Below, piece after piece: positions 1-64,000 of a stretch of DNA of 64,000 nt. This stretch comes from an uncultured Alphaproteobacteria bacterium (GTDB lineage Bacteria; Pseudomonadota; Alphaproteobacteria; MPNO01; UBA830). The stretch spans positions 5,116-69,115 of the forward strand of contig CAJWSW010000007.1 in NCBI GenBank assembly GCA_913046035.1. Reading direction: 5' to 3'. The notes under the pieces were generated by a model. The model did no database searches and had not been told where the DNA came from. It worked only from the letters and a program-made list of their open reading frames with translations. Both the position numbers and the translations under genes were made by a program. Positions within the stretch are counted from its first letter, which is position 1; each line of letters starts with the position of its first letter.

Positions 1-131
1 AGCGCCGAAGTTCGCAGCAAATATGGGCGTAGAAACTTACTGTTAGCCAATGCCGAATAACGCATAGCTCTAAAAAGTTTGCTTTCCCGGCCTTTAGGCT
101 GCGGCAAAAGATTATCCAGGGTTACGATCAT
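1..131 (-). CDS. ispA: Farnesyl diphosphate synthase, N-terminal fragment (gene continues beyond the window start)
   Basis: Reverse-strand translation from the ATG at 131..129 gives MIVTLDNLLPQPKGRESKLFRAMRYSALANSKFLRPYLL. This resembles the IspA N-terminus (E. coli ...QYGALLGGKRLRPFLV). It lies downstream of xseB, as in the classical xseB-ispA operon. Confidence 0.5.
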   Translation of the reverse strand, partial: MIVTLDNLLPQPKGRESKLFRAMRYSALANSKFLRPYLLRTSA

Positions 132-183
132 CGTAGGACCGAAATCCGCCAGCGCCACTTCCACAGGCTTTATTGTTAGCACG

Positions 184-432
184 TCACTCAAGGTCTGCAG
201 ACCTCACTGCCGCCTCGCCATCTCCGTCTAGCGAAATTTTCTCCACCTTAGACTGCGCTTCTTTAAGTTTTTTTTCACAGTGGACTTTAAGTTGCGCGCC
301 GCGCTCATAAGCGCTTATTGCTTCTTCCAGTTTGCCTTTACCGCCCTCAAGAGCCCGAACAATGGCCTCGAGCTCTTCGAGTGCTTCCTCAAACGACATC
401 TCTGAAATTTCCCGCAGTTCACCAACCATCAT
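184..432 (-). CDS. xseB: Exodeoxyribonuclease VII small subunit
   Basis: About 82 aa, MMVGELREISEMSFEEALEELEAIVRALEGG..., a typical XseB coiled-coil signature. The ORF track extends to 501, but the internal Met at 432 fits the XseB family length. Confidence 0.8.
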   Translation of the reverse strand: MMVGELREISEMSFEEALEELEAIVRALEGGKGKLEEAISAYERGAQLKVHCEKKLKEAQSKVEKISLDGDGEAAVRSADLE

Positions 433-544
433 TTTTACCCTTGTATACAAATAAAAGATTAATAGCGCGGAAGGGTTATGGCAAACCGACCCGCAAATCA
501 CTCGCGAATCAAAGTCCTGAAAAGTCGGTAAATGGGAATTCGGT

Positions 545-1468
545 TCAGGTCATTAAGGCCGAAACATGCGCCTGCACACTGTTTCCCAATGCTTCCAAGT
601 CATAGCCACCCTCGAGGGTTGAAACTAACCGACCACAAGCGAATTCTTGAGCAACTTTTTTCAATTCTGCGGTTGCCCACTCAAAATCCTCTTCCTCAAA
701 CCGCAGCGACGCCAGTGGATCGAGGACATGGGCGTCAAAACCGGCAGAAATAAAAACAATATTAGGCTGAAACGATCGGACCGCTGGCAGGATGTAATCC
801 TCAAGAGCCTGGCGAAATTTTGGACCACCATCACCAGCGTCAAGCGGAGCGTTGAATATATTTCCCACGCCCGTCTCTTCGGCTGCACCAGTTCCAGGAT
901 AATATGGATATTGATGCGAGGAGGCGAACAAAGTGTTGGGATCAGACTTGAATGCTGCCTGTGTACCATTACCATGATGAACGTCAAAATCGACGATCGC
1001 GACCCGCTCTAATCCATGAACAATACGAGCATGAAGGGCGCCGATAGCAACGTTATTAAAGAAACAGAACCCCATACCATTGCCCGGTTCTGCATGATGA
1101 CCAGGCGGGCGAATGGCACAAAACGCATTATCGGCGTCTCCAGAGGCCACCGTATCAACGGCCGCAATTATTGCACCTGCTGCGTGCAATGCGGCATCTC
1201 CCGTACAAGGGGACATTACTGTATCGGCATCAAGCCGAGCAAATCCGTCCTCTGGTATATTATTAAGCACTAAGTCGACATAACGACTATCGTGGACACG
1301 TACTAGCTGATCTTTCGTGGCGCGGGGCGCTTCATGCCGGATTAGCGCTGACCAAGAGTCTCCTGCAAGCGCCTCATTTACCGCCTCAATGCGAGCAATC
1401 CGTTCCGGATGGCCGGCGCTCGTATCGTGCTTTAGGGAGCTGGGATGCGTGTAAAGGGCAGTGTTCAT
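545..1468 (-). CDS. Histone deacetylase-family protein (AcuC / acetylpolyamine amidohydrolase-like)
   Basis: 307 aa with HDAC-fold motifs: PPGHHA, DFDVHHGNGTQ, SAGFDAH. Confidence 0.8.
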   Translation of the reverse strand: MNTALYTHPSSLKHDTSAGHPERIARIEAVNEALAGDSWSALIRHEAPRATKDQLVRVHDSRYVDLVLNNIPEDGFARLDADTVMSPCTGDAALHAAGAIIAAVDTVASGDADNAFCAIRPPGHHAEPGNGMGFCFFNNVAIGALHARIVHGLERVAIVDFDVHHGNGTQAAFKSDPNTLFASSHQYPYYPGTGAAEETGVGNIFNAPLDAGDGGPKFRQALEDYILPAVRSFQPNIVFISAGFDAHVLDPLASLRFEEEDFEWATAELKKVAQEFACGRLVSTLEGGYDLEALGNSVQAHVSALMT

Positions 1469-1493
1469 AAGGGAATTCTCCGATACGGATTAC

Positions 1494-2303
1494 TCATACA
1501 GGCCGATAAAAGTGCCAGTCTCTTATTGGTATTTGAGCTTCTGTGTCCACCGATTTGATCAAAGCACGATATGGCCGATACAGCGTGCGAGAAGTCAGGA
1601 TCTGAAAAAGCCGCAATTTTTTGGTTTGTCGATACATTTTGTAATCAACCTCCGTGTACCCGTAATACCTTTTCAAAAGTCGGATAGCCGCGCGGACAGA
1701 AGGCATGAAGCTATCGTCAAAAACAATTGCCCCACCAGTGCGAAGCATCTGATTAATGTAATACAACTCCATCATTAAGTGGTCTAAGGTCTTCCAGCCA
1801 TCCATAAAAATAAAATCAAACTTCTCATTTGCGAGGAAAAGCTCTGGTACCGCGCGATTACTGTTGATTTGTATAAGGCGGTGCCGCGCCGAGAAACCGT
1901 TGTCGGATAATAATTTTTTCCCCCTCGTCGCGTCTTTTCCCACATCTAGGCATACCGAGGTGACACGACCATCACGGGCCGCCACAGCATTGGACATATA
2001 AAGTGCCGTGCTACCGGTGTGAAATCCCATCTCAAGGCAAGCTTCCCCCTCGATTTCCTGTAAAAGAAGATATAACAAATCCCCTTCTTCCGGATGGCAA
2101 TACGGGTATCCAGGTAAGCGCATCTTTTCAATGGCTTCGCGAATAGGGGCTGTCTCAAGGAGCGGCCGATAACGTAGGTATTCTGCGACGTAACGTTTCA
2201 AAATAAACTGCCGCTGTTTTTGCTGGCTTTGTTTAGTAATCGCATTTACCAGGTTCCTGACAGATAATCTCCACTGTGGTAGGAACATAACATGAGTAGC
2301 CAA
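1494..2303 (-). CDS. Class I SAM-dependent O-methyltransferase (family 3, caffeoyl-CoA OMT-like) with N-terminal extension
   Basis: Gly-rich LEMGFHTGSTALYM SAM-binding motif and FDFIFMDGWK (OMT family 3 DxDK-like motif). Its 5' end overlaps the divergent UbiD start. Confidence 0.6.
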   Translation of the reverse strand: MATHVMFLPQWRLSVRNLVNAITKQSQQKQRQFILKRYVAEYLRYRPLLETAPIREAIEKMRLPGYPYCHPEEGDLLYLLLQEIEGEACLEMGFHTGSTALYMSNAVAARDGRVTSVCLDVGKDATRGKKLLSDNGFSARHRLIQINSNRAVPELFLANEKFDFIFMDGWKTLDHLMMELYYINQMLRTGGAIVFDDSFMPSVRAAIRLLKRYYGYTEVDYKMYRQTKKLRLFQILTSRTLYRPYRALIKSVDTEAQIPIRDWHFYRPV

Positions 2304-3773
2304 GTAGACATAGAAGCAGCTGGGTCGAACGCAGGTTGTGTTCTGGAATACGATGACCTTCGAGACTGGCTATCAGCCGTCGAAGCGAAGGGGGATTTGA
2401 AGGTTGTAACTGGGGCCAACTGGCACACCGATATTGGGCAGGTAGTCGAAGTGATGTGTCACGACGAGGGCACGCCGTCCGTGCTGTTCGATCAGGTCGA
2501 GGGGTGCCCGTCTGGGTTTCGCATACTAATCAACTGGTTCACCGGCTCGCGCAAGAACCTGACGTTGGGTTTCCCGGAAAGCTTTGACAAATTAGAACTC
2601 TCGCGTGGTTACCACGCACACACTACAAATATGAAACCTGTGCGACACGAAATTGTTGACACCGGGCCTGTGCTGGAGAATGTCCTTGAGGGTGACAATA
2701 TTGACGTCACCAAGTTTCCGGCGCCGCTTTGGAACCCGGAAGATGGGGGCCGTTACATAGGTACTGGCTGTTTCAATATCACCCGCGACCCCGAAACTAA
2801 CTGGATCAATTGCGGTACCTATCGCGTTATGATCCACGATGAAAAACGCGTTGGGCTTTATATTTCGCCCGGAAAACATGGACGAATTCACCGCGAAAAA
2901 TACATGGCTAAGGGAGAACCCATGCCAGTTTGCATCGTTGTCGGGACGGATCCACTGTCCTTCCTAACCTCCTCAACCGAGGTACCGGAAGGAATGTGCG
3001 AACTTGACATGATGGGTGCATATCGGGGGAAGCCAATCCAATGCGTCACAGGCAAACATACTGGGTTGCCCTTCCCCGCTAATTCCGAAGTCGTGATTGA
3101 GGGTTTTATCCATCCAGGTAACACCGAAAGAGAAGGTCCCTTTGGTGAATGGTTGGGATATCAAGGAAGTGCAATGGAGGCAGAGCCTTGGGTCGATATC
3201 TCAGCAATTTACCATCGAAACGATCCCATCTTGCTCGGCGCAGCGCATATCAGGCTGCCTTATGAATATGCGCGCTACCGCGCAATTAGCCGGTCTGCCG
3301 TTCTAAAAGAAAGCATGGCCAAGGCAGGCGTTCCTGACGTAACGGAGGTATGGGCACATGAAGTTGGCGGCTCGCGCTTGTTTCTTGCAGTTGCAATTAA
3401 ACAACGTTACCCCGGCCATGCCGTTCAGGCTGGCCACATCGCCGCTATGTGTCACGCGGGTGCGTATCTCGGCCGGTTCGTTATAGTTGTCGATGAGGAC
3501 GTCAACGTTACCGATCTGGAAGAAGTCATTTGGGCCGCCTGCACGCGATGCGATCCAGTTTCCAATATCAATTTTATCGAGAACGCTTGGTCATCAGCAT
3601 TAGATCCTATCCTCTCCCCACAGGACCGAAAGGACGGAAAGCTGTACAATAGTCGCGCAATCATTGATGCTTGCCGCCCGTTTCATTGGAAAGACGATTT
3701 CCAGAAGGTCAATGCCCCTTCACCAGAGGCGCGCCGAGAGGCTTGGGACCGATGGGCGCATTTACGAGAATGA
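2292..3773 (+). CDS. UbiD-family (prFMN-dependent) reversible decarboxylase
   Basis: 493 aa, full-length UbiD/3-octaprenyl-4-hydroxybenzoate carboxy-lyase family architecture (WHTDIGQ..., GTGCFNITRDPETNWINCGTYR, EGPFGEWLGY). Confidence 0.8.
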   Translation: MSSQVDIEAAGSNAGCVLEYDDLRDWLSAVEAKGDLKVVTGANWHTDIGQVVEVMCHDEGTPSVLFDQVEGCPSGFRILINWFTGSRKNLTLGFPESFDKLELSRGYHAHTTNMKPVRHEIVDTGPVLENVLEGDNIDVTKFPAPLWNPEDGGRYIGTGCFNITRDPETNWINCGTYRVMIHDEKRVGLYISPGKHGRIHREKYMAKGEPMPVCIVVGTDPLSFLTSSTEVPEGMCELDMMGAYRGKPIQCVTGKHTGLPFPANSEVVIEGFIHPGNTEREGPFGEWLGYQGSAMEAEPWVDISAIYHRNDPILLGAAHIRLPYEYARYRAISRSAVLKESMAKAGVPDVTEVWAHEVGGSRLFLAVAIKQRYPGHAVQAGHIAAMCHAGAYLGRFVIVVDEDVNVTDLEEVIWAACTRCDPVSNINFIENAWSSALDPILSPQDRKDGKLYNSRAIIDACRPFHWKDDFQKVNAPSPEARREAWDRWAHLRE

Positions 3774-3898
3774 CCTCAGACTTTCCAGTGCTGGATCCCG
3801 AATTTTTATTTACGTTTGGTCAAGTTTTCTAAGAGATTGAAATTATCTGATACATGCATCCCGCCTCCGATAGCAAGACGAGGCAAGCTGCCTGTTGA

Positions 3899-6220
3899 TT
3901 ACGCGGCCTCTTTTATCGTCTTCCAGATACGCTGAGGTGTTGCCGGCATGTCGATGTGAGTAATCCCGAGCGGTTTGAGCGCGTCGACTATAGCGTTGAT
4001 TGTTGCGGGAAGGGCGCCGGTGGGCCCTGATTCTCCGCCACCCTTCGCGCCAATCAAATTTGAGTTTGTGATCGTCGGCGCGCTAACGATCTCCATCAGG
4101 CAAGTATCATCGGCGCGAGGTAGTGCGTAGTCCAGCAGGGATCCAGATATTAACTGCGCATCGGCATCGTAAGCGATATCCTCCATCAGCGCTTGTCCGA
4201 TACCCTGCACAATGCCGCCGTGCATCTGGGCCTTAAGCAATAACGGGTTGATTACAGTACCAACGTCGTCAACGCAAACGAAGTTGACGATATTCGTCTC
4301 ACCAGTCTCGGGATCGATTTCCAACTCACAAACCTGCACACCGGTTGGCCAATTCCAATATTGCGGAACAAAAGTTCCGATTTCATTCAGACCCGGCTCA
4401 ATGTCAGGCGGAAGCTTTGCAGGTTGATACGCGGAAGCCGCCACCTCTAATATGTTTAAGGTGCGATCAGTGCCGCTCACCGTGAAAACACCGGCTTCGA
4501 AGTCGATATCATCCTCGGGAGCCTCGAATAAGTGTGCCGCGATCCGCGTCGCTTTCTCTATAGTCTTGTCACAAGCCAGAGAGACAGCCGAGCCACCTAT
4601 AGACATAGACCGCGAATTAAACGTGCCGCGTCCATAAGTAACAATATCGGTGTCGCCCTGCACATAACGGATTATCGAAGGATCAAGACCAAGCCGATCA
4701 CAGACAATTTGTTTAAAGACAGTCTCATGCCCTTGGCCATGACTGATTGTTCCCATGATCAGCGTGACCGTGCCAGACGGATCAAATCGCACACTTCCGG
4801 ACTCCGGAAATGGAGAGGAGGTTTTCTTCACAGTATTGGAAATACCCAGTCCACGCAGTCTGCCACGCGCAATCGCCTCGGAGCGCCGAGCCTCAAAGCG
4901 GTCATAATCAGCAGCATTTAATGCCTTATCCATGTTTCCGGTGAAGTCTCCACAGTCATAGGTAAAGCCGAGCGCGTTAGTCCATGGCATTTGCTCAGAC
5001 GTGACGCTATTTTTTTGACGTATTTCCGCGGGATCCATGTCCAGTTCACGTGCAGCCATATCGATAATGCGTTCGCCTAGGTAGGCGGCCTCCGGCGCAC
5101 CGGCACCGCGATAAGGGTTAGTCGGTACCGTGTTCGTAAAAACTCCAGTAATAGAGACGTGAACAGCTGGCGTGCGGTAGGTGCCAGCCAGGGTGCCCAG
5201 ATTATTTGTGGGCGGACGCGGGCCGCGTATTGCAAGATATGCGCCCATTGCTGCCAAGGTCTTAACGCGGAGACCAAGGAAATAACCGTCTTTGTCCAGC
5301 GCCAGCTCGACCTCGCTTACATTATCACGCCCATGAGTATCAGACATAAAGCCTTCAGACCGATTTGCTCTCCACTTTACAGGGCGCTGAATTAACCGCG
5401 ATGCCCACAACACAAGTAGCAATTCATTATAGGTTCCCCCGCGCATCCCAAAGCTTCCGCCGACATCACCGGAAATCACTCGGACTGAAGTTTCGGAAAT
5501 TCCGAAAACCTGCCGCGCAATCTGATAGCGCAGCGGGTGTGGGTTCTGTAGGCCGGTGTATATCGTGTAGCGTTCGTGGCGTGGGTCGTAATCTCCAATG
5601 CAGCCCCGCGGCTCCATTGCAACCGCCGTAACGCGGTTGTTCACGAGTTTTTTACGAACCACGTGGGTAGCCTGCGCAAACGCAGACGCCACAGCATCTG
5701 CGTCCCCTTTCTGCTCTACAAAAGATATATTGCCCGGACAATCAGACCAAACGAGCGGTGCGTCCGGCAACACAGCCTCTTCGAGGTGAGCAACCGCTGT
5801 CAGTGGTTCGTACTCAATCAAGATGAGATCCGCCGCGTCCTGGGCTTGCGTTGCCGTCTCAGCGACGACGAAGGCAACAGGATCACCAACCATCTTCACC
5901 TGATTTGCAACCAGCGCGGGGTGATAGGGATGATAAATAGGGGAACCGTCAGGTCGTTTCTTTGTCGCGTCCTCACAAGGGAGGCTACCATAGTTTTCTG
6001 CCTCCCAGTCGATACCAGTTAAAACCTTTAATACGCCCGGCGCGGCCTCGGCTGCGGTAGTATCGATCGTTAAAATATTTGCTTTTGCATGCGGTGAGCG
6101 GAGCACAAAGCCCCACGCTTGACCTCTTAGATTAACGTCGTCCAAAAACTCGCCCCGGCCAGTCAAAAGTCTTGGATCTTCTTCTCGCGGCACGGATTGA
6201 CCGACTGCAAACTCTCCCAT
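3899..6220 (-). CDS. Xanthine dehydrogenase / aerobic CO dehydrogenase family molybdopterin-binding large subunit (orphan)
   Basis: 773 aa with GGSFG, NPYRGAGAPE (form-II CoxL-like AYRGAGR motif) and a C-terminal DDVGTVINP block. No adjacent S or M subunit genes. Confidence 0.8.
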   Translation of the reverse strand: MGEFAVGQSVPREEDPRLLTGRGEFLDDVNLRGQAWGFVLRSPHAKANILTIDTTAAEAAPGVLKVLTGIDWEAENYGSLPCEDATKKRPDGSPIYHPYHPALVANQVKMVGDPVAFVVAETATQAQDAADLILIEYEPLTAVAHLEEAVLPDAPLVWSDCPGNISFVEQKGDADAVASAFAQATHVVRKKLVNNRVTAVAMEPRGCIGDYDPRHERYTIYTGLQNPHPLRYQIARQVFGISETSVRVISGDVGGSFGMRGGTYNELLLVLWASRLIQRPVKWRANRSEGFMSDTHGRDNVSEVELALDKDGYFLGLRVKTLAAMGAYLAIRGPRPPTNNLGTLAGTYRTPAVHVSITGVFTNTVPTNPYRGAGAPEAAYLGERIIDMAARELDMDPAEIRQKNSVTSEQMPWTNALGFTYDCGDFTGNMDKALNAADYDRFEARRSEAIARGRLRGLGISNTVKKTSSPFPESGSVRFDPSGTVTLIMGTISHGQGHETVFKQIVCDRLGLDPSIIRYVQGDTDIVTYGRGTFNSRSMSIGGSAVSLACDKTIEKATRIAAHLFEAPEDDIDFEAGVFTVSGTDRTLNILEVAASAYQPAKLPPDIEPGLNEIGTFVPQYWNWPTGVQVCELEIDPETGETNIVNFVCVDDVGTVINPLLLKAQMHGGIVQGIGQALMEDIAYDADAQLISGSLLDYALPRADDTCLMEIVSAPTITNSNLIGAKGGGESGPTGALPATINAIVDALKPLGITHIDMPATPQRIWKTIKEAA

Positions 6221-6402
6221 CCCTTACATCCAATAAAATAACAATTTTAGTTCAAAAACGATGACTTAGCCCTTTAATTTCGGTATGTCGCCAAAGCAAT
6301 TAAGTGGCTTCAACCAGATTTTGTAATTTAGAACCGGCAAAAACCGGATAAGCACCAACTAACGGAACCCGGTATATAGGGCCTGCTTCAAATTTAAAAA
6401 GC

Positions 6403-7410
6403 TCAGCCCACCCGTCGCATAGGCGTTGGTTGCCCCATCGCATCTGCCAGCAATTCAAATGACCGCACCCGCGCTTCATGATCCCATATGGCGGCGGCAA
6501 CCACCAATTCATCGGCACCAGTGGCATCGATCAATGGAGCGAGCTTTTCGGGAATACTCTCAGGCGTGCCGTAAAATGAGCATGCCAGCATTGAAGAGGC
6601 CTGCACTTTCTCCTGCGGCGACCAGAAATCCTCAATATCGTCGATTGGCTTAGGCAACTTTCCGCGTGTGCCACGCAACATTCGAGTAGAGTTCTGTTGT
6701 GGCGAAGTGAACAGACGTTTGGCCTCTGCTTCCGTCTCGGCAACAATCGCATTACACCCAACCATTACATAGGGTTCCGCCAGCTGATCTGACGGTTCGA
6801 ACCGCTCACGGTAAATTTCTATCGCTTGCAGCAACGCCTGTGGCGCGAAGTGGGAAGCGAAAGCATAAGGCAGGCCAAGCATCGCCGCCAACTGCGCGCC
6901 AAATAGGCTTGAACCCAGTATATAGAGCGGTATGTTGGTGTCTTCTCCAGGTATTGCGTGCAACCACTGATTTTCTTGCGGCGGACCAAGCAAAGCCCGT
7001 AATTCAACAACATCTTGCGGAAATCGCTCTGACGATTCTGGTCCGCGCCGAAGCGCCTGCCATGTACGCTGGTCAGTGCCGGGTGCACGCCCCAGTCCAA
7101 GATCAATGCGTCCAGGGAACAGCGTAGCGAGTGTACCAAACTGTTCGGCAATTACCATTGGCGAATGATTGGGCAACATAATTCCACCCGACCCAACGCG
7201 TATCGTGTTAGTTCCGCCAGCGACATGGCAAATGCAAACAGCCGTTGCGGCACTCGCAATGCCAGAAAGATTATGATGCTCAGCAAGCCAATAGCGGGTA
7301 TAGCCAGCGGCCTCCGCGTGCCGTGCGAGATCAAGTGCGTTAGCGAGTGCGTCGGCCTGGGTAAAACCCTCTCCAATATTAGCGAGGTCGAGTACTGATA
7401 AATTAACCAT
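6403..7410 (-). CDS. LLM-class (luciferase-like) flavin-dependent oxidoreductase
   Basis: 335 aa, ...[22 protein letters not shown]... TIM-barrel luciferase-like monooxygenase signature. Confidence 0.75.
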
Positions 7411-7633
7411 AAATATAACCTAACTCAAAAGTAGATTGTCCGCCACGCGACAAATTGCATGCCAATTGCCTCAAGTTCAAAAATATACAGTGCTATGTAT
7501 TCGACCTTTTATCCAGAAAACAGGAATTAGGTGCCTAAAAAAATCAAAGCGCCGAAAATAAACTCGAGTAAACTGCGGGCGTTGTATCGGTTTAATCAAC
7601 TCTAACGTATTTCGAATTACTTATTGCCCGGTC

Positions 7634-8944
7634 CTACAGTAGTGAGGGCAAGAAGGTTACCAACGGCGGAAATACCGCAAGTGCCACCATACCCAGCAAG
7701 AACAGTGCAACGAATGGCCAAGCTGCATTGAACGCTTCAGAAATTGTCACTTTATCTGCGGCACCTTGAAACGCAAATATTACGTAGCCGAAGGGCGGAG
7801 ATATCCCACCAACCGTCACATTCAGCAGCATAATCAGCCAGAACCAAACCGGATCAAATCCCAACGTCGACAACAACGGTTGGTAAATGGGTATTACCAC
7901 TAACATTAATGCGATTTGGTCGATGAACATGCAAAGGATGAAGGGGATCAACATCATGATAAACAGCATGAGCATCGGTGACCAATCGAGCGAGACAATG
8001 AGATTAGTTAGCTCTGTGGTGGCACCGGAAAATGCCAAAAGCTGACTGAACATTCTCGAAGATGCCATAATCAGAAGGATCATACTGGTTATGAATGCCG
8101 ACGTCCCGAGCGACTCCACGATCATGGAAAAATTCAGCCGCCGATAGTAGGCTGCCGTTATCAACGAAGCGAGGACCCCGGTCGCTGCAGCTTCAGAGGG
8201 CGTGGCTATACCGAACATTATGAAACCCATCACCGAAAAAATGATAAGACCAAACGGCAAGCAACTTGCTACCGCACGCAGTTTTTCGGCGGTGGGCACC
8301 CTCTCTATAACGTCGTCAGCATCGTCGGGCGCAAGTTCAGGGTTTAGTTTGACCCTCACCATCGTGTAAAGAAGAAACAAACCCGCTAAAAGCAAGCCTG
8401 GGATTATGCCACCAATCAACAAACCTGCAATTGAGGTGTTTGATAACGTTCCGATAACAATGGCAAGAACACTGGGAGGGATGATCGGCGCTAAGCTTGC
8501 GCCAGCCAGCATTGTTCCAATGGAGAGCTTTGTGTCATAGCCGCGATTGCGCATCGTAGGAAAAAGCGTGCGGGCTAACATAGCCGCTACAGCCATCCCG
8601 GAACCCGACAATGCACCAAATACGGTGGAGAGTGAGATAGTCAGCACATACTGCCGACCTTTCATACGCCCCACCAACTTGTCGACTGCGTCAAACAGAA
8701 TATCGACTGAACCAGACCTAAATAATATTTCGGCCATCAGCACGAAAAGCGGGATTGTCGCTAGGTCAGCGTAATTCGCAGTATCAAAGATAGAATTTGC
8801 GACCATGCCAAAAGCGGCAGGGCCGAGGAAAATTGCAACACCGGCAAGATTGATTACAAGAAATGCAACGAATAACGGTGCCCCGGTCAAAAAGGCGGCC
8901 ATGAGCAATAAAAGCGTCGTAATGAGCGTTGCTTCCCAACCCAT
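7634..8944 (-). CDS. dctM: TRAP transporter large permease
   Basis: 436 aa polytopic membrane protein with DctM-like conserved blocks; immediately downstream of dctQ. Confidence 0.85.
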   Translation of the reverse strand: MGWEATLITTLLLLMAAFLTGAPLFVAFLVINLAGVAIFLGPAAFGMVANSIFDTANYADLATIPLFVLMAEILFRSGSVDILFDAVDKLVGRMKGRQYVLTISLSTVFGALSGSGMAVAAMLARTLFPTMRNRGYDTKLSIGTMLAGASLAPIIPPSVLAIVIGTLSNTSIAGLLIGGIIPGLLLAGLFLLYTMVRVKLNPELAPDDADDVIERVPTAEKLRAVASCLPFGLIIFSVMGFIMFGIATPSEAAATGVLASLITAAYYRRLNFSMIVESLGTSAFITSMILLIMASSRMFSQLLAFSGATTELTNLIVSLDWSPMLMLFIMMLIPFILCMFIDQIALMLVVIPIYQPLLSTLGFDPVWFWLIMLLNVTVGGISPPFGYVIFAFQGAADKVTISEAFNAAWPFVALFLLGMVALAVFPPLVTFLPSLL

Positions 8945-8946
8945 TG

Positions 8947-9474
8947 TCAGCCTTCTCCAAATCCGCCAAGTGCACCCGCCGCTGCGGGATCAATCTTACG
9001 CCAGTCGAGCATCCGCATGAAATGAAGTGTGGAGCTCGCAAAACCAAATGGGATAACCCAAGATATTAGATATTTTGGCACGGGTTCAACTGCCATTATG
9101 TGCACGTCATTTACCCACTGGCGCAGTGTTTCCCCGCCCGTAATCCAGGTTGCCAAACCACAAGCCAAAGCGCCAAGAAGATATGTGAACCATACGGCGG
9201 GGCGAACAGCCGGTTTGGGAAGTATATCGAAGATCAGTGCAACTGCGACGTGTCCTTTTTTCCAAGTGACATAGGGCATCATCATAAAGGTGCCCGCACA
9301 GAGGGAATAAGAAACAGCCTCACTGGCCCACCATTGAGGCGCATTGAAGAAATAACGCGCGAAAACCTCTATAATGTAGGCGCCAAAAATAACGGCTAAA
9401 GCCAAACACCCAAGGTAATAACCGGCCGTGGTGAGGTGGTCATGCCACCGGGTGACTATTGAGAGTGGGTTCAT
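8947..9474 (-). CDS. dctQ: TRAP transporter small permease
   Basis: 175 aa, 4 TM segments, adjacent to dctM and dctP. Confidence 0.8.
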   Translation of the reverse strand: MNPLSIVTRWHDHLTTAGYYLGCLALAVIFGAYIIEVFARYFFNAPQWWASEAVSYSLCAGTFMMMPYVTWKKGHVAVALIFDILPKPAVRPAVWFTYLLGALACGLATWITGGETLRQWVNDVHIMAVEPVPKYLISWVIPFGFASSTLHFMRMLDWRKIDPAAAGALGGFGEG

Positions 9475-9565
9475 AACGTAGCGAAAAATCTCTTACCATT
9501 AAGTGGCAAAAAGAGCACCTCGGCGGGTGAAGCCGCCGAGGTGACTAACCGAACATCAGCAGAAA

Positions 9566-10549
9566 TCAGGGGGAGATCCCTGCTTTTTTTGCCAAGTCCC
9601 GCATCTTTTTTGCGTCATCGCCGCAACACTTTTCGCCGAGAGCCCACAAGCTGTCAGAAAAAGCTTTTTTCATTGCAGCGACCTTATCCGCCGGGATCTG
9701 AGTGATTTTTACCCCGAGCTTCGCAAGCTTAGCATCCTCCTGAGCCTGCAATTCATCCCCAATCCAGGGCATTTGCAGCTCTGTCATCTCGCCAGCTTGT
9801 AACAGAATACCTTTTTCCTCTGCATTCAGCTTTTTCCAGCTATTCATGTTCATGAGGATGGGTAACGTCGAGGTTCCGAACGTCGGACGCACCTTGTACT
9901 TTGCAACTTCGAAATGCTTCATACTGAGCATACCAGCTGCAGGCCATGCAGCGCCATCGACGACCCCTTTTTCAAGGGCGGAATAAACCTGTGAACCCGG
10001 CATAACGACTGGCTCACCACCGAAAAGCTTGATGACGCCGTGGTAAGTCTGAGTGCCACGAATCTTTCGACCGTCCCAAGATCCCCCCTTAATCGGGTCT
10101 TTCAGGAAGATGTGATAACCAGCTGTGCTGCTGGGAGAGATCGCAAGAAGCTTAAGTGAATGTGTTTTCTGATAAAATTTGTCCAATGAGTCCCAAACGC
10201 CAGAAGACCGTTTCCCGACTGGGTCCGCGGTCATAGCGTCGGCAATGGCAGCAAGGCCTTTCGAACCGACATGATAAACGCCATGGGTGAACAAAATATC
10301 GAACACACCAGATTTTACAGGCTGAAGCTGCTCAAAAGGAGGAACAACCTCCGGGCCGCTGATTCTTAGATTTACCTTGTCGCCGCCCACCTTAGCGACA
10401 TTTTTGACGAATGTGTCTAGCACCACATATGTGGGCCAGATGTTTTTGTTCCAACTCGCAAGTACCTTCAAATTTGCAGCAGAAACTGACGTAGCTGTCA
10501 TCATGACCCCAGCCGCAAGTGCAGAGGTAAGTACCGATCGCAATTTCAT
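9566..10549 (-). CDS. dctP: TRAP transporter solute-binding protein (DctP family)
   Basis: 327 aa with an N-terminal signal peptide (MKLRSVLTSALAAGVMMTATSVSAA) and DctP-family length, first gene of a P-Q-M operon. Confidence 0.85.
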   Translation of the reverse strand: MKLRSVLTSALAAGVMMTATSVSAANLKVLASWNKNIWPTYVVLDTFVKNVAKVGGDKVNLRISGPEVVPPFEQLQPVKSGVFDILFTHGVYHVGSKGLAAIADAMTADPVGKRSSGVWDSLDKFYQKTHSLKLLAISPSSTAGYHIFLKDPIKGGSWDGRKIRGTQTYHGVIKLFGGEPVVMPGSQVYSALEKGVVDGAAWPAAGMLSMKHFEVAKYKVRPTFGTSTLPILMNMNSWKKLNAEEKGILLQAGEMTELQMPWIGDELQAQEDAKLAKLGVKITQIPADKVAAMKKAFSDSLWALGEKCCGDDAKKMRDLAKKAGISP

Positions 10550-10883
10550 TTCTAGTCCTTTCGAATGTTTTGCCCCTAACGCCGCATTGAAAATTACGGT
10601 TCTTGTTCTAATCTCCCCATTTTAAGGAAGGTATACCTTATTATGGTAAGCATATTGCGGCGAAGCGCAACGGGTGATCCCAAATTCTATCAAATTTTGT
10701 AATAGCCCAATTTCCGGCCACCACGAACCCATTACAATATTTTACTAAATGACCAACCTAGGAAAGGATCGCTGGAAGTAAGCGTATAAACCGAGCAAAA
10801 CGCGCCTTAATCCCGGTATTTTTGACATCGATAGTTAACTACCCATTGGTGACTTGCCGAGATGCAAATTTCATAAAACGAAA

Positions 10884-11810
10884 CTAGTCCCGCGTTTGGA
10901 AAACGTTCAGCGGAACCTTTATATACGAAGTCCCATTTTCTTCCACCGGAGGAAAATGGCCTGCACGCATGTTAACTTGAACAGCGGGGATAATTAGGCG
11001 TGGCAGGGAAAGAGTTGCGTCACGATCGCTGCGCATCTGAACGTAATCGTCCTCTTTCACACCGCCGCTGATATGGATATTCGATCGACGCTGCTCACCC
11101 ACAGTCGTTTCCCATGCAAAATCACGAACGCCACCGGCGCCGTAGTCATGGCAGACGAAGAGACGCATCTCGTCGGGTAGAGAAAATATCTTTTGGAGAG
11201 AACCAAAAAGTTGTTTGGCATCGCCACCCGGGAAATCGCAACGGGCCGTGCCGGAGTCCGGCATGAACATGGTGTCTCCAATGAAGCAGGCGTTGCCAAT
11301 TATGTACGTAACACAGGAAGGAGTATGCCCAGGGGTTGCGATTACGCGCGCGTCGATATCTCCGACTTTGAACTTTTCTCCGTCATCAAACAACTTATCG
11401 TATGGAGACGCCTCTGTATCAATTATGTCTAAAGCATTAAAGACTTCTCCAAATGTTGCCCGGACTTCCCGAATACCGCTTCCGACACCCGTCTTGCTTC
11501 CCAGTCGCATCTTAAGCCAATTTGATGCTGTCAAATGATCAGCGTGGACATGCGTTTCGAGAATCCAATCGACACTAAGATTTTTTGCCGCGACATGGTC
11601 AAGTATTCTCTCAGCGCTCTCGCTCGACGTGCATGCTGAAATTGGGTCGAAATCCAGCACAGGATCGATAATAGCCGCTCGCCTAGTTTCAGGATCCGCA
11701 GCGACATAGGAAGCGCTGTTGGTTTTTTCATCAAAAAAACACACTATGTCAGCGTTCATGTTGTTCTGCCTGTACTGATCAAAAACGGATTGCTGGGACA
11801 AAATTATCAA
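10884..11810 (-). CDS. MBL-fold metallo-hydrolase (HxHxDH; glyoxalase II / persulfide dioxygenase-like)
   Basis: HVHADH motif plus downstream His/Asp ligands. Divergent from the molybdoenzyme operon. The true start may be the internal Met at about 11759. Confidence 0.7.
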   Translation of the reverse strand: MIILSQQSVFDQYRQNNMNADIVCFFDEKTNSASYVAADPETRRAAIIDPVLDFDPISACTSSESAERILDHVAAKNLSVDWILETHVHADHLTASNWLKMRLGSKTGVGSGIREVRATFGEVFNALDIIDTEASPYDKLFDDGEKFKVGDIDARVIATPGHTPSCVTYIIGNACFIGDTMFMPDSGTARCDFPGGDAKQLFGSLQKIFSLPDEMRLFVCHDYGAGGVRDFAWETTVGEQRRSNIHISGGVKEDDYVQMRSDRDATLSLPRLIIPAVQVNMRAGHFPPVEENGTSYIKVPLNVFQTRD

Positions 11811-12057
11811 GAATCGAATACAAATCGAGATGTTTTTGGCGCATTTGTAAGACAGCCTTTTCAGATGATGGACTGCAAAAGAGTGATATTTCGCATGTCT
11901 TCAACTATTAACGCAGCCCAAGAGTTAGACTACATGTGAAAGATAGTCACACCTAGGTGTTTTCCGCATGGCGAGGTTTGACCGAATGAAGGTTCTGCCG
12001 TAATCCTAAATTTCCCCGCGGGTCATTCCCGTTACAATCGATGGAAATGCAAACGCC

Positions 12058-14979
12058 ATGCCCGGCGACTTTCTCAACCCTGAAGAACAAATCAACCTTT
12101 CACCCCAAATCGGCGACGAAACGAAAACTTCGACGTGCTATATGTGTGCCTGTCGCTGTGGCATCAAAGTGCATCTTCGCGATGGCCAAATTCGCTACAT
12201 CGAAGGTAATAAAGACCACCCAGTCAACAAAGGCGTATTATGTGGCAAGGGTTCAGCCGGGATTATGCAGCACTACTCGCCAGCTCGGCTTACCAAACCG
12301 CTTCGCCGCGTGGGTGAGCGCGGTGCGGGTCACTTTGAAGAAATAGAATGGGATGATGCGCTTCAAATAGTGAGTGCGAGGCTTGCTAAGATCCGAGCGC
12401 GAGACCCAAAGAAACTTGCTTTCTTCACTGGCCGCGACCAAAGCCAGGCTTTGACCGGCTGGTGGGCGAGCCAATTCGGTACACCGAACCACGCTGCCCA
12501 CGGAGGGTTCTGCTCCGTAAATATGGCGGCCGCCGGCTTGTACACTATCGGCGGGTCTTTTTGGGAATTTGGAGAGCCTGACTGGGAGTCGACCGAATAT
12601 TTTATGATGTTTGGTGTCGCGGAGGACCATGATTCCAATCCTATCAAGATGGGCCTTTCGACACTTAAAAAACGTGGCGCTAAATTCGTATCTGTTAACC
12701 CGGTTAAAACCGGATACTCGGCCATAGCTGACGAGTGGATTGGGATTAAGCCTGGAGGTGATGGTGCATTCGTTTTGGCGCTTATTCACGAATTATTGCG
12801 CGCCGATAAAATCGACCTCGACTACTTAGTTCGATATACCAACGCTCCTTGGTTAGTTATCAAAGATCCGGGCGCAGCTGATGACGGGCTGTTTGCCCGC
12901 GGCCCTGACGGCGAAGAATTATGTTGGGATGCCAATACCGATCAGATCGCTGATGCACGACTCGCGGGCGTAGCACCGAAAATTGTAGGCGAAGTGAGAC
13001 TGGATGACGGGCGGACGGCGGTGCCTGCGTTCCAGATAATGGCAGAACGCTACATGGATGACACCTACAGTCCAGAGGCCGCCGCACTGCGGTCGGGCGT
13101 GCCAGCTCACCATATTCGACGCATCGCGGCGGAACTAGCGGAGGCTGCCTTTGACAAAGAGATTATATTAGACGTCGAGTGGACCGATTGGGCCGGTCGC
13201 AAACATGATAAGATGATCGGTCGCCCCGTCTCCATGCATGCAATGCGCGGCATCTCGGCTCACTCAAACGGCTTTCATACTTGCCGTGCAATCCACGTGC
13301 TGCAAATGCTGTTAGGCACGATCGACGTCCCCGGCGGTTTCCGATACAAACCACCATTTCCACGGCCCTGCCCACCACCACAGAAGCCCGCTGGAAAACC
13401 TGATGAGGTAAAACCGGACACAATTTTGCCCGGTCCGCCATTAGGGTTTCCAACAAGCCCCGCGGATCTCCTAATTGATGAGAAAGGTGCAGCGCAACGT
13501 ATCGACAAAGCCTATTCCTGGGAGGCGCCGGTGTCAGCCCACGGGCTGATGCATATGGTTATAACAAACGCTTGGAAAGGCGATCCATACCCTATTGATA
13601 CTCTGTTTATGTTTATGGCGAATATGTCCTGGAACTCATCTATGAATACGTCTGGGGTCATGGAAATGCTTACAGACCGCGATGGGGAAACCGGCGAATA
13701 CAAAATTCCCTTTATTGTATACTCCGACGCCTTTTGGTCTGAGACTGTGCCATATGCTGACATAGTTCTCCCTGACACAACTTATCTAGAACGGTGGGAC
13801 TGCATATCGCTACTTGACCGCCCGATCTGTTCTGCCGATGGGCCCGCCGACGCAATTCGACAGCCGGTAGTTGAGCCTGATCGCGACGTTCGACCTTTCC
13901 AATCAGTGCTGTTGGATCTGGGGGCACGGCTGGGCCTTCCTGGAATGACGAATGAAGACGGGTCACCGAAGTATCCAGGCGGTTATCCTGACTACCTCGT
14001 CAATCACGAACGCGCGCCGGGTATAGGGCCATTGGCGGGTTGGCGTGGCGAGGATGGCGGCAGCGAAGGGACTGGCGCGATTAACCCCAAGCAACTAGAT
14101 CGCTATATTGAAAATGGCTGTTTTTGGAGCCATGATTTTCCGGAAAACCAACGGTATTATAAACACGCAAACCGGGATTATCTTGAGTATGCAGCTGAAT
14201 CGGGTTGGATCGGATCGTCGGATCAGATAGTGATGCAGCTTTATTCGGAGCCGATGCAAAAATTCCGTCTCGCAGCGCAAGGCCATGGCGATATCAATCC
14301 GCCAGAACAGCACCGGATGCGGGTAAATGGATATTTCGATCCGCTGCCAACCTGGTACCGTCCATTAGAGTCACACGATGGGATTGAAGACGAATACCCC
14401 TTCTATGCACTTACCCAACGGCCGATGGCGATGTACCACTCTTGGGGTTCGCAAAATGCTTGGCTGCGTCAAATTCATACGAGCAATCGACTGTATATGA
14501 ACCGAACCAAAGCTGAATTGGAGGGCCTCAAAGACGACGACTGGGTTTGGGTGATTAGCCATCATAGTCGGATCAAAGTGCAAATTCGGCTTATGGAGGG
14601 CACACAACAGGATACTGTCTGGACATGGAATGCGATTGGCAAGCGCTCAGGTGCCTGGAACCTAGATACAGATGCGCCTGAAGCCAAGAAAGGGTTTCTG
14701 CTAAACCACGTGATATCCGAATTACTTCCTCCAAAGGAGAATGGATACAGGTATTCCAACTCCGACCCAGTAACGGGACAAGCCGCTTGGTATGATTTGC
14801 GTGTCCGCATCGAAAAAGCCGATCCTGAGGAAGCAGCTGATGCTACCACATACCCTCAGTTTAAGGCTCAACCAACAAGAGGGGGGCACAGTTTACGCGA
14901 CAATATCCTTCGTTATGGCGGACTTTTTAAGCCCGTGAGTTCCAAAGCCGACAACCAGGACAATGGAACCGGCGCATGA
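12058..14979 (+). CDS. Molybdopterin oxidoreductase catalytic subunit, no Tat signal (SoeA-like sulfite dehydrogenase large subunit candidate)
   Basis: 973 aa. N-terminal CYMCACRCG...C [4Fe-4S] motif of the MopB/DMSO-reductase superfamily. No twin-arginine leader, and an in-frame stop lies 17 codons upstream of the ATG. ATGA-coupled to the FeS subunit. Confidence 0.8.
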   Translation: MPGDFLNPEEQINLSPQIGDETKTSTCYMCACRCGIKVHLRDGQIRYIEGNKDHPVNKGVLCGKGSAGIMQHYSPARLTKPLRRVGERGAGHFEEIEWDDALQIVSARLAKIRARDPKKLAFFTGRDQSQALTGWWASQFGTPNHAAHGGFCSVNMAAAGLYTIGGSFWEFGEPDWESTEYFMMFGVAEDHDSNPIKMGLSTLKKRGAKFVSVNPVKTGYSAIADEWIGIKPGGDGAFVLALIHELLRADKIDLDYLVRYTNAPWLVIKDPGAADDGLFARGPDGEELCWDANTDQIADARLAGVAPKIVGEVRLDDGRTAVPAFQIMAERYMDDTYSPEAAALRSGVPAHHIRRIAAELAEAAFDKEIILDVEWTDWAGRKHDKMIGRPVSMHAMRGISAHSNGFHTCRAIHVLQMLLGTIDVPGGFRYKPPFPRPCPPPQKPAGKPDEVKPDTILPGPPLGFPTSPADLLIDEKGAAQRIDKAYSWEAPVSAHGLMHMVITNAWKGDPYPIDTLFMFMANMSWNSSMNTSGVMEMLTDRDGETGEYKIPFIVYSDAFWSETVPYADIVLPDTTYLERWDCISLLDRPICSADGPADAIRQPVVEPDRDVRPFQSVLLDLGARLGLPGMTNEDGSPKYPGGYPDYLVNHERAPGIGPLAGWRGEDGGSEGTGAINPKQLDRYIENGCFWSHDFPENQRYYKHANRDYLEYAAESGWIGSSDQIVMQLYSEPMQKFRLAAQGHGDINPPEQHRMRVNGYFDPLPTWYRPLESHDGIEDEYPFYALTQRPMAMYHSWGSQNAWLRQIHTSNRLYMNRTKAELEGLKDDDWVWVISHHSRIKVQIRLMEGTQQDTVWTWNAIGKRSGAWNLDTDAPEAKKGFLLNHVISELLPPKENGYRYSNSDPVTGQAAWYDLRVRIEKADPEEAADATTYPQFKAQPTRGGHSLRDNILRYGGLFKPVSSKADNQDNGTGA

Positions 14980-15737
14980 CCCTCTTACCCCCGCGAGCCA
15001 AACCAGGCGATAGAAAGCTTGGACTAGTTATCGATCTCGATACCTGTGTCGGATGTCATGCCTGTGCGGTAAATTGCAAGGAATGGAATACCGGAGGGCA
15101 TTCCGCGCCACTACCGGATCATGATCCTTACGGTACTGACCCAAATGGTGTCTGGTTCAACCGTGTTCACACGTTCGAGGCGGGCAAGGGAACCGATAGC
15201 CGAACAGTACATTTTCCTCGATCGTGTCTACATTGCGAAGATGCAGCCTGCGTTTCCGTGTGCCCCACCGGTGCTTCCTATAAGCGGGATGAAGACGGGA
15301 TTGTTTTAGTAAACGAAGACGCCTGCATAGGCTGCAAACTCTGCTCGTGGGCCTGCCCCTACGGCGCACGCGAATATGATTCAGATTCAGGTGTCATGAA
15401 AAAATGCACACTTTGCATTGACCGGATATATAACGAAAACCTTGAGGAGGAAGACCGCGTCCCTGCATGTGTGTCCACCTGCCCGGCGAGCGCGCGTCAT
15501 TTCGGCGATCTGAATGATCCGGAGTCCGACGTGTCTCAACTGGTCAAGGAACGTGGTGGACAAGAATTAATGCCAGAGTTGGGCTACAAACCCGTAAACC
15601 GCTACCTACCTCCACGGGCGAGAAAGAGAGAGCAAAGCCCATCCGGGGTTGGAGCAAAGCTAGAGCCGCTAGTCGATCTGGCTCCAAACCGAGACAACAA
15701 GTTTCTCCGCTGGGTTGACCGGGTGCTGTCTCGATGA
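14976..15737 (+). CDS. 4Fe-4S ferredoxin-type iron-sulfur subunit (SoeB/PsrB/DmsB-like)
   Basis: 253 aa with four Cys clusters (CVGCHACAVNC, CLHCEDAACVSVCP, CIGCKLCSWACP, CTLC...CPASA). Confidence 0.85.
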   Translation: MTLLPPRAKPGDRKLGLVIDLDTCVGCHACAVNCKEWNTGGHSAPLPDHDPYGTDPNGVWFNRVHTFEAGKGTDSRTVHFPRSCLHCEDAACVSVCPTGASYKRDEDGIVLVNEDACIGCKLCSWACPYGAREYDSDSGVMKKCTLCIDRIYNENLEEEDRVPACVSTCPASARHFGDLNDPESDVSQLVKERGGQELMPELGYKPVNRYLPPRARKREQSPSGVGAKLEPLVDLAPNRDNKFLRWVDRVLSR

Positions 15738-15803
15738 ACCCTTGTTTTGTAGTAAAATGCATAGAAACGTATTTATGCCCTTCAAAAAACGAACTTCGTT
15801 AAA

Positions 15804-16751
15804 ATGAATCCCGCCTACTCTGTAATATTTTTCACCACCGCGTCCGGAGCAGGCTACGGATTGATTTTTCTGCTAGCCCTTTTTGGCGCGCTAAATGGCG
15901 TGCCCATTGATCCATGGTTTGGCGCTATCGGGTTAGGTCTTGGTACGGCATTGGTGACTGGGGGGTTGCTCTCGTCAACCATGCATCTTGGCCATCCTGA
16001 AAGGGCATGGCGTGCCTACAGTCAGTGGAAGTCTTCGTGGCTCTCACGCGAAGGTGTTTTGGCGACTACCACCTATGTGCCGCTTATCCTGACTGCCTGG
16101 GGCTGGGTAATAATGGGCGCGATAGATGGTAACTTCGCGTTCATCGCAGCCTTGCTCGCGTTGATGTGTGTGTTGACTGTTCATTCCACCGGTATGATCT
16201 ACGCAACATTAAGAACGATCAGCGCATGGCATAATCGTTTGACCGTGCCTGGATATCTTGCCTTTGCTCTACTCTCGGGGTCAGCCTGGTTTCACGCACT
16301 AGCCCAAATATTCGGATACCAGACGCCAGAGATTGCGCTGGTTGTTATTGTAGCGCTGTTTCTTTGTTTTTATATAAAGCGAAAATATTGGCGCAGCATC
16401 GACATGTATCCAGGTCCTTCAACTCCTGAAAGCGCAACTGGATTGCACGATCTCGGCAAGGTGCGACTGCTTGATCCGCCGACCATGACTGAAAATTTTG
16501 TCCAGCGCGAAATGGGATATACAATTGCCCGCAAGCACGGGCAAAAGCTGCGCCGCCTCTGTTTTATAAGTTATTTTCTTATTCCAATAGTCCTGACCGG
16601 GCTCACTAGTAGCGCGGATCCGTGGCTTGCTATTCCCGGCACTCTAATAGCTGCGATCTCGGTATCTGTGGGAGTGGTAATTGAGCGCTGGCTTTTTTTT
16701 GCCGAAGCAAAGCATGTGTCGATGTTATACTACGGCGCTGATGGCGCATAG
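15804..16751 (+). CDS. NrfD/PsrC-family membrane anchor subunit (SoeC-like)
   Basis: 315 aa, about 8 predicted TM helices, third gene of the molybdoenzyme operon. Confidence 0.75.
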   Translation: MNPAYSVIFFTTASGAGYGLIFLLALFGALNGVPIDPWFGAIGLGLGTALVTGGLLSSTMHLGHPERAWRAYSQWKSSWLSREGVLATTTYVPLILTAWGWVIMGAIDGNFAFIAALLALMCVLTVHSTGMIYATLRTISAWHNRLTVPGYLAFALLSGSAWFHALAQIFGYQTPEIALVVIVALFLCFYIKRKYWRSIDMYPGPSTPESATGLHDLGKVRLLDPPTMTENFVQREMGYTIARKHGQKLRRLCFISYFLIPIVLTGLTSSADPWLAIPGTLIAAISVSVGVVIERWLFFAEAKHVSMLYYGADGA

Positions 16752-16909
16752 CGCGCTGTCGGATTTGCAAGGCTTCTAAATTTTATAAAACCTCGGTTTG
16801 CTTTTTATTTACGCGCACGCATAGGTTTCCTTTGGACGTCATCGAAGAGTATTATATAAAAATAACAAAGTGTTTTATTTAAATTTTTTAGAAACTGGCA
16901 TGATGAGCT

Positions 16910-17695
16910 ATGGCGACGCATACCTCTGAGAAGAAAACTATCGCTGGGTGCGAAATAGAGTTGCTTAAGGGCGGCAACGGGCCGCCATTAGTCTTCTTAC
17001 ATGGTGCCGGCGGCGCACATAATTGGATGCCATATATGGAGCGGCTCTCCGAACATTTTGCCCTAACGGTTCCCAGCCACCCCGGATGGGGTCGCTCCGA
17101 TACACCGGATTGGCTGGACGGTATGGGTGACCTGGCCTACTTCTATCTCGAGTTTCTAAAAGAAATGGATTTGGGAAAGACCCACCTGGTAGGAAACTCG
17201 TTGGGAGGCTGGCTCGCACTGGAAATTGCTGTTCGCTCGACCGCGCAGATTGAAACACTGACGCTCGTTTCCGCGGCTGGAATACACGTTGACGGAGTTC
17301 CAAAAGGCGACATCTTCCTATGGGACGATAATGAACGGGTTTACAATACGTTTTACGATCCCAAGTTCGCCGAGGCTCGTCTCGCTAAGCAGCCATCAGA
17401 AGAGGATGCCAATATCTCGTTAAAAAACCATTTCTCAACAGCAAAAATGGCATGGCACCCCCGGTTTTATAATCCAGAACTGCAAAAATGGCTGCATCGG
17501 ATCGATATACCAACCTTAATCCTATGGGGGGATTCAGACAAAATATTCCCCCCAGCCTATGGAAGGGCTATGCAAAAACTTATCCCTGGTTCAAAATTAA
17601 CAATATTACCCGAATGCGGGCACTTGCCGCAGCAAGAAAAACTAGAAGACTTTATCTCGGGCGTTACCGCCCACACGAACGGAGCCGCATCATGA
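16910..17695 (+). CDS. Alpha/beta-fold hydrolase
   Basis: 261 aa with HGAGG oxyanion region, GNSLGG nucleophile elbow and a C-terminal GH catalytic His. Confidence 0.8.
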   Translation: MATHTSEKKTIAGCEIELLKGGNGPPLVFLHGAGGAHNWMPYMERLSEHFALTVPSHPGWGRSDTPDWLDGMGDLAYFYLEFLKEMDLGKTHLVGNSLGGWLALEIAVRSTAQIETLTLVSAAGIHVDGVPKGDIFLWDDNERVYNTFYDPKFAEARLAKQPSEEDANISLKNHFSTAKMAWHPRFYNPELQKWLHRIDIPTLILWGDSDKIFPPAYGRAMQKLIPGSKLTILPECGHLPQQEKLEDFISGVTAHTNGAAS

Positions 17696-18864
17696 AGTTC
17701 TATTTCTTTCACCTCATGCCGTACCAAGACATTGATCCGGACTATTTAAAAACCAATAAATCTTCATGGATTAATTTGCCAAATTCCTATTACGACCCGA
17801 AAAAGGGAGCGAAACTATATCACCGGTATTTGGACGAATTGGAACTAGCAGACACGCTCGGTTTCGATGGCGTTTGCGTAAACGAACATCATCAGACCGC
17901 CTATGGTATGATGCCCTCACCTAATGTGTTGGCTGGTGCGCTCTCACGACGACTGAAGAAGGCAACGGTGGGTGTGATCGGCCGGGCTCTTCCCATCGTC
18001 GATAACCCACTTACCATCGCAGAAGAATTCGCGATGATTGATAACTTAATGGAAGGCCGATTTATCGCTGGCTTTGTTCGCGGTATCGGATGCGAATACC
18101 ATGCATCAATGACAAACCCAGGCTTCAGTCTTGAGCGGTTTCGTGAAGCACACGACTTAATCGTCCGTGCGTGGACCGACCCCGGACCATTCGAATTTTA
18201 CGGCAAGCACTATCATTACCAATATGTGAACCCGTGGCCTCGTCCTTATCAGAGCCCGCGCCCACCAATTTGGATCCCATCGCAAGGATCAACGGAAACT
18301 GTTGAATTTGCGGCGCACCCGGATCGGCGATACACCTATATCATCACTTTTAGCCCGGTAGCATCAGTGCGCAAGAACATGAAAGCCTACCGCGACCAAT
18401 GCCAAGTGTATGGTTACGAATGCCCAGCAGAACAAATGGGTTGGGCAATGCCCGCCTACATTGCCGAGACTGATGCAATTGCGCGCAAAGAGGCGGCTCC
18501 GCATATAGAGAGCCTTTTCAACAAGTTCATATCCTCGCCGTCTCAGTACAAACTACCGCCAGGTTATTCGTCGTTGGCCAGTTATAAGGCGGTCATGGAG
18601 GGGAAATACAAGGTCCGTGAAAACTATCTAGATTGCGACAGTCTTATCGAGAACGGTATGTTCTTGTGTGGCAGCGCCGAAACCGTAGCCGCCAAGCTTG
18701 AGGAATACCAGAAGGAAATGGGCTTCGGAAACATCGCACCCATGCTGCAATTTGGCACGCTTCCAAAAGAGCTGACAGAGAAAAACCTGCGCCTATTTGC
18801 TGAAGAGGTAATACCCAAGGTCAGACATCTCGGCGTCGATATGGAGACCTTGGCAGCCGAATAA
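17692..18864 (+). CDS. LLM-class flavin-dependent oxidoreductase
   Basis: Starts MKFYFFHLMPYQD... and has luciferase-like motifs. ATGA overlap with the upstream hydrolase. The ORF-track N-terminal extension from 17488 overlaps the hydrolase and is rejected. Confidence 0.75.
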   Translation: MKFYFFHLMPYQDIDPDYLKTNKSSWINLPNSYYDPKKGAKLYHRYLDELELADTLGFDGVCVNEHHQTAYGMMPSPNVLAGALSRRLKKATVGVIGRALPIVDNPLTIAEEFAMIDNLMEGRFIAGFVRGIGCEYHASMTNPGFSLERFREAHDLIVRAWTDPGPFEFYGKHYHYQYVNPWPRPYQSPRPPIWIPSQGSTETVEFAAHPDRRYTYIITFSPVASVRKNMKAYRDQCQVYGYECPAEQMGWAMPAYIAETDAIARKEAAPHIESLFNKFISSPSQYKLPPGYSSLASYKAVMEGKYKVRENYLDCDSLIENGMFLCGSAETVAAKLEEYQKEMGFGNIAPMLQFGTLPKELTEKNLRLFAEEVIPKVRHLGVDMETLAAE

Positions 18865-18905
18865 ACCGCCAGGCCGATTATCTCGGCAAAACGACCAAGT
18901 TGAGA

Positions 18906-18934
18906 TTTTTTAGGGTTTCCGTTTTTCCCTAAAA
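18906..18934. terminator. Candidate bidirectional hairpin between convergent genes
   Basis: TTTTAGGG-(11 nt)-CCCTAAAA inverted repeat flanked by T/A runs, between the LLM (+) and amidase (-) 3' ends. The stem is short and the loop large. Confidence 0.3.
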
Positions 18935-18949
18935 TTCAACTGCGAGAAT

Positions 18950-20344
18950 TTAGGCAATCTCTGGTTGCAGTTCGTGCCAACCAGCGGCCCGTTCATATGC
19001 ATGCGCCACCTGCAACGCTCGGGCTTCATCCCAGCGGCGGGCGACGAATTGGGCGCCGATGGGCATACCGCTCTCTTGAAAGCCACAACGCACAGACACG
19101 GCTGGATGATCTGTGAGGTTAAAGGGTACATTAATCATTGGTGCCGCCAAAAATGGAAATGTTTCATCTGAGTCCATTGGAGCGGCGGGCACCAACATAG
19201 CAGGCGCGACTAACACATCACATTTCTGAAAAACATTATCTACTATAACCGCCAATTCATTGCGACGGCGCTGCGCCTGCAGATAATCCGACGATCGGAC
19301 GAAGGCACCCAACATCATCCGATTACGTGAAAGTGGCCCGAACTCACTCCATCGGGTCTTGAGTTTTTCCTCGTGAATAGCATAAGCCTCTGCCGGCAAC
19401 ATTAGGCGTCCAACTGCATGGAAATCCATCAACTCCGGAAGATCAGCAGTAACCACCTGTGCGCCTAAATCCTCCAAAACCACCACGATTGCGTCGAAAG
19501 CAGCCCGGATGTCATCAGGCGTATCATAGTCGTCGTAATAGAAACGTTTCGCGATGCCGACAGTCAGCCCTTCCAGCCGGCCAGTCAAACCTCCAACATA
19601 GTCTGGGACCAACTCATCAGCAGAAAGCTGATCACACGGCTCGTATCCCGCCATGGTCTGCAGCATCAGAGCGCAATCCTCTGCGGTTCGCGCCAACGGG
19701 CCGACGGTATCAAGCGAAAAGGTTAAAGGCACTACCCCTGACGTTGGCACACGCCCGATGGTAGGCTTGATACCCGCAGTGCCGCAGAGCGCCGCGGGTG
19801 TTCGGATAGACCCACCCGCATCGGATCCAACAGCGCCAAGGCAGAACCCCGCCGCGACCGACGCTCCACAACCGGACGAAGAGCCACCAGTTGATTTACT
19901 CGGGTCCCACGGGTTGCATGCTGGTGGAAAAAGAGCATCGTAGGTGGGCCGCCCGCCAAACGCGAATTCGTAAGTATCGACAATACCAAGAATTATCGCA
20001 CCTGCGCCCCGCAATCGCGCAATGACCGTCGCGTCTTCAGCTGCGATATTTCCCTCCAACACCCGAGAATTAGCAGTGCAAGCTTGACCGCTTACCTGCA
20101 CAACATCCTTCACGGCAAGGGGAATACCGTCTAGAACACCACGTGTATTTCCCGCCGCTCGGCGCACATCGGAGGCGGCCGCCGATGACAATGACTCGTC
20201 ACGCAGGACCTTATGAAAAGCATGTATCTCACCATCAAACGCGTCAATCCGACTAAGGCATTGTTGGGTCAGATCAACGGCCGTTAGATCACCTGCAGCC
20301 AAAAGACGGGAAGCATCCGCAATTGTTGGTGGGAAAGACGACAC
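18950..20344 (-). CDS. Amidase-signature family amidase (GatA/AtzE-like)
   Basis: 464 aa with GGSSSGCGASVAAG amidase-signature Ser-cis-Ser-Lys region. Confidence 0.85.
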   Translation of the reverse strand: MSSFPPTIADASRLLAAGDLTAVDLTQQCLSRIDAFDGEIHAFHKVLRDESLSSAAASDVRRAAGNTRGVLDGIPLAVKDVVQVSGQACTANSRVLEGNIAAEDATVIARLRGAGAIILGIVDTYEFAFGGRPTYDALFPPACNPWDPSKSTGGSSSGCGASVAAGFCLGAVGSDAGGSIRTPAALCGTAGIKPTIGRVPTSGVVPLTFSLDTVGPLARTAEDCALMLQTMAGYEPCDQLSADELVPDYVGGLTGRLEGLTVGIAKRFYYDDYDTPDDIRAAFDAIVVVLEDLGAQVVTADLPELMDFHAVGRLMLPAEAYAIHEEKLKTRWSEFGPLSRNRMMLGAFVRSSDYLQAQRRRNELAVIVDNVFQKCDVLVAPAMLVPAAPMDSDETFPFLAAPMINVPFNLTDHPAVSVRCGFQESGMPIGAQFVARRWDEARALQVAHAYERAAGWHELQPEIA

Positions 20345-20547
20345 TATTTCTTTGGCTTTCGTTGATGTGGGGTCGGGGCAAATGAAGGCATTGGCTTAGC
20401 CGTCCAGTCCCGTTCGGGATTGCGAACTCGATCAGCTAAATTGCAAAGGGTTTCATACGCTCTACGCAATTCAGAACGCTCGGCATCGGAAACTGGCACA
20501 CCCGAAGCAACAAGTAAGCCTTCAAAGTCTTTATCCCGATTGTTCAT
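20344..20547 (-). CDS. Small 67 aa protein, AtzG/DUF4089-like (GatC-like partner of an amidase)
   Basis: 1 nt stop/start overlap with the amidase and 4 nt overlap with arfB. Core ...LLVASGVPVSDAERSELRRAYETL... resembles the AtzG helix-hairpin pattern. Confidence 0.45.
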   Translation of the reverse strand: MNNRDKDFEGLLVASGVPVSDAERSELRRAYETLCNLADRVRNPERDWTAKPMPSFAPTPHQRKPKK

Positions 20548-20969
20548 TCATCGTTTCCAATAGGGCGGCCTCGCAACCTCTTAATCCTGCCTCGCCGAAG
20601 TTTCTCATCAGCGCGCCGTTTCCTCGCCGCCTTGCCAGGTTTTGTTGGAACACGATGCTTGGGTCGCATAGACGCCTCTTCAATCATATTAAGGAGCCTT
20701 TCCAACGCGTCGCGACGATTAGCATACTGAGTACGATAGCGGTCAGCCGTAATTACTATTTTACCATCCTTGGTCCGCCTACTTCCTGCATTACGGAGCA
20801 GCCTTTGCCGGACACATTCAGAAAGCGAGGTTGACTTGCAAACATCAAAGTGCAGTTGCACCGCTGTCGCGACCTTATTAACGTTCTGACCACCCGGGCC
20901 GCCAGCACGTATAAACCTCTCTTGGATTTCGTCCTCTCGTATCGATAGTTTGTCATTAATCCGTATCAT
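20544..20969 (-). CDS. arfB: Alternative ribosome-rescue factor (peptidyl-tRNA hydrolase ArfB/YaeJ)
   Basis: GGQ motif (AGGPGGQNVNKV), basic C-terminal tail, about 141 aa from MIRINDKL. Confidence 0.85.
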   Translation of the reverse strand: MIRINDKLSIREDEIQERFIRAGGPGGQNVNKVATAVQLHFDVCKSTSLSECVRQRLLRNAGSRRTKDGKIVITADRYRTQYANRRDALERLLNMIEEASMRPKHRVPTKPGKAARKRRADEKLRRGRIKRLRGRPIGNDE

Positions 20970-21262
20970 TGGCTTATTGTACAACGTCATTTGATTGCGC
21001 GTTACTTGAGATACCAAACCCTATCATTAAAGATCCGAAACTATATCTCATCAACGACGGCATAATACCGCGACCCAAACTGATGCCACATCCCCCAAAC
21101 CAAGAAAACCACCTTCGCAATTAGCAGTAGAGCAAGATTTGACGCAACACGTCGATTTAATACGCTGGAGGAAGTCTCTCTTTGGTATCGACAACTACAT
21201 TAACTAGATACGAGGAGGATACCGAGACAACCTACAAATCGATATTCAATCAGAAATACTTC

Positions 21263-22009
21263 TCAATCTAGCGCCTGCAGAAGCCCTTTATCAATTCTGC
21301 CTGCCAATTTTCGACCCTCCAACGATTTGATATTAGCCGGCGCCTTAGGCCCGCCATCAATGCAGGCATCACAGGCATTGATACTAGTAAATGGCACAGG
21401 AACAGTTTGCATCGCGGCTTCTAGGCGCTTTAGATCCTCGTCATTTTCAGGTTCGAGAGGTGCACTATTTAAAAGCATTTCGGCTGCCTTCGCGTCATCC
21501 CCGCCGGCCTTACGGCGAAGTATATCAAGCCATATAGCCTGGTATTCGGCAGCGCGATGATAATGAGCACAGACACAACATTCTGGGTAATTTAAGAGCC
21601 GCGCTTCCTGCTCAACTGTGACCACAGCGGTCTCACAGATATCAGCCACTTCATCCGCTACTGCTCGGGCACGACAAATGTACCACGCGCGATGCTCAGC
21701 GAACGCGGCGCGGGTATGTTCGAGATACCAATCCGGGAGTTTGGCACCGGCGCCGGCATCGGCACTAGCATCCCAGAAAGGACCCTCGATGATCTGCAGT
21801 TTGGCATCAGACGCGATCTGCAACACTCCTTTAATCCAGTTCTGTTCGTTATAACCGCGGCCAAGCAGCATCACTGGCTTTTCGCCCGCCGCCATCGACA
21901 AAAAGTCCAGCGCTTCCTGTGCTCTGATTTCGGAGTTCTGCTCTGCAATTATTAAACGATTGAGTTTCTTAAGCGTATTCCGAAGACGGGATTTGTTCTG
22001 CAGGGCCAT
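21263..22009 (-). CDS. Hypothetical Cys-rich protein
   Basis: 248 aa, no recognisable family. Cys groups CCVCAHYH and CDACIDGG. Confidence 0.5.
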   Translation of the reverse strand: MALQNKSRLRNTLKKLNRLIIAEQNSEIRAQEALDFLSMAAGEKPVMLLGRGYNEQNWIKGVLQIASDAKLQIIEGPFWDASADAGAGAKLPDWYLEHTRAAFAEHRAWYICRARAVADEVADICETAVVTVEQEARLLNYPECCVCAHYHRAAEYQAIWLDILRRKAGGDDAKAAEMLLNSAPLEPENDEDLKRLEAAMQTVPVPFTSINACDACIDGGPKAPANIKSLEGRKLAGRIDKGLLQALD

Positions 22010-22166
22010 GGCAGAGCTATAACAATGCCATCACTCCCGCGAAAGGAGGAATTTACAGAGGATATCGACACGGCGTCGTGACCCAAAAGTTTTTCAAATG
22101 CGTTACGAATAAAACATTAGCCGCTAGGGGGAACCAGGCTTGAAACACCTGTTGTGAAAATTCGAT

Positions 22167-23693
22167 CTAACCTGCCTCCTTAGACCTGCCTCGAGACAGC
22201 AACACGACAAGGGGCACTGATATTACTGCGCCTATAAAAATCAATTTAAAATCATTCAGGAAACCAATTGCCATCGCCTGACGGGCTATCTCGGCATCAA
22301 GCAACCTCAGGCCATCGACCGTGAAAATGTCCCACTGCGACGGCAGATAAGGTGGCTGCATCACTTCATTGTACGGGTTTGTGCGTTCAGACAGATAAGC
22401 GTGACTGGTCGATTGGGTCCGTGACAGCACGCTAATGACAATTGAGACACCAATGCCGCTTCCATAGTTGCGGAATAGACTGGTAAAGGTGGATGCCTCC
22501 GTCCGGAGATGCTCCGCTAGTGTCCAAAACGAAACTGCGGTAAGCGGCACAAAAATAAGCCCAATCCCGATACCGTTGAAAAATGCCGCAAAAACAAACA
22601 TCCATATACCGACATCAGTAGTGAAAGTTGAGAATAGCCATGCCGAATAAGCAGTGGATGCAAAGCCGATAGCAATCTGTAGGCGCGGGTCCATCCTACC
22701 GCTAAGTTTACCGGCCAGAATGAGCCCAAATAGTGAGCCTAGTCCACGCGGCATCATAACCAACGCCGCAGTCAAGATTGGATAACCCCGCGCGTTCTGC
22801 AGAAACAAAGGCATAATCACATTCATGGAAAGCACCAAAATACCTAACAAAAACATGAAAAATAAGCCCAACATGTAATTGCGATCGGTCAGAATCGCAG
22901 GGGTAATGAATGGGTTTTTTGTCGTTGTGCTATGAGCAACGAAAAGGTAAAGGGCAAGCCCAATTATAACTGCCGTAGCGACAATCAAATCAGAGCCAAA
23001 CCAACCCTCGCCTTCGCCCCGATCCAACATGAACTGCGTTGCCGCTAATGCGATCGCAAGCGCGATAAATCCAAAAATATCGAAGCGTCGTTCGAGATTT
23101 TTTGGCGTCTCTCTGATAAAAAAAATCGCTCCCAAAATACCAAGCAAAGAAAATGGCATCGAAACATAAAACACCCAGCGCCAACTGTATTCGTCGGTTA
23201 GCCAGCCTCCAATAACAGGACCCATCACCGGCGCAAACATCACCCCCATACCCCAAATAGACATCGCCTGTGCGTGGCGCTCTCTGGGATAGGAATCCAG
23301 CATAAGGGCTTGGCTTATTGGCACCACAGGTGCAGAAAACATACCCTGCAAGCCACGGTAGATCATTATCTCTTCAATGGAGGTGGCATTCCCTGAGAGC
23401 ACAGAGCATATAGCAAAACCAATCAGAGAGAAGATATAGAGCTTCTTTCGACCAAACCGCCCAGCTAACCAGCCAGTAGCCGACATGGTGATTGCTTGCA
23501 TCATAAAATAGGTGGTCATTACCCAGGAAACCTGGTCCTGGCTAGCACTCAGTCCTCCTTGCATGTGCGGTAATGCAATAGTCGCAATAGTCATATCGAT
23601 GATCACGACAGTGGTCGCCATCATTACCGAAGCCGTGACCATATTTCGCTTGAACGCCTTGGAACGTTCGTCAGGTGGGAGGTCGGCAATCAT
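22167..23693 (-). CDS. emrB: MFS transporter, DHA2 (EmrB/QacA) family, 14 TMS
   Basis: 508 aa with typical DHA2 motifs, downstream of the HlyD-family gene. Confidence 0.8.
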   Translation of the reverse strand: MIADLPPDERSKAFKRNMVTASVMMATTVVIIDMTIATIALPHMQGGLSASQDQVSWVMTTYFMMQAITMSATGWLAGRFGRKKLYIFSLIGFAICSVLSGNATSIEEIMIYRGLQGMFSAPVVPISQALMLDSYPRERHAQAMSIWGMGVMFAPVMGPVIGGWLTDEYSWRWVFYVSMPFSLLGILGAIFFIRETPKNLERRFDIFGFIALAIALAATQFMLDRGEGEGWFGSDLIVATAVIIGLALYLFVAHSTTTKNPFITPAILTDRNYMLGLFFMFLLGILVLSMNVIMPLFLQNARGYPILTAALVMMPRGLGSLFGLILAGKLSGRMDPRLQIAIGFASTAYSAWLFSTFTTDVGIWMFVFAAFFNGIGIGLIFVPLTAVSFWTLAEHLRTEASTFTSLFRNYGSGIGVSIVISVLSRTQSTSHAYLSERTNPYNEVMQPPYLPSQWDIFTVDGLRLLDAEIARQAMAIGFLNDFKLIFIGAVISVPLVVLLSRGRSKEAG

Positions 23694-23811
23694 CTCAACA
23701 CGACACTAATTCTCGGACACACCGACGTTCACAGGCTGTTTCCTATTGAGGCCATGAACATAAACGGTCGGCTGTAGCCAACTGAACCCGAGATGAAAGC
23801 GGCCACGAAGA

Positions 23812-24879
23812 CTAGTTATCCGCCATTTCAGCAACTGCGGCACCAATGGCTTGAAAAAGCGACCGATCACGCTCGGTATCGATGGAAACGGATACGGTCA
23901 TACCGGCACGCAGGGGTAAATCACTTTGGTTGTCTTCGATTTCAAGACGGACTGGCACCCTTTGGACGACTTTTACCCAGTTTCCACTTGCATTCTGGGG
24001 GGGCAGGACAGACAGTTCTGCGCCTGTAGATGGGCTGATTGACGATACTTGGGCTTTCCATTCATGATTTGGATAAGCATCGATTATCACCTGCGCAGTC
24101 TGTCCTGTGCGCAAATAGGTGAGCTGCGTCTCTTTAAGGTTGGCCTCAATCCATGTTTCTCCAGCTTGGACGATAGGTATGACAGCGTTTCCTTTCTTAA
24201 CATATTCGCCCACCTGCAAAGAAACCTTTCCCACGATGCCGCCTGCAGGTGCTGATATTCGCGTTCGACGTAAATTCAGCTCCGCCTGCTTACGTCGCGC
24301 CAACACCTCCAAAAACATCGGATGTTTTTCAGCAGGCATATCTAATTGGCCGCCAAGCTTAGCTCGGACCTGCTGGATTTTCTGACCAATAGTGCGGGTT
24401 GACTGCTGCGCCTGTGCAAGCTTGCGTTCAGCAGCATCATAATTAGCGCGTGATGCAACGCCTCGTTCGATGAGTTTTTTCTGCCGCTGGAACACTCGCC
24501 TATAATATCCCGCTTCCTGTTGGGCATCCTTCAATTCGGCTTCCGCGGTGCGATATTCGGCGCGCAACGCATTCAAATTGTTGCGGATCATGGCAAGCTC
24601 CGCCTCTGCCTTGGCAATTTCTATCCGATGTTCCTCGGCATCGAGTTCGAATAACAAGTCATCTTTCTCGACAACGTCATTTTCTCGGACAAGAACTCTC
24701 ACGGCGCGACCGTTGATATCAGAGCTAATCGCGAGGTGATGCGATTTGATATATGCATTTTCGGTGGATATGTAGCGGGTATTCTTAACCCAGTAATGAC
24801 CACCGGAAACGACTGCTACTGCGGGCACAACGAATAGCAGCGTAAAACGAGCAAGCCCACGTCGGCTTGTAAACCACAT
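23812..24879 (-). CDS. emrA: HlyD-family membrane fusion protein
   Basis: 355 aa with an N-terminal TM anchor and a long coiled-coil. Confidence 0.8.
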   Translation of the reverse strand: MWFTSRRGLARFTLLFVVPAVAVVSGGHYWVKNTRYISTENAYIKSHHLAISSDINGRAVRVLVRENDVVEKDDLLFELDAEEHRIEIAKAEAELAMIRNNLNALRAEYRTAEAELKDAQQEAGYYRRVFQRQKKLIERGVASRANYDAAERKLAQAQQSTRTIGQKIQQVRAKLGGQLDMPAEKHPMFLEVLARRKQAELNLRRTRISAPAGGIVGKVSLQVGEYVKKGNAVIPIVQAGETWIEANLKETQLTYLRTGQTAQVIIDAYPNHEWKAQVSSISPSTGAELSVLPPQNASGNWVKVVQRVPVRLEIEDNQSDLPLRAGMTVSVSIDTERDRSLFQAIGAAVAEMADN

Positions 24880-24881
24880 AT

Positions 24882-25373
24882 TTATTCCTCCACCGAACGT
24901 GTTTGTTCAAGCATCACTGAAAGATTACTTTTGATATTATTGAGGGTCCGATGCAAACGCTTCGCGTCGTCTTGGCTTACTCCCGCGAAAATGGCCATGA
25001 CAACCTTCTCTGCCTCACTCTGCATTTCCTCCAGCACCGGCCGCGCCGCCGGCGTTAAACAGACAATCTTTGAACGTGCGTCGTCTAGGTCCGGCTGCCG
25101 TTTGACCCAACCTTTTGCTTCCAAGCGTTCGATGAGCTTACCGAGCGTTGGTTTTTCAATTTCAAGCGCAATTGCAAGTTCAGTCTGCGTGCAGCTTTTC
25201 ATGCGGTTTAGTCTCGTCATGACGCGCCACTGCGCCCGTGTTAGTCCCAATGGCTCGACCCGGCGATCGTAAACAGTGCGGATCATACGCGACACATCTC
25301 CAATCAGGTATCCTATAGGATCGATCTGCGGCGGTCGGTATCCTGTTTGATTTTTCCGGTCTACACCATTCAC
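24882..25373 (-). CDS. MarR-family transcriptional regulator
   Basis: 163 aa winged-HTH, first gene of a marR-emrA-emrB-like operon. Confidence 0.85.
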   Translation of the reverse strand: MNGVDRKNQTGYRPPQIDPIGYLIGDVSRMIRTVYDRRVEPLGLTRAQWRVMTRLNRMKSCTQTELAIALEIEKPTLGKLIERLEAKGWVKRQPDLDDARSKIVCLTPAARPVLEEMQSEAEKVVMAIFAGVSQDDAKRLHRTLNNIKSNLSVMLEQTRSVEE

Positions 25374-25396
25374 AAAGCTTTTCCCGAATAACGTGT

Positions 25397-25434
25397 GTAT
25401 AGTAAGTTAACTTACTATAAGTTAGCTTACTATA
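25397..25434. promoter_or_regulatory. Perfect 22 bp palindrome plus adjacent half-site repeat; candidate MarR operator
   Basis: TATAGTAAGTTAACTTACTATA (25397..25418) is its own reverse complement. It is followed by AGTTAGCTTACTATA, a near-copy of the half-site. It sits 24 bp upstream of the marR start. Confidence 0.6.
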
Positions 25435-25763
25435 CAATCCATATAATTCAATGAGCGCCACTCAAAATTGCGCGCATTTCATAACTTTAGTTATGACGGT
25501 GTTTACCGTTCGAATTCGCAAACTAACAAAGCCCCTAGGAAAACGGGATCAAATCTATATTGAACTCAAATGGCGATAACACCGCGCGGTCTTAAGCAAA
25601 AGCGATCAATCTCCAAAAAATATCTGGGAAATCTCATCACACACTTCAATCTTAAAACCGTGCCATTTAGGATAAAGCGCTAAAATTTACACTAAGTGTA
25701 CGCATACTTATATAAATCCCCTATAATTAAGATAAACTGATAGAGGTAAAATCGGATAAAGCG

Positions 25764-26639
25764 ATGGAAATCATATCGCTATCAAGCGCAATTGGGGCCG
25801 AAATTCGAGGGGTTGACCTTTCAAAGGGCCTGGATACGGCGCAGGCTTCGGCTATAGAGAAGGCGTGGTACGACCATATAGTCCTTCTGTTTCGTAACCA
25901 GGATCTCAGCATAGAGGCACACAAAGCATTCGCGTCCTGTTTCGGCGAAATTGCTCGACACGAGCGGCCAAAGGCAATCCGCAATGAAGCGGCAGAGTTA
26001 GGGCCAAACGTTATGCTAGTCTCCAACATCCGAGAAAACGGCAAACCAATTGGTTCACTCCCCGACGGCGAGATGATGTTCCACTCCGATACGCCCTATC
26101 GAGAACATCCAGATAAAGCGACCACCTTGTACGCCATGGAAATCCCGTCTCATGGCGGTAACACCAAATTTGCAAACTGCTATTTAGCCGCTGAGACCTT
26201 ACCGGATGATGTGAAGGCAACACTTTCGGGCCGCAAAGCCATTCAAGTTTTCGAGTATGGCGCCGTTACGAAAGAAGGAAAATTTGACCGCGAAAATGGC
26301 CGCTGGTGGGCCCAACCAGTCTTCCGAAAACATCCGGTAACGGGCAAGACCTCATTATATGTCAGCGAGTTAATGACCGAAGAAGTCGAGGGCTTGGGGG
26401 AGGAAGAAGGACGTGCTCTGCTAGATTTCCTGTTCAAACACCAGGCACAGGAAAAATTCCAATACGAACATGTTTGGCTTCCAGGTGATTTAGTAATGTG
26501 GGACAACCGCTGCAGCATCCACGCCCGCACAGATTTCCCGGAAACCGAGCGACGCAAACTACGCCGAATGACCATTAAAGATGACCACCCGGTGCTCATG
26601 GGTGAACCACCGGGGCTGAGAACGGTAGCTGCCGAATGA
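25764..26639 (+). CDS. TauD/TfdA-family Fe(II)/2-oxoglutarate dioxygenase (paralog 1)
   Basis: 291 aa with FHSDTPY (HxD) ... HARTDF motifs. Confidence 0.85.
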   Translation: MEIISLSSAIGAEIRGVDLSKGLDTAQASAIEKAWYDHIVLLFRNQDLSIEAHKAFASCFGEIARHERPKAIRNEAAELGPNVMLVSNIRENGKPIGSLPDGEMMFHSDTPYREHPDKATTLYAMEIPSHGGNTKFANCYLAAETLPDDVKATLSGRKAIQVFEYGAVTKEGKFDRENGRWWAQPVFRKHPVTGKTSLYVSELMTEEVEGLGEEEGRALLDFLFKHQAQEKFQYEHVWLPGDLVMWDNRCSIHARTDFPETERRKLRRMTIKDDHPVLMGEPPGLRTVAAE

Positions 26640-27496
26640 CAAAAACCACGGCAGGATTGGATATACAGCCCCTCTCTGAAGTAATTGGCGCCGAAGTCAA
26701 CGGCATCGACCTGTCGGAACCGCTAGACAGTGATACCGTTGCCGCCATTACCGACGCGTGGCATGAACACATTGTACTACTGTTTCGAGACCAGGAAATT
26801 GACGCCGACCAGCAAATCGCTTTCGCGGAAAATTTTGGTGATGTCGGTGTGAGGTCTCGACCCGCCGAGCGCCGTCCCGAGGGCGCGGATTACAATGCCT
26901 CAATAATGCTCGTCTCTAACGTTAAGAAGAATGGCGAATATATTGGGTCATTGCCGGACGGAGAAATGTGGTTTCACCATGACATGTGCTACGACAAAGC
27001 TCCACACAAAGGTACATTTCTTTACGCGATGGAACTACCTTCTAAAGGCGGAAATACTCTATTCGCAAACATGTATTCGGCTTACGAAAAGCTGTCGGAA
27101 AATACAAAAGAACGCATTCTAGGAAAGCGTGCACTGCAGATTTACGATTTTGCAACGCGCGAGACAGTAGATATCTCAGACGATATTTCAAAATACAAAC
27201 ACGAAGTCCAGCCGGTTACTATCACCCATCCTGTCACAGGACGCCGAGCGCTTTACGTAAATCCGCTAATTACTGCCCGAATAGAAGATATGCCCGATAG
27301 CGACAGCCGTACGATGCTAGACGAACTCTTTGCTTTTGCGAATGACAAATCAATTGCGTACGAGCACGTCTGGAAAAAGGGCGATTTAATGATGTGGGAC
27401 AACTGGTGTTCGTGCCACGCGCGTACCGACTTTTCAGCCAGTGAGAGGAGGATGCTCCGCCGCTGTACGGTAAAGGGACAGCAGCTGTACGAATAG
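26636..27496 (+). CDS. TauD/TfdA-family Fe(II)/2-oxoglutarate dioxygenase (paralog 2)
   Basis: 286 aa with FHHDMCY ... HARTDF. ATGA-coupled to paralog 1. Confidence 0.85.
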   Translation: MTKTTAGLDIQPLSEVIGAEVNGIDLSEPLDSDTVAAITDAWHEHIVLLFRDQEIDADQQIAFAENFGDVGVRSRPAERRPEGADYNASIMLVSNVKKNGEYIGSLPDGEMWFHHDMCYDKAPHKGTFLYAMELPSKGGNTLFANMYSAYEKLSENTKERILGKRALQIYDFATRETVDISDDISKYKHEVQPVTITHPVTGRRALYVNPLITARIEDMPDSDSRTMLDELFAFANDKSIAYEHVWKKGDLMMWDNWCSCHARTDFSASERRMLRRCTVKGQQLYE

Positions 27497-27507
27497 GGAG
27501 ACACGAA

Positions 27508-28353
27508 TTGGCATTAAAGATAAATAAGCTATCAGAACATATTGGCGCCGAAATCCGAGAAATTGACCTTAACCTAGATCAAAGCCCAGAAACTATTGCC
27601 CTGATCAACCAAGCTTGGTTCGATAACATAATACTCTTGTTCCGTGGCCAGCACTTAGACGCAGAGCGACAGCTTGTCGTCACTAGCTGGTTTGGTGAAC
27701 CAGGGAAAGTCGCCCGGCCTAAGAAGTTTCACCCAAAAGGGTACGACAAACTCCCGGAGGGCATCATGCTAATTTCCAATATACGAGAAAACGGCGAACC
27801 CATCGGAGCATTGCCTGATGGCGAGATGATGTTTCACCATGACATGATGCATGCCGAACTACCACACAAGGCGACGATGCTAAACGCAGTTGAGATCCCC
27901 TCTCACGGCGGCAATACCCTTTTTGCAAGCGGATATGCCGCTTACGATACTCTGCCAGATGAACTTCGCCTGCCACTAGAAGGGCGTAAAGCATTTCATC
28001 ATTATAATTACGGCTCCGTTCAGAAGGGGGATAACAAAGGAACACCTGCGTTTTCTGAATCTGTTCATCCGGTATTCCGCACCCACGATAATACCGGCAA
28101 AAAAGCAATTTATGTCAACCGCCTAATGACTGAAGGCGTGGTCGACATGGATCAAGACCAAGCAACAAAGCTATTGAATGCAGTCTTTGATCACGCCGAA
28201 GAAGCAAGGTTTGTATACGAGCACGAATGGCGAGTAGGCGATCTTCTTTTGTGGGACAATAGGTGTTCTATGCACGCCCGAACCGACTTTCCGGAAACAG
28301 AACGCCGGCTGCTTTTGCGCACTACAGTGCTAGGCGACGCGAAACCGTTTTAG
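27508..28353 (+). CDS. TauD/TfdA-family Fe(II)/2-oxoglutarate dioxygenase (paralog 3)
   Basis: 281 aa with FHHDMMH ... HARTDF. TTG start preceded by AGGGAGA. Confidence 0.8.
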   Translation: MALKINKLSEHIGAEIREIDLNLDQSPETIALINQAWFDNIILLFRGQHLDAERQLVVTSWFGEPGKVARPKKFHPKGYDKLPEGIMLISNIRENGEPIGALPDGEMMFHHDMMHAELPHKATMLNAVEIPSHGGNTLFASGYAAYDTLPDELRLPLEGRKAFHHYNYGSVQKGDNKGTPAFSESVHPVFRTHDNTGKKAIYVNRLMTEGVVDMDQDQATKLLNAVFDHAEEARFVYEHEWRVGDLLLWDNRCSMHARTDFPETERRLLLRTTVLGDAKPF

Positions 28354-28367
28354 GAAGTACACACGAA

Positions 28368-29177
28368 ATGCTCAAGATTCTTACAGAAGATCAAGTTACT
28401 GCGTGGCACTCTGATGGATGCATATTCCCAGTCCGCGCAGTAGACCCCGAAAAGGCGCAGGACAATCTTAAGCGGTATCTAGAGCTTGAACAAAAGATCG
28501 GCGAAGAGCCGCAGAACCGTTTCAAGATAAAAGCACATTTACCATTCCCCTGGATGTGGGACATTATTCGCAACAAAAATATCCTCGACGCTGTGGAAGA
28601 CATAATTGGTCCCGACATCCTCTGTTGGGGTTCATCGTTTTTCACCAAAAATGCTCATGACAAACGCTTTGTCTCTTGGCACCAAGATTCTACCTATTAT
28701 GGACTGTCGGAGCGAGCAACCCTCAGCGTCTGGTACGCGTTTAGCCCATCGAATATAGAATCGGGATGTATGCGTTTTATTCCGGGAACCCACAATCAAG
28801 GTCTCTACGAACATGATGAAACTGGCAATTCTGACAACTTACTTATGAAGGGCCAAACTATTAACGGCGTCGATGAAGAGAAAGCCGTTGACGTTGTTCT
28901 CGATCCCGGCGAATTCTCCATCCACCACGAAGCGGTGGTGCATGGATCCAATCCCAACAACGCCAACCACCCGCGCATCGGTATATCAATTCACTATATC
29001 GCGCCACATGTGCATCAAGTGTTATTGAAAAATGCAACCGCAACCCTCGTCCGCGGCGCAGATCGCCATGGTCACTGGGCAGAAGACCCGGAACCAAAGG
29101 AAGATTTCGATCCTGTTTGCCTAAAAGCGCTTGACGCGACCTATGGTGAATATCTGACTGGAGCCGGAAAGTATTGA
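28368..29177 (+). CDS. Phytanoyl-CoA dioxygenase (PhyH)-family Fe(II)/2OG oxygenase (paralog 1)
   Basis: WHQDSTYYG ... HHEAVVHGS motifs. Start moved to the ATG at 28368 to avoid overlapping the upstream gene. Confidence 0.8.
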   Translation: MLKILTEDQVTAWHSDGCIFPVRAVDPEKAQDNLKRYLELEQKIGEEPQNRFKIKAHLPFPWMWDIIRNKNILDAVEDIIGPDILCWGSSFFTKNAHDKRFVSWHQDSTYYGLSERATLSVWYAFSPSNIESGCMRFIPGTHNQGLYEHDETGNSDNLLMKGQTINGVDEEKAVDVVLDPGEFSIHHEAVVHGSNPNNANHPRIGISIHYIAPHVHQVLLKNATATLVRGADRHGHWAEDPEPKEDFDPVCLKALDATYGEYLTGAGKY

Positions 29178-29293
29178 CGTTGCCCTATAACAGAACCGCG
29201 CCGTTTGAAACACCGATTAGAGTAACCCCTAGTGGGTAAAATCTCCCAGCGCTTAACTAGTCCCGCGAACGTATCAACCCCACAAATTCAGCG

Positions 29294-30109
29294 ATGTTAA
29301 AATTCTTGAGCGACGAACAGCTTTCCAACTGGAAACGCGATGGAGCAGTCTGGCCCATCGACCTGCTAACGACTGCTGAGGTTAACGATTTGGCACAACG
29401 GCTTGAAATTCTCGAGGCCTCCATTGGGGTCGAGGCGCAATCTAAATTTCGCATCAAAGCCCACCTACCTTTTCCGTGGCTTTGGGACTTAATTCGAAAT
29501 CCGCGGCTCGCCGATATCATTGAAGACCTTTTGGGCCCTAATATCGTGTGTTGGGGTTCATCTTTTTTTACCAAGAAACCCCATGACCCGCGTTTCGTTT
29601 CCTGGCACCAGGACTCAACCTATTATGGGCTAGAACCACCAGAGTCGATAACAGCCTGGGTCGCATTCACCCCAGCCAACGCGTTGTCTGGTTGTATGAG
29701 AATCATTCCAGGTAGTTACAAAGGCGACGCAATTCTACCGCACGAAGAAACCTTCGGGAAAAACAACTTATTGTCACGTGGCCAAACGATACTCGGCATC
29801 GACGAAAGTGCAGCGGTCGAAATGCCGCTGCAACCCGGTCAAATATCCGTCCACCACAACAAAACGATACACTCTTCTAGACCCAACAAAGCCGATTGGC
29901 CGCGCGTCGGGTTCGCAATCCATTTTACAACTACAGACGTCCATCAAACTCAGTTTGCCAACCCTCTGGCCATCCATATCCGAGGCGACGATCCGGAGGG
30001 TAATTGGATCGAAGATCCGTACCCAGAATATGAATTATCACCGGCGAGTGTGAAGGCTTGCGAAGATTATTGTAAAAGATACCGCTCGGCGATAGCGGCG
30101 CGAATCTAG
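29294..30109 (+). CDS. PhyH-family Fe(II)/2OG oxygenase (paralog 2)
   Basis: 271 aa, clearly paralogous to the previous gene (KAHLPFPW[ML]WD[IL]IRN, WHQDSTYYG). Confidence 0.8.
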   Translation: MLKFLSDEQLSNWKRDGAVWPIDLLTTAEVNDLAQRLEILEASIGVEAQSKFRIKAHLPFPWLWDLIRNPRLADIIEDLLGPNIVCWGSSFFTKKPHDPRFVSWHQDSTYYGLEPPESITAWVAFTPANALSGCMRIIPGSYKGDAILPHEETFGKNNLLSRGQTILGIDESAAVEMPLQPGQISVHHNKTIHSSRPNKADWPRVGFAIHFTTTDVHQTQFANPLAIHIRGDDPEGNWIEDPYPEYELSPASVKACEDYCKRYRSAIAARI

Positions 30110-30411
30110 AAGCAATGGTCCTGTAAATTGCAGGACGCAAAATCAAACTTTGGTTTTTAAACGTAACGGCCTTTTACTACAGCACACGCGGGACCTGTCG
30201 CTTCATTGCCTTAAAATACAAAACAAGCTAATCACTTCGCACCGCTGTTAATAGCGCAACACCATAGTAGTCTGGCACGCTAATTCTATAACTCTTCATG
30301 AACGTCGAGACATTTTTTTATTTAAACTGTGCCGGAGACCCGGCTGCCCGCGGCATCGTGTTCAAGAAGTTTTTCCTCAACACCCAGCACCGCATGCTTT
30401 AGCCTGGAGCC

Positions 30412-31239
30412 ATGGCACTACCTGAACTAAAAACCGTGGATATTGGCGGTACGCCAATTTCGATCCGGGACACCGCTCCAACTAACGATGATAACAAGCC
30501 AGTAATAGTACTACTACACGGGTTGGCAGGATCGTCCCAGACTTGGGCGTTCCAGTTCCGCACCCTATCTGAGTACTTTCGGATCATCGCATGGGATATG
30601 CCAGGTTACGGAGTGTCGGGAGGGTTCGTGAGGGAGAACCCAACAGTTGAACACTATGCCCATGCTTTATCCGCGATGCTCGATTCGATCGGTGCCTTTA
30701 GGTCTCATATTGTTGGTCAATCGGTAGCGGCCCTTATTGGAGCGGCGTATGCAGCTGAATATCCCGACCAAACACTGTCGTATACATTCTGCCAAGGATT
30801 AACAGGCCTTGCTGGCTTACCGGAGGATGAACGCAGTAATCAACGGAAACAACGCCTGGAAACTTTGCGTAAAATGGGCCCCGAGAGCTTTGCTGAGGAA
30901 AGGGGTCGCTCGTTACTTGGACCTCAAGTGATGCCAATGGTTGCAGAACTTGCTTTAACAATTATGAAACGCGCGCCACTGAAGGCAATGTGCCAGGCTG
31001 TAGAGATGATGGCTCAGACTGACTTTTATGAGATTGCGCCGCGCCTTGTTTGCCCCTCGTTGGTAATCGTCGGTTCTGAAGACCCAGCCTCGCCGCCAGA
31101 GATGGGATATAATGCCCGCAAAGCGTTGGGGGATGGACCACAGGAAACCATAGAGGGCGCTGGCCACTACGCATGCATGGAAAACCCCGCCGCATTCAAC
31201 GCGGCACTGAGAGATTTTGTAATATCGACAAATCTCTAA
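30412..31239 (+). CDS. Alpha/beta-fold hydrolase
   Basis: 275 aa with HGLAGS, GQSVAA nucleophile elbow and a C-terminal GAGHY. Confidence 0.8.
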   Translation: MALPELKTVDIGGTPISIRDTAPTNDDNKPVIVLLHGLAGSSQTWAFQFRTLSEYFRIIAWDMPGYGVSGGFVRENPTVEHYAHALSAMLDSIGAFRSHIVGQSVAALIGAAYAAEYPDQTLSYTFCQGLTGLAGLPEDERSNQRKQRLETLRKMGPESFAEERGRSLLGPQVMPMVAELALTIMKRAPLKAMCQAVEMMAQTDFYEIAPRLVCPSLVIVGSEDPASPPEMGYNARKALGDGPQETIEGAGHYACMENPAAFNAALRDFVISTNL

Positions 31240-31321
31240 GTATGCACTTATCCGATAGCGTCTACCCGTTCGCCCCACTATCGATACTCAAATCCGGCCG
31301 CCACGCAGATATGCAATATCT

Positions 31322-32932
31322 TTGATTATACGAGAAAACCCATACAATAACTTTATGCCAGTTCACTCCGTTCCATCTGCCCCTGACAAACGTAGATACC
31401 GGTCGATTGCCGCACTCCTTAAAAGCCATGCCGACAAACATGGTGAGAAACCATTTATCGTGTCGGTCGACGAGGGCGGACGAAACATCACGTTTAACGA
31501 GCTTTGGAGACTATCAAACCGGATGTCTCGCTTTCTTGCCGACCGAAATATCATACGCGGTGGGCGAGTTGCAGTGTTGTCGGACAACCGGCTGGAGCTG
31601 CCTGTTCTTTATTTCTCGCTACTGCGCTACGGGGCGGCATTTTGTACCATCAACGTCGAGGTAAATGGCGCAAACCTGCGAGAAATGCTGGCGCGCATTA
31701 ACCCAGAGCTAATTCTTTATCACCAAGATCTGGAGCTTGGTCTACCGCAAGATTCTAGCCTCAACCTTATTCCATTCGGGATGTGCGACACCGCCGGTGA
31801 TAACGCGTCTGACAGAGGTCTCTTCGAAACATTGAAAGGATACAGCGATGACGACGATGCACCCGATGCCGGTGCCGAACCGGACGACCTCTGCGTATTG
31901 AGTTTTACCTCAGGCACATCAGCTGCACCCAAAGGCGTAATGCACCGTTTCGGCAATTATTTCTGGATCGCGGATCAGACTATCGACATGTGGAAGCTGA
32001 CCGGAAAAGACAGAATACTAGAATTTCGCTCACTGAGCTGGGCATCCTCACACATGCTATGCCTAATGCCAGCGCTGCGCACGGGTGCAACAATTCTACT
32101 CGCCAATAGATTTTCCCGGTCACAGTTCTTCAACTGGTTGCGTAATTACACACCTACGATGGTGATCGGTGTGCCGGCCGTGATCAACATGCTTTTAGAG
32201 AGCGAACCAGACCCAAGAGACGTTGCAGCGACCAAAAAACTGCGCTTTATGTCTTCATCAACTGCACCTTTAATGGTTGAACAACACAAACAATTCGAAA
32301 GCACATACGGAGTTGAACTTGTTCAACTATACGGCATGAGCGAGGGTGGTATAGTTGCTAGTAACCATGTCGGAGAGCGACGCATCGGTACTGTGGGCCG
32401 TTCGGGGCTCTATCAGAACCTGCAGATAGTTGGACTGAACGGCAAGCGTCTCAACACAGGGGAAATCGGCGAGATAGAAATTGGGGGCGCACAGCCAGCC
32501 AGCGGATATCTTCTCGCTGACGGAACAATCGAAAAGATCGAACGCCTAAAAACCGGCGACCTCGGGTATCTAGACGACGACGGATTTCTAGTAATAACCG
32601 GCCGCGCCAAGGACATCATCATTCGGGGTGGCGTAAACATCGCACCGCTCGAAATTGATCAATGCTTATGCGCCCATCCAGATATTCGCGAGGCAGCAAC
32701 CATTGGCGTACCGGATAAGGTATACGGCGAAAAGCCGGTAAGCTTTGCATCACTAAGGCCTAAAGCCAAAGCATCTGAGGCAGATATATTGGCCCATTGC
32801 GCCAATTTGCTCGCTAATTTCAAGATGCCCTCGGAATTAATACTTATAGACGATGTACCTAAGAACAACCGCGGTAAGGTTGACCGAAAGTCGTTGGCAG
32901 AATTGTGGGAAAAAAATTATTCCAATGATTGA
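31322..32932 (+). CDS. AMP-dependent synthetase/ligase (acyl-CoA synthetase, class I adenylate-forming)
   Basis: TSGTSAAPKGV P-loop-like AMP-binding motif, YGMSEGG, a GDLGYLDDDGF hinge and a C-terminal K. Start is either TTG at 31322 or ATG at 31355. Confidence 0.8.
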   Translation: MIIRENPYNNFMPVHSVPSAPDKRRYRSIAALLKSHADKHGEKPFIVSVDEGGRNITFNELWRLSNRMSRFLADRNIIRGGRVAVLSDNRLELPVLYFSLLRYGAAFCTINVEVNGANLREMLARINPELILYHQDLELGLPQDSSLNLIPFGMCDTAGDNASDRGLFETLKGYSDDDDAPDAGAEPDDLCVLSFTSGTSAAPKGVMHRFGNYFWIADQTIDMWKLTGKDRILEFRSLSWASSHMLCLMPALRTGATILLANRFSRSQFFNWLRNYTPTMVIGVPAVINMLLESEPDPRDVAATKKLRFMSSSTAPLMVEQHKQFESTYGVELVQLYGMSEGGIVASNHVGERRIGTVGRSGLYQNLQIVGLNGKRLNTGEIGEIEIGGAQPASGYLLADGTIEKIERLKTGDLGYLDDDGFLVITGRAKDIIIRGGVNIAPLEIDQCLCAHPDIREAATIGVPDKVYGEKPVSFASLRPKAKASEADILAHCANLLANFKMPSELILIDDVPKNNRGKVDRKSLAELWEKNYSND

Positions 32933-33360
32933 ATCAAAACACTAATTCTGGACATCGATATATAGGTCGGTCAAATCGAAATCCCGATAACTATTTATGG
33001 CCCTGTTTTGACCACTGTTATATACGGGTTAATTAAACCAGGCATCGGTGAAGCACTTTTAAAGCAGATCGAAAACATCAAGATCATAGAAACCCAGGCA
33101 CGTGGGACTCAAAACACAGAAAATCTCGTTAATCAGAAGCCTAACAACGCATCAGAAATACGTGTGGATTAATGCGGTCTCCGCTTTGTGTAATATTTTT
33201 GGGTGCAGCTATTTCCAAAACGGTAGAAGCGATTATTGCTTCCCAAAGATATACACGCAACGATGTTGGATCTATTAACAGTTCAGCTAAAACCCCTTTC
33301 GATGCCGAAACTCACAGTCACGCCAATTTGAACTCCTGCCAGTCGTCGCGGCTAAATCGG

Positions 33361-35001
33361 TCAGACACTAGCAGCAGGCAAAGGAGACCGGCCGCGGATC
33401 AAATCTGATACTTTTTCTGCTATCATTATCACGGGTGCATTTGTAGCGCCGCCTATCAAATCTGGCATCACCGAAGCATCCACTACGCGCAATCCGTCGA
33501 CACCACGCACTCTTAATTCCGCATCAACTACAGCGAATGGGTCGTCTGTTACTCCCATTTTGCAGGTCCCTACAGGATGATGCACTGTCCCCATGGTTGC
33601 ACGGATATGTGTATCGATTTCTGCATCTGATGTCTTATCCGCTCCAGGAAGAATTTCATCGCCGCCAAATTCTTTTATCTGTGGCGATGCGACTAATTCT
33701 CGCGCCATTCGTAAACCGCGGCGCATCGTTTCCCATTCCTCTGGTGTTTCAAAAAAATTTTGATGAATCTGGATCGGATCTCTGGGGTCAGCAGACGTTA
33801 AAGCGACGTACCCACGGCTGGTTGGGCGCATTGGCATGATCCTTACGGAAAACGAATCGGAAAATGCTTTTTTAAAAGGCGGCAGCCAGGGAGATGCCGT
33901 CGTGGTCGCACCCATCCAGAACAGCATCTGTATATCAGGGACCGTGAGATTTGGGGATGTTTTGAGGAAGGCGGTAATACCGAATGGAAGATCTGCGGCA
34001 AAGCCACCCTTACCAAAATAGGCGCGGATTAGCGACGGCACTACCCGGTCAAATCGCATATTACGTTGAAATGGCCCGCCGTCATTGCGACGAAAAATAA
34101 AGGCGGAAGACGTGTGGTCGGCAAGATTTTGTCCAACTCCGGGCAAAGGAGCAACTACATTGATCCCATGCTCCCTCAAATGCTCAGGATCACCGATCCC
34201 AGAGAGCATTAGCAAATGCGGTGAATTTATGGAACCACCTGAAAGTATCACTTCTCGTGCAACGCGCGCTGAGAGAGAACGACCACCACGTCTATAGTTA
34301 ATGCCCGTTACTCGACGGCCTTCGAAATTAATTCGGCGAACCAGGGCTCTGGTTTGAACAGTCAGGTTAGGGCGCTTCAGCGCCGAGCGGAGATAAGCAG
34401 CGGCGGCGCTCCACCGTCGGCCATTTTTTAATGTCGCCTGCATACGAGCAAAACCATCTGGGTTTTCCCCGTTGTAGTCTTCCGTGAACGGATATTGCGC
34501 ATCGCTCGCAGCTTCTAGAAAAGCCTCACACAATGGATCCTCAAATGTCGTCTTTCGGACTGTAAGCGGCCCACCTGCGCCACGCCAATTATCAGCGCCA
34601 CCCTCCCAATCTTCAGAACGACGGAAGTAGGGCAACACCTCAGCATAAGACCACCCGGATAGCCCGGACATAGCCCAACGATCATAGTCTGTTGGATGTC
34701 CATGATAATATGCCATCGCATTGATCGACGATGATCCACCAATCACTTTGCCACGTGCGCATTCAATGCGTCGGTTGTCCATAGTCGATGATGGTTCGGA
34801 AAAATACATCCAGTCGTGTAGGCGTTTTTGAAGGATACGCCCCCATCCAAGAGGGATGTGTATCCACGGATCCCGGTCCCAACCACCGGCCTCAAGGAGT
34901 AAAACGTGTACATTTGGGTCTTCGGTTAGACGCCCTGCCAAGGTGCATCCCGCCGACCCGGCTCCTACGATAATGTAGTCATAGAAACCCTGTGCGCTCA
35001 T
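33361..35001 (-). CDS. GMC-family FAD oxidoreductase (choline/alcohol dehydrogenase-like)
   Basis: N-terminal DYIIVGAGSAGCTLAGRL Rossmann motif and GMC signature blocks. Confidence 0.85.
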   Translation of the reverse strand: MSAQGFYDYIIVGAGSAGCTLAGRLTEDPNVHVLLLEAGGWDRDPWIHIPLGWGRILQKRLHDWMYFSEPSSTMDNRRIECARGKVIGGSSSINAMAYYHGHPTDYDRWAMSGLSGWSYAEVLPYFRRSEDWEGGADNWRGAGGPLTVRKTTFEDPLCEAFLEAASDAQYPFTEDYNGENPDGFARMQATLKNGRRWSAAAAYLRSALKRPNLTVQTRALVRRINFEGRRVTGINYRRGGRSLSARVAREVILSGGSINSPHLLMLSGIGDPEHLREHGINVVAPLPGVGQNLADHTSSAFIFRRNDGGPFQRNMRFDRVVPSLIRAYFGKGGFAADLPFGITAFLKTSPNLTVPDIQMLFWMGATTTASPWLPPFKKAFSDSFSVRIMPMRPTSRGYVALTSADPRDPIQIHQNFFETPEEWETMRRGLRMARELVASPQIKEFGGDEILPGADKTSDAEIDTHIRATMGTVHHPVGTCKMGVTDDPFAVVDAELRVRGVDGLRVVDASVMPDLIGGATNAPVIMIAEKVSDLIRGRSPLPAASV

Positions 35002-35359
35002 CTTTTTACCCAGGCCATGTACCAGATATACCAATTATTGCAGGAGATCGCCGGAACGACCCACTCAGATAAGCTAACTTGATCATGGTCGCCTCTCGTG
35101 GGTTTTAAGCAAAGGCTATCTAGCCACGTAATTATCGAAACGGACACTGCAGCAAAATTCCAACGAACAGCCCTCTTACAATAACGCGACAGATAAAAGC
35201 CTCGGAGCCATTTCAGTAAACTAGGACGCAGTGCTGGCTGACAGGACACGATTGGAGAGCCCTACCCGGATCCATCCTGATCCTGATTCTCCATACCCTC
35301 GCTTCGAGGAAGCCTTTGGATGAAACAGAACCACTGCGAAGCGTTTTCTTGGCTAAGCC

Positions 35360-36844
35360 CTACTCCGCCGCTATCCTATGATCGCCGATCACATCTTCAA
35401 GGCTGTAGCTGTCAAGGATTGAGTCAACTAGCTTTGCTGAACGATCCCAGTCATAGGTGCGTAGTGCATGATTGCGTGTAACGAATTGAGCACCCGCATA
35501 AAACATCTCGTATTGTGTGTGACGGCTGGCAAATTCCGAACCGATCGCATCCCAAGCCAGCTTCATAAACTTAACCTTTTCCTCGGAAGAGCCGAGTGCA
35601 GATTTTTGAGTGGCATTTATATACTTGTTCAACTCGGGGTTAGCGAAATCTTCAGCGGAGGACGGCAACATGATAAGTCCACCGCCTGCCAGTTCACGCA
35701 TTGAGGTAACAAATTCTGGATAAAGCTGTTGCGTAAGTACCTGCGCAGTATACATCAAGTTGCGGTCAGGCACATAATAACCGTTGTACATGCTGCCACC
35801 GGACTCCATGCCGTACACAAGACCCTCCACCATCGCCGCTTGGGCAGCTAGATGACCCAGTTTTTCGGCGACAGCTGGCATGCCGCTTGTACCAATAGTT
35901 TCGGTGATACGGCGAGCAATTCCTACTTGGAACTGCATCTTCACCATAAGGCGCGTCATAGCCTGATAGTTTTGCATATAGTGAGCGTATGTATCCTGGA
36001 ACTGGGCACGAGCAGTATCTGTGTCTTTGTAGATAAATACACGGTCCCACGGCACTTTCACGTCATCGCAATAGACGAGCGCGTCATTCTCGTCGAACTG
36101 AGATGACAACGGGTAGTCATAAGTACTAGACGCTGACTCTTCGTAGGACCGGCGCGACATTATCTTCAACCCCTTAGTATTCATAGGGATGGCGAAGGAA
36201 ATCGCATATTTTTCCTCGCCTGGCTTAAGGGGCTGAATGTTCGCAAACAGAACCTCATTCGCCATAATCGACCCGGTACCAAGCATTTTTGCGCCACGGA
36301 CCGTGATGCCCTCTGCATCCTCATCGACCACGGCGGTTGCATAACACTCACCATCTTGCTCACCGGTCGATTTCGTGCGATCCGATTGTGGATTTATAAT
36401 GACGTAAGTCATGTAGTGATCAGCATCGCGAGCGTATTGGAAGTAATCTTTAAGCGCAGCAGCCCGTTCTTTCGAATGATTTTCGAAAACAGGCATACCC
36501 ATAACCTGTCCAACCATCGACGAGGCGATGTGATCGGGCGACCTTCCCAACCAGCCGCCGGAGAGACGCGACCAACCCTCTATTGCCCGTCGCCGCGCCA
36601 CCAATTCTTCATAAGACTTGGTTAACTGCCAGCAGCGATTTACGCGCTCACCTGACGTTGGACTCTCGAAGGTCATCCATTCAATGTTCTCAGGGTCCGC
36701 CTGAAAATCATATAGCCGCGCCGCCGCGGCAACGGCGTTTTTGTAAGCAGGATGGGTAGTGACATCATCGACTTTCTTGCCGTCCAGAAATACCTCTCGA
36801 CCATCACGGAGAGATTCAAGGTGCTGAGCGCCTGTCTTAGCCAT
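35360..36844 (-). CDS. HpaB-family flavin-dependent aromatic hydroxylase oxygenase component (4-hydroxyphenylacetate 3-monooxygenase-like)
   Basis: About 494 aa from MAKTGAQHLESLRDGREV..., a typical HpaB/4-HBD superfamily N-terminus. No reductase partner in the window. Confidence 0.7.
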   Translation of the reverse strand: MAKTGAQHLESLRDGREVFLDGKKVDDVTTHPAYKNAVAAAARLYDFQADPENIEWMTFESPTSGERVNRCWQLTKSYEELVARRRAIEGWSRLSGGWLGRSPDHIASSMVGQVMGMPVFENHSKERAAALKDYFQYARDADHYMTYVIINPQSDRTKSTGEQDGECYATAVVDEDAEGITVRGAKMLGTGSIMANEVLFANIQPLKPGEEKYAISFAIPMNTKGLKIMSRRSYEESASSTYDYPLSSQFDENDALVYCDDVKVPWDRVFIYKDTDTARAQFQDTYAHYMQNYQAMTRLMVKMQFQVGIARRITETIGTSGMPAVAEKLGHLAAQAAMVEGLVYGMESGGSMYNGYYVPDRNLMYTAQVLTQQLYPEFVTSMRELAGGGLIMLPSSAEDFANPELNKYINATQKSALGSSEEKVKFMKLAWDAIGSEFASRHTQYEMFYAGAQFVTRNHALRTYDWDRSAKLVDSILDSYSLEDVIGDHRIAAE

Positions 36845-36946
36845 TATCGCGGACTCCCTATGGAAAATAATATACAAAGTATACTATTTTAGTTTACAAT
36901 TACGAGTCAATAAATGATCGGTTAAGGATTGTGAATTCTTGGATGC

Positions 36947-37549
36947 ATGTCGAAAGAAATTGAAGTTTCCGAAACCACTAATCAGAAAGAGCTAGGCAAG
37001 AAAACGTCGACGAGCGATGAGCCGGCAGCTACGCCGCTTACAGTATCACGGAACGAGCTTCTAGCCGACGGCACCGATCAGATGTTTCGGCAGTTGGTTC
37101 ACGATATATTTGCGTTCAACGCAAGGCACGCGGCAATCCGCGACGGCCATGCTCGTCGGATAGGTCTTGCCGGTATTGAATACACAATCTTGATTTCAGT
37201 GGCGCGACTCAGCCGTGAAGGCGATGTCAACGTTAAGGCACTGGCGGACCATTTACACGTCAGCACCGGCTTTATTACTAACGTGACGCGCAAGCTGCAG
37301 CAGATCGGTCTGATCGAAAAAGCAACTGATGATACAGACCGCAGGCGAACAGTTTTGACCGTCACGGACAGAGGCCGTGAAGGGCTCGCAAAGTTAGCGC
37401 CATATCAACGAAAAGTTAACGACGTAGAATTTGGCTCATTGAGCGCGCAGGATTTCCAGCAGCTTAGTCGTATCATTGCTAGCTTAGTGGGCAGCAGTGA
37501 ACAAGCAGTGAGCCTTCAAAGGCATCTTGAAAACACGGAGAGATCCTAA
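36947..37549 (+). CDS. MarR-family transcriptional regulator with N-terminal extension
   Basis: Winged-HTH core (...LADHLHVSTGFITNVTRKLQQIGLIEKATDDTDRRR...). Divergent from the HpaB-like gene. Confidence 0.8.
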   Translation: MSKEIEVSETTNQKELGKKTSTSDEPAATPLTVSRNELLADGTDQMFRQLVHDIFAFNARHAAIRDGHARRIGLAGIEYTILISVARLSREGDVNVKALADHLHVSTGFITNVTRKLQQIGLIEKATDDTDRRRTVLTVTDRGREGLAKLAPYQRKVNDVEFGSLSAQDFQQLSRIIASLVGSSEQAVSLQRHLENTERS

Positions 37550-37742
37550 TCAGCAGAAAAATGGCGAAACGTGTATGTTGTGTCCTTATTTCAGTATAGT
37601 TGTAATTTCTGGACAAAATAAATTTTTCTCCCACATCCTAGTAACCAACGCCTTAAGCACTCAACGAGGTCCTAGACAACCGGATCACGCGCATCCGGCG
37701 CTGTAGTAATCCAATCGCGCGTTTCACATTTAACTCGGTATC

Positions 37743-38666
37743 TTGAAAATGCTTTTCAAAAGTGGCCTTGCCGCACTATCAAAGTCACCTTCTGTGTTGA
37801 CAGGACTGGTCATCGCCGTCGTCGCAATGTTTCTTTTCTCCCTTACACACACGTCTGTGCGCCTGATGTCGGACACTATGACTGCATTCCAGATTGTATT
37901 TTGGCGTATGCTCTTGAGCATGGCGATGCTAATGCCTTGGTACGCATGGCAGGGTTTTGGCCTCCTGAAAACCCGTCGACCAGGCATGCATGCTCTGCGG
38001 GCCGCCGTAAATTGCGGGGGCATGCTACTCTGGTTCTTCGCGATTGCGGTTGTGCCGCTCGGTAAAGCGGTGGCTATCCATTTTGTGTTGCCAATATTTG
38101 TGATGGTGCTCGCCGTCATTGTCCTGCGAGAGCGAGTAGGCATCCGACGAATGTCGGCAGCGCTGGTCGGCTTTGGCGGGGTCCTCCTTGTACTGCGCCC
38201 GAACGAATTTGGCATTGGCTGGCCAGAGATAATGATCCTAGGGTCAGCACTTTGTTACGCCACAACAGTTATTTTTCTCAAATACATGGTAAAAAGTGAA
38301 ACACCACTCGCCCTCACCTTTTACACAAATTTCTTTATTTTATTGTTCACTATCCCGCCAACAATATGGTTTTGGGTACCGCCCTCGGTAGACGATATTT
38401 TTCCTATACTAGCTATCGGCGTAACCGGGACTTTCGCACCACTGTTGTACACGACCGCTTTGCGTATTGCGGATGCAAGCATCATTGCCGCGACTGATTT
38501 TCTTCGTCTGCCAATTACAGCAGGTCTAGCATTTGCTCTATTTGGCGAGGTGCCAGATATTTGGGTTTGGATCGGAGGCGGCATCATTTTCTTAAGCACT
38601 TGGTACATTGCTGTTCGAGAAAGTCGGCTAGAAAAATCCCGCAAAGATCAGATAAAGGCCCGTTGA
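37743..38666 (+). CDS. DMT-superfamily (EamA-like) transporter, paralog 1
   Basis: 307 aa, 10 TMS, duplicated EamA domain. Confidence 0.8.
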   Translation: MKMLFKSGLAALSKSPSVLTGLVIAVVAMFLFSLTHTSVRLMSDTMTAFQIVFWRMLLSMAMLMPWYAWQGFGLLKTRRPGMHALRAAVNCGGMLLWFFAIAVVPLGKAVAIHFVLPIFVMVLAVIVLRERVGIRRMSAALVGFGGVLLVLRPNEFGIGWPEIMILGSALCYATTVIFLKYMVKSETPLALTFYTNFFILLFTIPPTIWFWVPPSVDDIFPILAIGVTGTFAPLLYTTALRIADASIIAATDFLRLPITAGLAFALFGEVPDIWVWIGGGIIFLSTWYIAVRESRLEKSRKDQIKAR

Positions 38667-39577
38667 TGCACACTCTAATACGTTGGTTTGCGGCAAGGCC
38701 GGCCAACGTCCGCGGCCTCATTTGGTGCTTACTCGCGGCGATCACGTTCATGTCAATGGTAATGATTGTGCGCCGACTTTCGACAGAGTTTAACGCGGGT
38801 GAACTAGCCTTCTGGAGAGCATTATTTGGGCTGCTCTTGCTTGCGCCGGTCTTGATGCGAACGGGCGCTAAAATTTTTCGCACTAAAAAGATCAGCCTAC
38901 ACGTTTTGCGCAACCTAATGCACTTCGTTGCGATCGCTGCATGGTATTACGCCATCTCGGGCATCAACCTTTCTGTGGGCATGTCTTTGCAGTTTTCTGT
39001 CCCAATAATCACCATAATACTGGCTATTGTATTTTTGGGTGAACGTGTAAGTGCGGCGCGATGGGCAGCAACGGCCGCGGGGTTTGCAGGTGTGCTGATC
39101 ATCCTGCGGCCGGGGATCGAGCCCGTCACAATCTTTGCGATTGCCGCGATGGTTGCCGCAGTGGGATATGCCGGCGCGAATATTGCCACCAAGATGCTAA
39201 GCCCGGACTCAAACAGCGATACTATCGTGTTCTACATGAACGCGATCCATCTACCGCTGGCATTAGCTACGGCAATGTTAATGGGTGGATTTTCAATTCC
39301 GTCATTAGGACAGTTGCCATGGTTAGTGGGCGTCGCCGCGAGTGCAACGCTAGCACATTGGCTGCTAGCTCAAGCACTGGCGCAAGGAGACGCCAGTGTG
39401 GTTATTATCGGAGAATTCTCGAAACTGCCATTGGTCACGATAGGAGCATTTTTATTTTTTGGTGAAGCCCCAGTGGTTTGGGCCTGGCTGGGCGGGGCTA
39501 TTGTCTTCGCGACGACCTTGTATATCGTTCGCCTTGAGACCCGAGCTGCGAAAACAACAGTTATGACGCCCGACTAA
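38666..39577 (+). CDS. DMT-superfamily (EamA-like) transporter, paralog 2
   Basis: ATG at 38666 sharing one nucleotide with the upstream stop. The ORF-track N-terminal extension is rejected. Confidence 0.75.
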   Translation: MHTLIRWFAARPANVRGLIWCLLAAITFMSMVMIVRRLSTEFNAGELAFWRALFGLLLLAPVLMRTGAKIFRTKKISLHVLRNLMHFVAIAAWYYAISGINLSVGMSLQFSVPIITIILAIVFLGERVSAARWAATAAGFAGVLIILRPGIEPVTIFAIAAMVAAVGYAGANIATKMLSPDSNSDTIVFYMNAIHLPLALATAMLMGGFSIPSLGQLPWLVGVAASATLAHWLLAQALAQGDASVVIIGEFSKLPLVTIGAFLFFGEAPVVWAWLGGAIVFATTLYIVRLETRAAKTTVMTPD

Positions 39578-39600
39578 TCCTGGATCAGAATACAACCTTT

Positions 39601-40497
39601 ATGGCAAAACTCGGCACACAAACAGATCAAACGCCACAAAACGCTATCCTTGCTGCTGTCTGGGTGCTGGGGACTGTTGCATCTTTCGTTCTAATGATGG
39701 TTGCAGTGCGTGAGCTTTCCACCCACATGTCTAGCTTCGAGCTGCTTTCATTCCGATCAATTATTGGTATTCCAATTATGTGTTTGGTAGCCTGGCGGTT
39801 GGGTTTCAATAGGATAAAAACCCAACGAGCCAGAATGCAAATTGGGCGGAATGTAGTTCATTTTGGCGGCCAATGGTGCTGGGTCATTGGCATAACGCTG
39901 CTGCCAATGGCCCATGTGACTGCACTCGAATTTACCATGCCGATGTGGACAGCAATTATCGCTATTTTATTCCTGGGTGAAAAAGCTAAATCACACCGGA
40001 TTATTGCCATCATTGTAGGCCTAGTAGGGGTTATGGCTATTCTGCGCCCGGGCTTTGAAATAATCACCGAAGGCGCGCTTGTAGTCCTTCTAGGTGCTCT
40101 CCTCTTCGGCGCATCTAATGTAATGATGAAATCCCTCACAGCAGATGATCAGCCCTGGGTGATTGTGTTTTGGATGCAAATCATTCAATTACCACTCGCG
40201 CTTCTGCCGGCGGTTTTTTACTTTGAATGGGTGTGGCCTACATTGGCAGACACACCGTGGCTTCTCGCGATCGGGCTAACTGGTATGTCAGCACACTTCT
40301 GTCTTGCTCGAGCCTTCCAGCTCGCAGATGCCACCTTCTGCATGCCAGTTGATTTTGTACGCCTACCTCTCACCGCCCTAATAGGATGGCTCGTTTACTC
40401 GGAGGGTGTCAGCGTCTGGGTACTGGTCGGCGCATTCCTAATATTTGGCAGTAATTATTATGCTGTCTGGCGCGAAACGGGGCAAGCAGACCGGTAA
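39601..40497 (+). CDS. DMT-superfamily (EamA-like) transporter, paralog 3
   Basis: 298 aa EamA-like membrane protein. Confidence 0.8.
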   Translation: MAKLGTQTDQTPQNAILAAVWVLGTVASFVLMMVAVRELSTHMSSFELLSFRSIIGIPIMCLVAWRLGFNRIKTQRARMQIGRNVVHFGGQWCWVIGITLLPMAHVTALEFTMPMWTAIIAILFLGEKAKSHRIIAIIVGLVGVMAILRPGFEIITEGALVVLLGALLFGASNVMMKSLTADDQPWVIVFWMQIIQLPLALLPAVFYFEWVWPTLADTPWLLAIGLTGMSAHFCLARAFQLADATFCMPVDFVRLPLTALIGWLVYSEGVSVWVLVGAFLIFGSNYYAVWRETGQADR

Positions 40498-41369
40498 TGC
40501 CCCCTTTATTGCAGGCAGTTTTATGGTTTGGTGGAACCATGACCGGCTTTGCCGGCATGGCGATAGCCGCACGCAGCCTTCACGCCGAAATGTCGACATT
40601 TGAGATTTTATTTTTTCGCAGTCTAATTGGAGTGCTCGTTGTTCTACCTTTCATTGTCCGCGCTGGTTTTGTTGATATCAAGGTGCAGAAATTCCACTGG
40701 CATCTGGGGCGGGCGATCGTACAGTTCGGAGCGCAAATTTGCTGGATGTACGGGATTGTGCATTTAACCCTATCCGACCTTACGGCAATAGAATTCTCTG
40801 TTCCAATTTTCACAGCTTTACTTGCCGTACTATTCCTCGGAGAGCGCATGTGGCGGCATAAATGGATCGCCACAATTTTAGGGTTCGCAGGAGTTCTTAT
40901 TATTCTGAGGCCAGAAGGATCCGCATTTAACCTCGCGGGACTAGTAATGATTTTAGGTTCTTTCCTTTATGCCGGCTCCGGAGTGTTGGTAAAATTCCTG
41001 ACACGCACGGAGTCGCCACAGGGCATTATATTCTGGATGAACCTTCTGCAGCTCCCAGCCGGTTTGCTGCCAGCTATACTTATCTACGACTGGGTAACAC
41101 CGAGCCTTACAGATATCCCTTGGATCCTAGTTTGGGGCCTATCTGGTTTGTGGGCCCATTACACTATGGCGCGCGCACTTGCTTTAGCCGACATCACTAT
41201 CGTTTTTCCTTTAGATTTTTTGCGTCTGCCAGCGATGGCTGTTATCGGCTATCTATTATATGCTGAAGCGCTGGATCCTTGGACCGCTGTTGGCGCGCTA
41301 GTCATTTTTGCCGGCAACTGGTATAGCGTCCGCGAAGAATCCCGTCGCGGATCTTCTCTCAGACATTAA
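40497..41369 (+). CDS. DMT-superfamily (EamA-like) transporter, paralog 4
   Basis: 290 aa. TAATG overlap with paralog 3. Confidence 0.8.
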   Translation: MPPLLQAVLWFGGTMTGFAGMAIAARSLHAEMSTFEILFFRSLIGVLVVLPFIVRAGFVDIKVQKFHWHLGRAIVQFGAQICWMYGIVHLTLSDLTAIEFSVPIFTALLAVLFLGERMWRHKWIATILGFAGVLIILRPEGSAFNLAGLVMILGSFLYAGSGVLVKFLTRTESPQGIIFWMNLLQLPAGLLPAILIYDWVTPSLTDIPWILVWGLSGLWAHYTMARALALADITIVFPLDFLRLPAMAVIGYLLYAEALDPWTAVGALVIFAGNWYSVREESRRGSSLRH

Positions 41370-41391
41370 ATCCTCTTGAACTAGACAGTAA

Positions 41392-41631
41392 TCAGCTCGA
41401 TACCCGGGCGATTAACAGGGCAAGTGCGAGGATAATAAAAATTATCTTCACCCAATATATCCGATGCCTTCCGGCAAAGGGAGTAGTAGCGAGCCAAGGA
41501 TTGGTCTGTCCTGGGTTTTGAGTGCCATCTTCCAAGTAACGTAAATCCTCTCCGCAGGCGCGACATTCGTTAGGAAAGGCAATTACGTTCTTGCCGCAAT
41601 GTGGGCAGTCAATCCAATTATCAACCATCAA
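41392..41631 (-). CDS. Small zinc-ribbon protein with C-terminal TM helix
   Basis: 79 aa with CPHC...CRAC and a hydrophobic tail. 4 nt overlap with the GST gene. Confidence 0.45.
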   Translation of the reverse strand: MMVDNWIDCPHCGKNVIAFPNECRACGEDLRYLEDGTQNPGQTNPWLATTPFAGRHRIYWVKIIFIILALALLIARVSS

Positions 41632-42335
41632 TAACGCTCAAACTGTCCCTTCCCAAATAGTACAGCGCGTGATTTATCTGTCATCTCTTTAGATCCGCGC
41701 CTATCAGCCAATAGCTCCATGCCTTTTTGAACACCTTTACGTTTAGACATCGTATCGAACCAGCGTTTTACATTTGGAAACTCCGCTTTGTCGATGCCCT
41801 GACGCCGCGACGGACGCACCCAGGGCCAGCAGGCCATATCTGCAATAGAATAATCATCACCGCCGAGCCACTCAGTCTCGCCAAGACGTTCATTCATCAC
41901 ACCGTAAAGCCGACGGACTTCTTTAGAATATCTTTCGACGCCGTACGGCACATCGACACCGCCCATAGATTGACGAAAATGATGAGCCTGCCCCGCCATC
42001 GGGCCAAGGCCACCTTTCTGCCACATTAGCCACTCCAGCACTAACTTTCGCGCACGAAAATCTTCAGTCCCAGGTAGAAAGCGCCCCTCTTTCTCAGCAA
42101 GATACATAAGGATTGCGCCGGTTTCAAAAACCGGTATTGCCTCGCCGCCGTCGAACGGATTGCGATCCACGATCGCAGGTATTCTGTTGTTGGGACTTAT
42201 CTTTAGGAATTCGGGCGCAAATTGGGCTCCGCTATTAATGTCAATGGCCACAATTTCGGTCTCAAGCCCTAGCTCTGAAATTAAAATCGATACTTTGTGA
42301 CCATTAGGCGTCGGCCATGTGTATTGAGTGATCAC
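41628..42335 (-). CDS. Glutathione S-transferase (Nu-class, YghU/YfcG-like)
   Basis: 235 aa with thioredoxin-like N-domain (NGHKVSILISELGLE, RIPAIVD) and a helical C-domain. Confidence 0.8.
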   Translation of the reverse strand: MITQYTWPTPNGHKVSILISELGLETEIVAIDINSGAQFAPEFLKISPNNRIPAIVDRNPFDGGEAIPVFETGAILMYLAEKEGRFLPGTEDFRARKLVLEWLMWQKGGLGPMAGQAHHFRQSMGGVDVPYGVERYSKEVRRLYGVMNERLGETEWLGGDDYSIADMACWPWVRPSRRQGIDKAEFPNVKRWFDTMSKRKGVQKGMELLADRRGSKEMTDKSRAVLFGKGQFERY

Positions 42336-42363
42336 AACAAACTCGTCACTCTACGTTGCACCA

Positions 42364-43236
42364 TTAGTGACCACCTTTTCGCTCGAAGACAATGACGTAA
42401 TAGCTAGCGCAGAAAATCACTAGCGCTCCTATCCAAGTATAAAGATCGGAGCTTTCACCAAAAGCTAGCCAGCCGATAATAGCAGCTGTAATGAGCCGGG
42501 AGAAATCAAATGGTTGGACCACGCGAGCATCGGCAATAGAAATTGCCCGGGTTATCGCATACTGACCGAGCAAAGCGAAAACCCCAACTCCAATTATGGC
42601 AGGTCCGTCGGCCCAGGTAGGCGCGGTCCAATAAAACCAGGCCGGTATAGAGGAAAAGACAAACATAAGAATGCTTACATAAGCCACGATAACGGCAGCA
42701 GAGTCTGTCCGGGATAAAGTCTTCATGCAGGTATTAACCCCTGCGAATAAAATGCCGGTTGCGAGTGCGGCTAGCATGCCTAGGTTTATTTCCTGAAAAC
42801 CTGGCCGCAGTATGATTATTGCTCCGGCGAAAGCGGCCGCAATCGCTGCCCAGGTCCGCGGTCCTGCGCTCTCGCCAAGGATCAGTACGGCGAGAAGGAT
42901 GGTAAAGATCGGCTGAATGTACAGTAAGGCAGTATAATCCGAGATGGGGATTATGCTGACCGCATAGAACCAACACATCATACCGCCGTAAGTAAGACAG
43001 GCCCGCATAACGTGAATTGGAAAAACGGTCGTCTTCATGACTGAAATGCCTTTGCGCGCGACCAACGGCATAATAAAAAAAATTGCAATAACGGCGCGCA
43101 TAAAGGCAAGTTGCGCGGTGGAATAATCAGCTGATAAATCGCGAGTACAAACCGACGCTAATGTATAACCGGTCCCCGCAAGGATCATCCATCCGGGGCC
43201 AGCTACAAATGGAGGAACACTAGTAAGCACAGACAA
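42364..43236 (-). CDS. DMT-superfamily (EamA-like) transporter, paralog 5
   Basis: 290 aa, 10 TMS. Confidence 0.8.
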   Translation of the reverse strand: MSVLTSVPPFVAGPGWMILAGTGYTLASVCTRDLSADYSTAQLAFMRAVIAIFFIMPLVARKGISVMKTTVFPIHVMRACLTYGGMMCWFYAVSIIPISDYTALLYIQPIFTILLAVLILGESAGPRTWAAIAAAFAGAIIILRPGFQEINLGMLAALATGILFAGVNTCMKTLSRTDSAAVIVAYVSILMFVFSSIPAWFYWTAPTWADGPAIIGVGVFALLGQYAITRAISIADARVVQPFDFSRLITAAIIGWLAFGESSDLYTWIGALVIFCASYYVIVFERKGGH

Positions 43237-43291
43237 AAATCGCGTTTTTAGCGTTTTTCATGCGGACTTTTTTGAAATACCTTAGGCACAC

Positions 43292-44914
43292 TCAACCTTT
43301 TGGAACCTTGCGCACGTCCGTGTTCGGTATAACTCCAACTCGACGCTGCTGGTGCGAACGTTCACCGTTAGCAATCCAGTCACCAGAAGCTGCACGCTCG
43401 GCAAGCTTGTCCCATTCATCGGACCAGTCACCTAATTCATACCCGTGCCAAGGAACCTCCGGCTTCAGCGGCGGTAGCCCAAGCCTTTCCCAGATCTCCC
43501 TTGCATTTTCCATGTATTCGCGTTTCGGAAGCGCGACCGGCGCCATATCTGCCTTCAGTGTAGCATCAATGACGAGCGTCCCATCCTCGGTTGCGCCTGT
43601 TTTAGGACCGTGACCGAGCGGGCGGTGTCTAATTAGCTCACAATCCTCAGCAAGATTGGCACGATAACTCATCGCCCAAAACACCGCGTCTAAATTGTTA
43701 GGGTCAATATCCTCGTCGACTGCAATTAGATACTTACCAACAGGTTCCTGAAATGACATGGCACCGTACATCCCACGCCAGATTTCTGTGCGCGCTGTGC
43801 CGCGTGAGAATTGGATAACAACCACTTTCCGCAAATTAGTCAGTGGTTCGTGCATACCGACACGTACTATGCTTTTGATACCAAGCTGATCGCGAAGATG
43901 GTTAAGAAAAAGCGGCTCGTAAGCGACACGCTTAATCACTGAAGACTCAGATGGCGTCACCTGACTAATAATGGAGGTGAATATTGCATTTTTCTTTCGG
44001 GTAATAGCAGTCACCTGCAGAACGAAATTATATTCCTCCAGGTTTATGTAACCGTGACTTTCGCCGAACGGACCCTCAGGCTCGAAGTGATTGGGGTCGA
44101 TTAACCCTTCGACCACAATTTCAGCGTCGGCCGGGATCATGAGGTCAGAAGTCCGGGCCCTGGACACAAGCATCGGCGCGCCCGCAATCGCCCCAGCAAC
44201 GCCCATCTCGTCAACCCCCTTTGGCAATTTTTGGGGGCCGCAATAAGCGATCGGCGGTGGGCAGCCGATGACCATTGCAATGGGCATCGCCTCTCCACGG
44301 GCGCGGTATTTTTCCCAATGTGCAGTCCCGCCCTGGCCGAGGTTCATGAAAAGCTTAAGCCCAATTCTATTCGGAGCCTTAAGACCGCCTCTGTAAGTGC
44401 CGAGGTTCTGGATTCCAGTATCAGGATCACGTGTTACGCAGGCGGTTGCTGTCAAATACGGGGCAGAATCATACCCGGGTGTGGAAACAGGCACCGGCAG
44501 CGCGTCAAGACCATGCCCGGAAGTCAACTCGCTTTCGCCAAATACAACTTCCTGACAATTTGCAGAAGCGACCTCTATCGGAGCAATGGGACTAGCGATC
44601 GCCTTGGCCCAACAGGCGCCAATCTCGTCCACCGGTACTCCCATTCCGATAGAATAAATCGCAGCATTACCTGCAAGGGCCCCTGTAATCACGGGAAGTT
44701 CGTAAACACGATTAGAAGCGTCGGTAACATTAGTAAAAAGGAAAGCCTTACGTTCCGCTTCGGGTATGCCGCCACGAAATTGCCAACGTACCAACGGACT
44801 GAGTTCAGAATCTTTATTGATCGGAGCATCAATGGTCGTTAGTAGCCCTGCCGCATCAAGCGCCGCTAAATGGTCTTGCATGTCGTTATAGCCGCGTGCT
44901 TCCGCTTCACTCAT
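43292..44914 (-). CDS. UbiD-family (prFMN-dependent) decarboxylase with about 60 aa C-terminal extension
   Basis: UbiD family core (start taken at MSEAEARGY). The Trp/acidic-rich C-terminal tail is not typical of UbiD. Confidence 0.75.
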   Translation of the reverse strand: MSEAEARGYNDMQDHLAALDAAGLLTTIDAPINKDSELSPLVRWQFRGGIPEAERKAFLFTNVTDASNRVYELPVITGALAGNAAIYSIGMGVPVDEIGACWAKAIASPIAPIEVASANCQEVVFGESELTSGHGLDALPVPVSTPGYDSAPYLTATACVTRDPDTGIQNLGTYRGGLKAPNRIGLKLFMNLGQGGTAHWEKYRARGEAMPIAMVIGCPPPIAYCGPQKLPKGVDEMGVAGAIAGAPMLVSRARTSDLMIPADAEIVVEGLIDPNHFEPEGPFGESHGYINLEEYNFVLQVTAITRKKNAIFTSIISQVTPSESSVIKRVAYEPLFLNHLRDQLGIKSIVRVGMHEPLTNLRKVVVIQFSRGTARTEIWRGMYGAMSFQEPVGKYLIAVDEDIDPNNLDAVFWAMSYRANLAEDCELIRHRPLGHGPKTGATEDGTLVIDATLKADMAPVALPKREYMENAREIWERLGLPPLKPEVPWHGYELGDWSDEWDKLAERAASGDWIANGERSHQQRRVGVIPNTDVRKVPKG

Positions 44915-45028
44915 CCAGACACCCTTTCCAAGTTTGCATCTTGATCCCGCGGCGGCATGCGGGCAAGAGTACAACATACAAACACATTGATAGAATTAAA
45001 CCTAAAACGGGCTTAGGGGTAGAAAACT

Positions 45029-46000
45029 ATGAAAGCGGCAGTGGTTAGCGAAAGTGGCCTCGAAATCAGAGAAACACCAGCTCCGACACCCAAACCCAAC
45101 GAAATTCTAATAAAGGTCCGTGCCTGCGGAATTAATAGAGCCGACGCCATGGTTGCCAGCGGTATGACGCACGGCCGTGCGGGAGGTTTAGGGACGGTAC
45201 CGGGAATTGAATATGTCGGCGAAGTCGTCGAAATTGGCAATGAAGTTAGTAACGTGAAACCCGGCGACAGGGTGATGTGTTCTGGCACGGCGGGCTGGGC
45301 AGAATACGCTGTGGCCGATTGGGGCCGCACTATTTTGATACCACCAAACAACATGAGCTGGGCGCAGGCGTCTACGCTACCCGTCGCCCTGCAGACTATG
45401 CACAATGCAATCGTAACCGCAGGCCGTTTCAGAGCTGGTGAAACAATAATGATACAAGGTGCGAGCTCAGGTGTAGGCCTTATGGGCTTGCAGATTGCAA
45501 AAGCACTTGGTGGAAAAGTAGTGGTGGGCTCCTCCACAAATGCGGCGCGCCGAAATCGGCTAACTGATTTTGGCGCTGATTTTGTTGTAGATTCAAACGA
45601 TGAACGCTGGGTTGAAAAGGTGCTCGACGCGACCAACGGAATTGGGGTCGACATATTAGTCGATCAGGTATCTGGCTATACTGCTAACGCCAATTTAGCG
45701 GCGACAAAAATACTGGGACGGATCGTTAATGTTGGTCGACTTGGGGGGTTCACAGGCAATTTTAATTTTGATCTGCACGCTCAACGACGGATTGAGTATA
45801 TCGGCGTAACCTTTCGAACCCGATCAGTTCAAGAGGTGCGTGACCTCGTCCAGGCAATGCAGAACGATTTATGGGGGGCAGTGATAAGCGGCGGTCTATC
45901 TCTACCTATTGATTGCGAATTCTCACTGAACGACGCACAACGGGCCGTGGAATACATGAAATCAAACAAACATTTTGGAAAAATAGTCTTAAATCTGTAA
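45029..46000 (+). CDS. Zinc-binding alcohol dehydrogenase / quinone oxidoreductase (MDR superfamily)
   Basis: 323 aa with a GASSGVG nucleotide-binding motif. Confidence 0.8.
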   Translation: MKAAVVSESGLEIRETPAPTPKPNEILIKVRACGINRADAMVASGMTHGRAGGLGTVPGIEYVGEVVEIGNEVSNVKPGDRVMCSGTAGWAEYAVADWGRTILIPPNNMSWAQASTLPVALQTMHNAIVTAGRFRAGETIMIQGASSGVGLMGLQIAKALGGKVVVGSSTNAARRNRLTDFGADFVVDSNDERWVEKVLDATNGIGVDILVDQVSGYTANANLAATKILGRIVNVGRLGGFTGNFNFDLHAQRRIEYIGVTFRTRSVQEVRDLVQAMQNDLWGAVISGGLSLPIDCEFSLNDAQRAVEYMKSNKHFGKIVLNL

Positions 46001-46181
46001 AACACACGGCCTATTAGACAAGCGGAAGATCACCTTTCTCAATGGTTTCTTGCACTGGTCACAATGTCGACGGTTACCCTAGCCGCGTTCGTATGGGTGT
46101 TAAAACGTAACAAATTAAAACTCGCAGCGGAGTGAACACGTCCGTGCGCCGCAAAGGTGCCATAAAACAATGATACCAGTT

Positions 46182-47069
46182 TTAATAGGTCGGTGGAGAC
46201 ACGCATATCTGGTCCCAGCGATAACGTTCTTTTAAGGTTCCGAAGTGCTCAAACACATCCAGAATTACTTCAAAGGCTTGCTTTGTGATTTCAACATGAG
46301 GCGTCCAAGTACCAAGATCCTTGTAGGCGGCAATACATTTCGTCAAAACAGCCTCATCAATATCAGGAAAATAGTGCTGTTGAGACTTAGCAATCTCCGC
46401 AGCCGGAGCTTCATTCATATACATTCGGGTTTTAGCGTAAGCCCGCAAAAACGCCTCCGCCATTTCTGACCCAAGCCAATCTCTTGTAGATGCAATACTG
46501 GAAAACCCGCAGGGCCCGATAAGGGGTCCGGATTGGGTTACCACGTGCCCGATCCCATCTGCCTCCAGCTGCTGCGGGAAAGGGCCTTGCTGCTGGACGT
46601 ACTGACCAACGCCATCGCGGAATGCTTTATCGATGTCCGCAGCACCCCCAGGATGAATAAGTTTTATTGCTTCGTAGTCAGCCCCTGCTTTGTGGCAAGC
46701 ATATTTGAACATGGCGAGCGGCTGCCCTCCTGAAAACGTAACAACCTCGGTGCCCTCCAGCTTTTTCCAAGAAAAATCTGGATCAGCATCACGTCCTGTG
46801 ATGAAAAACCCATCCATTTCATTTATTTGCGCGAAGTGGACGACACTTGGTGCTTGCCCGTTGCCCAAGGGGCCAAAACCCTGGCTTAATGCTGATTGCA
46901 CAACGTGCGCAGAACCGTCCTCAAGTGCAGCAATCGCAGACACACCAGGCGGCGATATGGACCAATCCGGATCTAATCCTTCTTCCTGCAGGAAACCCGC
47001 TGCAAAAGTAGCTATTAACGGCGAATAGAAGGCCGAAAATAAAGTGAATTGTATGTTAATCTTTTCCAT
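46182..47069 (-). CDS. NMT1/THI5/SsuA-like periplasmic-binding-fold protein without recognisable signal peptide
   Basis: About 295 aa from MEKINIQF. Two-lobe SBP-like blocks, but the N-terminus lacks a basic/hydrophobic leader. Confidence 0.6.
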   Translation of the reverse strand: MEKINIQFTLFSAFYSPLIATFAAGFLQEEGLDPDWSISPPGVSAIAALEDGSAHVVQSALSQGFGPLGNGQAPSVVHFAQINEMDGFFITGRDADPDFSWKKLEGTEVVTFSGGQPLAMFKYACHKAGADYEAIKLIHPGGAADIDKAFRDGVGQYVQQQGPFPQQLEADGIGHVVTQSGPLIGPCGFSSIASTRDWLGSEMAEAFLRAYAKTRMYMNEAPAAEIAKSQQHYFPDIDEAVLTKCIAAYKDLGTWTPHVEITKQAFEVILDVFEHFGTLKERYRWDQICVSPPTY

Positions 47070-47200
47070 GAGCAGGTTCCTTCTGAATAGAAGTAGGTAT
47101 ATTTTCAAAGCTCTCACAACAAGCTCATTAAGACAACGCCGCACATATTGTTTGTTCCGATACAGCTGGTTAATCTCAAGGTGAGTAGGGGAACAAAGCT

Positions 47201-48088
47201 ATGTCGGTAATAAAAATTATACCGCGTGATCAAGCAATTGGCGCAGAGGTTACTGGAATCGATCTAGCAAATGCTTTGCAATTGGACTCTTTTGAAATCC
47301 TGCGCAATGCGCTTGACGATCACCGCCTGCTCATATTTCGAAATTTGCGATGGACGGTAGCGCAGCAAATTGCATTCAGTAAAAGCTTCGGCACATTAGA
47401 GAACTTTCCAGACCCGAAAGATCAGGCTGAAGGCCACAAAACGGTGCTCCGAGTTACAAATATCGACCGCAAAACAAACGCAATCAAGCCGGTTGACGAG
47501 CCGGGACACAAATCGTTCACTCTGGGTACATCCGCATGGCATATTGATTCTTCATTTCGCACTCTGCCTTCTAAGGCCTCTATCCTATATGCTCTGGAAA
47601 TCCCCGAAAAAGGAGGCGATACGATGTTCGCCGATACCACGTTGGCGTACGATACCCTGCCGGAAGCCAAAAAACAGGAACTCGAAGACTTGGTCATTAT
47701 ACATGATTTCGAAGAGACGAGACGACGGCATAAACTGCCTCCGCGACCGCCGGAGGTAAGGGCGGCAACCCCACCAGCCCGCCAGCCATTGGTTGCCGTG
47801 CGGGACAATGGTCGGCGGGCCCTTTTTATTGGATCGCATGCGGCGGGCATTGAAGGTATGAATTATGAAGATGCACGCGCAATGATAGACGAATTGGAAA
47901 GGATTTGCTCTAAGCCGGAGTTCACATATCGCCATAAATGGCGCGAGGGCGACATGGTGATGTTTGATAATATTTGCGTTATGCACCAAGCAATGCCCTA
48001 TGACCTCTCAAATTCACGCCGACTGCTTCACCGGACGACAGTAGCCGGTAATAAACCTCTAGAAGGTGTCAATGGACCAGTGATATGA
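47201..48088 (+). CDS. TauD/TfdA-family Fe(II)/2-oxoglutarate dioxygenase (paralog 4)
   Basis: 295 aa with WHIDSSF (HxD) ... MHQAMPYD motifs. Confidence 0.8.
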   Translation: MSVIKIIPRDQAIGAEVTGIDLANALQLDSFEILRNALDDHRLLIFRNLRWTVAQQIAFSKSFGTLENFPDPKDQAEGHKTVLRVTNIDRKTNAIKPVDEPGHKSFTLGTSAWHIDSSFRTLPSKASILYALEIPEKGGDTMFADTTLAYDTLPEAKKQELEDLVIIHDFEETRRRHKLPPRPPEVRAATPPARQPLVAVRDNGRRALFIGSHAAGIEGMNYEDARAMIDELERICSKPEFTYRHKWREGDMVMFDNICVMHQAMPYDLSNSRRLLHRTTVAGNKPLEGVNGPVI

Positions 48089-48861
48089 GCGACAACCTAT
48101 CATTTGCAGATAAGCTGATTACGCTGGCGACGCCGTATTGGGAGACAGAGGCAGAGCTGACCCGGCGGTTCTTCGCCTCAAAGCCCTCAAAGAAAACCTG
48201 GGTACGCTATCTCAGGGCGGCAGTTTACAAGGAGCTTAATCCGGTTATTGGGTATGGGCCGACTAATGGATTCGCATGCGGTCTACATATGGAATTCAGC
48301 GGTCTGGTGAACAAATTTGAGGCCGTAGACGATGGGCTTGACCGACGCTCTTTCCACCATCGTCTTGAACAAATGATCGAGGAGTTTATGCACTTCACTG
48401 TGCTAGCTGAGGTATTGGAGGACCTTTTGGGTCGACCACTGCAACGTGGGGATGCCGAGCAACTTCCAGAGGACGAGAAATTGAACCGTCTCCGACACAA
48501 TTATGTGAACTCAGACAACATGGCAGTGCAGGCGGTAATGGAACTGACAGAAGGAGGCGGCACCGCCACCTTCCGTGAGGGATCAAAGCTTACCGGCGGT
48601 GAATTCGAAACAAAACTTGCAGCGGCTTTTAAGGTCATTGCTGACGACGAGGATGGTCATGTCGATCATGCGGCAGAGGAACTACTTGATGTTATTAAGA
48701 CTACTTCGGACTTTGCGGCCGCAAAAAAAGCGCTTCTTTTGGTATCTATGCAACGCCTTCACATGCGGAACGAGATGTTTTCTAATGTGATGACGTCAGA
48801 AGAATTGAATGGATATTTATCCGAACGGGGTGGAGAGCCCATCAACATTACAAAGTTCTGA
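48085..48861 (+). CDS. Hypothetical protein with two ExxH motifs (possible ferritin-like di-iron protein), translationally coupled to TauD paralog 4
   Basis: 258 aa. EEFMH and DEDGH motifs lie about 105 residues apart. ATGA overlap with the upstream gene. Confidence 0.5.
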   Translation: MSDNLSFADKLITLATPYWETEAELTRRFFASKPSKKTWVRYLRAAVYKELNPVIGYGPTNGFACGLHMEFSGLVNKFEAVDDGLDRRSFHHRLEQMIEEFMHFTVLAEVLEDLLGRPLQRGDAEQLPEDEKLNRLRHNYVNSDNMAVQAVMELTEGGGTATFREGSKLTGGEFETKLAAAFKVIADDEDGHVDHAAEELLDVIKTTSDFAAAKKALLLVSMQRLHMRNEMFSNVMTSEELNGYLSERGGEPINITKF

Positions 48862-48932
48862 ATTCCAGCCTATCGCAACCATAAAATATCGGTACAACTT
48901 CCAAAAAATAGAATGAGTTAATTTTTGCTAAC

Positions 48933-49376
48933 ATGGACGTTCAGGATTACATCGCTCGCTCGCAACTATTCCTTACCTCGGAGGAGGCAGATAGCAACCC
49001 AGACCTGCATCAGGTGGAGCTACCAGAAACCTGTGATCATTTTAAATGCACGCTCCGGGGGCGTACGCATGAAATGGAGTTTCATTTCAGCTGCCCCACT
49101 AACGAAGGGCCACCCCAGATTGAAGATGCGGTCCGCTACCTCGGCGCCGTGGCTGCAGAATTTGAGGGGTGCGACGACATCATAGAATGGGCAAACGAAT
49201 ATGGTTTTGACCCCGGCCACATAGATACCCGAGACGCATTTGATGCACTCGCGCGCCTAACCCGAGATCTCTGGCGGTTGGTTGGGGATACAATGTACGA
49301 AGAACTCCGCGAGGGTATCGCGATTGAACAAGCAGTCGACATGGCATGGGCTGGCTTTGAGGGACCACGGAGCTAA
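48933..49376 (+). CDS. Hypothetical protein
   Basis: 147 aa acidic protein with no recognisable family. Confidence 0.45.
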   Translation: MDVQDYIARSQLFLTSEEADSNPDLHQVELPETCDHFKCTLRGRTHEMEFHFSCPTNEGPPQIEDAVRYLGAVAAEFEGCDDIIEWANEYGFDPGHIDTRDAFDALARLTRDLWRLVGDTMYEELREGIAIEQAVDMAWAGFEGPRS

Positions 49377-49387
49377 CTAGACCCCCA

Positions 49388-50089
49388 TTAGCCTGAAGCA
49401 TCCTCTGACCCGTACCCCAATCTAACTGCTCTAACCATTGCCTCGGTGTGAAACTTCTGCTGATCGGGATCGTAGAGGTAGCGGCGTCCTACGGGACAAG
49501 CGCGGCGTGCTAGACATCCGAGTTCCCGGCAATTTCGTCCCGCCGCGCTCTCGACGTGTGAAACACAGGAAAAAGCATCAAACCTACTAGGCGTGAACGC
49601 GTCAGCTGGACATACTTTACGACAGGGTTTTGCCTCACATGCATCACATGGATTTTCGACGGCCGACCAAGCTGGTAGATCTATATGCTCCGCAAATAAT
49701 AGCACCGCACGGTACACGTGCCACAAGCCAAATTCTGGATGGATCATAATCCCTATAGGCGATCGGAATACCGGTTCTGCCCTCATCGCCCAGTCCTGCA
49801 AAGGTATGAAAGGGGGTCCACTGTTTGGTAAAAGAAGGTGGGCGCCTGTGGCACGTGACGCTTTTTCAAGCTTTTGGAGCAACCATGAGTCCAAGGGATC
49901 CTTAACATCTAGATTGCGCTCTTTTTCGAATTGCCGCCACATTTCCGGACCAGCATTACCGACAAGGAGTAACGTTCTTGCGATGCGGCCGTCAGGAAGG
50001 ATTGGGACATTATCGCCAACCTCACAGTGGAAGCCGCCTCTCGTAAAAAGCCCGGTGCCTCCTAGAATATCGTTCAGTCGGTCCAGCAT
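49388..50089 (-). CDS. Hypothetical Cys-motif protein (possible Fe-S)
   Basis: 233 aa with CDACEAKPCRKVCP (C-x2-C-x4-C-x3-CP) plus additional Cys pairs. Confidence 0.5.
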   Translation of the reverse strand: MLDRLNDILGGTGLFTRGGFHCEVGDNVPILPDGRIARTLLLVGNAGPEMWRQFEKERNLDVKDPLDSWLLQKLEKASRATGAHLLLPNSGPPFIPLQDWAMRAEPVFRSPIGIMIHPEFGLWHVYRAVLLFAEHIDLPAWSAVENPCDACEAKPCRKVCPADAFTPSRFDAFSCVSHVESAAGRNCRELGCLARRACPVGRRYLYDPDQQKFHTEAMVRAVRLGYGSEDASG

Positions 50090-50343
50090 TATACGTATAC
50101 CTCAGTTTTCATAATAAGATCAAAACGTGAGCACTGGCCCAGCGCGGCACCACACGAGCGAGAAGAAAATACCATTTGGCCTTGGGGAAGGAAGAGACAT
50201 TTAGCTTCGCTTACTCGACACTTTATATCTCGAGGTACCGCATAAATCCCCATAAGTCATTAAATGGAATGTCCCCAGGTAATTGTGAAGACATTGGATC
50301 AAACTCGATTTCGAGTTACATGAAAATAATTTATTGTGTATCG

Positions 50344-51168
50344 ATGATACACAGAACTGTCCCTTCTTCGAACGAAGAAATTCCTGTTGTCGGCGTCGGC
50401 ACGTGGCGCGGCTTTGATATAGGGTCCGGCGCAGTCGAGCGCGCGAGCCTCAGTGCAGTGCTGGAAACGTTGATGAATAGCGGCGCCTCTGTAGTTGACA
50501 CATCACCTATGTATGGCAGGGCAGAAGCCGTCGTCGGCGATTTACTAGCCGACCTAAACCGACGCGACGAAGCTTTCATAGCAACTAAAGTATGGACCCA
50601 AGGCCGCCAGGAGGGAATTCTCGAAATGGAGAAGTCCTTCCGCTTATTACAGACTGATGTAATCGATTTGATGCAGATCCACAATTTAGTTGATTGGCGC
50701 ACCCACCTTAAAACTATGCGTTCTTGGCAGCGGGATGGACGCTTCCGCTATCTCGGCTACACCCACTATCGCCCGCATGCATTTAGCGATCTCATTGAGT
50801 GTCTCCGCGCAGAGCCGGTCGATTTCCTTCAGTTCTGTTACTCGATCAATGAACCGGATGCAGAGGACCAGATCTTACCCTTCTGCGAGGCAAATGGGAT
50901 TGCTACTATTATCAATCTGCCATTCGGGGGTGGCGATCTACTGACACGAACATCTTTCAAACCATTGCCTGATAACGCCATCGAATTAGGTTGCAAGAGT
51001 TGGGCCCAATATTGTCTGAAGTATATTATCGCTCACCCAGGTGTTACCTGCGTTATTCCAGGCACATCAAACCCGGCTCATTTAGCCGACCTCCTAGCTG
51101 CCGCAGATGGACCCTTACCTGACCCAGAGATGCGCAATAGCATGTCTTTTGCGTTTTTAAACGCTTAA
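50344..51168 (+). CDS. Aldo/keto reductase
   Basis: AKR TIM-barrel blocks (GVGTWRG, DTSPMYG, DLMQIHN). Start is uncertain (50320 or 50344). Confidence 0.7.
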   Translation: MIHRTVPSSNEEIPVVGVGTWRGFDIGSGAVERASLSAVLETLMNSGASVVDTSPMYGRAEAVVGDLLADLNRRDEAFIATKVWTQGRQEGILEMEKSFRLLQTDVIDLMQIHNLVDWRTHLKTMRSWQRDGRFRYLGYTHYRPHAFSDLIECLRAEPVDFLQFCYSINEPDAEDQILPFCEANGIATIINLPFGGGDLLTRTSFKPLPDNAIELGCKSWAQYCLKYIIAHPGVTCVIPGTSNPAHLADLLAAADGPLPDPEMRNSMSFAFLNA

Positions 51169-51235
51169 TTTTGGTTTGCTACTGCTCAAAGCTATATTTC
51201 TATTATTGGCCTGTACCAGTTGTCGCAGATTCGCT

Positions 51236-52378
51236 TTACCTAACGTTTGTCCCGCCGGTAACCTTCGATAGCGCAGCATCAAGGCTACTCACTGTACGAT
51301 CTATGTTGTGCAGCTTATCAAGGCCAAATAAACCAACTCGGAAGGTCTGAAAGTCATCAGGCTCGTCGCACATCAGCGGAACACCTGCCGCGGTTTGCAA
51401 ACCAACCTTTGCAAATTTGCTTCCATTGTGAATATCTGGATCGTCGGTGTAGCAGACTACCACCCCTGGGGCGCCGTATTGGTCAGCCGCAAGGCTCTTA
51501 AACCCATGTGAATTCATAAGACCGCGCACCTGATTACCGAGTTCTTGTTGTTCATCGCGCACCTTGTCAAACCCATATGCATCGGTTTCGCTCATCGACT
51601 GGTGGAATTTAACGATGGCATCAGTTGGCATCGTCGCATGATAAGCATGCCCCCCGCCTTCATAAACTTCCATAATCTGCAGCCATTTCTTAAGGTCCGC
51701 GGAAAAACTCGTACTAGTGGTATTTTCAATGCGCTCACGGGCAGCCTGCCCCAACATAACAAGCGCACTGCATGGAGAAGCACTCCACCCTTTTTGAGGC
51801 GCGCTAATCAAAACATCAATACCGATGTTATCCATATCTACCCAAATGGTGCCAGAAGCAATGCAGTCGAGGACCAATAAACCGCCTACATCATGTGCCG
51901 CGTTAGCTACCTCGCGAAGATACTCATCGGGAAGGATCATCCCGGCGGAGGTTTCTACGTGAGGAGCAAAAACAACGTCAGGTTTTTCGTTCCGAATTGC
52001 CGCTACGACCTCTTCAATCGGTGCCGGGGCAAATGCCGCCTTGCTACCGCTTTCTACGGGGCGGGCTTTAAGCACTATTTCCTCAGACGGGATGTTTCCT
52101 GCTGCGAATATCTGAGACCACCGGTAGCTAAACCAACCGTTGCGTATAACGAGGCATCTCCGACCTGAACCGAACTGGCGCGCTACCGCCTCCATTCCAA
52201 ATGTACCTCCCCCGGGCACAAGAACGACGGAATGAGCATTATAAACTCGTTTCAGCGTCGATGAGATATCCGTCATTACCCCTTGAAAGGTCTGTGACAT
52301 GTGGTTAAGCGAGCGGTCGCTGAAAACCACAGAAAATTCAAGCAAACCGTCAGGATCAACGTCGGTCAAGCCAGCCAC
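51236..52378 (-). CDS. Class V aminotransferase (alanine-glyoxylate / serine-pyruvate / 2-aminoethylphosphonate-pyruvate family)
   Basis: 380 aa class V PLP fold, SAPQKGWSASP with the Lys-containing region. Confidence 0.75.
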   Translation of the reverse strand: MAGLTDVDPDGLLEFSVVFSDRSLNHMSQTFQGVMTDISSTLKRVYNAHSVVLVPGGGTFGMEAVARQFGSGRRCLVIRNGWFSYRWSQIFAAGNIPSEEIVLKARPVESGSKAAFAPAPIEEVVAAIRNEKPDVVFAPHVETSAGMILPDEYLREVANAAHDVGGLLVLDCIASGTIWVDMDNIGIDVLISAPQKGWSASPCSALVMLGQAARERIENTTSTSFSADLKKWLQIMEVYEGGGHAYHATMPTDAIVKFHQSMSETDAYGFDKVRDEQQELGNQVRGLMNSHGFKSLAADQYGAPGVVVCYTDDPDIHNGSKFAKVGLQTAAGVPLMCDEPDDFQTFRVGLFGLDKLHNIDRTVSSLDAALSKVTGGTNVR

Positions 52379-52454
52379 TACAGCCTCCTAAAGAATTGTA
52401 TATTTGTTATTTAGCAGCTTTAAACTGAAAATCTACTATACGCGACGAATTATC

Positions 52455-53801
52455 TTATTCCGCCGCCAACTCCTCGGGAAAAAAACGGTTTTTTGGTCGA
52501 GGCAAACCAAGATTGTCACGCAATGTCGGCCCTTCATATTCCGTCCGGAACAATCCACGGCGTTGGATTTCGGGAATTACCTGATCAACGACATCATCTA
52601 AGCCCTGCGGAAGATACGGGAACATTACGGTAAACCCGTCGCTGCCGCAGGTTTCTATCCATTCCTCCATTTCATCTGCGATAGTGGCTGCTGTCCCGAC
52701 CATGGCAAGACCGGAATATCCACCCAAACGTTGCGCTAGCTGGCGCACGCTTAAGCCTTCTCGGTCGGCGAGAAGAACTGCGCGATCACGGCCCGATTTA
52801 GTAGCGTTACTATCAGGTAGGTCTGCAGGCAAAGGACCGTCTGGATCAAATCGAGATGCATCGACACCAAGGGTTATCGACAAAGACGCGATTGCACTTT
52901 CTTCATGAACAAGACTGTCCAGTTTTGCCCTTTTTGCTTGGGCCTCCTCAACGGTATCACCGACTATAATCAGACAACCTGGCATAATTTTGAGGTCCTC
53001 CGGGTTGCGGTTTACTTTTCTCATTCGACCTTTCACGTCTGAGTAAAACGCCCGACCTGCCTCGAGATTGCTTTGCGCGGCAAAGACAGCCTCTGCTGTT
53101 TCGGCAGCGAGCTGTCGACCAGCGTCTGATCCACCTGCCTGTACAATTACAGGCCAGCCTTGGATAGGGCGAGCTATGTTCAACGGTCCGGCAACTTTAA
53201 AAAAGTCACCTTCGTGGTTGAGGCGATGCATTTTTTCAGGATCCATAAAATACCCAGACGCCTGATCCCGAACAAAGGCATCCTCGGCCCAGCTGTCCCA
53301 GAGGCCAGTTACGACATCATAAAATTCACGAGCGCGACGGTAGCGTTCCGAGTGCTCCAGGTGGTCTTCTTTTCCAAAGTTTTTCGACGCGTCAGGATTG
53401 GAAGTCGTGACTATGTTCCAACCCGCGCGTCCGCCGCTGATATGATCAAGAGACGCGAAACGACGGGCAATGTGATATGGCTCGTCATAAGTCGTCGACC
53501 CGGTCGCCATCAGCCCAAGATGCTCGGTTGCCATCGACAATGCCGAAAGTAAAGTGAAGGGTTCAAACGATGTTGGCGTAGTCGACCGTCTGAGCGCCTC
53601 GATTGGCATATTGAGAACAGCTAGATGATCAGCCATGAAAAAACTGTCGAATTTAGCCTCTTCGAGTCGCTGCGCGAATTTCTTGATATGGTCGAAGTTA
53701 AAGTTTGCGTCTGCATAGGCCCCAGGCCAGCGCCAACTGCCAGTGTGAATAGTCGTCGGTCGCATGAAGGCGTTAAGTCGAATTTGGCGTTCTCTACCCA
53801 T
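52455..53801 (-). CDS. LLM-class flavin monooxygenase, NtaA/SnaA/DszA subfamily
   Basis: 448 aa, longer LLM subtype with a characteristic N-terminus (...FMADHLAV..., ...RAGWNIVTTSNP...). Confidence 0.8.
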   Translation of the reverse strand: MGRERQIRLNAFMRPTTIHTGSWRWPGAYADANFNFDHIKKFAQRLEEAKFDSFFMADHLAVLNMPIEALRRSTTPTSFEPFTLLSALSMATEHLGLMATGSTTYDEPYHIARRFASLDHISGGRAGWNIVTTSNPDASKNFGKEDHLEHSERYRRAREFYDVVTGLWDSWAEDAFVRDQASGYFMDPEKMHRLNHEGDFFKVAGPLNIARPIQGWPVIVQAGGSDAGRQLAAETAEAVFAAQSNLEAGRAFYSDVKGRMRKVNRNPEDLKIMPGCLIIVGDTVEEAQAKRAKLDSLVHEESAIASLSITLGVDASRFDPDGPLPADLPDSNATKSGRDRAVLLADREGLSVRQLAQRLGGYSGLAMVGTAATIADEMEEWIETCGSDGFTVMFPYLPQGLDDVVDQVIPEIQRRGLFRTEYEGPTLRDNLGLPRPKNRFFPEELAAE

Positions 53802-53823
53802 TACTTTTTTCTCTGATTAGCAC

Positions 53824-56169
53824 CTAGGTTTTTGAGCCTGCAATCGCTTCTAAAATTCGGCGCGGCGTTACTGGTGTCTCGACCACCTCAACGCCATAGC
53901 CACGCAGGGCGTCATTGATAGCATTTGCAATCGCCGCCGGCGGCGGGATGGCACCGCCTTCTCCTAGCCCTTTAACCCCATATTCTGTGAGCGGCGATGG
54001 CGTCACCAAATGATCGACGCGAAGATTTGGTAAATGTGTCGACCCTGGCATCATATAATCCGCAAAAGTTGACGACAACGGTTGCCCGTCCGCGTCATAA
54101 CACGATTCTTCATAAAGAGCTGTGCCGACACCCTGCAAAGCGCCGCCGATAATCTGGCCATCAACAATCATCGGATTTACGATCGTACCGCAATCCTCAG
54201 AAATCACGTAATCAAGGAGCTCGACATGGCCGAGTTCAGGGTCAATTCTCACAACACAAGCATGGGTTGCATAAGAAAAAGGACTGTTATCAGGTGACGG
54301 GCGAAAACCAGACGTAACCTCAACACCGGCGGGATCAACATCTGCCGGCAGTTCCTCGGGGTTTCGGTGCCAGACGCGTGCGATTTCGGCGAATGTAACG
54401 GCGCTAGATGGCCCAATAACACAGGCATCTCGGATACTGGTATCATCGAACTCGCATTGTAGAAGATGCGCGCCAATTCGGCGGATTTGCACTCCCAAAA
54501 CGTCGCAGGTTCGTGCTATTGCGCCACCCGCCATAATCATCGACCTCGACGCATAGGTGCCAGTCGAGTAGGGTGATGTAGCAGTATCCCCATGGCGTAT
54601 CGCGACCATTGCAATATCCATGCCGAAACGCTCGCAAGCAACCTGCGCTAGCGTTGTCTCCATTCCTTGACCGTGGTTTTGAACTCCAACACCAATCTCG
54701 AGACCACCGTCAGGTGTGAGTCTAATATGCGCTTGTTCATATCCGGGTATGGCAGCGAGCCCAGCGCGGGCAGCAGCCGAAGTCTGCAGTGCCGTCATTT
54801 CGATATAGCAACCAAAACCGACGCCTATCAACCGTCCGTCTGCCTCATCCTGACGCTGCCGACTGCGCACGGCTTTTAAATCAATAAGAGTACCAGCCCG
54901 TCTTAAAGCCTCTTGGTAATCACCACTGTCAAACTCACCGCCGGTAATAGTCTTGTAAGGCATGGCATCGCTGGGAACGAGGTTTTGCATACGCAAGTCG
55001 TAAGGTTCGCATCCCAGTTTTCGCGCCATCGCATCGATTGCTAATTCCATCGCAAAACAAATCCCCGGCCGGGCTACGCCGCGATACGGCACGATCGGAG
55101 GCTTGTTTGTTGCTACTGCCCGGGAGCGAACCTTATATGCTGAAAACTTATAAGGCCCGTGCAGAGTGCGGCCAGCCATCGTTGACTCAAGAATGTTCGA
55201 ATGCGGATAAACGGAATATGCACCAGAATCGACGATGATATCGGCTTCCACACCAATAAAATTTCCATCCGTGTCAGCATGCAGCGTCACCGAGTAATGG
55301 TGTTCGCGAGCATTGGCCGCCGCAATCAGATGTTCTCGCCTATCTTGTATCCACCGTACCGGCTGTTTTACCTGCATGGCGACCCAAGGAATGAAGATTT
55401 CCTCGGGGATCAACACACATTTATAGCCGAAGCCCCCACCTACATCCGGCGCGATCACATGCACCTGATTCTGCCGTAGACCTAGGCATTCGCACAGCGC
55501 ATTTTTAAGGATATGGGGTATTTGCGACGAACTATGCACGACTAGCCGCTCTTCCCGGGCGTCCCATTCTGCCAAAACTGCAGCGCCCTCCAGAGGGTTT
55601 ACAGCCTGTCGGTTCATCCGAAACGTTCTTGTCACCGATACCGTTGCACGATCCAGGTTACTTGCTTTTTCCTCAAACAAGGAATCAAGAATGACGTTGT
55701 CACCCCACTGCTCGTGGACCAGTGCAGGCGGACTTTCTGCGGCGTCCACCATATCGACAATTGCGGGTAATGGATCAAAGGAGATTTTGGTTTGAGTGGC
55801 GAGGTCTTCAGCCGCCGCGCGAGTATCAGCCAAACAAACCGCGACCGCCTCACCAACAAAACGAAGCTTACCGATTGCAAGGTGCGGATAGTCTGAAGGT
55901 TTGTGGCCGGGGTATTTCGAAATAACGTGGATGGGTTTCACCCCATCCGACAGCATGTCCTCCGCTGTGAAAACCCGCTGTTGCTCTAAATCGGGCTTGG
56001 TGACTGAGAGTTTCTCCGCATGAGCAGTCGGACTGCGAACGATCGCGGCTTCAAGCATGCGGGGTCGCACAATATCCGCGACGTAGCGACCGTGGCCATC
56101 CAGAAAGCGCTTATCCTCCTTTCGAAGAACGCTGGCACCTATCCCTTGGACCGTCGCTCCATCCGGCAT
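53824..56169 (-). CDS. Xanthine dehydrogenase-family molybdopterin-binding large subunit, paralog L2
   Basis: 781 aa with APDVGGGFG, VPYRGVARPGICFAME and EDCGTIVNPMIVDGQ. Confidence 0.85.
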   Translation of the reverse strand: MPDGATVQGIGASVLRKEDKRFLDGHGRYVADIVRPRMLEAAIVRSPTAHAEKLSVTKPDLEQQRVFTAEDMLSDGVKPIHVISKYPGHKPSDYPHLAIGKLRFVGEAVAVCLADTRAAAEDLATQTKISFDPLPAIVDMVDAAESPPALVHEQWGDNVILDSLFEEKASNLDRATVSVTRTFRMNRQAVNPLEGAAVLAEWDAREERLVVHSSSQIPHILKNALCECLGLRQNQVHVIAPDVGGGFGYKCVLIPEEIFIPWVAMQVKQPVRWIQDRREHLIAAANAREHHYSVTLHADTDGNFIGVEADIIVDSGAYSVYPHSNILESTMAGRTLHGPYKFSAYKVRSRAVATNKPPIVPYRGVARPGICFAMELAIDAMARKLGCEPYDLRMQNLVPSDAMPYKTITGGEFDSGDYQEALRRAGTLIDLKAVRSRQRQDEADGRLIGVGFGCYIEMTALQTSAAARAGLAAIPGYEQAHIRLTPDGGLEIGVGVQNHGQGMETTLAQVACERFGMDIAMVAIRHGDTATSPYSTGTYASRSMIMAGGAIARTCDVLGVQIRRIGAHLLQCEFDDTSIRDACVIGPSSAVTFAEIARVWHRNPEELPADVDPAGVEVTSGFRPSPDNSPFSYATHACVVRIDPELGHVELLDYVISEDCGTIVNPMIVDGQIIGGALQGVGTALYEESCYDADGQPLSSTFADYMMPGSTHLPNLRVDHLVTPSPLTEYGVKGLGEGGAIPPPAAIANAINDALRGYGVEVVETPVTPRRILEAIAGSKT

Positions 56170-56199
56170 AGCGCTGCTTCCTCCCCGCCCGGTTACTGA

Positions 56200-56667
56200 T
56201 CAAATGCGCCGCTGTTCCAGTACCGACAGGATCGCTTTTACGATCCCCACATAACCAGTGCAGCGACAAAGGTTACCTGCCAATTCCAACCGAACCCGAT
56301 CTTCATCGGCATCAGGTAGGCGGGTTACGATATCACGCGCAGCGACCAACATCCCTGGCGTGCAATAACCGCATTGAAGTGCATGATTCTCATGAAAAGC
56401 CTGTCGAAGTTGCGCCATAGGCTCATCCTGATCAAAGCCTTCAATGGTGGTAATTTCGCTTCCATCGGCAACCGCCGCAAAAGTTATACAAGATCGAACG
56501 GGCTCTCCATTCATCAACACGGTACAGGCACCGCATACTCCGTGCTCACAGCCTAGATGAGTGCCGGTGAGACGCTGACGATCACGAATAAAATCTGCCA
56601 AAGAAAGTCTTGGTTCTACGTCAGCCTTAATATGTTCACCGTTAATATTTATTGATAATTCCGTCAT
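56200..56667 (-). CDS. (2Fe-2S)-binding small subunit (CoxS/XdhC-like)
   Basis: 155 aa with CEHGVCGACTV and CGYCTPGM motifs. Confidence 0.9.
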   Translation of the reverse strand: MTELSININGEHIKADVEPRLSLADFIRDRQRLTGTHLGCEHGVCGACTVLMNGEPVRSCITFAAVADGSEITTIEGFDQDEPMAQLRQAFHENHALQCGYCTPGMLVAARDIVTRLPDADEDRVRLELAGNLCRCTGYVGIVKAILSVLEQRRI

Positions 56668-57479
56668 GCGAACGCCCCCTGAACTGCACGACTTAGCGCT
56701 ACGGCATGTATTTGCAATTCGTAATCGTCAAAGCCAGCGTCATACCTATCAAGGATATCACGGACTTCGGCGATTGATACCTCCTGCACACCTGAGGCTA
56801 GTCTTTCTTCTATTTCTGTCACCCTAAAGGGCGCAGACTCAGTCGCGCCGCATACAGCGCGCGCTTCGACGCCGAGAGTGACGGCTCCGATCGCGTCTGC
56901 AAATTCACCTGGCTTGCGGTTCACTTTATAATAGCCCCAATTAGCATCCGTCCCCAAGACAGGCAGCTCAAATCCCGTCAGGATCTCATCCCATCCGAGG
57001 CCAGTCGAAAATGGTCCAACCGTAAAACCATCCAAAGAGATTGTCCGGATGCCATTACCACCGGCGGCGGTTACACTTCCACCCAAAGCTAGAAGTGCAG
57101 AAGGCCAGTCCGCTGATGGGTCGGCGTGCGCGACAGAACCTCCGATGGTGCCACGATTCCGAACTGACCGGTAAGAAATGCCGGTAGCGACAAATTGCAT
57201 ATAATCGCCTGTTTTTCCTGGCACTTCACCGTCCTCGATCCGCGCATGCGACACTCGGGCGCCAACCCTGATGGCATTACCGGTTTCCTCTATACCATCA
57301 AGTCCCTCTACTTTGCTCAGATCCAGCACAACATCTGGTTGTGCCAGGCGGAGGTTCATCATCGGCCCCAGCGACTGACCGCCGCCAAGAACTCGTGTTT
57401 CTCCCTCTGCATTGCCCAAAGCCTTAACCGCTTCGTCCAGCGATGCCATTCGCTGATGCTCGAATTTTGCGGGTTTCAT
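56664..57479 (-). CDS. FAD-binding medium subunit (CoxM-like molybdopterin dehydrogenase FAD domain)
   Basis: 271 aa with GGGQSL and GTIGGS motifs. ATGA-coupled on both sides. Confidence 0.85.
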   Translation of the reverse strand: MKPAKFEHQRMASLDEAVKALGNAEGETRVLGGGQSLGPMMNLRLAQPDVVLDLSKVEGLDGIEETGNAIRVGARVSHARIEDGEVPGKTGDYMQFVATGISYRSVRNRGTIGGSVAHADPSADWPSALLALGGSVTAAGGNGIRTISLDGFTVGPFSTGLGWDEILTGFELPVLGTDANWGYYKVNRKPGEFADAIGAVTLGVEARAVCGATESAPFRVTEIEERLASGVQEVSIAEVRDILDRYDAGFDDYELQIHAVALSRAVQGAFA

Positions 57480-59851
57480 GCCGCCTCTCCTTCTTTTCTA
57501 TCCCGTGCCGCCTCGATCGCCGCACGAACACGGCGCGGAGTAAACGGCGTTTCCATCACCTCAGCGCCAATCTGTTTAAGCGCGTCATTTATCGCATTAC
57601 CGATCGCGGCGGGGGTCGGGATCGTGCCGCCCTCTCCCATCCCCTTTATACCGTATTCGGTAAAAGGCGAGGGACTTTCCATATGATCGACCCTGTACAT
57701 AGGAGCATCGGTCGCACTCGGCATCATATAATCTGCGAAAGTTGAAGCGCCGGGGTTCCCCATTTCATCGTAGAGACTTTCTTCAAGCAATGCAGTGCCA
57801 ATACCCTGTGTGGCACCCCCAAATGTTTGTCCTTCTACAATCATCGGGTTAACGATGGTACCGCAGTCCTCCACTATAACGTAATCCAATACCTTCACCT
57901 TACCGGTTTCTACATCGAGAGAAATCTTGCATGCATGGCTGGCGTAAGTAAAAGCACCAGAGTCTGGTTCAGGACGATAACCCATTGTTACCTCGACGCC
58001 ACCCTGGTCAACATCTTCAGGCAATTCATCAGGGTTCAGGTACCAGACCCGTCCGATCTCCGCGAAAGACACCTCACCCTTGCCGCTGACCACTTTCCCG
58101 CCCGCTATACTCACCTCAGTGCGTTCACACTGCATTAGATGCGCACCAATAATCTCCATGCGCTCCGCTAGCACTCTACAGGCCCTCGCCGTCGCGCCAC
58201 CCGCCATCACCATTGAGCGTGACGCGTAGGTGCCAGTTGAGTACGGGGTCAAACCAGTATCGCCATGGGTAACCATTACGTTGTCGGGGTCAATGCCCAA
58301 AACCTCACAAGCCATCTGCGCCATCGAGGTTTCCATGCCTTGTCCGTGGCTTTGAACGCCTATGCGAAGTTCCAATCCGCCGTCTGGCGTGAGCCTGACC
58401 GTCGCCTGTTCGTAACCAGGCACCATTGCAACGCCCCAGCTCGAAAAAACAGAGGTGCCGTGTGCCGTCTGTTCGACGTAGGAACCCATGCCAACACCGA
58501 TTATTCGACCATCATCTGTCGGAACGCCCTGGCTCGCCCGGACCTTCTCCAGACCAATCATATCTACGGCCATTTCAACGCTTTTCGCATAATTCCCGCT
58601 GTCGAAGTGTTTTTTTGCTATTGACATGAAGGGCATCGCACTCTCAGGCACCATGTTTTTCATACGAATTTCATGCGCTTCCATCCCGATCTCCCGAGCG
58701 AGTGCGTCGATTGTCATCTCCATCGCAAAACACACACCAGGACGTGCAACGCCTCGATAAGGCATAAGACCAGGCTTGTTAGTCACCGTGGTTTGGGTGC
58801 GGCACTTATATGCCTTGAAATTATAGGGGCCCGGCAAATTACCGTGGGCCATTGCCCCCTCCAAGCCATTGGTGAAAGGGTAAACTGAATAGGCGCCAGC
58901 ATCGACTGTCACGTCACAGTCTAGACCTAACATTCGCCCGTCAGGCGTTGCGTGCAGCGTAATTTGATAATGATGTTCTCTGCAATTTGCTCCGGTTACC
59001 AAGTGTTCTCGGCGATCCTCTATCCAACGGATGGGACATTCAAGTTTGCGCGTCAGGTATCCAGCGACCAACTCTTCGGGCTGCAGCAGTGCCTTGCAGC
59101 CAAAGCCACCGCCAACATCTGGAGCGATCACCCGAACCTGACGTTGCTCAAGATCCAGGAATTCGGCGAGACCGTTGCGAATTAGATGCGGAACTTGGGT
59201 CGAGGTCCACATCATTAGTTGATCCTGTCGGTCATCCCATTCAGCGAATACCGCCTTCCCTTCCATAGGGTTCATTGCTTGACGGTTCATACGATATTCG
59301 CGGCGAATAACAACGGTCGCTTCGTCAGCTATTTTTTGAAAATCGTCATCAGAAAATGTCTCAAAGACAATGTTGTCTTCCCATTCATCGTGGACCAGTG
59401 GCGCGTCAGGTTTTTTAGCTGCCAACATATCCGTTACCGCCGGTAAGATGTCGTATTCAACCTCTACCATCTGGGCGATATCCTCGGCATCGGCTCGGCT
59501 ATCGGCGACACAGACAGCGACCGGCTCGCCTGCAAACCGCACTTTTCCCGCCGCCAGCGCCGGATAGTCAGACAATTTGTAGCCGGGTAATTTGGACAAA
59601 GCCCGCATCGGTTTGAGACCAGGAAGATCCTCCGAAGTGAAAATGGCATGCTCGTATCCGGCAGGCTTCACGATAGATTTAATGTGCGCGTGCGCAACTG
59701 AGGCGCGGACAAACGCCATCTCTTTTTGACCCGGCCGCTTGAAATCCGAGGTGAATTTACCCTTACCGGCGAGGTGACGCGCATCCTCTTTTCTTAAAAC
59801 GCGAGCCCCAATTCCCTTTCCGTCTACCGATCCACCGTCCGCCATTATCAA
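57476..59851 (-). CDS. Xanthine dehydrogenase-family molybdopterin-binding large subunit, paralog L1
   Basis: 791 aa with APDVGGGFG, MPYRGVARPGVCFAME and EDCGTIVNPMIVEGQ. Confidence 0.85.
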   Translation of the reverse strand: MIMADGGSVDGKGIGARVLRKEDARHLAGKGKFTSDFKRPGQKEMAFVRASVAHAHIKSIVKPAGYEHAIFTSEDLPGLKPMRALSKLPGYKLSDYPALAAGKVRFAGEPVAVCVADSRADAEDIAQMVEVEYDILPAVTDMLAAKKPDAPLVHDEWEDNIVFETFSDDDFQKIADEATVVIRREYRMNRQAMNPMEGKAVFAEWDDRQDQLMMWTSTQVPHLIRNGLAEFLDLEQRQVRVIAPDVGGGFGCKALLQPEELVAGYLTRKLECPIRWIEDRREHLVTGANCREHHYQITLHATPDGRMLGLDCDVTVDAGAYSVYPFTNGLEGAMAHGNLPGPYNFKAYKCRTQTTVTNKPGLMPYRGVARPGVCFAMEMTIDALAREIGMEAHEIRMKNMVPESAMPFMSIAKKHFDSGNYAKSVEMAVDMIGLEKVRASQGVPTDDGRIIGVGMGSYVEQTAHGTSVFSSWGVAMVPGYEQATVRLTPDGGLELRIGVQSHGQGMETSMAQMACEVLGIDPDNVMVTHGDTGLTPYSTGTYASRSMVMAGGATARACRVLAERMEIIGAHLMQCERTEVSIAGGKVVSGKGEVSFAEIGRVWYLNPDELPEDVDQGGVEVTMGYRPEPDSGAFTYASHACKISLDVETGKVKVLDYVIVEDCGTIVNPMIVEGQTFGGATQGIGTALLEESLYDEMGNPGASTFADYMMPSATDAPMYRVDHMESPSPFTEYGIKGMGEGGTIPTPAAIGNAINDALKQIGAEVMETPFTPRRVRAAIEAARDRKEGEAA

Positions 59852-60134
59852 TTCCCTTTATCACGCTTCCGCAAATCACAGCATGCCAGGCATCGCGCAA
59901 AAAGTTGTCCGCGTTGAGGGCACAACTTATCCCCCTGCACCGAAACTACCAACAAAAGCGACAAACCATCCAGTTACTAACTTAACAGTATTTTGGTGGG
60001 CGCGACGATCATTGATAATAGAACGGGACAAAGCGTCGCATTCGAGGAAAAAACAAAAAACGCGACAGTTTTGCCTTCTCAAAGAACAACATACACCACA
60101 GCAAGGAAGCTTAAATGAGGCATTGGGAACCTCA

Positions 60135-61136
60135 TCATTGCCCATAAATTTGCGAAGACGCATAGCGCAAAACACTTGAATTCGCGCCAACAATAGGGCC
60201 CTTCTCGCTGATATAACGCCGCCACAATCGCGCACCGCGCATTCCCTTGTACAGCCCTAGAACATGACGTGCCATCGAATAGAACGGGACACCATCTGCG
60301 ATTTGGTGGTCCATGTATTCGATATATCGATCAAGAACCACTTCACGGGTCTCTGGCGCCGTTCCATTCAGGATCTCATTTTCAATTTCCGAGAGAAACC
60401 AGGGGTTTTGGTATGCAGCTCGGCCAATCATTACACCGTCAACATGCCGCAAATGCGTCGCCGTTTCCGCGACAGTCATAATACCGCCATTTATGGATAT
60501 CGAAAATTCCGGGTATTTCTGTTTGAGCCGGTACACTGTTTCATAACATAACGGTGGTATTTCTCTATTTTCTTTAGGGCTTAATCCATTGAGCCAAGCC
60601 TTTCGTGCATGAATGATAAAGGTGTCGCATCCCCCGTTAGCCACAGTTTCAATAAAGTGTACGAATTCATCCCAGCTGTCGTAATTATCCACGCCAATTC
60701 GGGTTTTGACTGTTACAGGAAGATCTACTGCCTCACGCATCGACCGAATGCAGTTAGCCACAACTTCAGGCTCTTTCATAAGGCACACTCCGAACTTCCC
60801 GTTTTGAACCCTGTCGCTGGGGCAGCCCACATTAAGATTTACTTCGTCATAACCGTATTCCGATGCAATTTCCGCGCAACGTGCTAAATCCCCGGGATCG
60901 GACCCTCCGAGTTGTAGCGCTAAAGGATGTTCGGATTGATTGTATTTCAAGAAACGATCCCGTTCCCCGTGAAGGATTGCACCCGTCGTTATCATTTCGG
61001 TGTAAAGCAAAACGGCGGACGAAATTAGCCGCAAAAAATAACGATCATGCCGGTCAGTGCAGTCCATCATCGGGGCAATGGAAACTCGCCTGTCAAGAAC
61101 GTTGGCTTTTTTGGTAATTTTCGTTTTAGCAGACAT
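60135..61136 (-). CDS. dusA: tRNA-dihydrouridine synthase A
   Basis: ...SIAPMMDCTDRHDRYFLRL... plus a DUS TIM-barrel. Start taken at MSAKTK. Confidence 0.8.
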   Translation of the reverse strand: MSAKTKITKKANVLDRRVSIAPMMDCTDRHDRYFLRLISSAVLLYTEMITTGAILHGERDRFLKYNQSEHPLALQLGGSDPGDLARCAEIASEYGYDEVNLNVGCPSDRVQNGKFGVCLMKEPEVVANCIRSMREAVDLPVTVKTRIGVDNYDSWDEFVHFIETVANGGCDTFIIHARKAWLNGLSPKENREIPPLCYETVYRLKQKYPEFSISINGGIMTVAETATHLRHVDGVMIGRAAYQNPWFLSEIENEILNGTAPETREVVLDRYIEYMDHQIADGVPFYSMARHVLGLYKGMRGARLWRRYISEKGPIVGANSSVLRYASSQIYGQ

Positions 61137-61360
61137 AGGAAGGCTTTTGGCGCGGGTTATAAGAATTTTGTAGTAGAAAGCGGTACGGTTGAAAAGTCTC
61201 GAAAATCCCCGATAAGCAGTGATATCGGAGTGCAAGCAACTAACGGGAAATGTCGTTTGTTTTTAAAATCTAAAAAGCACACATCACAAGCCGAGAGCTC
61301 TAAACAAGATTGTCTTGGTCCGTCTAATTAGCCTGAATCAAATTCTTTTCAGAAACCTTA

Positions 61361-62479
61361 TTAGAGCCAACGCCCCCACTCCGCGCGAACCTCTGGGTCA
61401 TCCTCCAAAGTCATGTAACGGTCGCGCAGCGCGGTTAAATGTGAGGCGGTTGAAAGGCACGTCAGCGCCCAAACAGCCATTGCCCGGACTAGCGGAGAGC
61501 GATCCATAATAAAGGATTCGAGTTCTTCCACGAAGATAGGCGAAGCGCTGTTCCCCACAGCGATCAGTACATTCCGTATAAAGCGATCCCGTCCGAGACG
61601 CTTAATCGGGGAACCGGAGAAAACGCGTCGAAAGGCTTCATCATCCAAATGCATTAAATCCTGCAACGCGGGCCGCATTAAATGGATATGAGGGGTTAAT
61701 TCTCGATGAGGTGTCACTTTCGCGAACTTGTTCCAAGGACAAACCGCCAGACAATCATCGCAACCGTATATCCTGTTACCTATAGCGCGGCGGAACTCAC
61801 GTGGAATGTGTCCCTTATGTTCTATCGTCAAATACGAGATACAGCGCGTTGCGTCGAGCTGGTAGGGCTGAGGAAACGCGTGGGTTGGACAGATATCAAT
61901 GCACCTGCGACACTCACCGCATTTATCCTCGCCCGGGCTGTCCACAGGCAATTCTAAGTTCGTAAATATCTCCCCCAAAAACAGCCAGGAACCAAAGTCT
62001 CGGGATACTAGATTAGTATGCTTTCCCTGCCACCCCAGACCCGCCATCTGTGCGACGGGTTTTTCCATGACCGGAGCAGTATCAACAAATAATTTCACTT
62101 CGCAGTTCCAATTGTTTGCGATCTCACCAGCAAGCTGACGAAGTTTTTTTTTCAAAACCTGGTGATAGTCACGCCCCCTTGCATACACCGAAACCGCACC
62201 CCGGTCTGGGAGTTCCAGCAATGCTAAAGGGTCTTCTGCCGGACCATAATTCATTCCCACCGCGACCACACTCTGAACATCCGCCCACAAATCACGAGGT
62301 GAACGACGTCGGTCTCGTGTCGCTTTCAACCAGCCCATGTCGCCATGGAAGCCGTTTTCAAGAAAGGAATTGAGATGCTGGCCTACATCTCCATTTTCAG
62401 GCCCAGCAAAACCGATAATGTCGAAACCCATTTCGAGTGCTCGATCTCGGATGGCGAGTTTTGGATTGCCTGCCTTCAT
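61361..62479 (-). CDS. queG: Epoxyqueuosine reductase
   Basis: N-terminal cobalamin-binding region and tandem 4Fe-4S motifs (CGECRRCIDICP, CDDCLAVCP). Confidence 0.8.
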   Translation of the reverse strand: MKAGNPKLAIRDRALEMGFDIIGFAGPENGDVGQHLNSFLENGFHGDMGWLKATRDRRRSPRDLWADVQSVVAVGMNYGPAEDPLALLELPDRGAVSVYARGRDYHQVLKKKLRQLAGEIANNWNCEVKLFVDTAPVMEKPVAQMAGLGWQGKHTNLVSRDFGSWLFLGEIFTNLELPVDSPGEDKCGECRRCIDICPTHAFPQPYQLDATRCISYLTIEHKGHIPREFRRAIGNRIYGCDDCLAVCPWNKFAKVTPHRELTPHIHLMRPALQDLMHLDDEAFRRVFSGSPIKRLGRDRFIRNVLIAVGNSASPIFVEELESFIMDRSPLVRAMAVWALTCLSTASHLTALRDRYMTLEDDPEVRAEWGRWL

Positions 62480-62480
62480 A

Positions 62481-63608
62481 CTAAATCTGCTCAATATCGC
62501 CACTTGCCTGTTCTTCGTGGAACACAGCAGCAAACTCATCAAGCGAACCCATCTCAATCGCACCGCGGATACTCGCCATCAAATCCTGATAATAGTGGAG
62601 GTTGTGCATAGTTAATAGAATGGGCCCCAACATCTCCTTTGCTTTGAAAAGATGATGCAGATATGCGCGACTGACTTGACCAACCCCAGGATAATCACTG
62701 TCGGCATCAAGAGGCCGGGGATCTTCGGCGTGCCGGGCATTTCGGATGTTCAGGGTGCCGCGACGAGTAAAGGCTTGACCGGTGCGGCCCGACCGCGTCG
62801 GCAGCACACAGTCAAACATATCAATCCCTCGCCTAACTGCGCCAACGATATCCGACGGAGTTCCGACACCCATCAAATACCTAGGGCGGTTCTCAGGCAG
62901 CGCTGGAGCAGTAACGTCCAAAACGGAAAACATCGCTTCTTGTCCCTCACCAACCGCAAGCCCTCCTACTGCATAACCGTCAAAACCTATTTCTTTTAAC
63001 GCCGCAGCACTCTCAATCCGAAGATCGGGATACACACTTCCCTGGACAATGCCGAATAGGCCGTATCCCGTCCGCACCTCAAATGCGTCCCGGCACCTCA
63101 GTGCCCAGCGCATAGATAAACGCATCGAATTCGCGGCAGACCTCGCATCGACGCCATTGGCTGTGCATTCATCAAGTGCCATCGTAATAGTAGAACCAAG
63201 ATAGTTTTGAATTTCGATCGATCGTTCCGGTGTCAGCCAGAATTTTGCGCCGTCAATGTGCGAACGGAATTCGACACCTTCGTCACTGAGTTTGCGCAAA
63301 TCGGTCAAAGACATTACCTGAAATCCACCGGAATCAGTCAGAATCGGTTTGCGCCAGTCCATAAACTCATGCAAACCGCCCAGCCTATTAACCCTCTCGG
63401 CACCGGGCCGCAGCATCAAGTGATACGTATTAGCGAGAATAATATCGGCGCCAGTCGCGGAAATAGCATCCGACGTCATCCCCTTTACCGTTGCCGCGGT
63501 ACCCACAGGCATAAAAACCGGTGTTTCTACCTTGCCGTGCGCCGTCGTGAGCGAGCCGCGGCGAGCACGGCCATCGGTATGAGTTAGCGCGTATTCGAAC
63601 TTAGGCAT
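62481..63608 (-). CDS. tgt: Queuine tRNA-ribosyltransferase (zinc-site Cys triad absent)
   Basis: DSGGFQ, GGLAVGE and MFDCVLPTR catalytic blocks. The canonical CxCxxC is replaced by SDYPGV; the following SRAYLHHL His is retained. Confidence 0.85.
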
Positions 63609-64000
63609 TGTCCTCTGATCGGTGCAAAAAACTGGAATCACCATAAGAATAGAACCTGTAACCTGCATCGATAGCGTGGGCGTATGCACGCTTCATACGG
63701 GCGGTTCCGGCAAAGGCCGAGACCAACATGAAGAGCGTGGAACGCGGCAAATGAAAGTTCGTTATCAGGGCATCAACAGCACGGAAGCCGTAACCAGGCG
63801 TAATAAAAATGTCGGTTTCTGCTTTAAAGGGACGGATTTCGCCATCTTTCGATGCAGCGCTCTCCAAAAGACGCAGTGAAGTGGTTCCAACTGCAACGGC
63901 GCGGCCACCCGCACTGCGAGCGGCGTTAATCATCTCCGCTGTCGACGCGTCAATGCGCCCCCATTCGCTGTGCATCTTGTGTTCTGAAACTCGATTAACT
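63601..64000 (-). CDS. queA: S-adenosylmethionine:tRNA ribosyltransferase-isomerase, C-terminal part (gene start lies beyond the window end)
   Basis: C-terminal QueA blocks (...[17 protein letters not shown]..., YRFYSYGD). 8 nt overlap with tgt. Confidence 0.8.

Follow-up and report, generated by a model that had tools for sequence, protein, structure and literature searches.

The window, which is the whole stretch of 64,000 nucleotides analysed here, contains a locus accepted as encoding a SoeABC-type, cytoplasm-facing sulfite:quinone oxidoreductase on the grounds of family models, named relatives, architecture and motif spacing, and the sequence comparisons indicate that the real conserved partner of soeABC is the divergent gene pdo for a putative persulfide dioxygenase (PDO), not a TRAP transporter or a sulfonate pathway. 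With a probability of roughly 0.65, PDO would turn glutathione persulfide into sulfite, from which SoeABC would then yield sulfate and quinol. SoeABC itself is an ordinary, already known kind of membrane enzyme oxidising sulfite to sulfate inside the cell. The features of the locus are as follows.

6403..7410, minus strand: LLM335, a luciferase-like oxidoreductase of the MsnO8/YhbW family (TIGR03558, 429 bits)
7634..10549, minus strand: dctPQM TRAP transporter operon (Pfam DctP, DctQ, DctM)
7634-8944, minus strand: dctM (Pfam DctM)
8947-9474, minus strand: dctQ (Pfam DctQ)
9566-10549, minus strand: dctP (Pfam DctP)
10884..11759, minus strand: pdo, putative persulfide dioxygenase of the P. putida PDO type (PDB matches, motifs)
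11978..12006, plus strand: promoter-like element 5' of soeA, TTGACC, 17-nt spacer, TAATCC (conservation)
12058..14979, plus strand: soeA, catalytic Mo-bisPGD subunit (Pfam Molybdop_Fe4S4, Molybdopterin, Molydop_binding)
14976..15737, plus strand: soeB, four-cluster ferredoxin subunit (Pfam Fer4_11)
15804..16751, plus strand: soeC, quinone-interacting membrane anchor of the NrfD/DmsC type (Pfam DmsC)
16910-17695, plus strand: alpha/beta hydrolase (Pfam)
17692-18864, plus strand: luciferase-like monooxygenase (LLM), 390 aa (Pfam)

SoeA (973 aa, 108.5 kDa) contains an N-terminal Cys4 FeS motif (Cys27/30/34/62), while its molybdenum ligand is probably Cys152 in HGGFCSVN, as judged by comparison with PsrA; HGGFCS or HGGLCS is kept in all 154 full-length SoeA homologues. 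The start of soeB overlaps the stop of soeA by 4 nt, and SoeB (253 aa, 27.9 kDa) possesses 16 cysteine residues in four clusters, with PsrB (2vpw_B, 123 bits) as its best solved relative. SoeC (315 aa, 34.5 kDa) scores 56 bits against Pfam DmsC (cut-off 22.3), matches no PDB entry at a detectable level of sequence similarity, and contains eight hydrophobic segments which are predicted from hydropathy to be transmembrane helices. Its motif H61-x16-S78-x2-S81-x-E83, present in 66 of 74 orthologues, has the same residue spacing as the conserved residues His65/Ser82/Ser85/Glu87 of A. aeolicus SoeC (PMC8076601).

SoeA is a member of a very conserved proteobacterial family, being 65-86% identical across 80 genome loci in which the soeA-B-C order is kept, with soeB directly 3' of soeA in 76 of them and soeC present in 72. 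The closest homologues are 84-86% identical to the window protein, and proteins at 84-85% identity bear the JGI name 'sulfite dehydrogenase (quinone) subunit SoeA'. A Psr, Phs, Ttr, Dms, Arr or Fdh identity was rejected, as every model scores well under its cut-off (PhsA, 241 bits against 694; DmsA, 147 against 778; TtrA, 87 against 1750; Fdh, 129 against 666), and the nearest solved structure, PsrA, reaches only 143 bits. The three ORFs described in the earlier note (a 973 aa MopB protein, a 253 aa ferredoxin and a 315 aa NrfD/PsrC anchor) are all present as listed, as are its TRAP, LLM and MBL-fold ORFs, and its SoeABC-like assignment agrees with the sizes, the cofactor motifs, the lack of a Tat signal and the JGI SoeA names, as well as with the HMM comparison against the Psr and Ttr families that it had proposed, in which all scores fall far under the cut-offs.

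The N-terminus of SoeA (MPGDFLNPEEQINLSPQIGDETKTSTC...) contains no RR, and an in-frame stop lies 17 codons 5' of the soeA ATG with no ATG, GTG or TTG between them, so the ORF is not extendable into a Tat leader. The lack of such a leader, already proposed from the upstream stop, is thereby confirmed, and a start correction cannot add a Tat signal. The RR motif is also absent from the SoeB sequence, and a Tat-like motif occurs in none of the 154 full-length SoeA homologues. As both subunits lack an export signal, they are predicted to sit at the cytoplasmic membrane face, docked on SoeC, whose Lys/Arg-rich loops suggest that both of its termini are on the cytoplasmic side.

The pdo ORF runs to 11810 (10884-11810, minus strand), beyond the most likely start at Met18 (ATG at 11759), which would give a protein of ~291 aa; likeness to the solved PDO structures begins at Met18, and the orthologues in loci L001 and L082 have 287 aa. 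The protein matches 9g8t (365 bits), 4ysk/4ysl (334 bits) and 4efz (295 bits) in the PDB, shares 53% identity over 284 aa with the Pseudomonas putida enzyme of known structure, and contains the motifs HVHADH, PGHTP and GDTMF. A bifunctional Blh or PRF type was rejected because the protein has no rhodanese domain, and the NCBIfam Blh model gives 381 bits (cut-off 625) in a match confined to the dioxygenase part of the model (136-423). What had been described as an MBL-fold hydrolase thus appears, by homology, to be a genuine persulfide dioxygenase homologue; the persulfide dioxygenase fold suggested for it stands, but its role was understated, as it is the neighbour most often directly adjoining soeA.

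The soeABC neighbourhoods are highly variable, each neighbour family being limited to at most 8 of 83 loci; pdo ties as the commonest such family and is the most frequent one at position -1 of soeA. The genes pdo and soeA lie side by side, in divergent orientation, in the window and in L001, L002, L049, L071 and L082, and pdo is within 10 kb of soeABC in L007, L023, L031, L061, L065 and L067. The pairing recurs in several arrangements, and also where SoeA is only 66-71% identical to that of the window (L049, L071, L023/L031 and the Tagaea loci), and in L023 pdo is itself paired with a rhodanese-YgaP sulfurtransferase. LLM335 is a conserved neighbour of pdo, adjoining it in L082 and having an 87% identical copy in L001. 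Counting against coupling, pdo is near soeABC in just 12 of the 83 loci, several of them from related lineages. The divergent intergenic region of 298 bp (11760-12057) contains the TTGACC/TAATCC element within a block (GGTTTGACCGAA...GTTCTGCC.TAATCCT) that is also conserved in L082 and, in part, in L001; this element is not among the sites listed by a generic promoter scan, so its promoter function is putative. The genes pdo and soeABC may be co-regulated.

In the proposed mechanism, PDO would use O2 to convert glutathione persulfide, the sulfane sulfur of which may derive from sulfide, cysteine or organosulfur breakdown, into cytoplasmic sulfite. SoeA (Mo-bisPGD and one [4Fe-4S]) and SoeB (four FeS clusters), docked on the cytoplasmic face of the eight-helix SoeC, would then pass the electrons of sulfite along the FeS chain to quinone and release sulfate. 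Together, the two systems would carry out an intracellular oxidation of sulfane sulfur as far as sulfate, with two electrons conserved in the quinone pool. SoeABC is reported to co-occur with Dsr and sHdr, two systems that make sulfite in the cytoplasm (PMC6397845). Against this reading, the domain survey of the larger ORFs of the window, other than those at 60135-63689, turned up neither an SQR nor a rhodanese nor a sulfite exporter of the TauE type, and a study of Beggiatoa leptomitoformis found PDO active without detecting SoeABC proteins (PMC11507549).

According to the earlier note, SoeABC clears sulfite from organosulfonates: isethionate, DHPS or sulfolactate would enter through the TRAP transporter and be desulfonated by the TauD and LLM enzymes. 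This is unlikely, even though R. pomeroyi soeABC (SPO3559-3557) adjoins pta (SPO3560) and is near tauR (SPO3562) (PMC4334477), TauE sulfite-exporter genes are found near soeABC in three loci, and in L081 soeABC adjoins TauD genes and a split TPP enzyme resembling sulfopyruvate decarboxylase, whose subunits, however, score under their cut-offs. The window does encode four TauD-family paralogues and further LLMs elsewhere, but identification as taurine dioxygenase or SsuD was rejected, as the TauD paralogues reach 146-166 bits (cut-off 313) and the LLMs 42-56 bits (alkanesulfonate cut-off 518), and the larger ORFs of the window other than those at 60135-63689, surveyed with general Pfam families, contain no candidate for Xsc, SuyAB or CuyA; the suggested sulfonate-to-sulfite route is accordingly not upheld. 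Nor is a sulfonate-import role of the transporter supported: its stretch (7411-10898) has no counterpart in L082, the closest syntenic relative, and its slot is occupied by other genes in L001, while its substrate-binding protein (SBP) gives 34 bits against the isethionate-binding DctP 8t9t and 90 bits against its best PDB match, 4mnc. SBP orthologues of 76-77% identity adjoin oxc (oxalyl-CoA decarboxylase) and frc (formyl-CoA transferase), and the imported substrate is probably oxalate or a small (di)carboxylate like it; dctPQM is a mere neighbour of the soeABC-pdo module and lies outside it. Downstream of soeC, after an AT-rich gap of 158 bp, the alpha/beta hydrolase and the LLM (390 aa, not 458) are translationally coupled, with the LLM ATG at 17692 and the stop codon of the hydrolase overlapping in ATGA, and this pair (16910..18864) is conserved with L082 only. 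For the transporter, LLMs, hydrolase and TauD paralogues, a link with soeABC is either absent or unproven, and the term 'island' does not fit a locus with flat GC content and a backbone of syntenic core chromosome.

It is quite unlikely that SoeABC is a general cytoplasmic detoxifier of sulfite from any source, including sulfur assimilation, with the pdo adjacency as a lineage-specific accident; the variable neighbourhoods, and the majority of loci with no pdo within 10 kb, agree with this idea, but the recurrence of the pairing at 66-71% SoeA identity speaks against it, and by our estimate, assuming a genome of ~4 Mb, chance alone would place a single-copy gene at a distance of 10 kb or less in far fewer than 1% of loci. 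A Soe-family complex with a different main reaction, such as thiosulfate oxidation or the reduction of a sulfur oxyanion or polysulfide, is very unlikely. The nearest characterised relatives outside the Soe family are indeed Psr and Phs reductases, and in a preprint soeABC deletion in R. pomeroyi is reported to have impaired sulfite oxidation only slightly but thiosulfate oxidation strongly (10.1101/2022.12.07.519552), which also counts against the PDO-SoeABC reading. However, SoeABC of A. aeolicus and of A. vinosum has been described as having sulfite:quinone activity (cited in PMC8076601 and PMC12345210), the PhsA score is far under its cut-off, the predicted cytoplasmic orientation is ill-suited to periplasmic polysulfide or thiosulfate respiration, and the adjoining PDO would make sulfite.

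The window complex has the same subunits and gene order as SoeABC of A. vinosum (Alvin_2491-2489), A. aeolicus (aq_1234-1231, where soeC is aq_1231) and R. pomeroyi (SPO3559-3557), and shares with them a SoeA with an N-terminal [4Fe-4S] and no signal peptide, a four-cluster SoeB and a predicted eight-helix NrfD-like SoeC, with the quinone-site spacing of A. aeolicus SoeC. The subunit masses of 108.5, 27.9 and 34.5 kDa compare with ~109, 27 and 36 kDa, as reportedly found for A. vinosum by Dahl et al. (2013). T. thermophilus PsrABC (2VPW-2VPZ), the nearest solved relative of SoeA and SoeB, and PhsABC have the complex iron-sulfur molybdoenzyme architecture in common with it, but PsrA is exported by the Tat system to the periplasmic side, and SoeA is ~200 aa longer; SoeC has been described as inverted (PMC8076601). 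The isethionate-binding DctP system (8T9T) shares the three-gene DctPQM layout with the window operon, which is not conserved beside soeABC. The host, an uncultured marine Rhodospirillaceae-type alphaproteobacterium, is unlike the characterised SoeABC hosts, and the genomic partner is a divergent pdo instead of the dsr or sHdr genes of sulfur oxidisers (PMC6397845) or the pta and tauR of R. pomeroyi (PMC4334477). The window PDO and the type II P. putida enzyme (4YSK/4YSL) both belong to the ~290 aa class and have the HxHxDH and downstream His and Asp metal-ligand motifs in common, whereas the window pdo, unlike that of P. putida, is located back-to-back with soeA.

ORF calling recovered every ORF named in an earlier note made from the sequence alone, at the same positions. 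The region 12058-16751 (forward strand) encodes a putative SoeABC sulfite dehydrogenase, which is preceded by a divergent MBL-fold gene, a TRAP operon and a luciferase-like (LLM) oxidoreductase gene:

6403-7410, reverse strand: luciferase-like oxidoreductase (LLM335)
7634-10549, reverse strand: TRAP transporter operon dctPQM
10884-11759, reverse strand: pdo, MBL-fold gene divergent from soeA
12058-14979, forward strand: soeA, 973 aa, with Pfam domains Molybdop_Fe4S4 (residues 22-73), Molybdopterin and Molydop_binding

The N-terminus of SoeA (MPGDFLNPEEQINLSPQIGDETKTSTCYMCACRCG) lacks a twin-arginine motif. Cys27, 30, 34 and 62 make up the N-terminal FeS motif CX2CX3CX27C, and Cys152 within HGGFCSVN is likely the Mo ligand, by analogy with PsrA. 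The absence of a Tat leader, claimed in the earlier note, holds: an in-frame stop precedes the ATG by 17 codons, the interval contains no further ATG, GTG or TTG, and a corrected start can therefore not supply such a leader. SoeB (253 aa), whose gene overlaps the soeA stop by 4 nt, contains 16 cysteines in four ferredoxin-type groups (24/27/30/34, 84/87/92/96, 117/120/123/127 and 144/147/165/169) and matches Pfam Fer4_11, from which it is predicted to bind four FeS clusters. No RR motif was found at the N-terminus of SoeA or SoeB, and as neither carries a Tat or Sec signal, the active site would face the cytoplasm. SoeC (315 aa; 15804-16751) gives a 56-bit match to Pfam DmsC and contains eight hydrophobic segments, where Lys/Arg-rich loops (58-84, 125-151 and 192-248) and the C-terminus alternate along the chain; by the positive-inside rule only, both termini would be cytoplasmic, the inverse of PsrC. 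The spacing H61-x16-S78-x2-S81-x-E83, present in 66 of 74 SoeC orthologues, equals that of His65, Ser82, Ser85 and Glu87, quinone-site residues given as conserved for A. aeolicus SoeC (PMC8076601). The computed masses of SoeA, SoeB and SoeC are 108.5, 27.9 and 34.5 kDa, respectively.

Full-length relatives of SoeA share 69-100% identity among the 120 best matches in a search of 5.8 billion proteins. Several of those with 84-85% identity carry the JGI name 'sulfite dehydrogenase (quinone) subunit SoeA', and others are generically named. A scan of species-representative genomes located a SoeA relative in at least 594 stretches. The best 80 of these, which include no A. vinosum, R. pomeroyi or Aquifex, encode SoeA proteins 65-85% identical to that of the window, mostly under Alphaproteobacteria labels with a few Gammaproteobacteria or Comamonadaceae, and identity of at least 65% is thus kept over Alpha-, Beta- and Gammaproteobacteria-labelled loci. 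Across the same 80 loci the gene order is conserved, with soeB next to soeA in 76 and soeC following in 72, where the shortfalls partly match short contigs ending right after soeA. None of the 154 full-length homologues retrieved has a Tat-like motif before the FeS cysteines, and HGGFCS is kept throughout this set, with HGGLCS in one. Outside the proteobacterial family, full-length relatives are only 36-45% identical (e.g. Desulfitobacteriaceae and Saccharolobus; search of 1.84 billion representatives, with a list of mostly fragments). The solved structures nearest to SoeA and SoeB are Thermus PsrA (143 bits) and PsrB, respectively, and SoeC has no sequence-detectable relative among PDB structures. 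A SoeABC structure is apparently absent from the 2026 PDB copy.

SoeA does not qualify as a member of the PhsA, PsrA, TtrA, DmsA, ArrA or formate dehydrogenase families, as all scores against the curated NCBIfam models fall far under their cut-offs. SoeA reaches 241 of 694 bits for PhsA, 147 of 778 for DmsA-YnfE, 87 of 1750 for TtrA and 83 of 1600 for ArrA, and likewise 129 of 666 for Fdh-alpha and 125 of 814 for FDH-N. The same scores dispose of a formate dehydrogenase or FqoABC, which had been considered because of NCBI names; FqoABC is FdnGH-like and has been reported from other phyla. The passages of PMC5114278 (quoting Dahl 2013) and PMC8076601 that define SoeABC describe a NrfD/PsrC-like membrane anchor with two cytoplasmic subunits, an FeS protein and a molybdoprotein with an N-terminal FeS site, and the window locus agrees with this in its three-gene order and in its FeS, molybdoprotein and anchor make-up. 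The SoeABC-like complex proposed in the earlier note is thus upheld by the gene order, the N-terminal Cys4 motif, the absent export signals, the four-cluster SoeB and the eight-segment SoeC, together with the sub-threshold scores of the Psr-, Phs- and Ttr-type models. This provisional assignment is drawn from domains, motifs, family and JGI names.

Known examples of SoeABC are those of A. vinosum, A. aeolicus and R. pomeroyi, and the complex has been reported in approximately 100 alphaproteobacterial species (PMC4334477, PMC12345210, PMC8076601). The window SoeABC is a further example of this established enzyme, and persulfide dioxygenase (PDO) is likewise well characterised. Through the SoeA assignment, a marine protein cluster that is abundant gains a corrected public annotation: the 90%-identity cluster holding the window SoeA has 115 members, with Tara Oceans sequences and Rhodospirillaceae bacterium-labelled MAGs among them, and those that are named appear as 'formate dehydrogenase', 'molybdopterin oxidoreductase family protein' or 'anaerobic selenocysteine-containing dehydrogenase'.

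The MBL-fold gene divergent from soeA is identified by similarity as encoding a persulfide dioxygenase, an MBL-fold non-haem iron enzyme. Along its whole length, its product matches the solved structures 9g8t (365 bits), 4ysk/4ysl (the Pseudomonas putida persulfide dioxygenase; 334 bits) and 4efz (295 bits), and over 284 aa it is 53% identical to both 9g8t and 4ysk. It retains HVHADH at residue 87, PGHTP at residue 160 and GDTMF at residue 178, which we take, from knowledge of ETHE1, to be the Fe-ligand motifs. The persulfide dioxygenase fold suggested earlier for this gene is borne out by this identity and these motifs. The sulfurtransferase/dioxygenase Blh (NF040641) was rejected, as the protein has no rhodanese domain and its 381 bits fall short of the 625-bit cut-off; only the dioxygenase part of the profile, positions 136-423, is matched, and the protein is therefore a stand-alone PDO. 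Its similarity to solved structures starts at ORF residue 16-19, and the orthologues in L001 and L082, two loci carrying SoeA relatives, are 287 aa long, which makes Met18, at position 11759, the probable start.

The closest syntenic relative of the window is L082 (GCA_036337725.1), whose SoeA is 86% identical to that of the window. DNA and protein synteny define a common backbone of a histone-deacetylase-like gene, LLM, pdo divergent from soeABC, hydrolase, LLM, amidase and RF-1-domain gene. Two window segments have no counterpart in L082: 1469-6429 (methyltransferase, UbiD and XDH-like genes) and 7411-10898 (TRAP operon). L001 (Paracoccaceae label) keeps LLM, pdo and soeABC, with HTH and PIN-type genes filling the slot and different genes downstream. 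Small HTH, PIN and VapB-type genes occupy the slot beside pdo, the place of TRAP in the window, at L001 7075-8589 and L071 8593-8922, which suggests an insertion hot spot. Downstream of soeABC (window 16910-18864), the stop codon of the alpha/beta hydrolase and the LLM start overlap as ATGA (17692-17695); the mechanical call of 458 aa for this LLM (LLM390) is therefore too long, and the protein has 390 aa, as in L082.

When five ORFs on either side of soeABC were clustered over 83 loci, the surroundings proved very variable, every neighbour family occurring in at most 8 of the 83. The pdo family is joint first among these neighbours and the most frequent at position -1. A pdo gene (at least 46% identity, tblastn) lies within 10 kb of soeABC in 10 of the 80 loci, or in 12 with L082 and the window, and is divergent from and adjacent to soeA in six (window, L001, L002, L049, L071 and L082). 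In another locus, L023, pdo has a rhodanese-YgaP sulfurtransferase as its partner. Further recurrent neighbours are MocR-type regulators, Alph_Pro_TM proteins, Usp, class-III aminotransferases and TauE. The MocR/GntR regulators and class-III aminotransferases found near soeABC elsewhere were not named TauR and Tpa, because their NCBIfam scores are PdxR-like and AptA-like.

The earlier note had further placed SoeABC in an island channelling sulfonate-derived sulfite, pointing to a TRAP system of the kind used for isethionate, DHPS or sulfolactate import and to the TauD and LLM families in the window; this part of the proposal is not sustained. The TRAP substrate-binding protein, in which the Pfam DctP match is confined to the C-terminal half, is closest among PDB entries to 4mnc (90 bits), presumably a 2-oxo acid binder, and scores just 34 bits to the isethionate-binding DctP 8t9t. 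Orthologues of 76-77% identity in two other genomes are divergent from and adjoin oxc, frc and acyl-CoA ligase genes, where oxalyl-CoA decarboxylase scores 1013 bits (cut-off 557) and formyl-CoA transferase 724 bits (cut-off 442), and a 67% identical orthologue has another gene context. Together with the absence of the operon from syntenic L082, these scores and neighbours count against a sulfonate-specific transporter of the isethionate, DHPS or taurine type. The best inference is that the window TRAP, separated from pdo by a 334-bp AT-rich gap, would import oxalate or a similar small acid and is a chance insertion here. The two orthologous loci, L083 (2115-9910) and L084 (1334-9895), in which the transporter is divergently linked to oxc, frc and the ligase gene, are candidates for an oxalate utilisation cluster that depends on TRAP, and L084 also has a split GntR/FCD regulator.

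The enzymes are no closer to a sulfonate pathway, and no coherent sulfonate island is recognisable. With the taurine dioxygenase model (NF007104, cut-off 313 bits), the four TauD-family proteins reach 146-166 bits, and with the SsuD model (TIGR03565, cut-off 518 bits) the LLMs reach 42 and 56 bits. The GC content of the window is flat at approximately 0.50. Nearby TRAP, TauD and LLM genes are no evidence for sulfonate catabolism unless their specificity is tested. Another locus, L081 (8109-16115; SoeA 84% identical), has no pdo and presents soeABC flanked by TauD-family genes and a two-subunit TPP enzyme resembling sulfopyruvate decarboxylase, both subunits of which score below the respective cut-offs (126 versus 148 and 118 versus 222 bits). 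L081 may, by this gene content, be a sulfonate-linked setting for the same enzyme, so that other members of the family may occur in such contexts.

Outside this region, the window is a patchwork of catabolic and transport genes, many of them paralogues. Three tandem TauD/TfdA-family dioxygenases (291, 286 and 281 aa) followed by two PhyH-family dioxygenases occupy 25764-30109, and the fourth TauD gene lies at 47201-48088. Five EamA (DMT-family) transporters, four of them head-to-tail in a row, are found at 37743-41369 and 42364-43236, while L082 has three EamA genes in a row after greA. Large subunits of XDH/CODH-family molybdenum hydroxylases are encoded at 3899-6220, 53824-56169 and 56200-59851, one set including FAD-binding (56664-57479) and 2Fe-2S (56200-56667) subunits. 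The large subunit encoded at 3899-6220 stays under the glyceraldehyde dehydrogenase and CO dehydrogenase cut-offs and is absent from L082. Two UbiD-family (prFMN-dependent) decarboxylases lie at 2292-3773 and 43292-44977, the first in a segment missing from L082. The window also holds an NtaA/DmoA-type LLM, HpaB and an MFS/HlyD/MarR efflux set.

The locus itself presents the gene content, cofactor motifs, lack of export signals and conserved pdo-soeABC pairing on which a route can be proposed. PDO would convert glutathione persulfide and O2 to sulfite in the cytoplasm, the Mo centre of SoeA would oxidise this sulfite to sulfate, and the electrons would reach quinone, at SoeC, by way of five FeS clusters. 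The element TTGACC-17 nt-TAATCC (11978-12006), conserved by alignment, is the probable soeABC promoter. A generic promoter and terminator scan of the window performed no better than on shuffled sequence. Scans for Rfam families and tRNA genes in the window gave no hits, and thus no Moco riboswitch either. Three caveats apply to the route: pdo lies close to soeABC in a minority of loci only, PDO was active in Beggiatoa while SoeABC was undetected (PMC11507549), and sulfite oxidation was just mildly impaired in an R. pomeroyi soeABC mutant (10.1101/2022.12.07.519552). A wider pathway could be drawn from the block LLM335-pdo, divergent from soeABC-hydrolase-LLM390-amidase, which is common to the window and L082 and of which L001 keeps the part from LLM335 to soeABC. 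In it the amidase, hydrolase and flavin monooxygenases would free sulfane sulfur or sulfite from an unrecognised organosulfur compound of pelagic Alphaproteobacteria, and PDO with SoeABC would carry this to sulfate with energy conserved; that all these genes form one such pathway is quite improbable.

The recurrent back-to-back arrangement of pdo and soeABC provides genomic support for a PDO-to-Soe route, which for heterotrophs has until now been no more than a suggestion. These organisms may hand PDO-derived sulfite to SoeABC within the cell and gain sulfate and quinol, rather than leak sulfite or thiosulfate. The PDO-Soe route resembles the reported co-occurrence of SoeABC with Dsr and sHdr, both cytoplasmic sulfite producers (PMC6397845), and would be analogous to the pairings already known as Dsr-Soe and sHdr-Soe.

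Follow-up and report, generated by a model that had tools for sequence, protein, structure and literature searches.

A conserved cassette of diverged TauD- and PhyH-family oxygenase genes in uncultured Alphaproteobacteria, with a tentative role in the catabolism of small carboxylated compounds

Why should a bacterium keep five genes for Fe(II)/2-oxoglutarate (2OG) oxygenases side by side, and on what compounds might their products act? The window analysed here, a stretch of 64,000 nt from an uncultured marine alphaproteobacterium of the UBA7314 / MarineAlpha11-like group, contains such an array at positions 25764–30109 of the forward strand: three genes of the TauD/TfdA family and two of the PhyH family, close-packed (Table 1). 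A preliminary description had read these as five diverged oxygenases in a single tight operon, and all five plus-strand ORFs are indeed present, with matches to Pfam PF02668 TauD (E = 2e-63, 1.5e-66 and 2e-59 for TauD_A, TauD_B and TauD_C) and PF05721 PhyH (E = 4e-26 and 3e-26 for PhyH_A and PhyH_B). The motifs listed there are present too, HxD and HARTDF being common to the TauD copies and WHQDSTYYG to both PhyH copies. Pairwise identity is 44–49 % among TauD_A, TauD_B and TauD_C and 47 % between PhyH_A and PhyH_B; the genes are therefore diverged paralogues, and the recent duplication into near-identical copies that the preliminary description had considered is ruled out. TauD_A and TauD_B are joined in an ATGA, where the stop of the first and the start of the second overlap, and TauD_C follows after a gap of 11 nt with a GGGAGA Shine–Dalgarno sequence ahead of its start. 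If PhyH_A were taken as its longest ORF, from a GTG at 28263, it would overlap TauD_C; we place its start instead at the ATG at 28368, after a gap of 14 nt, because gene calls in six other assemblies use it and it matches PhyH_B and homologues.

Table 1. Features of the window; fractions give occurrence among the 17 cassette loci
Feature	Positions	Strand	Remarks
Orphan Cys-rich protein	21263..22009	-	248 aa; conserved cassette partner; four invariant Cys (C144, C145, C213, C216)
MFS transporter (EmrB-like efflux pump)	22167..23693	-	PF07690, E = 1.4e-55; upstream of cassette in 7/17
EmrA-type periplasmic adaptor	23812..24879	-	TIGR00998 EmrA/EmrK, E = 5e-68, under cut-off; 8/17
MarR-family regulator	24882..25373	-	PF01047, E = 1.3e-16; divergent from oxygenase operon; 5/17
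Double palindrome, TAAGTTAACTTACTA x2	25396..25436		Operator-like; 23 nt upstream of marR start
TauD_A	25764..26639	+	291 aa; TauD/TfdA-family Fe(II)/2OG oxygenase; lineage-specific cassette addition
TauD_B	26636..27496	+	286 aa; core position 1
TauD_C	27508..28353	+	281 aa; core position 2; TTG start
PhyH_A	28368..29177	+	269 aa; core position 3; PhyH-superfamily hydroxylase; HxD triad; ThoJ/SyrB2-like fold
PhyH_B	29294..30109	+	271 aa; core position 4; 116-nt gap to preceding gene
Alpha/beta-fold hydrolase, PcaD-like	30412..31239	+	Enol-lactonase or esterase type; PF00561, E = 1.4e-21
AMP-forming acyl-CoA ligase	31322..32932	+	PF00501 and PF13193; loosely associated; 4/17
TauD_D	47201..48088	+	Distant fourth TauD paralogue, outside cassette; PF02668, E = 4e-61

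The array is beyond chance, because the same five genes stand together in independent assemblies, the order TauD_B–TauD_C–PhyH_A–PhyH_B is kept in other uncultured Alphaproteobacteria, and dN/dS, taken against one population variant, is 0–0.16 for all five oxygenase genes, which are under purifying selection. This core of two TauD and two PhyH genes (2+2) occurs in loci L009, L011 and L094, where the genes lie 1–23 nt apart, and also in L015, L016 and L019, and variants with 2+1 or 3+1 genes occur in L020, L021, L052, L072 and L017. Every cassette position forms its own orthologous clade across genomes, which, together with the kept order, argues for a functional unit; a local pile-up of paralogues was rejected on the same grounds. 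The four-gene core is ancient, and TauD_A joined it later, in the lineage of the window, whereas the genes flanking the core differ from genome to genome. The preliminary description had neither this history nor the conserved orphan partner gene considered below; its statement that no operon of this kind had been described agrees with the literature that we searched, in which no description of the cassette was found. It also counted a sixth member, and TauD_D does exist, but with only 30–33 % identity to TauD_A, TauD_B and TauD_C it falls in a separate clade and lies outside the cassette; a gene for an NMT1/SsuA-like binding protein is located divergently upstream of it.

Clades A (n=8), B (n=13) and C (n=18) of the TauD copies keep the H-x-D...H triad, T126, R266 and R270 (E. 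coli TauD numbering) without exception. The best NCBIfam match of the TauD copies is TauD (149–166 bits, cut-off 313), and the second-best, PtlD, is on a par with it (135–163 bits, cut-off 550). No NCBIfam equivalog model is reached by any of the five oxygenases, all scores being far under cut-off, and the tight clustering with a characterized enzyme that the preliminary description had allowed for is thus not seen. Among solved structures RdpA scores highest (120–150 bits), followed by TauD (112–124 bits) and AtsK (80–82 bits). The taurine-binding residues H70, Y73, N95, S158, F159 and F206 are replaced, and because of this and of the low TauD scores, taurine, one of the substrates first proposed, is probably not a substrate of the cassette. 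An Arg stands at the H70 position, which we take to correspond to the carboxylate-binding Lys71 of TfdA, and R270 is retained; carboxylate, sulfonate and sulfate would suit this Arg pair equally well. A Glu is conserved at the N95 position in all three clades and could, judging from its location, bind an ammonium group.

The aryloxyalkanoate dioxygenases RdpA (AAD-1), SdpA and TfdA share fold and family with the TauD copies and, among solved structures, give the highest scores with TauD_A (E = 1.7e-33) and TauD_B (E = 7.6e-43). They resemble these proteins in a C-terminal WDNRC..H..R..R motif and in having anionic substrates, and RdpA and SdpA, which handle R- and S-dichlorprop, respectively, are a precedent for paired paralogues. 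However, RdpA is a distant match and lacks an 8-residue insertion (..IGSLPDGEM..) that the window proteins have before HxD. Moreover, these enzymes degrade herbicides, whereas the window genes belong to a marine oligotroph, and the downstream chlorophenol genes of tfd type are absent from the cassette, whose TauD genes share an operon with PhyH enzymes instead. E. coli TauD and AtsK have the family, the Fe and 2OG ligands and the anion-binding R270 in common with the cassette proteins, but the cassette is not accompanied by tauABC or ssu genes, and AtsK is the weakest solved relative.

The PhyH residues H105, D107, H192 and R203 show no variation across 26 sequences. The nearest structures are ThoJ, the thioholgamide His beta-hydroxylase (PDB 6ZYL/6ZYK), and SyrB2/CytC3, of which ThoJ is the closest (E = 1.4e-40 for PhyH_A and 5.4e-34 for PhyH_B; by Foldseek, TM 0.82 and 32 % identity). 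Halogenases carry HxA or HxG, HxD being the mark of a hydroxylase; both copies have HxD (H105-Q-D107) and are therefore regarded as hydroxylases. An identity as SyrB2/CytC3-type halogenases was rejected on this ground; the TIGR01762 score is 87 bits (cut-off 226). Unlike these relatives, the cassette has no RiPP or NRPS genes nearby. TauD- and PhyH-family enzymes are also paired in pentalenolactone biosynthesis, where PtlD and PtlH belong to one pathway that acts on an alicyclic carboxylic acid or lactone, but the PtlD match is far under its cut-off, the PtlH match is marginal (19–21 bits), and the context of the cassette, which is without a terpene synthase, looks catabolic.

Several neighbours of the cassette are conserved as well. 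The gene for the Cys-rich orphan, which gave no family match and no fold match, accompanies the cassette in related genomes each time. The gene for the PcaD-like hydrolase (TIGR02427 PcaD, 113 bits, under the cut-off of 256) adjoins a PhyH gene in 12 loci, some of them without TauD. Other genomes add recurrent neighbours of their own, with genes for an HpaI-like DHDPS-family aldolase, a gentisate-dioxygenase-like bicupin, UbiD, Amidohydro_2 and TctC or SBF organic-anion transporters. Taken with the MarR, EmrA/MFS and PcaD-like genes, these suggest that the compounds are carboxylated aromatics or alicyclics. HpaB-like, GMC, two UbiD, GST and three xanthine-dehydrogenase-family genes are present in the window, and we count them in favour of the same compound class.

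The explanation that we prefer, and hold tentatively, is that the cassette serves catabolism as a conserved operon, its five oxygenases each being active in its own right, diverged in function and directed at one class of small anionic, most likely carboxylated aromatic or alicyclic, substrates; what we infer here is the class of substrate, the reaction of each enzyme and the catabolic direction. The TauD-type enzymes, nearest to RdpA, TfdA and PtlD, would hydroxylate a carbon beside a heteroatom, so that an ether or ester is cleaved, or might alternatively oxidize an unactivated C–H bond, and the PhyH-type enzymes would then introduce more hydroxyl groups. The PcaD-like hydrolase may open an ester or lactone, the MarR/EmrAB unit could serve to sense and export a toxic acid, and the Cys-rich orphan would be an obligate partner of the oxygenases. 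That the cassette carriers are all uncultured, that the genes outside the core vary and that all matches to characterized enzymes fall far under cut-off were counted against this explanation.

The in silico data fit sequential steps, parallel substrates and stereoisomer-specific pairs alike. The last of these is a refinement of the preferred explanation and compatible with it: within each pair, TauD_B/TauD_C and PhyH_A/PhyH_B, the two members would take one enantiomer or epimer each of a single chiral substrate, giving two steps for each of two stereoisomers, on the model of RdpA and SdpA. The 2+2 architecture is conserved, both members of each pair appear fully competent from their residues and the closest solved relative, RdpA, is enantiospecific, but we consider such pairing unlikely, since the 2+1 and 3+1 variants exist and the 2+2 pattern fits four sequential steps equally well. 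It is unlikely that the TauD copies, in the manner of TauD or AtsK, cleave several sulfonated marine metabolites that serve as carbon sources, with release of sulfite or sulfate. Their top NCBIfam match is TauD, both Arg residues of the anion-binding pair are present, and a cytoplasmic Mo-bisPGD/FeS/NrfD-type trio of SoeABC-like architecture without a Tat signal (12058–16751), a candidate sulfite dehydrogenase, lies 9 kb upstream; a TRAP transporter, an NtaA/DmoA-family monooxygenase and TauD_D beside its SsuA/NMT1-like binding protein are encoded in the window too. However, the TauD scores are about half of the equivalog cut-off, taurine-contacting residues (Y73, N95, S158, F159 and F206) are replaced, RdpA outscores TauD with AtsK lowest, the Soe-like trio matched no named model, and in L009, L010, L011 and L093 no sulfite exporter or dehydrogenase is found among the genes called next to the cassette.

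Successive hydroxylations or N-demethylations of a zwitterionic nitrogen compound (a betaine, carnitine or an amino-acid-like osmolyte) by the paralogues are, in our view, improbable. The conserved Glu at the amine-contacting N95 position, weak NCBIfam matches to BBOX and TmpA, the presence of EctD, GriE and proline hydroxylases among PhyH relatives, a nearby amidase gene and a neighbouring GMC oxidoreductase that scores 626 bits, above the 605-bit cut-off of the NCBIfam choline-dehydrogenase subfamily, favour it. Nevertheless, the BBOX, TmpA and TMLH matches reach just 19–33 bits against cut-offs of 268–415, outside close relatives (cluster c10, three loci) the GMC gene does not accompany the cassette, the conserved neighbours are of aromatic-acid type, and neither the Pfam-annotated genes of the window nor the genes called next to the cassette in other loci include a betaine/choline transporter. 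The sulfonated and quaternary-ammonium candidates of the preliminary description find no support in the other genomes examined, where the genes called near the cassette include none for sulfite handling or betaine transport. In our assessment the GMC enzyme, with its choline-dehydrogenase match, the SoeABC-like candidate, the conserved Glu and the lack of preference expected of the Arg pair were counted against the carboxylate reading. Equally doubtful is an alpha-oxidation or hydroxylation of branched-chain acyl-CoA, in which the ligase would activate the acid, the PhyH enzymes hydroxylate the CoA ester and the hydrolase act as a thioesterase. It accords with PhyH family membership, with an AMP-ligase downstream in the window and three other loci, with locus L007, where three TauD_A-clade genes lie near an AMP-ligase and a TPP enzyme the size of a 2-hydroxyacyl-CoA lyase, and with crotonase, acyl-CoA-dehydrogenase-like and NDP-forming CoA-synthetase genes that, as read by eye from representative sequences, flank PhyH paralogues in other genomes. 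Human PHYH is, however, a weak match (E = 4e-10 and 3e-12), ThoJ (E = 1e-40 and 5e-34) and SyrB2 being far nearer; Pfam scans of the window's ORFs gave no TPP-dependent lyase; three TauD enzymes are left without a role; and the ligase, formerly taken as a clue to the substrate, is missing from most cassette loci. Least credible, and very improbable, is that the oxygenases tailor a secondary metabolite, the MarR/efflux unit giving self-resistance or export. ThoJ, SyrB2, CytC3, PtlD and PtlH, which are among the nearest characterized relatives, are biosynthetic, and an efflux pump, a MarR regulator and an AMP-ligase adjoin the cassette, but its flanks are catabolic and differ between genomes, and neither Pfam scans of the window's ORFs nor the called genes in related loci gave a PKS, NRPS, terpene-cyclase or RiPP-maturation gene. 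The intergenic regions contain no Rfam element, and the ORFs wholly within them are all short (≤42 aa).

The palindrome upstream of marR, TAAGTTAACTTACTA, has three matches against 0.11 expected and is seen only in same-species assemblies; the double palindrome is a putative regulatory element.

The array described in the preliminary description, five consecutive 2OG oxygenase genes on one strand, is present: the ORF listing, translation and Pfam searches identify three genes of the TauD family (PF02668, E = 2e-59 to 1.5e-66) followed by two of the PhyH family (PF05721, E about 3e-26). The mechanically derived ORF of PhyH_A starts at a GTG codon at 28263; the ATG start used here is also the one chosen by gene callers in other assemblies, and from it the protein begins like PhyH_B (MLKILTEDQ vs MLKFLSDEQ). 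The claim that the paralogues are diverged also held, pairwise identities being 44–49% among TauD_A, TauD_B and TauD_C and 47% between PhyH_A and PhyH_B. In trees built for both families each of the five genes has its own clade, and identity and clade structure together rule out recent tandem duplication. The distant paralogue TauD_D shares 30–33% identity with TauD_A, TauD_B and TauD_C. Its stop codon shares the sequence ATGA with the start codon of an ORF of 258 aa that matches no family in Pfam or NCBIfam, and an NMT1/SsuA-like binding protein is encoded divergently upstream; TauD_D orthologues in three other loci (L050, L059 and L069) have a PhyH paralogue 2–5 kb away.

Coordinates of the cassette genes and of other features in the window
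Feature	Position (nt)	Strand	Evidence or remarks
UbiD decarboxylase	2292-3773	+	
Xanthine-dehydrogenase (XDH)-family Mo-binding subunit	3899-6220	-	
Mo-enzyme trio	12058-16751	+	Mo-bisPGD (973 aa, no twin-arginine signal), 4Fe-4S (253 aa) and DmsC/NrfD-type membrane subunit (315 aa)
Orphan protein	21263-22009	-	248 aa; upstream, divergent from cassette
Double palindrome	25396-25436		Two adjacent 15-nt units, TAAGTTAACTTACTA and TAAGTTAGCTTACTA; 23 nt upstream of marR start
TauD_A	25764-26639	+	ORF listing, translation, PF02668
TauD_B	26636-27496	+	Start overlaps TauD_A stop as ATGA; PF02668
TauD_C	27508-28353	+	TTG start 11 nt past TauD_B; GGGAGA ribosome-binding site; PF02668
PhyH_A	ATG start at 28368	+	269 aa; PF05721
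PhyH_B	29294-30109	+	PF05721
EamA transporters, four tandem genes	37743-41369	+	
EamA transporter, fifth gene	42364-43236	-	
UbiD decarboxylase	43292-44977	-	
TauD_D	47201-48088	+	
TauD_D with 258-aa ORF	47201-48861	+	
XDH-family Mo-binding subunit	53824-56169	-	
XDH-family Mo-binding subunit	57476-59851	-	

Relatives were sought by a PhyH-alignment scan with one genome per GTDB species; the best 80 loci of 595 relatives were kept, and the ORFs of all loci were classified against six window proteins. Every one of these best 80 is a MAG, the hosts being marine Alphaproteobacteria and Rhodospirillaceae, Defluviicoccus, Binatia and Thermodesulfobacteriota. The order TauD_B–TauD_C–PhyH_A–PhyH_B, which we call the core or 2+2 cassette, was found again in six loci (L009, L011, L015, L016, L019 and L094), with intergenic gaps of 1–23 nt in L009, L011 and L094; in L010 the core pairs are inverted and 5 kb apart. 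TauD_A is added in front in the window and in L012, L014, L017 and L072, and further arrangements are B-C-PhyH_A (L020, L021), B-C-PhyH_B (L052), A-B-C-PhyH_B (L072), B-C-C-PhyH_A (L035) and TauD-hydrolase-PhyH (L093). Genes of the TauD_A clade also exist apart from PhyH; one Rhodospirillaceae MAG, for instance, has three of them in a triplet. The array is a conserved cassette or operon, not a local pile-up, and each of its positions is orthologous across genomes. Single PhyH_A-like genes (58–61% identity) without TauD occur in Binatia and Thermodesulfobacteriota MAGs (L022–L034 and L053), in a conserved but different neighbourhood which, read from the sequences by eye, comprises a luciferase-like oxidoreductase, an FAD monooxygenase, an SDR and an NDP-forming acyl-CoA synthetase.

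An exact copy of the TauD_A protein is found in 54 indexed blocks of the assembly collection. Six places were examined, all marine metagenome assemblies and MAGs (including Tara Oceans samples, GCA_002692905.1 and GCA_036161655.1), and the identical five-gene array with its flanks is present in 6/6. Among species representatives the nearest is 'Alphaproteobacteria bacterium UBA7314', whose PhyH_A is 85% identical; MarineAlpha11_Bin1 is a relative. Against a population variant (L005), dN/dS for the five genes is 0.00, 0.16, 0.07, 0.06 and 0.11, respectively; against UBA7314, dS is saturated and dN is 0.07–0.18. Selection maintains all five cassette genes, and the dN/dS values rule out pseudogenisation. 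On one ENA contig of nearly identical DNA (ERZ28548090; L001), the TauD_C, PhyH_A, PhyH_B, ligase, GMC and MFS genes are each broken into two or three ORFs, which look like frameshift errors of a long-read, pilon-polished assembly, not pseudogenes.

All four TauD copies exceed the PF02668 gathering cut-off of 27 bits (202–225 bits for TauD_A, TauD_B and TauD_C, 208 bits for TauD_D). Residues were mapped onto an E. coli TauD sequence that was checked only against known residue numbers. Equivalents of the Fe ligands H99, D101 and H255, forming the H-x-D...H facial triad, and of the 2OG-binding T126 and R266 are invariant in clades A, B and C and in TauD_D; the R270 equivalent is likewise invariant in all TauD clades. 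The taurine-binding residues H70, Y73, N95, S158, F159 and F206 are replaced in clades A–C by R, E/A, E, G/A, T/S/A and M/I, respectively, and the taurine dioxygenase equivalog NF007104 scores TauD_A to TauD_D at 166, 166, 149 and 146 bits, below its curated cut-off of 313. The NCBIfam PtlD model gives TauD_A, TauD_B and TauD_C 135–163 bits, nearly equal to the TauD score, against a cut-off of 550. Of the solved structures, the aryloxyalkanoate dioxygenases RdpA and TfdA match best, followed by E. coli TauD, with AtsK well below; the match to the RdpA/SdpA/TfdA group is distant, however, and contains an insertion.

The PhyH pair matches PF05721 at 93 bits (cut-off 22), and H105-x-D107, H192 and R203, the last being the 2OG-binding Arg, are invariant across 26 homologues. 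By likeness to SyrB2, H192 would be the distal Fe ligand. The JGI annotation reads these proteins as halogenases, but where halogenases have HxA or HxG the pair has WHQD, with the Asp present, and this HxD motif rules that reading out; the Fe/2OG halogenase model TIGR01762 scores 87 bits against a cut-off of 226. Since H105-x-D107, H192 and R203 are kept, the two proteins are hydroxylases. The best structural match of the AF2 model of PhyH_A (pLDDT 92.8) is ThoJ (TM 0.82, 32% identity; name taken solely from the Foldseek entry title), a histidine beta-hydroxylase of thioholgamide biosynthesis, followed by SyrB2 and CytC3; human PHYH is matched only at E = 4e-10 and 3e-12. Nothing relevant to PDB codes 6ZYK and 6ZYL was found in the literature searched. 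As regards a ThoJ-type RiPP context, no RiPP-maturation family was detected among the Pfam-scanned window ORFs or among genes called in related loci, and in a search for RiPP-like precursors the small ORFs lying wholly inside the 390-nt and 302-nt intergenic regions are all ≤42 aa. All characterised enzymes are too distant for a substrate to be transferred to either the TauD or the PhyH copies.

A recurrent partner of the cassette is a Cys-rich orphan protein with no match in Pfam or NCBIfam. In 12/12 carrier loci, including L093 (38% identity), its gene has TauD genes no more than about 8 kb away. Its homologues number 111 among 5.8e9 proteins, none of them named, and a profile search across 1.84e9 representatives yielded only 326. 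Four Cys are invariant (C144, C145, C213 and C216), within the motifs EARLL-YP-CCV--H and C--C, and distant members of the family carry an extra C-terminal SEC-C motif. The protein lacks a recognisable fold and offers a second small, tractable target. In L092 (1–8732), 7 kb containing a DUF772 transposase-like gene, a DNA methylase fragment and an MPTase-PolyVal gene separate the orphan gene from the TauD and MarR genes, and the presence of these genes suggests a mobile-element insertion into that locus.

Clustering of the ORFs that surround 17 cassette loci and 83 loci with PhyH, combined with gene tables, gave six kinds of recurrent partner. Divergent from the operon are genes for MarR (5/17 cassette loci), an EmrA adaptor (8/17) and an MFS pump (7/17), and a PcaD-like alpha/beta hydrolase gene adjoins a PhyH gene in 12 loci, some without TauD. 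Also recurrent are a DHDPS-family aldolase (best NCBIfam match HpaI-like, below cut-off), a bicupin of roughly 370 aa with weak matches to gentisate and 5-aminosalicylate dioxygenases, UbiD, Amidohydro_2 and TctC or SBF transporters; an AMP-ligase occurs in only 4/17 cassette loci. The double palindrome is probably the MarR operator; it was found only in same-species assemblies and is therefore uninformative on co-regulation elsewhere. Promoter and terminator counts in 25200–33100 were not above those of shuffled sequence, and an Rfam scan of 20000–34000 detected no riboswitch or other RNA family.

All members of the cassette are predicted to be catalytically competent. Because the ligands are complete in both members of each pair, a heteromer of one catalytic and one scaffold subunit is unlikely, and every enzyme probably serves a substrate or step of its own. 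Computation does not distinguish between sequential steps, parallel substrates and pairs specific for stereoisomers, as RdpA/SdpA are. The favoured candidate substrate is a carboxylated aromatic or alicyclic compound, which would be handled catabolically; this reading is based on the anion-binding Arg pair, the RdpA/TfdA/PtlD-like affinities and neighbours of an aromatic-acid type (MarR, EmrAB, lactonase-like hydrolase, aldolase, bicupin, UbiD and HpaB). The TauD-type enzymes would carry out ether or ester cleavage or C–H hydroxylation, the PhyH-type enzymes may then hydroxylate the product further, and hydrolytic opening would follow.

The same Arg pair could bind a sulfonate or sulfate, and a cytoplasmic Mo/FeS/NrfD-type trio encoded 9 kb upstream has an architecture and subunit sizes resembling those of the cytoplasmic sulfite dehydrogenase SoeABC, though the trio reaches no family cut-off and no sulfite dehydrogenase is among the models that match it. 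A betaine-type substrate is another alternative, as the Glu conserved at position N95 could hold an ammonium group. We rank both below a carboxylated substrate because neither a sulfite-handling nor a betaine-transport gene is among those called near the cassette in the other genomes examined. It is tempting to extend the carboxylated-substrate reading to an unrecognised pathway, in which the 2+2 cassette, the orphan protein and the lactonase-like hydrolase oxidise persistent carboxylated dissolved organic matter (aryl-ether acids, carboxyl-rich alicyclic molecules) in widespread uncultured marine Alphaproteobacteria and some sponge-associated Defluviicoccus, the paired paralogues acting on opposite stereoisomers and the orphan being a new-fold metal-binding regulator or accessory factor; taken jointly, these propositions are improbable.

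The superfamilies to which the enzymes belong are already known. What is new is the conserved 2+2(+1) cassette of mixed families, together with its orphan partner and its confinement to uncultured lineages that are marine or sponge-associated; no description of TauD+PhyH clusters in marine bacteria was found in the literature searched. Automatic pipelines label such genes 'taurine dioxygenase', 'halogenase' or 'phytanoyl-CoA dioxygenase', names that are very likely wrong for the cassette genes and that pass into inferences on the marine sulfur cycle and lipid oxidation, so that 'tauD', 'phyH' and 'halogenase' labels in marine MAGs should not be taken at face value. For enzyme discovery the cassette offers a good, compact target, with four or five conserved, selected enzymes of abundant uncultured ocean heterotrophs, and identifying the substrate would contribute a defined set of reactions to what little is known of how marine dissolved organic matter is catabolised.

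Taken as a whole, the region is an oxidative catabolic island with many paralogues. The window abounds in oxidoreductases; its genes include an HpaB-like gene, a GMC oxidoreductase, a GST, two UbiD, four luciferase-like monooxygenases, three XDH-family Mo subunits (33–56% identical to one another) and five EamA (drug/metabolite transporter) genes. The EamA genes, mutually 28–45% identical, form a second diverged paralogue array, flanked by MarR, GST and UbiD genes.

Follow-up and report, generated by a model that had tools for sequence, protein, structure and literature searches.

A molybdenum hydroxylase cluster with two paralogous catalytic subunit genes beside single medium and small subunit genes in an uncultured alphaproteobacterium

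The window analysed here, a stretch of 64,000 nucleotides from an uncultured marine Alphaproteobacteria bacterium, contains the gene cluster of an LMS-type molybdenum hydroxylase in which two paralogous genes for the catalytic subunit, L1 and L2, accompany one gene for the medium subunit M and one for the small subunit S. The chances are about even that a single electron-transfer module of S and M serves L1 and L2 as alternative catalytic subunits with different substrates. The use of M and S by L2 is plausible in view of the single M and single S in the window, the conserved spacing between S and L2, and the orphan genes related to L2 in other genomes.

According to this proposal, L1-M-S would form a self-sufficient core enzyme of the conventional LMS type, with L1 belonging to the Qor/CoxL-like branch, and a further catalytic subunit gene, derived from an old sister clade, would have been added directly behind S. 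L2 would act as an alternative molybdenum subunit docking onto the same [2Fe-2S] protein and flavoprotein, S and M. Two holoenzymes, L1MS and L2MS, would thus be present in the cell; by analogy with Qor, Kdh, and carbon monoxide dehydrogenase (CODH), each is probably a dimer of trimers. The substrate would be hydroxylated at the molybdenum with oxygen from water, and the electrons would pass from the molybdenum cofactor via two FeS clusters to FAD. Both enzymes probably act on small N-heteroaromatic or related compounds. With single M and S genes supplying two L proteins, stoichiometry would become a problem unless expression of the L proteins is lower; the count of M and S genes covers the window, and additional ones may be present in other parts of the genome.

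The features of the cluster, together with a third L gene of the window, are as follows.

57476..59845, minus strand: L1, 789 aa, ATG start at 59845, catalytic (molybdopterin-binding) subunit of the core enzyme
56664..57479, minus strand: M, 271 aa, FAD-binding medium subunit, ATGA overlap with L1
56200..56667, minus strand: S, 155 aa, small subunit with two [2Fe-2S] clusters, ATGA overlap with M
56170..56199, minus strand: S-L2 spacer, 30 nt, with a GGAGGA ribosome-binding site and no terminator-like hairpin
53824..56169, minus strand: L2, 781 aa, accessory paralogous catalytic subunit
52455..53801, minus strand: NtaA/DmoA-family FMN-dependent luciferase-like monooxygenase (LLM), 448 aa, 22 nt after L2
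51236..52378, minus strand: class V aminotransferase (AGXT/serine-pyruvate type), 380 aa, GTG start, last gene of the string
3899..6220: L3, orphan L gene, approximately 31% identical to L1 and L2

The order L1-M-S-L2 followed by monooxygenase and aminotransferase, all on the minus strand, agrees with the first-pass annotation of this DNA, and the ATGA overlaps of L1 with M and of M with S can be read directly in the sequence. L2 does lie close behind S, but at a distance of 30 nt instead of the 31 bp given there. GGAGGA, a strong ribosome-binding site, is located 8 nt ahead of the ATG of L2. For L1, the ORF tool called 57476..59851 with a TTG start at 59851; the ATG at 59845 was taken as the likely true start because AAGGGA lies upstream and the alignment of L1 with L2 opens at this Met. 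The aminotransferase gene is situated just outside the range covered by the earlier annotation (52455-59851). With L3 included, the window holds three L genes but one M and one S.

Family assignment and cofactor sites

L1 and L2 each comprise the domains Ald_Xan_dh_C, MoCoBD_1, and MoCoBD_2, with PF01315, PF02738, and PF20256 above the Pfam cut-off. M is matched by FAD_binding_5 (Pfam, 1.4e-39) and keeps both FAD motifs, GGGQS (32-36) and TIGG (111-114), as defined for Kdh and Qor (PMC8305194). S consists of Fer2 and Fer2_2 (Pfam) and retains all eight cysteines in the arrangement C40-X4-C45-X2-C48-X11-C60 and C99-X2-C102-X31-C134-X-C136. S and M thereby provide the two [2Fe-2S] Cys motifs and the FAD glycine motifs required of an LMS-type enzyme. 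The best solved relatives are CutM, QorM, and KdhM for M, and 4zoh_C, QorS, and CoxS for S. QorL is the best solved relative of both L1 (1t3q_B, E = 2.6e-141) and L2 (E = 3.2e-136), in each case over the full length. Judged by their sequences, L1 and L2 can be assigned to the xanthine oxidase family as catalytic subunits of an LMS-type molybdenum hydroxylase. The cofactor is likely to be of the molybdopterin cytosine dinucleotide (MCD) form, which solved members of the Qor/CoxL-like branch carry. No match to an XdhC/CoxI-type chaperone or the MocA family was obtained among the 57 window ORFs scanned with Pfam.

Inactivating substitutions in the molybdenum site of L2, a possibility raised in the first-pass annotation, were looked for and none was found. 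The equivalents of Qor Gln224, Arg371, Glu743, GGGFG, and Tyr545/Ala546 are invariant in L1 and L2, and the catalytic Glu, the Gln, the active-site loop Arg, and GGGFG are unvarying in L1, L2, and all their orthologs. The catalytic Glu corresponds to Glu743 of Qor, Glu748 of Kdh, and Glu1261 of the bovine enzyme, while Gln224 of Qor is located near the apical oxo ligand (PMC8305194). With the catalytic and cofactor residues intact, both L proteins appear to be active.

QorLMS of Pseudomonas putida 86 (PDB 1t3q) is likewise a three-subunit LMS enzyme, and its molybdenum-site residues as well as the cofactor motifs of its S and M subunits are conserved here. However, Qor has a single L gene, QorL is only 34-36% identical to L1 and L2 (approximately 36% for L1), and its active-site loop AYRGVG is replaced by PYRGVA in both L proteins. 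Furthermore, Trp331 of Qor is Phe in L1 and His in L2, Leu334 is Gly in L1 and Ile in L2, and Gly470 is kept in L1 but is Gln in L2. Quinoline can almost certainly be ruled out as the substrate. All 13 NCBIfam matches for L1 and for L2 fall below the equivalog cut-off; the named equivalogs tested in this way are XdhA, PucD, glyceraldehyde dehydrogenase alpha, 4-hydroxybenzoyl-CoA reductase alpha, and PaoC.

That the cluster encodes an aerobic carbon monoxide dehydrogenase, CoxLMS, with two CoxL isoforms is scarcely credible. Homologs are named "carbon-monoxide dehydrogenase large subunit" in the sources, the best NCBIfam match is CODH_aero_grp5, and the Mo-Cu enzyme CoxLMS has the same subunit architecture and fold family and yields similar bit scores in the PDB search. 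However, the CODH_aero_grp5 scores of 539 and 568 bits are far under the cut-off of 950, QorL matches L1 and L2 better than any CoxL, and the loop of both proteins lacks the active-site Cys of the CODH loop AYRCSF (PMC8305194). CoxG is missing from the cluster and from the 57 window ORFs scanned with Pfam, where no match suggested coxD, E, or F either. The narrower identity of form I CoxL was considered separately and rejected, as TIGR02416 and NF040766 score far below cut-off and the Cu-binding Cys loop is absent.

Divergence of the two catalytic subunits

L1 and L2 align over their full length with 434 of 783 residues identical (55%; BLASTP 887 bits, E = 0), which is far beyond chance, and the four identical blocks quoted in the first-pass annotation are all present. 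The L2 clade is supported by a bootstrap value of 100%, and its sister relationship with the L1 clade by one of 87%. Identical stretches shared by the two genes reach at most 14 nucleotides, and no gene conversion was seen. The tree and the lack of gene conversion support the earlier view that they are old paralogs. In comparisons of the window with six orthologous loci, dN amounts to 0.03-0.19 with saturated dS for all six genes; for L2 it is 0.09-0.135, similar to L1. Both catalytic subunits are under strong purifying selection.

Eight positions of the substrate channel differ between L1 and L2: 257 (C/Y), 259 (A/C), 260 (L/V), 331 (F/H), 332 (T/S), 334 (G/I), 469 (H/L), and 470 (G/Q). In work on Qor and Kdh, residues 259, 332, 334, 470, and 545 have been designated channel or substrate residues (PMC8305194). 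All eight differences are fixed within each clade, and the two enzymes should therefore act on different substrates, in line with the dual specificity proposed earlier. The L2 signature of His331, Ile334, Leu469, and Gln470 is largely common to L2-like proteins elsewhere. These clade-specific rather than scattered residues, the full-length frame with every catalytic and cofactor-binding residue in place, the L1-like constraint, and the old paralogy make it very improbable that L2 is a duplicate of L1 which is redundant or in decay and lacks a function of its own. The absence of L2 from several close relatives would fit such a duplicate, but the sequence largely refutes it.

Alternatively, L1 and L2 could carry out two successive hydroxylations of one scaffold, such as a pyridine or purine-like ring hydroxylated at two positions; we regard this as a rather unlikely alternative. 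The two might even be combined in one mixed (L1MS)(L2MS) complex, given that in this family the L subunits form the dimer interface. A precedent is found in the nicotine degradation of Arthrobacter (Paenarthrobacter) nicotinovorans, where NdhLSM and then KdhLMS (Kdh PDB 7dqx), two paralogous molybdenum hydroxylases of this branch, act on successive intermediates of one pathway (PMC8305194). Kdh assembles as a heterotrimer from KdhL, KdhM, and KdhS subunits of its own (PMC8305194). The pair offers the best functional analogy for a system with two L subunits. Ndh, like Kdh, comes with a complete set of L, M, and S, whereas here one M/S set stands beside two L genes. Further support comes from 12 of 80 related loci, sampled from species-representative genomes, in which a Qor-like La and a Kdh-like Lb are arranged around a single M and S, and from the locus L006, in which an L2-like and a Kdh-like L are accompanied by a UbiD decarboxylase. 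However, L1 and L2 are both of the Qor-like "a" type (Gln224, YRGVA loop), and the Kdh-like signature of second-step enzymes, Lys at Qor position 224 together with the loop YRAPG, is absent from both. In addition, close relatives have conserved L1-M-S while lacking L2, and L2-like genes are found where L1 is missing; therefore, neither strictly needs the other. A catabolic cluster of a Firmicute has been described as containing a pair of putative molybdenum oxidoreductases and at least one FeS protein (PMC4256190). Those genes are putatively assigned, and subunit sharing is not addressed in that paper.

L2 and its partners in related loci

Orthologs of L1 (78-91% identity) occur in L1-M-S operons both with and without L2. 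Specifically, L087, L088, and L106 show the same queG-dus-L1-M-S synteny and no L2. In L112 and L148, sodB is found where L2 would be, although their L1 and that of the L2-bearing locus L111 are 98% identical; these loci represent natural pairs for a ready-made comparison. L2 is thus an accessory gene, present or absent among close relatives. Soil relatives of L1-M-S carry an S-CoxG fusion, which the marine clade, including the S of the window, does not.

Where L2 is present, it follows S at 20-46 bp in 12 of 13 related marine contigs and at 129 bp in the remaining one (L102). The trees of L1 and L2 are roughly congruent, indicating long co-inheritance in the position behind S. Elsewhere, L2-clade genes are mostly orphans: around those of L004/L005, L167, and L168, the available flanking sequence contains neither M nor S, and the gene in L168 adjoins a transposase. 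The clade therefore seems commonly to depend on subunits encoded elsewhere. L006 is the one L2-clade relative with its own partners, but its M and S are only 37% and 54% identical to those of the window, so that the ancestral partners of L2 may have differed and L2 may have had to adapt. Next to the L006 pair lie genes for an FAD monooxygenase, a glyoxalase-type protein, and an isochorismatase-type hydrolase, a set which we take to be reminiscent of pyridine-ring degradation.

The mobile context of the L2 clade, the very different M and S of L006, and the presence of L3 as a further orphan in the same window would also fit an incidental adjacency, in which L2 merely landed behind L1-M-S and uses M and S encoded elsewhere or another electron acceptor. 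This explanation is improbable, as the tight same-strand spacing between S and L2 has been kept across a clade with saturated synonymous sites, the congruent trees speak for joint inheritance, and the spacer, when searched, showed neither a terminator-like site nor an obvious promoter.

The proposed sharing of S and M by two L subunits can also be viewed against the frequency of such layouts. In approximately 16 of the 80 sampled loci, a single M and a single S are accompanied by two L genes; patterns that occur are M-La-S-Lb, L-L-M-S, M-S-L-L, and L-M-S-L. The M-La-S-Lb type is recurrent, and its second L, like one of those in L006, resembles Kdh. The earlier statement that canonical operons have a single L thus holds only for characterised enzymes. 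To our knowledge, all LMS hydroxylases characterised by biochemistry and structure (Qor, CODH, Kdh, Ndh, and 4-hydroxybenzoyl-CoA reductase) are described as having one L with its own M and S. Layouts with a second L gene are fairly common in genomes, and no biochemical study of them was found in the literature.

One redox-partner module serving several catalytic subunits is familiar from Rieske oxygenase and P450 systems, in which several terminal oxygenases share electron-transfer components. Those partners interact transiently, whereas S and M are stable structural subunits of LMS hydroxylases; therefore, sharing would mean alternative assemblies. As a tentative generalisation, somewhat less probable than the sharing in this cluster, LMS hydroxylases could be modular, with one S and M socket accepting interchangeable L subunits. 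Orphans such as the L2 clade and L3 would be borrowing satellites, the gain or swap of an L, of the kind observed between near-identical relatives, would quickly widen the range of heterocycles used by marine and soil bacteria, and M-La-S-Lb would be the hard-wired version. XdhD of E. coli is an example of an orphan molybdenum subunit, and orphan "coxL-like" genes are very common and often mis-annotated as CO dehydrogenase. If one S/M pair serves at least two L subunits, such orphans can be understood as functional satellites, coxL-like gene counts from marine metagenomes would reflect the capacity for heterocycle oxidation more than for CO oxidation, and new specificities could be engineered by swapping L alone. 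If there is no such sharing, the locus is no more than a pair of adjacent members of a well-known family.

The downstream monooxygenase and aminotransferase

The monooxygenase is matched by Bac_luciferase (Pfam) and scores 556 bits against TIGR03860 (cut-off 279.7), which places it in the NtaA/DmoA family, and its best solved relatives are YtnJ/MoxC, NTA monooxygenase, and DszA. A partner flavin reductase was not identified nearby. The aminotransferase is matched by Aminotran_5 (PF00266, Pfam; 40.1 versus a cut-off of 21.5) and remains far below the equivalog cut-offs of PhnW and BhcA. Its best solved relative, 3ke3 (E = 6e-143), is a "putative serine-pyruvate aminotransferase" and thus itself only putatively assigned.

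The first-pass annotation had suggested that these two enzymes continue the oxidative processing begun by the hydroxylases. The distribution of the pair speaks against this: it occurs without L2 in L112 and L148, which also argues against an extension of L2 function, and it is missing from L1-M-S loci such as L087 and L088. The distance between L2 and the monooxygenase gene ranges from 25 to approximately 1540 bp in relatives. In several of them, a LysR gene on the opposite strand separates L2 from the pair, with the monooxygenase gene transcribed divergently from it. Some relatives retain this LysR gene intact and others in a decayed form, and the window lacks it. The monooxygenase and aminotransferase are an ancestrally separate, LysR-controlled unit, and loss of the regulator gene would have fused it to the L1-M-S-L2 operon. 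At its far end, the string meets an aldo/keto reductase gene (50176..51168), to which the aminotransferase gene is convergent.

Organisation and integrity of the L1-M-S-L2 string

Six genes on the minus strand (51236-59851) form one string, in which two paralogous Mo catalytic subunits, L1 and L2, enclose an FAD subunit (M) and a [2Fe-2S] subunit (S) and are followed by a luciferase-like monooxygenase (LLM) and an aminotransferase:

59845-57476, minus strand: L1, 789 aa (Pfam Ald_Xan_dh_C, MoCoBD_1, MoCoBD_2)
57479-56664, minus strand: M, 271 aa (Pfam FAD_binding_5)
56667-56200, minus strand: S, 155 aa (Pfam Fer2, Fer2_2)
56169-53824, minus strand: L2, 781 aa (Pfam Ald_Xan_dh_C, MoCoBD_1, MoCoBD_2)
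53801-52455, minus strand: LLM, 448 aa (Pfam Bac_luciferase)
52378-51236, minus strand: class V aminotransferase, 380 aa (Pfam Aminotran_5)

The order proposed in the first-pass annotation, L1-M-S-L2 followed by LLM and aminotransferase, is borne out by the ORFs and Pfam domains, and the identical blocks quoted for L1 and L2 are all present. Details of that layout are corrected here. The spacer from the S stop to the L2 start is 30 nt instead of 31, with GGAGGA ahead of L2; the ORF call places the L1 start at a TTG two codons upstream of the ATG at 59845, which is likely the true start; and the proposed range of 52455-59851 leaves the aminotransferase (51236-52378) outside. L1/M and M/S are coupled by ATGA overlaps, and a gap of 22 nt separates L2 from LLM. 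Within the 64-kb window, tblastn finds M once, S once and L three times. A promoter and terminator scan found the S-L2 and L2-LLM spacers empty, with counts at or below those of shuffled sequence; such a scan is uninformative for an alphaproteobacterium. No Moco or other riboswitch was found upstream of L1 by Rfam, either in the whole window at gathering thresholds (0 matches) or at E ≤ 1 across 59700-60300.

L1 and L2 are 55% identical end to end (BLASTP, 887 bits). The best solved relative of both is QorL of quinoline 2-oxidoreductase (Qor; 1t3q_B), ahead of CO dehydrogenases (CODHs) and ketone dehydrogenase (Kdh), at an identity of only 34-36%. The Mo-site residues, whose roles, including that of the catalytic Glu743, are taken from PMC8305194, were checked in HMMER alignments and a 61-sequence alignment. 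In Qor numbering, Gln224, the GGGFG motif, Arg371 of the active-site loop, Tyr545/Ala546 and Glu743 are invariant in L1, L2 and all orthologs. S retains 8/8 cluster cysteines, and M carries the GGGQS and TIGG FAD motifs. Comparison of the window with six orthologous loci gave a dN of 0.03-0.19 for each gene of the string, with 0.09-0.135 for L2 and a similar 0.06-0.13 for L1; because synonymous sites are saturated, dN alone is given, with no dN/dS for most genes. Both L1 and L2 have intact sites and evolve under purifying selection. Inactivating Mo-site substitutions in L2, which the first-pass annotation named as evidence against two working catalytic subunits, are absent among all residues tested. 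Since these residues are kept and the dN of L2 resembles that of L1, the two-subunit reading withstands this test, and L2 is unlikely to be a decaying duplicate.

Divergence of the two catalytic subunits

Neighbour joining (757 columns, 100 bootstraps) unites the marine L2 genes in one clade with 100% bootstrap support and groups them with L2-like genes of other organisms, again at 100%. This group is sister (87%) to a clade of L1 and its 60-67% relatives. Because the tree separates their clades, L1 and L2 are old paralogs, as had been proposed, and not the product of a recent tandem duplication. Gene conversion was rejected as the source of their identical blocks: nucleotide identity is 59%, the longest identical run is 14 nt, and the two genes share a codon at only 42% of identical residues. 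The blocks are family-wide cofactor motifs.

Substrate-channel positions of Qor and Kdh were compared over 11 L1 orthologs and 8 L2 orthologs. Eight of them differ between L1 and L2, with residues fixed in each clade except for Cys257 of L1.

Channel residues of L1 and L2 orthologs (Qor position: L1; L2)
257: Cys (9/11); Tyr
259: Ala; Cys
260: Leu; Val
331: Phe; His
332: Thr; Ser
334: Gly; Ile
469: His; Leu
470: Gly; Gln

The L2-like proteins of other organisms share several of the L2 residues (His331 in 3/5, Ile334 in 3/5, Leu469 in 4/5 and Gln470 in 5/5). This pattern would be expected of two distinct, conserved specificities, although it does not reveal the substrates. That the cluster encodes a CO dehydrogenase was rejected as unlikely. 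CODHs do appear among the solved relatives, behind QorL; the loop of L1 and L2 reads PYRGVA and lacks the Cys, their NCBIfam scores fall far under the CODH cut-offs, and no CoxG domain occurs among the window ORFs scanned. Homarine (N-methylpicolinate) catabolism was also rejected as the pathway, as the published homABCDER operon contains no Mo hydroxylase.

L2 as an accessory gene

A search with L2 returned first a narrow L2 clade at 64-99% identity and then many L1-like proteins. The arrangement L1-M-S-L2-LLM-aminotransferase in a queG-dus context recurs in 'Alphaproteobacteria bacterium MarineAlpha11_Bin1' as well as in numerous marine contigs from Tara and JGI, and the window derives from an uncultured marine alphaproteobacterium of this group. 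The full neighbourhood is present in 24/24 contigs read for the protein P0004, and about 17 further metagenome contigs show at least the S-L2 or the L2-LLM junction. One metagenome contig, L090, is ~99-100% identical to the window at the protein level. These closest marine relatives were found through a metagenome scan and exact-protein look-ups; they were not among the matches listed in a scan of genome contigs, where the best identity was 56%.

Several relatives lack L2. In the contigs L087 and L088, L1 is 79% and 78% identical to that of the window and the context queA-tgt-queG-dus-arsC-vut1 is the same, yet L1-M-S is followed directly by a convergent aldo/keto reductase, without L2, LLM or aminotransferase. 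L106 likewise has L1-M-S without the other three genes. L112 and L148 show the order L1-M-S-sodB-lysR (opposite strand)-LLM-(two gp19-like genes)-aminotransferase. Their 2343-bp S-LLM gap has the size of an L gene; tblastn found no remnant of a decayed L2 in it, and it is filled by sodB and the LysR gene. L111, which carries L2, shares 98% identity with them in L1, and its DNA alignment with L112 places the swap exactly between the S end and the LysR gene. L2 is therefore an accessory gene. The two T4 gp19 tail-tube-like genes (PF06841; 15428-16514 of L112) sit in an odd place between LLM and aminotransferase.

Where L2 is present, its tree is roughly congruent with that of L1, which indicates long inheritance at this position. 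The S-L2 spacer measures 20-46 bp in 12/13 contigs and 129 bp in L102. Elsewhere, L2-clade genes are mostly orphan, their available flanks containing neither M nor S. The L004/L005 gene neighbours DUF3830, amidohydrolase_2, TctC and Rieske oxygenase genes, while those of L167 and L168 are followed by an FAA-hydrolase family gene, with an adjoining transposase in L168. Incidental adjacency of L2 to L1-M-S, to which this orphan habit might lend some appeal, is unlikely.

The L2-LLM distance varies among relatives (25, ~190, 278, ~350, ~650-690 and ~1530 bp). The ~1.5-kb gap of L100, L102, L111 and L115 holds an intact 289-aa LysR gene on the opposite strand, divergent from LLM. Remnants of 168 aa and 66 aa persist in L099 (4569-5066) and L103 (5515-5712), and LysR is absent between L2 and LLM in the window, L001, L091, L093 and L096. 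This is a graded decay series from intact through truncated to absent. Because of these divergent copies and remnants, LLM and aminotransferase are ancestrally a separate LysR-controlled unit; they occur without L2 in L112 and L148 and are missing at the L1-M-S loci L087 and L088. The close attachment of this unit to L2 in the window arose later. LLM is clearly an NtaA/DmoA-family enzyme (TIGR03860, 556 bits), nearest in structure to YtnJ/MoxC, NTA monooxygenase and DszA, and the aminotransferase is of the AGXT/serine-pyruvate type. NTA-type cleavage releasing glyoxylate, followed by glyoxylate transamination, would be an attractive pairing for the two, which is speculation on our part. The suggestion that they continue the oxidative processing begun by the Mo enzyme is at best weakly supported, given a separate LysR unit that is found without L2.

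Two-L clusters and the proposed sharing of M and S

With a family alignment, 80 loci of species-representative genomes were retrieved among the matches listed. Plain L-M-S predominates at close L1-like loci (Bradyrhizobium, Variovorax, Paraburkholderia, Achromobacter and Azospirillum among them), and ~16/80 loci carry two same-strand L genes beside a single M and S; this share of 20% is only indicative, since pattern-based retrieval among the matches listed biases the sample. Twelve loci (L051, L054, L056-L060, L062, L066, L069, L070 and L078) have the order M-La-S-Lb, where La and Lb are the first and second L, at ~7000-13200 of each locus. L053 and L068 show L-L-M-S, and L036 and L049 M-S-L-L.

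The M-La-S-Lb hosts span Alphaproteobacteria and Actinomycetes (Methylobacterium organophilum, Tardiphaga, an Acetobacteraceae MAG, Actinosynnema and several actinomycete MAGs), and La is Qor-like, always with one M and S. In the tree, the sampled Lb genes group as a separate clade (100% support), and the members examined have Lys at the Qor Gln224 position and the loop YRAPG, as in Kdh (PMC8305194). These clusters resemble a pair of nicotine dehydrogenase and Kdh with a single M and S, and look like an uncharacterised two-step hydroxylase family. In the window pair, by contrast, L1 and L2 are both Qor-like. Characterised enzymes bear out the claim that canonical operons carry one L; genomes do not. 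The first-pass reading is partly right: the locus, the old paralogy and the intact L2 stand, the single-L canon needs correction, and the link to LLM and aminotransferase has at best weak support. In our literature search, no paper reported or tested two L served by one M and S. The nearest published case is a genome note on B. niacini, where a single cluster combines a pair of Mo oxidoreductases with one or more FeS proteins (PMC4256190). L1-M-S-L2 adds a new layout to a well-known enzyme family; it recurs in genomes and has apparently escaped biochemical study.

Most likely, L1-M-S is a core enzyme and L2 an alternative catalytic subunit that would assemble with the same S and M to oxidise a different substrate. 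Following the family's usual chemistry, hydroxylation would take place at Mo with oxygen from water, and electrons would leave the Mo cofactor and reach FAD by way of two [2Fe-2S] clusters. The sharing of S and M, like oligomeric state, cofactor type and substrate class, is inferred. Three points weigh against sharing. One M and S for two L raises a question of stoichiometry; the M/S count covers the window, and the rest of the genome may encode more M and S genes; and L006, the sole L2-clade relative with partners, has M and S only 37% and 54% identical to those of the window.

The order in L006 is L(L2-like)-M-S-L(Kdh-like)-UbiD (L006_b versus KdhL, E = 5e-176), flanked by an FAD monooxygenase, a glyoxalase-type protein, an isochorismatase-type hydrolase and a dienelactone hydrolase, a set which we take to be reminiscent of pyridine-ring catabolic clusters. 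The main rival to alternative subunits is that L1 and L2 hydroxylate one scaffold twice in succession, perhaps within a mixed complex. The modular reading, in which L1 and L2 use a 'shared socket', is the interesting part, and natural relatives with and without L2 make it directly testable.

The window's third xanthine-oxidase-family L gene, L3, lacks a neighbouring M or S; this orphan could rely on the single M/S pair at 56200-57479. It is ~31% identical to L1 and L2, its best PDB match is 8uem (a CoxL), and its loop YRGAG lacks Cys. L3 adjoins a divergent UbiD-family decarboxylase, an LLM and a TRAP transporter:

3899-6220, minus strand: L3, 773 aa
2292-3773 (plus strand), 6403-7410 (minus strand) and 7634-10549 (minus strand): adjoining genes

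In soil and freshwater L1-like L-M-S operons, the S reading frame runs on into a CoxG (SRPBCC/START) domain, apparently as a fusion:

L013, 10828-12378: S-CoxG frame
L011, 11070-12383: S-CoxG frame
L022, 11137-12414: S-CoxG frame
L017, 10900-12372: S-CoxG frame
L007, 11038-12258: S-CoxG frame

Since CoxG supplies Mo-CODH with menaquinone (PMC13525633), a connection of these enzymes to the quinone pool is possible. The S of the marine clade (155 aa) lacks the CoxG domain.

The window holds four TauD, four luciferase-like monooxygenases, HpaB, a GMC oxidoreductase, two UbiD and three xanthine-oxidase-family L genes. A tandem array at 25764-30109 (plus strand) comprises three TauD-family and two PhyH-family Fe(II)/2-oxoglutarate dioxygenases. 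This unusual richness in oxygenases and related enzymes suggests a host specialised in oxidising unusual dissolved organic compounds. A second molybdoenzyme system, unrelated to L1-M-S-L2, is the DMSO-reductase-family trio at 12058-16751 (plus strand), whose 973-aa Mo-bisPGD catalytic subunit contains an Fe4S4 domain and is accompanied by a 4Fe-4S ferredoxin subunit and a membrane anchor of the DmsC/NrfD type. Inside 6 kb there are five EamA-family transporter genes; the four on the plus strand (37743-41369; two ORF calls overlap by ~100 nt) are apparently a tandem series, and the fifth is on the minus strand (42364-43236).

Follow-up and report, generated by a model that had tools for sequence, protein, structure and literature searches.

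In bacterial tRNA-guanine transglycosylase (Tgt), the structural zinc is held by a Cys3His site, and zinc-ligand mutants of the E. coli enzyme, which were the subject of work by Chong et al. in 1995, reportedly lose both zinc and activity. The four ligands have been described as being under "absolute conservation", in an analysis from which sequences without these ligands were discarded (PMC3074131). The searchable literature, which leaves most subscription journals outside its scope, yielded no account of a bacterial Tgt without zinc ligands, and to that extent the original prediction, made from the DNA described below, was right in considering such a protein as a natural variant that has not been described. 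In the paralogous family of DpdA, the protein of E. coli phage 9g lacks conservation at two of the four zinc-ligand positions (PMC5699537). Moreover, structural Cys zinc sites have been dispensed with, while fold and function were retained, in DksA2 and in the C-minus forms of L31 and L36 (review PMC11672702), and in some pathogens zinc starvation affects queuosine synthesis (PMC9894224).

The protein analysed here, P0001, is similar to canonical Tgt (Z. mobilis, PDB 1ozm and 1q2r; E. coli; EC 2.4.2.29) in its catalytic Asp pair, its preQ1 pocket (C158/V233-type) and its linkage to queA, as well as in the TIM barrel and C-terminal subdomain predicted by modelling. It differs from canonical Tgt by C318S, C320Y and C323V, by the aliphatic nature of its W326 equivalent and by the presence of Gly at 310. 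P0001 shares the TGT fold with the DpdA of phage 9g, whereas the latter has a DNA substrate, a preQ0-type pocket and no queA or queG link. An assignment of P0001 as a DpdA, i.e. a DNA-guanine transglycosylase, was rejected on the basis of its context (queA, queG and dus) and of its preQ1-type pocket. Finally, DksA2 and C-minus L31 and L36 are extra paralogues that are Zur-switched under zinc starvation, whereas the putatively zinc-free Tgt is the only copy. The possibility that P0001 is a second copy beside a zinc-binding paralogue was discarded, since the genome, like that of each relative, has one TGT-family gene.

The tgt gene of the window and its zinc-site residues

The window, that is, the whole stretch of 64,000 nucleotides that was analysed, comes from an uncultured marine alphaproteobacterium and carries a tgt open reading frame on the minus strand, which starts with an ATG at 63608-63606 and ends with a TAG stop codon at 62483-62481. 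The gene and the codons considered in this work are the following.

62481..63608, minus strand: tgt, tRNA-guanine(34) transglycosylase, zinc-ligand-free form, 375 aa (P0001), from the open reading frame and its translation
63333..63335, minus strand: D92 (GAT), equivalent of Z. mobilis D102 in DSGGFQ, invariant in the alignment
62811..62813, minus strand: D266 (GAC), equivalent of the catalytic nucleophile D280 in MFDCVLPTR, invariant in the alignment
62699-62697, minus strand: S304 (AGT), corresponding to Z. mobilis C318
62693-62691, minus strand: Y306 (TAT), corresponding to Z. mobilis C320
62684-62682, minus strand: V309 (GTT), corresponding to Z. mobilis C323
62604..62606, minus strand: H335 (CAC), kept equivalent of the fourth zinc ligand, Z. 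mobilis H349
62673..62699, minus strand: remodelled former zinc loop, S304-D-Y306-P-G-V309-G310-Q-V312, from the alignment, the codons and the family-specific residues

P0001 aligned over its full length with Z. mobilis Tgt (PDB 1ozm and others), with an E value of 4e-143 and about 60% identity (phmmer). It reached 475.6 bits with the TIGR00430 equivalog model (NCBIfam; cut-off 306.75) and 498.9 bits with PF01702 (cut-off 26.3). The latter match was the sole one in the genome searched (2.78 Mb in 127 contigs, 91% complete, 4% contamination), which thus holds one TGT-family gene, and the search for a second tgt copy that had been proposed as a check returned none. The residues D92, D146, C148, Q189, G215-G216-L217-A218, G220, E221, M246 and D266 do not vary among 50 homologues. 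The preQ1-type pocket, formed in Z. mobilis by D156, C158, Q203, G229-G230-L231-A232-V233 and M260, is matched by D146, C148, Q189, the GGLAVGE block at 215-221 and M246, V219 being the one pocket position absent from the list of invariant residues.

The zinc-loop segment of P0001 was aligned gap-free to Z. mobilis Tgt LDSECHCAVCQKWSRAYIHHL (phmmer). The equivalents of C318, C320 and C323 are S304, Y306 and V309, and only the His is left of the structural zinc site. The reading that the three Cys ligands are absent, replaced by Ser, Tyr and Val, while the His and the catalytic blocks are intact, was therefore correct, as H335, DSGGFQ, GGLAVGE and MFDCVLPTR are all present in P0001. It had also been stated that each of the three codons is one nucleotide away from a Cys codon; this applies to AGT and TAT (which may give TGT), but not to GTT, which is two changes away from TGT or TGC. 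To speak of the loss of the zinc subdomain was too strong, since the sequence of the subdomain is complete and the ligands alone are gone. Chance is not an issue for these missing ligands, because they concern single residues of an unmistakable orthologue. Judged by its sequence, P0001 is a Tgt variant without the zinc site and not a typical member, its orthology being clear by other criteria.

Proposed packing of the former zinc loop

With a probability of roughly three in four, P0001 is the single functional Tgt orthologue of its genome, and its Cys3His structural zinc site gave way to non-metal packing in the ancestor shared by one alphaproteobacterial family. The enzyme would exchange G34 of tRNA-Asp, tRNA-Asn, tRNA-His and tRNA-Tyr for preQ1, and would bind no structural zinc. 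Tyr306 and Val/Leu309, together with the co-varying Gly310 and the aliphatic residue at 312, would fill and brace the space of the former metal cluster, and Tyr306 may pair with the retained His335. A zinc subdomain of this kind would still fold, dimerise and bind tRNA. P0001 is most likely zinc-independent and active.

Because zinc-ligand mutants of E. coli Tgt are reported to lose zinc and activity, compensation must presumably exist in P0001, and we infer it only from residues that co-vary with the ligands. The 23 Tgts of the family were compared with 60 zinc-type alphaproteobacterial Tgts, with the following outcome.

Positions 304, 306 and 309: S, Y and V in the family; C, C and C in the 60 zinc-type Tgts
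Position 310: Gly in the family; R, T, A or K in zinc-type and other zinc-less Tgts
Position 312 (equivalent of W326): V, I, L or A in the family; aromatic in 60/60 zinc-type and 24/24 other zinc-less Tgts
Position 334: M, L or T in the family; mostly W or E in zinc-type and other zinc-less Tgts

The only family-specific residues of P0001 are T140, G152, S304, Y306, V309 and Q367. The glycine at 310 and the aliphatic residue at 312, as family-specific states, go along with the ligand loss. W326 is one of the four residues of the Tgt dimer aromatic cluster (bioRxiv 10.1101/2020.09.01.277731), and V312 of P0001 stands in for it. The dimer-interface residues are otherwise kept, namely K42, F82, Y316, H319 and E325 (equivalent to K52, F92, Y330, H333 and E339), i.e. 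five out of six, position 326 being the one that is changed.

The AlphaFold (AF2) model of P0001 (pLDDT 86.5, pTM 0.88) superimposes on Z. mobilis Tgt with a TM score of 0.94 and an rmsd of 1.7-2.1 A over about 372 columns, the confidence of the model being lowest around the remodelled loop (mean pLDDT of 76 for residues 301-310). The homodimer prediction scored 0.78, against 0.00 for the best of three controls; since the Z. mobilis dimer has been solved, this pass may derive from that known structure and shows likeness only. Of 30 proteins solved as pairs of one chain, 20 reach the mark used for homodimers, compared with 1 of 23 solved as single chains. The homodimer runs agreed in at least 96% of contacts with a partner pLDDT of at least 91, and the predicted interface (residues 38-47, 63-84, 294-297 and 307-331) is the known Tgt interface. 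It had been anticipated that the dimer architecture would be affected; this was not supported, the predicted fold and dimer interface of P0001 being like those of canonical Tgt.

His335 is kept in 22 of the 23 family genomes despite the loss of its three partner ligands, and acidic residues are common at positions 301 and 303, as might be expected if a structural metal were still bound in an altered site through a new ligand set (e.g., His335, Tyr306 and nearby Asp or Ser oxygens). However, such a site is improbable. Position 304 is occupied by S, R or C within the metagenomic clade described below and is therefore not a ligand, position 305 may be D, N, G, S, H, K or A, and position 309 is Val or Leu, both incapable of metal ligation. 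D301 is equally conserved in zinc-type Tgt, and no new conserved Cys or His was found in the 23 family Tgts as compared with the 60 zinc-type ones. It should be noted that the His335 equivalent is Asn (AAC) in one genus-mate (G002, L004), and the retained His is therefore not indispensable.

Operon context, queuosine pathway and selection

The tgt gene belongs to a cluster with the gene order queA-tgt-queG-dus, all genes being on the minus strand. It is an internal gene of this operon, which begins beyond the limits of the window.

63601..64000, minus strand: queA, 3' part, which continues beyond the window (PF02547, E 7e-53)
61361..62479, minus strand: queG, epoxyqueuosine reductase (QueG_DUF1730 and Fer4_16; 372-aa QueG cluster members)
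60135..61235, minus strand: dus, tRNA dihydrouridine synthase, last gene of the tRNA-modification cluster (PF01207, E 1e-83)

The queA stop codon overlaps the tgt start codon (ATGCCTAA), and the likely ATG of queG is located at 62479, one base past the tgt stop codon. The same queA-tgt-queG-dus order was observed in relatives, with queF sometimes inserted. The genome also encodes tRNA-His(GTG), tRNA-Asn(GTT) and tRNA-Asp(GTC), which have GUN anticodons.

Two further genes of the pathway are located away from tgt, QueC at 2517-3275 (+) and QueF at 1799-2263 (-) of locus L117 (G000:C11:47500-53500). QueC retains its Cys-x14-Cys-x2-Cys-x2-Cys motif, and a general purge of zinc sites was therefore rejected, at least for the queuosine pathway. 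QueD (PF01242) and QueE (TIGR04508) were detected neither in the source genome nor in any of the 24 family genomes, and YhhQ (PF02592) was not detected in the source genome. The presence of QueC and QueF without QueD and QueE would imply the uptake of 7-carboxy-7-deazaguanine or preQ0 via some transporter; the family seems to depend on the salvage of queuosine precursors, and the absence of QueD and QueE leaves the supply of substrate not fully explained. Full-length QueC is patchy across the family and is missing from the four genus-mates.

The motif S-x-Y-P-x-[V/L] was found in 23/23 family genomes carrying tgt, i.e. the source genome and 22 others from a set of 40 related genomes, while CxCxxC is kept in three other families of the order (f2-f4). 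The replaced codons vary synonymously among the species of the family (AGT/AGC, TAT/TAC, and GTT/GTC/GTA/GTG or CTT). Among the 120 best matches in a collection of 5.8 billion proteins, 85 clusters form one clade with [S/R/C]-x-Y-P-x-[V/L], in which the Tyr never varies and an aliphatic residue always occupies position 309. The DNA pattern for S-x-Y-P-x-[V/L]...SR[AG]Y.HH was found in 0/400 other genomes sampled from about 210 families of the class, and the S-Y-V form is specific to the source family. Among named relatives, those closest by their Tgt carry the label Rhodospirillales or Rhodospirillaceae. Within the family, dN relative to the tgt gene of the window ranges from 0.11 to 0.26, whereas dS is saturated for all pairs but one; because of this saturation, dN/dS was used qualitatively and not as a ratio. 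These data indicate that tgt is under strong purifying selection.

This selection is one of several reasons why we regard as highly improbable that tgt is inactive or re-purposed, for example through an inability to bind tRNA or a change to another substrate. Such a fate would be in line with the inactivity reported for zinc-ligand mutants of E. coli Tgt, with the loss of the W326-equivalent aromatic and with the non-detection of QueD and QueE in the family. However, the catalytic and preQ1-pocket residues are all invariant, and the score of P0001 exceeds the TIGR00430 equivalog cut-off. Moreover, tgt is translationally coupled to its neighbours queA and queG, whose function depends on the product of Tgt, and no other TGT-family gene is available to do the job. 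A sequencing, assembly or binning artefact of the metagenome-assembled genome, for which its 127 contigs, 91% completeness and 4% contamination might be invoked, is already effectively refuted as a cause of the missing cysteines: 22 further species-level genomes and more than 80 independent metagenomic clusters of several origins have the same residues, with varied synonymous codons.

The zinc-ligand loss is thus a real, selected and family-wide lineage trait. The alignment with close relatives proposed at the outset showed that all of them carry the same substitutions, which argues against a peculiarity or a possible error of one genome, all the more so as the codons are synonymously varied. 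The original prediction had given, as a ground for its own refutation, that close relatives are uniformly substituted and have a compensating metal site; the former was observed, but no such metal site is visible.

Ligand-poor Tgts elsewhere in the Alphaproteobacteria

The loss of zinc ligands is not unique to the source family and is widespread, with other residues, in Rhizobiales and in other Alphaproteobacteria. In Rhizobium, Shinella, Hoeflea, Mesorhizobium, Brucella rhizosphaerae and Xanthobacter, most Tgts read S-x-C-P-A-[A/S/T] and show Asn, Ile, Ala or Val in the place of H349. Ligand-poor Tgts also occur in two Erythrobacteraceae, one Sphingosinicella, one member of the Parvularculaceae and several MAGs, whereas the CCCH set persists in Rhodobacterales, Acetobacteraceae and most Sphingomonadales. 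Within the family to which Brucella rhizosphaerae belongs, two or three ligands are missing from 39 out of 40 sampled genomes, and a single Tgt was found in each of the three named Rhizobiales genomes tested. When the 150 best representatives of clusters at 50% identity were considered, 108 were CCCH and about 30 full-length sequences were without the triad, the residues in its place being diverse.

In a maximum likelihood tree of 107 sequences, the source family forms one clade (SH-aLRT 100), the sister of which is a CCCH sequence. The zinc-less trait needs six changes on this tree, and eight when its own columns are dropped; a single origin of all zinc-less alphaproteobacterial Tgts was rejected (dlnL 484, p-AU 3e-5). 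Like P0001, the Rhizobiales Tgts are orthologous, single-copy and have an incomplete zinc site. Unlike P0001, they display S-x-C-P-A-[A/S/T], a replaced His349 and a kept aromatic residue at 326, and they are of independent origin, in separate clades.

The view that ligand-poor Tgts are functional is supported indirectly by two organisms. In S. meliloti, a tgt mutant has the behaviour of a queuosine-pathway mutant, and preQ1 does not rescue it (PMC3568095); the bTGT of B. henselae partially complements an E. coli tgt mutant (PMC11570991), in a paper in which zinc is not mentioned. According to phylogenetic bracketing, both S. meliloti SMc01206 and B. henselae bTGT would be ligand-poor.

It is tempting, though rather doubtful, to consider the metal-free Tgt as the result of a recurrent adaptive sparing of zinc. 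Alphaproteobacteria would then have replaced zinc at least 6-8 separate times with different chemistry, the marine family having a unique Tyr-for-zinc plug together with the loss of one dimer-interface aromatic. If this were true, Tgt would be a natural test case for the way in which a structural zinc site can become dispensable, and one zinc-dependent step of queuosine synthesis would be removed. More generally, if the ligand-poor Tgts are active and metal-free, zinc would be a structural brace that can be replaced, and the fold itself would not require it.

A whole family holds a single, selected and operon-embedded Tgt without the textbook Cys3His site, for which absolute conservation across the three domains has been claimed, and Rhizobium and Brucella are well-studied groups with their own ligand-poor versions. 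Ligand-poor Tgts may serve as natural experiments for the zinc starvation of queuosine synthesis and for work on the Tgt dimer interface. The function of the zinc-less Tgt would be otherwise ordinary, and the novelty lies in the structural variant and not in the kind of enzyme.

Several other observations were made during these searches. Five metagenomic homologues that are 70-74% identical (P0082, P0087, P0090, P0095 and P0113) display further independent losses, with G-S-S, C-W-G and S-C-S, all of them within the family's zinc-type sister group. The Tgt of the window falls in a 90%-identity cluster, that of P0002, which also lists QueG and QueG-associated DUF1730 proteins; this is probably an artefact of the clustering, tgt and queG being nearly adjacent. 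In one genome of the Brucella rhizosphaerae family, the Tgt match is split over two open frames (G512:C1:2952096-2953198), and this tgt gene is probably frameshifted or broken. Finally, four genomes of the order, from family f5, carry a divergent Tgt-like gene of 408 aa (e.g., G035 L118 860-2086 (+)), in which CxCxxC is kept. Its product has about 44% identity to the Tgt of the window and an insertion after DSGGFQ. The pocket is altered, with a GGCLPARQED block and a replacement of GVGTPSD as well, and this protein may have a different substrate specificity.
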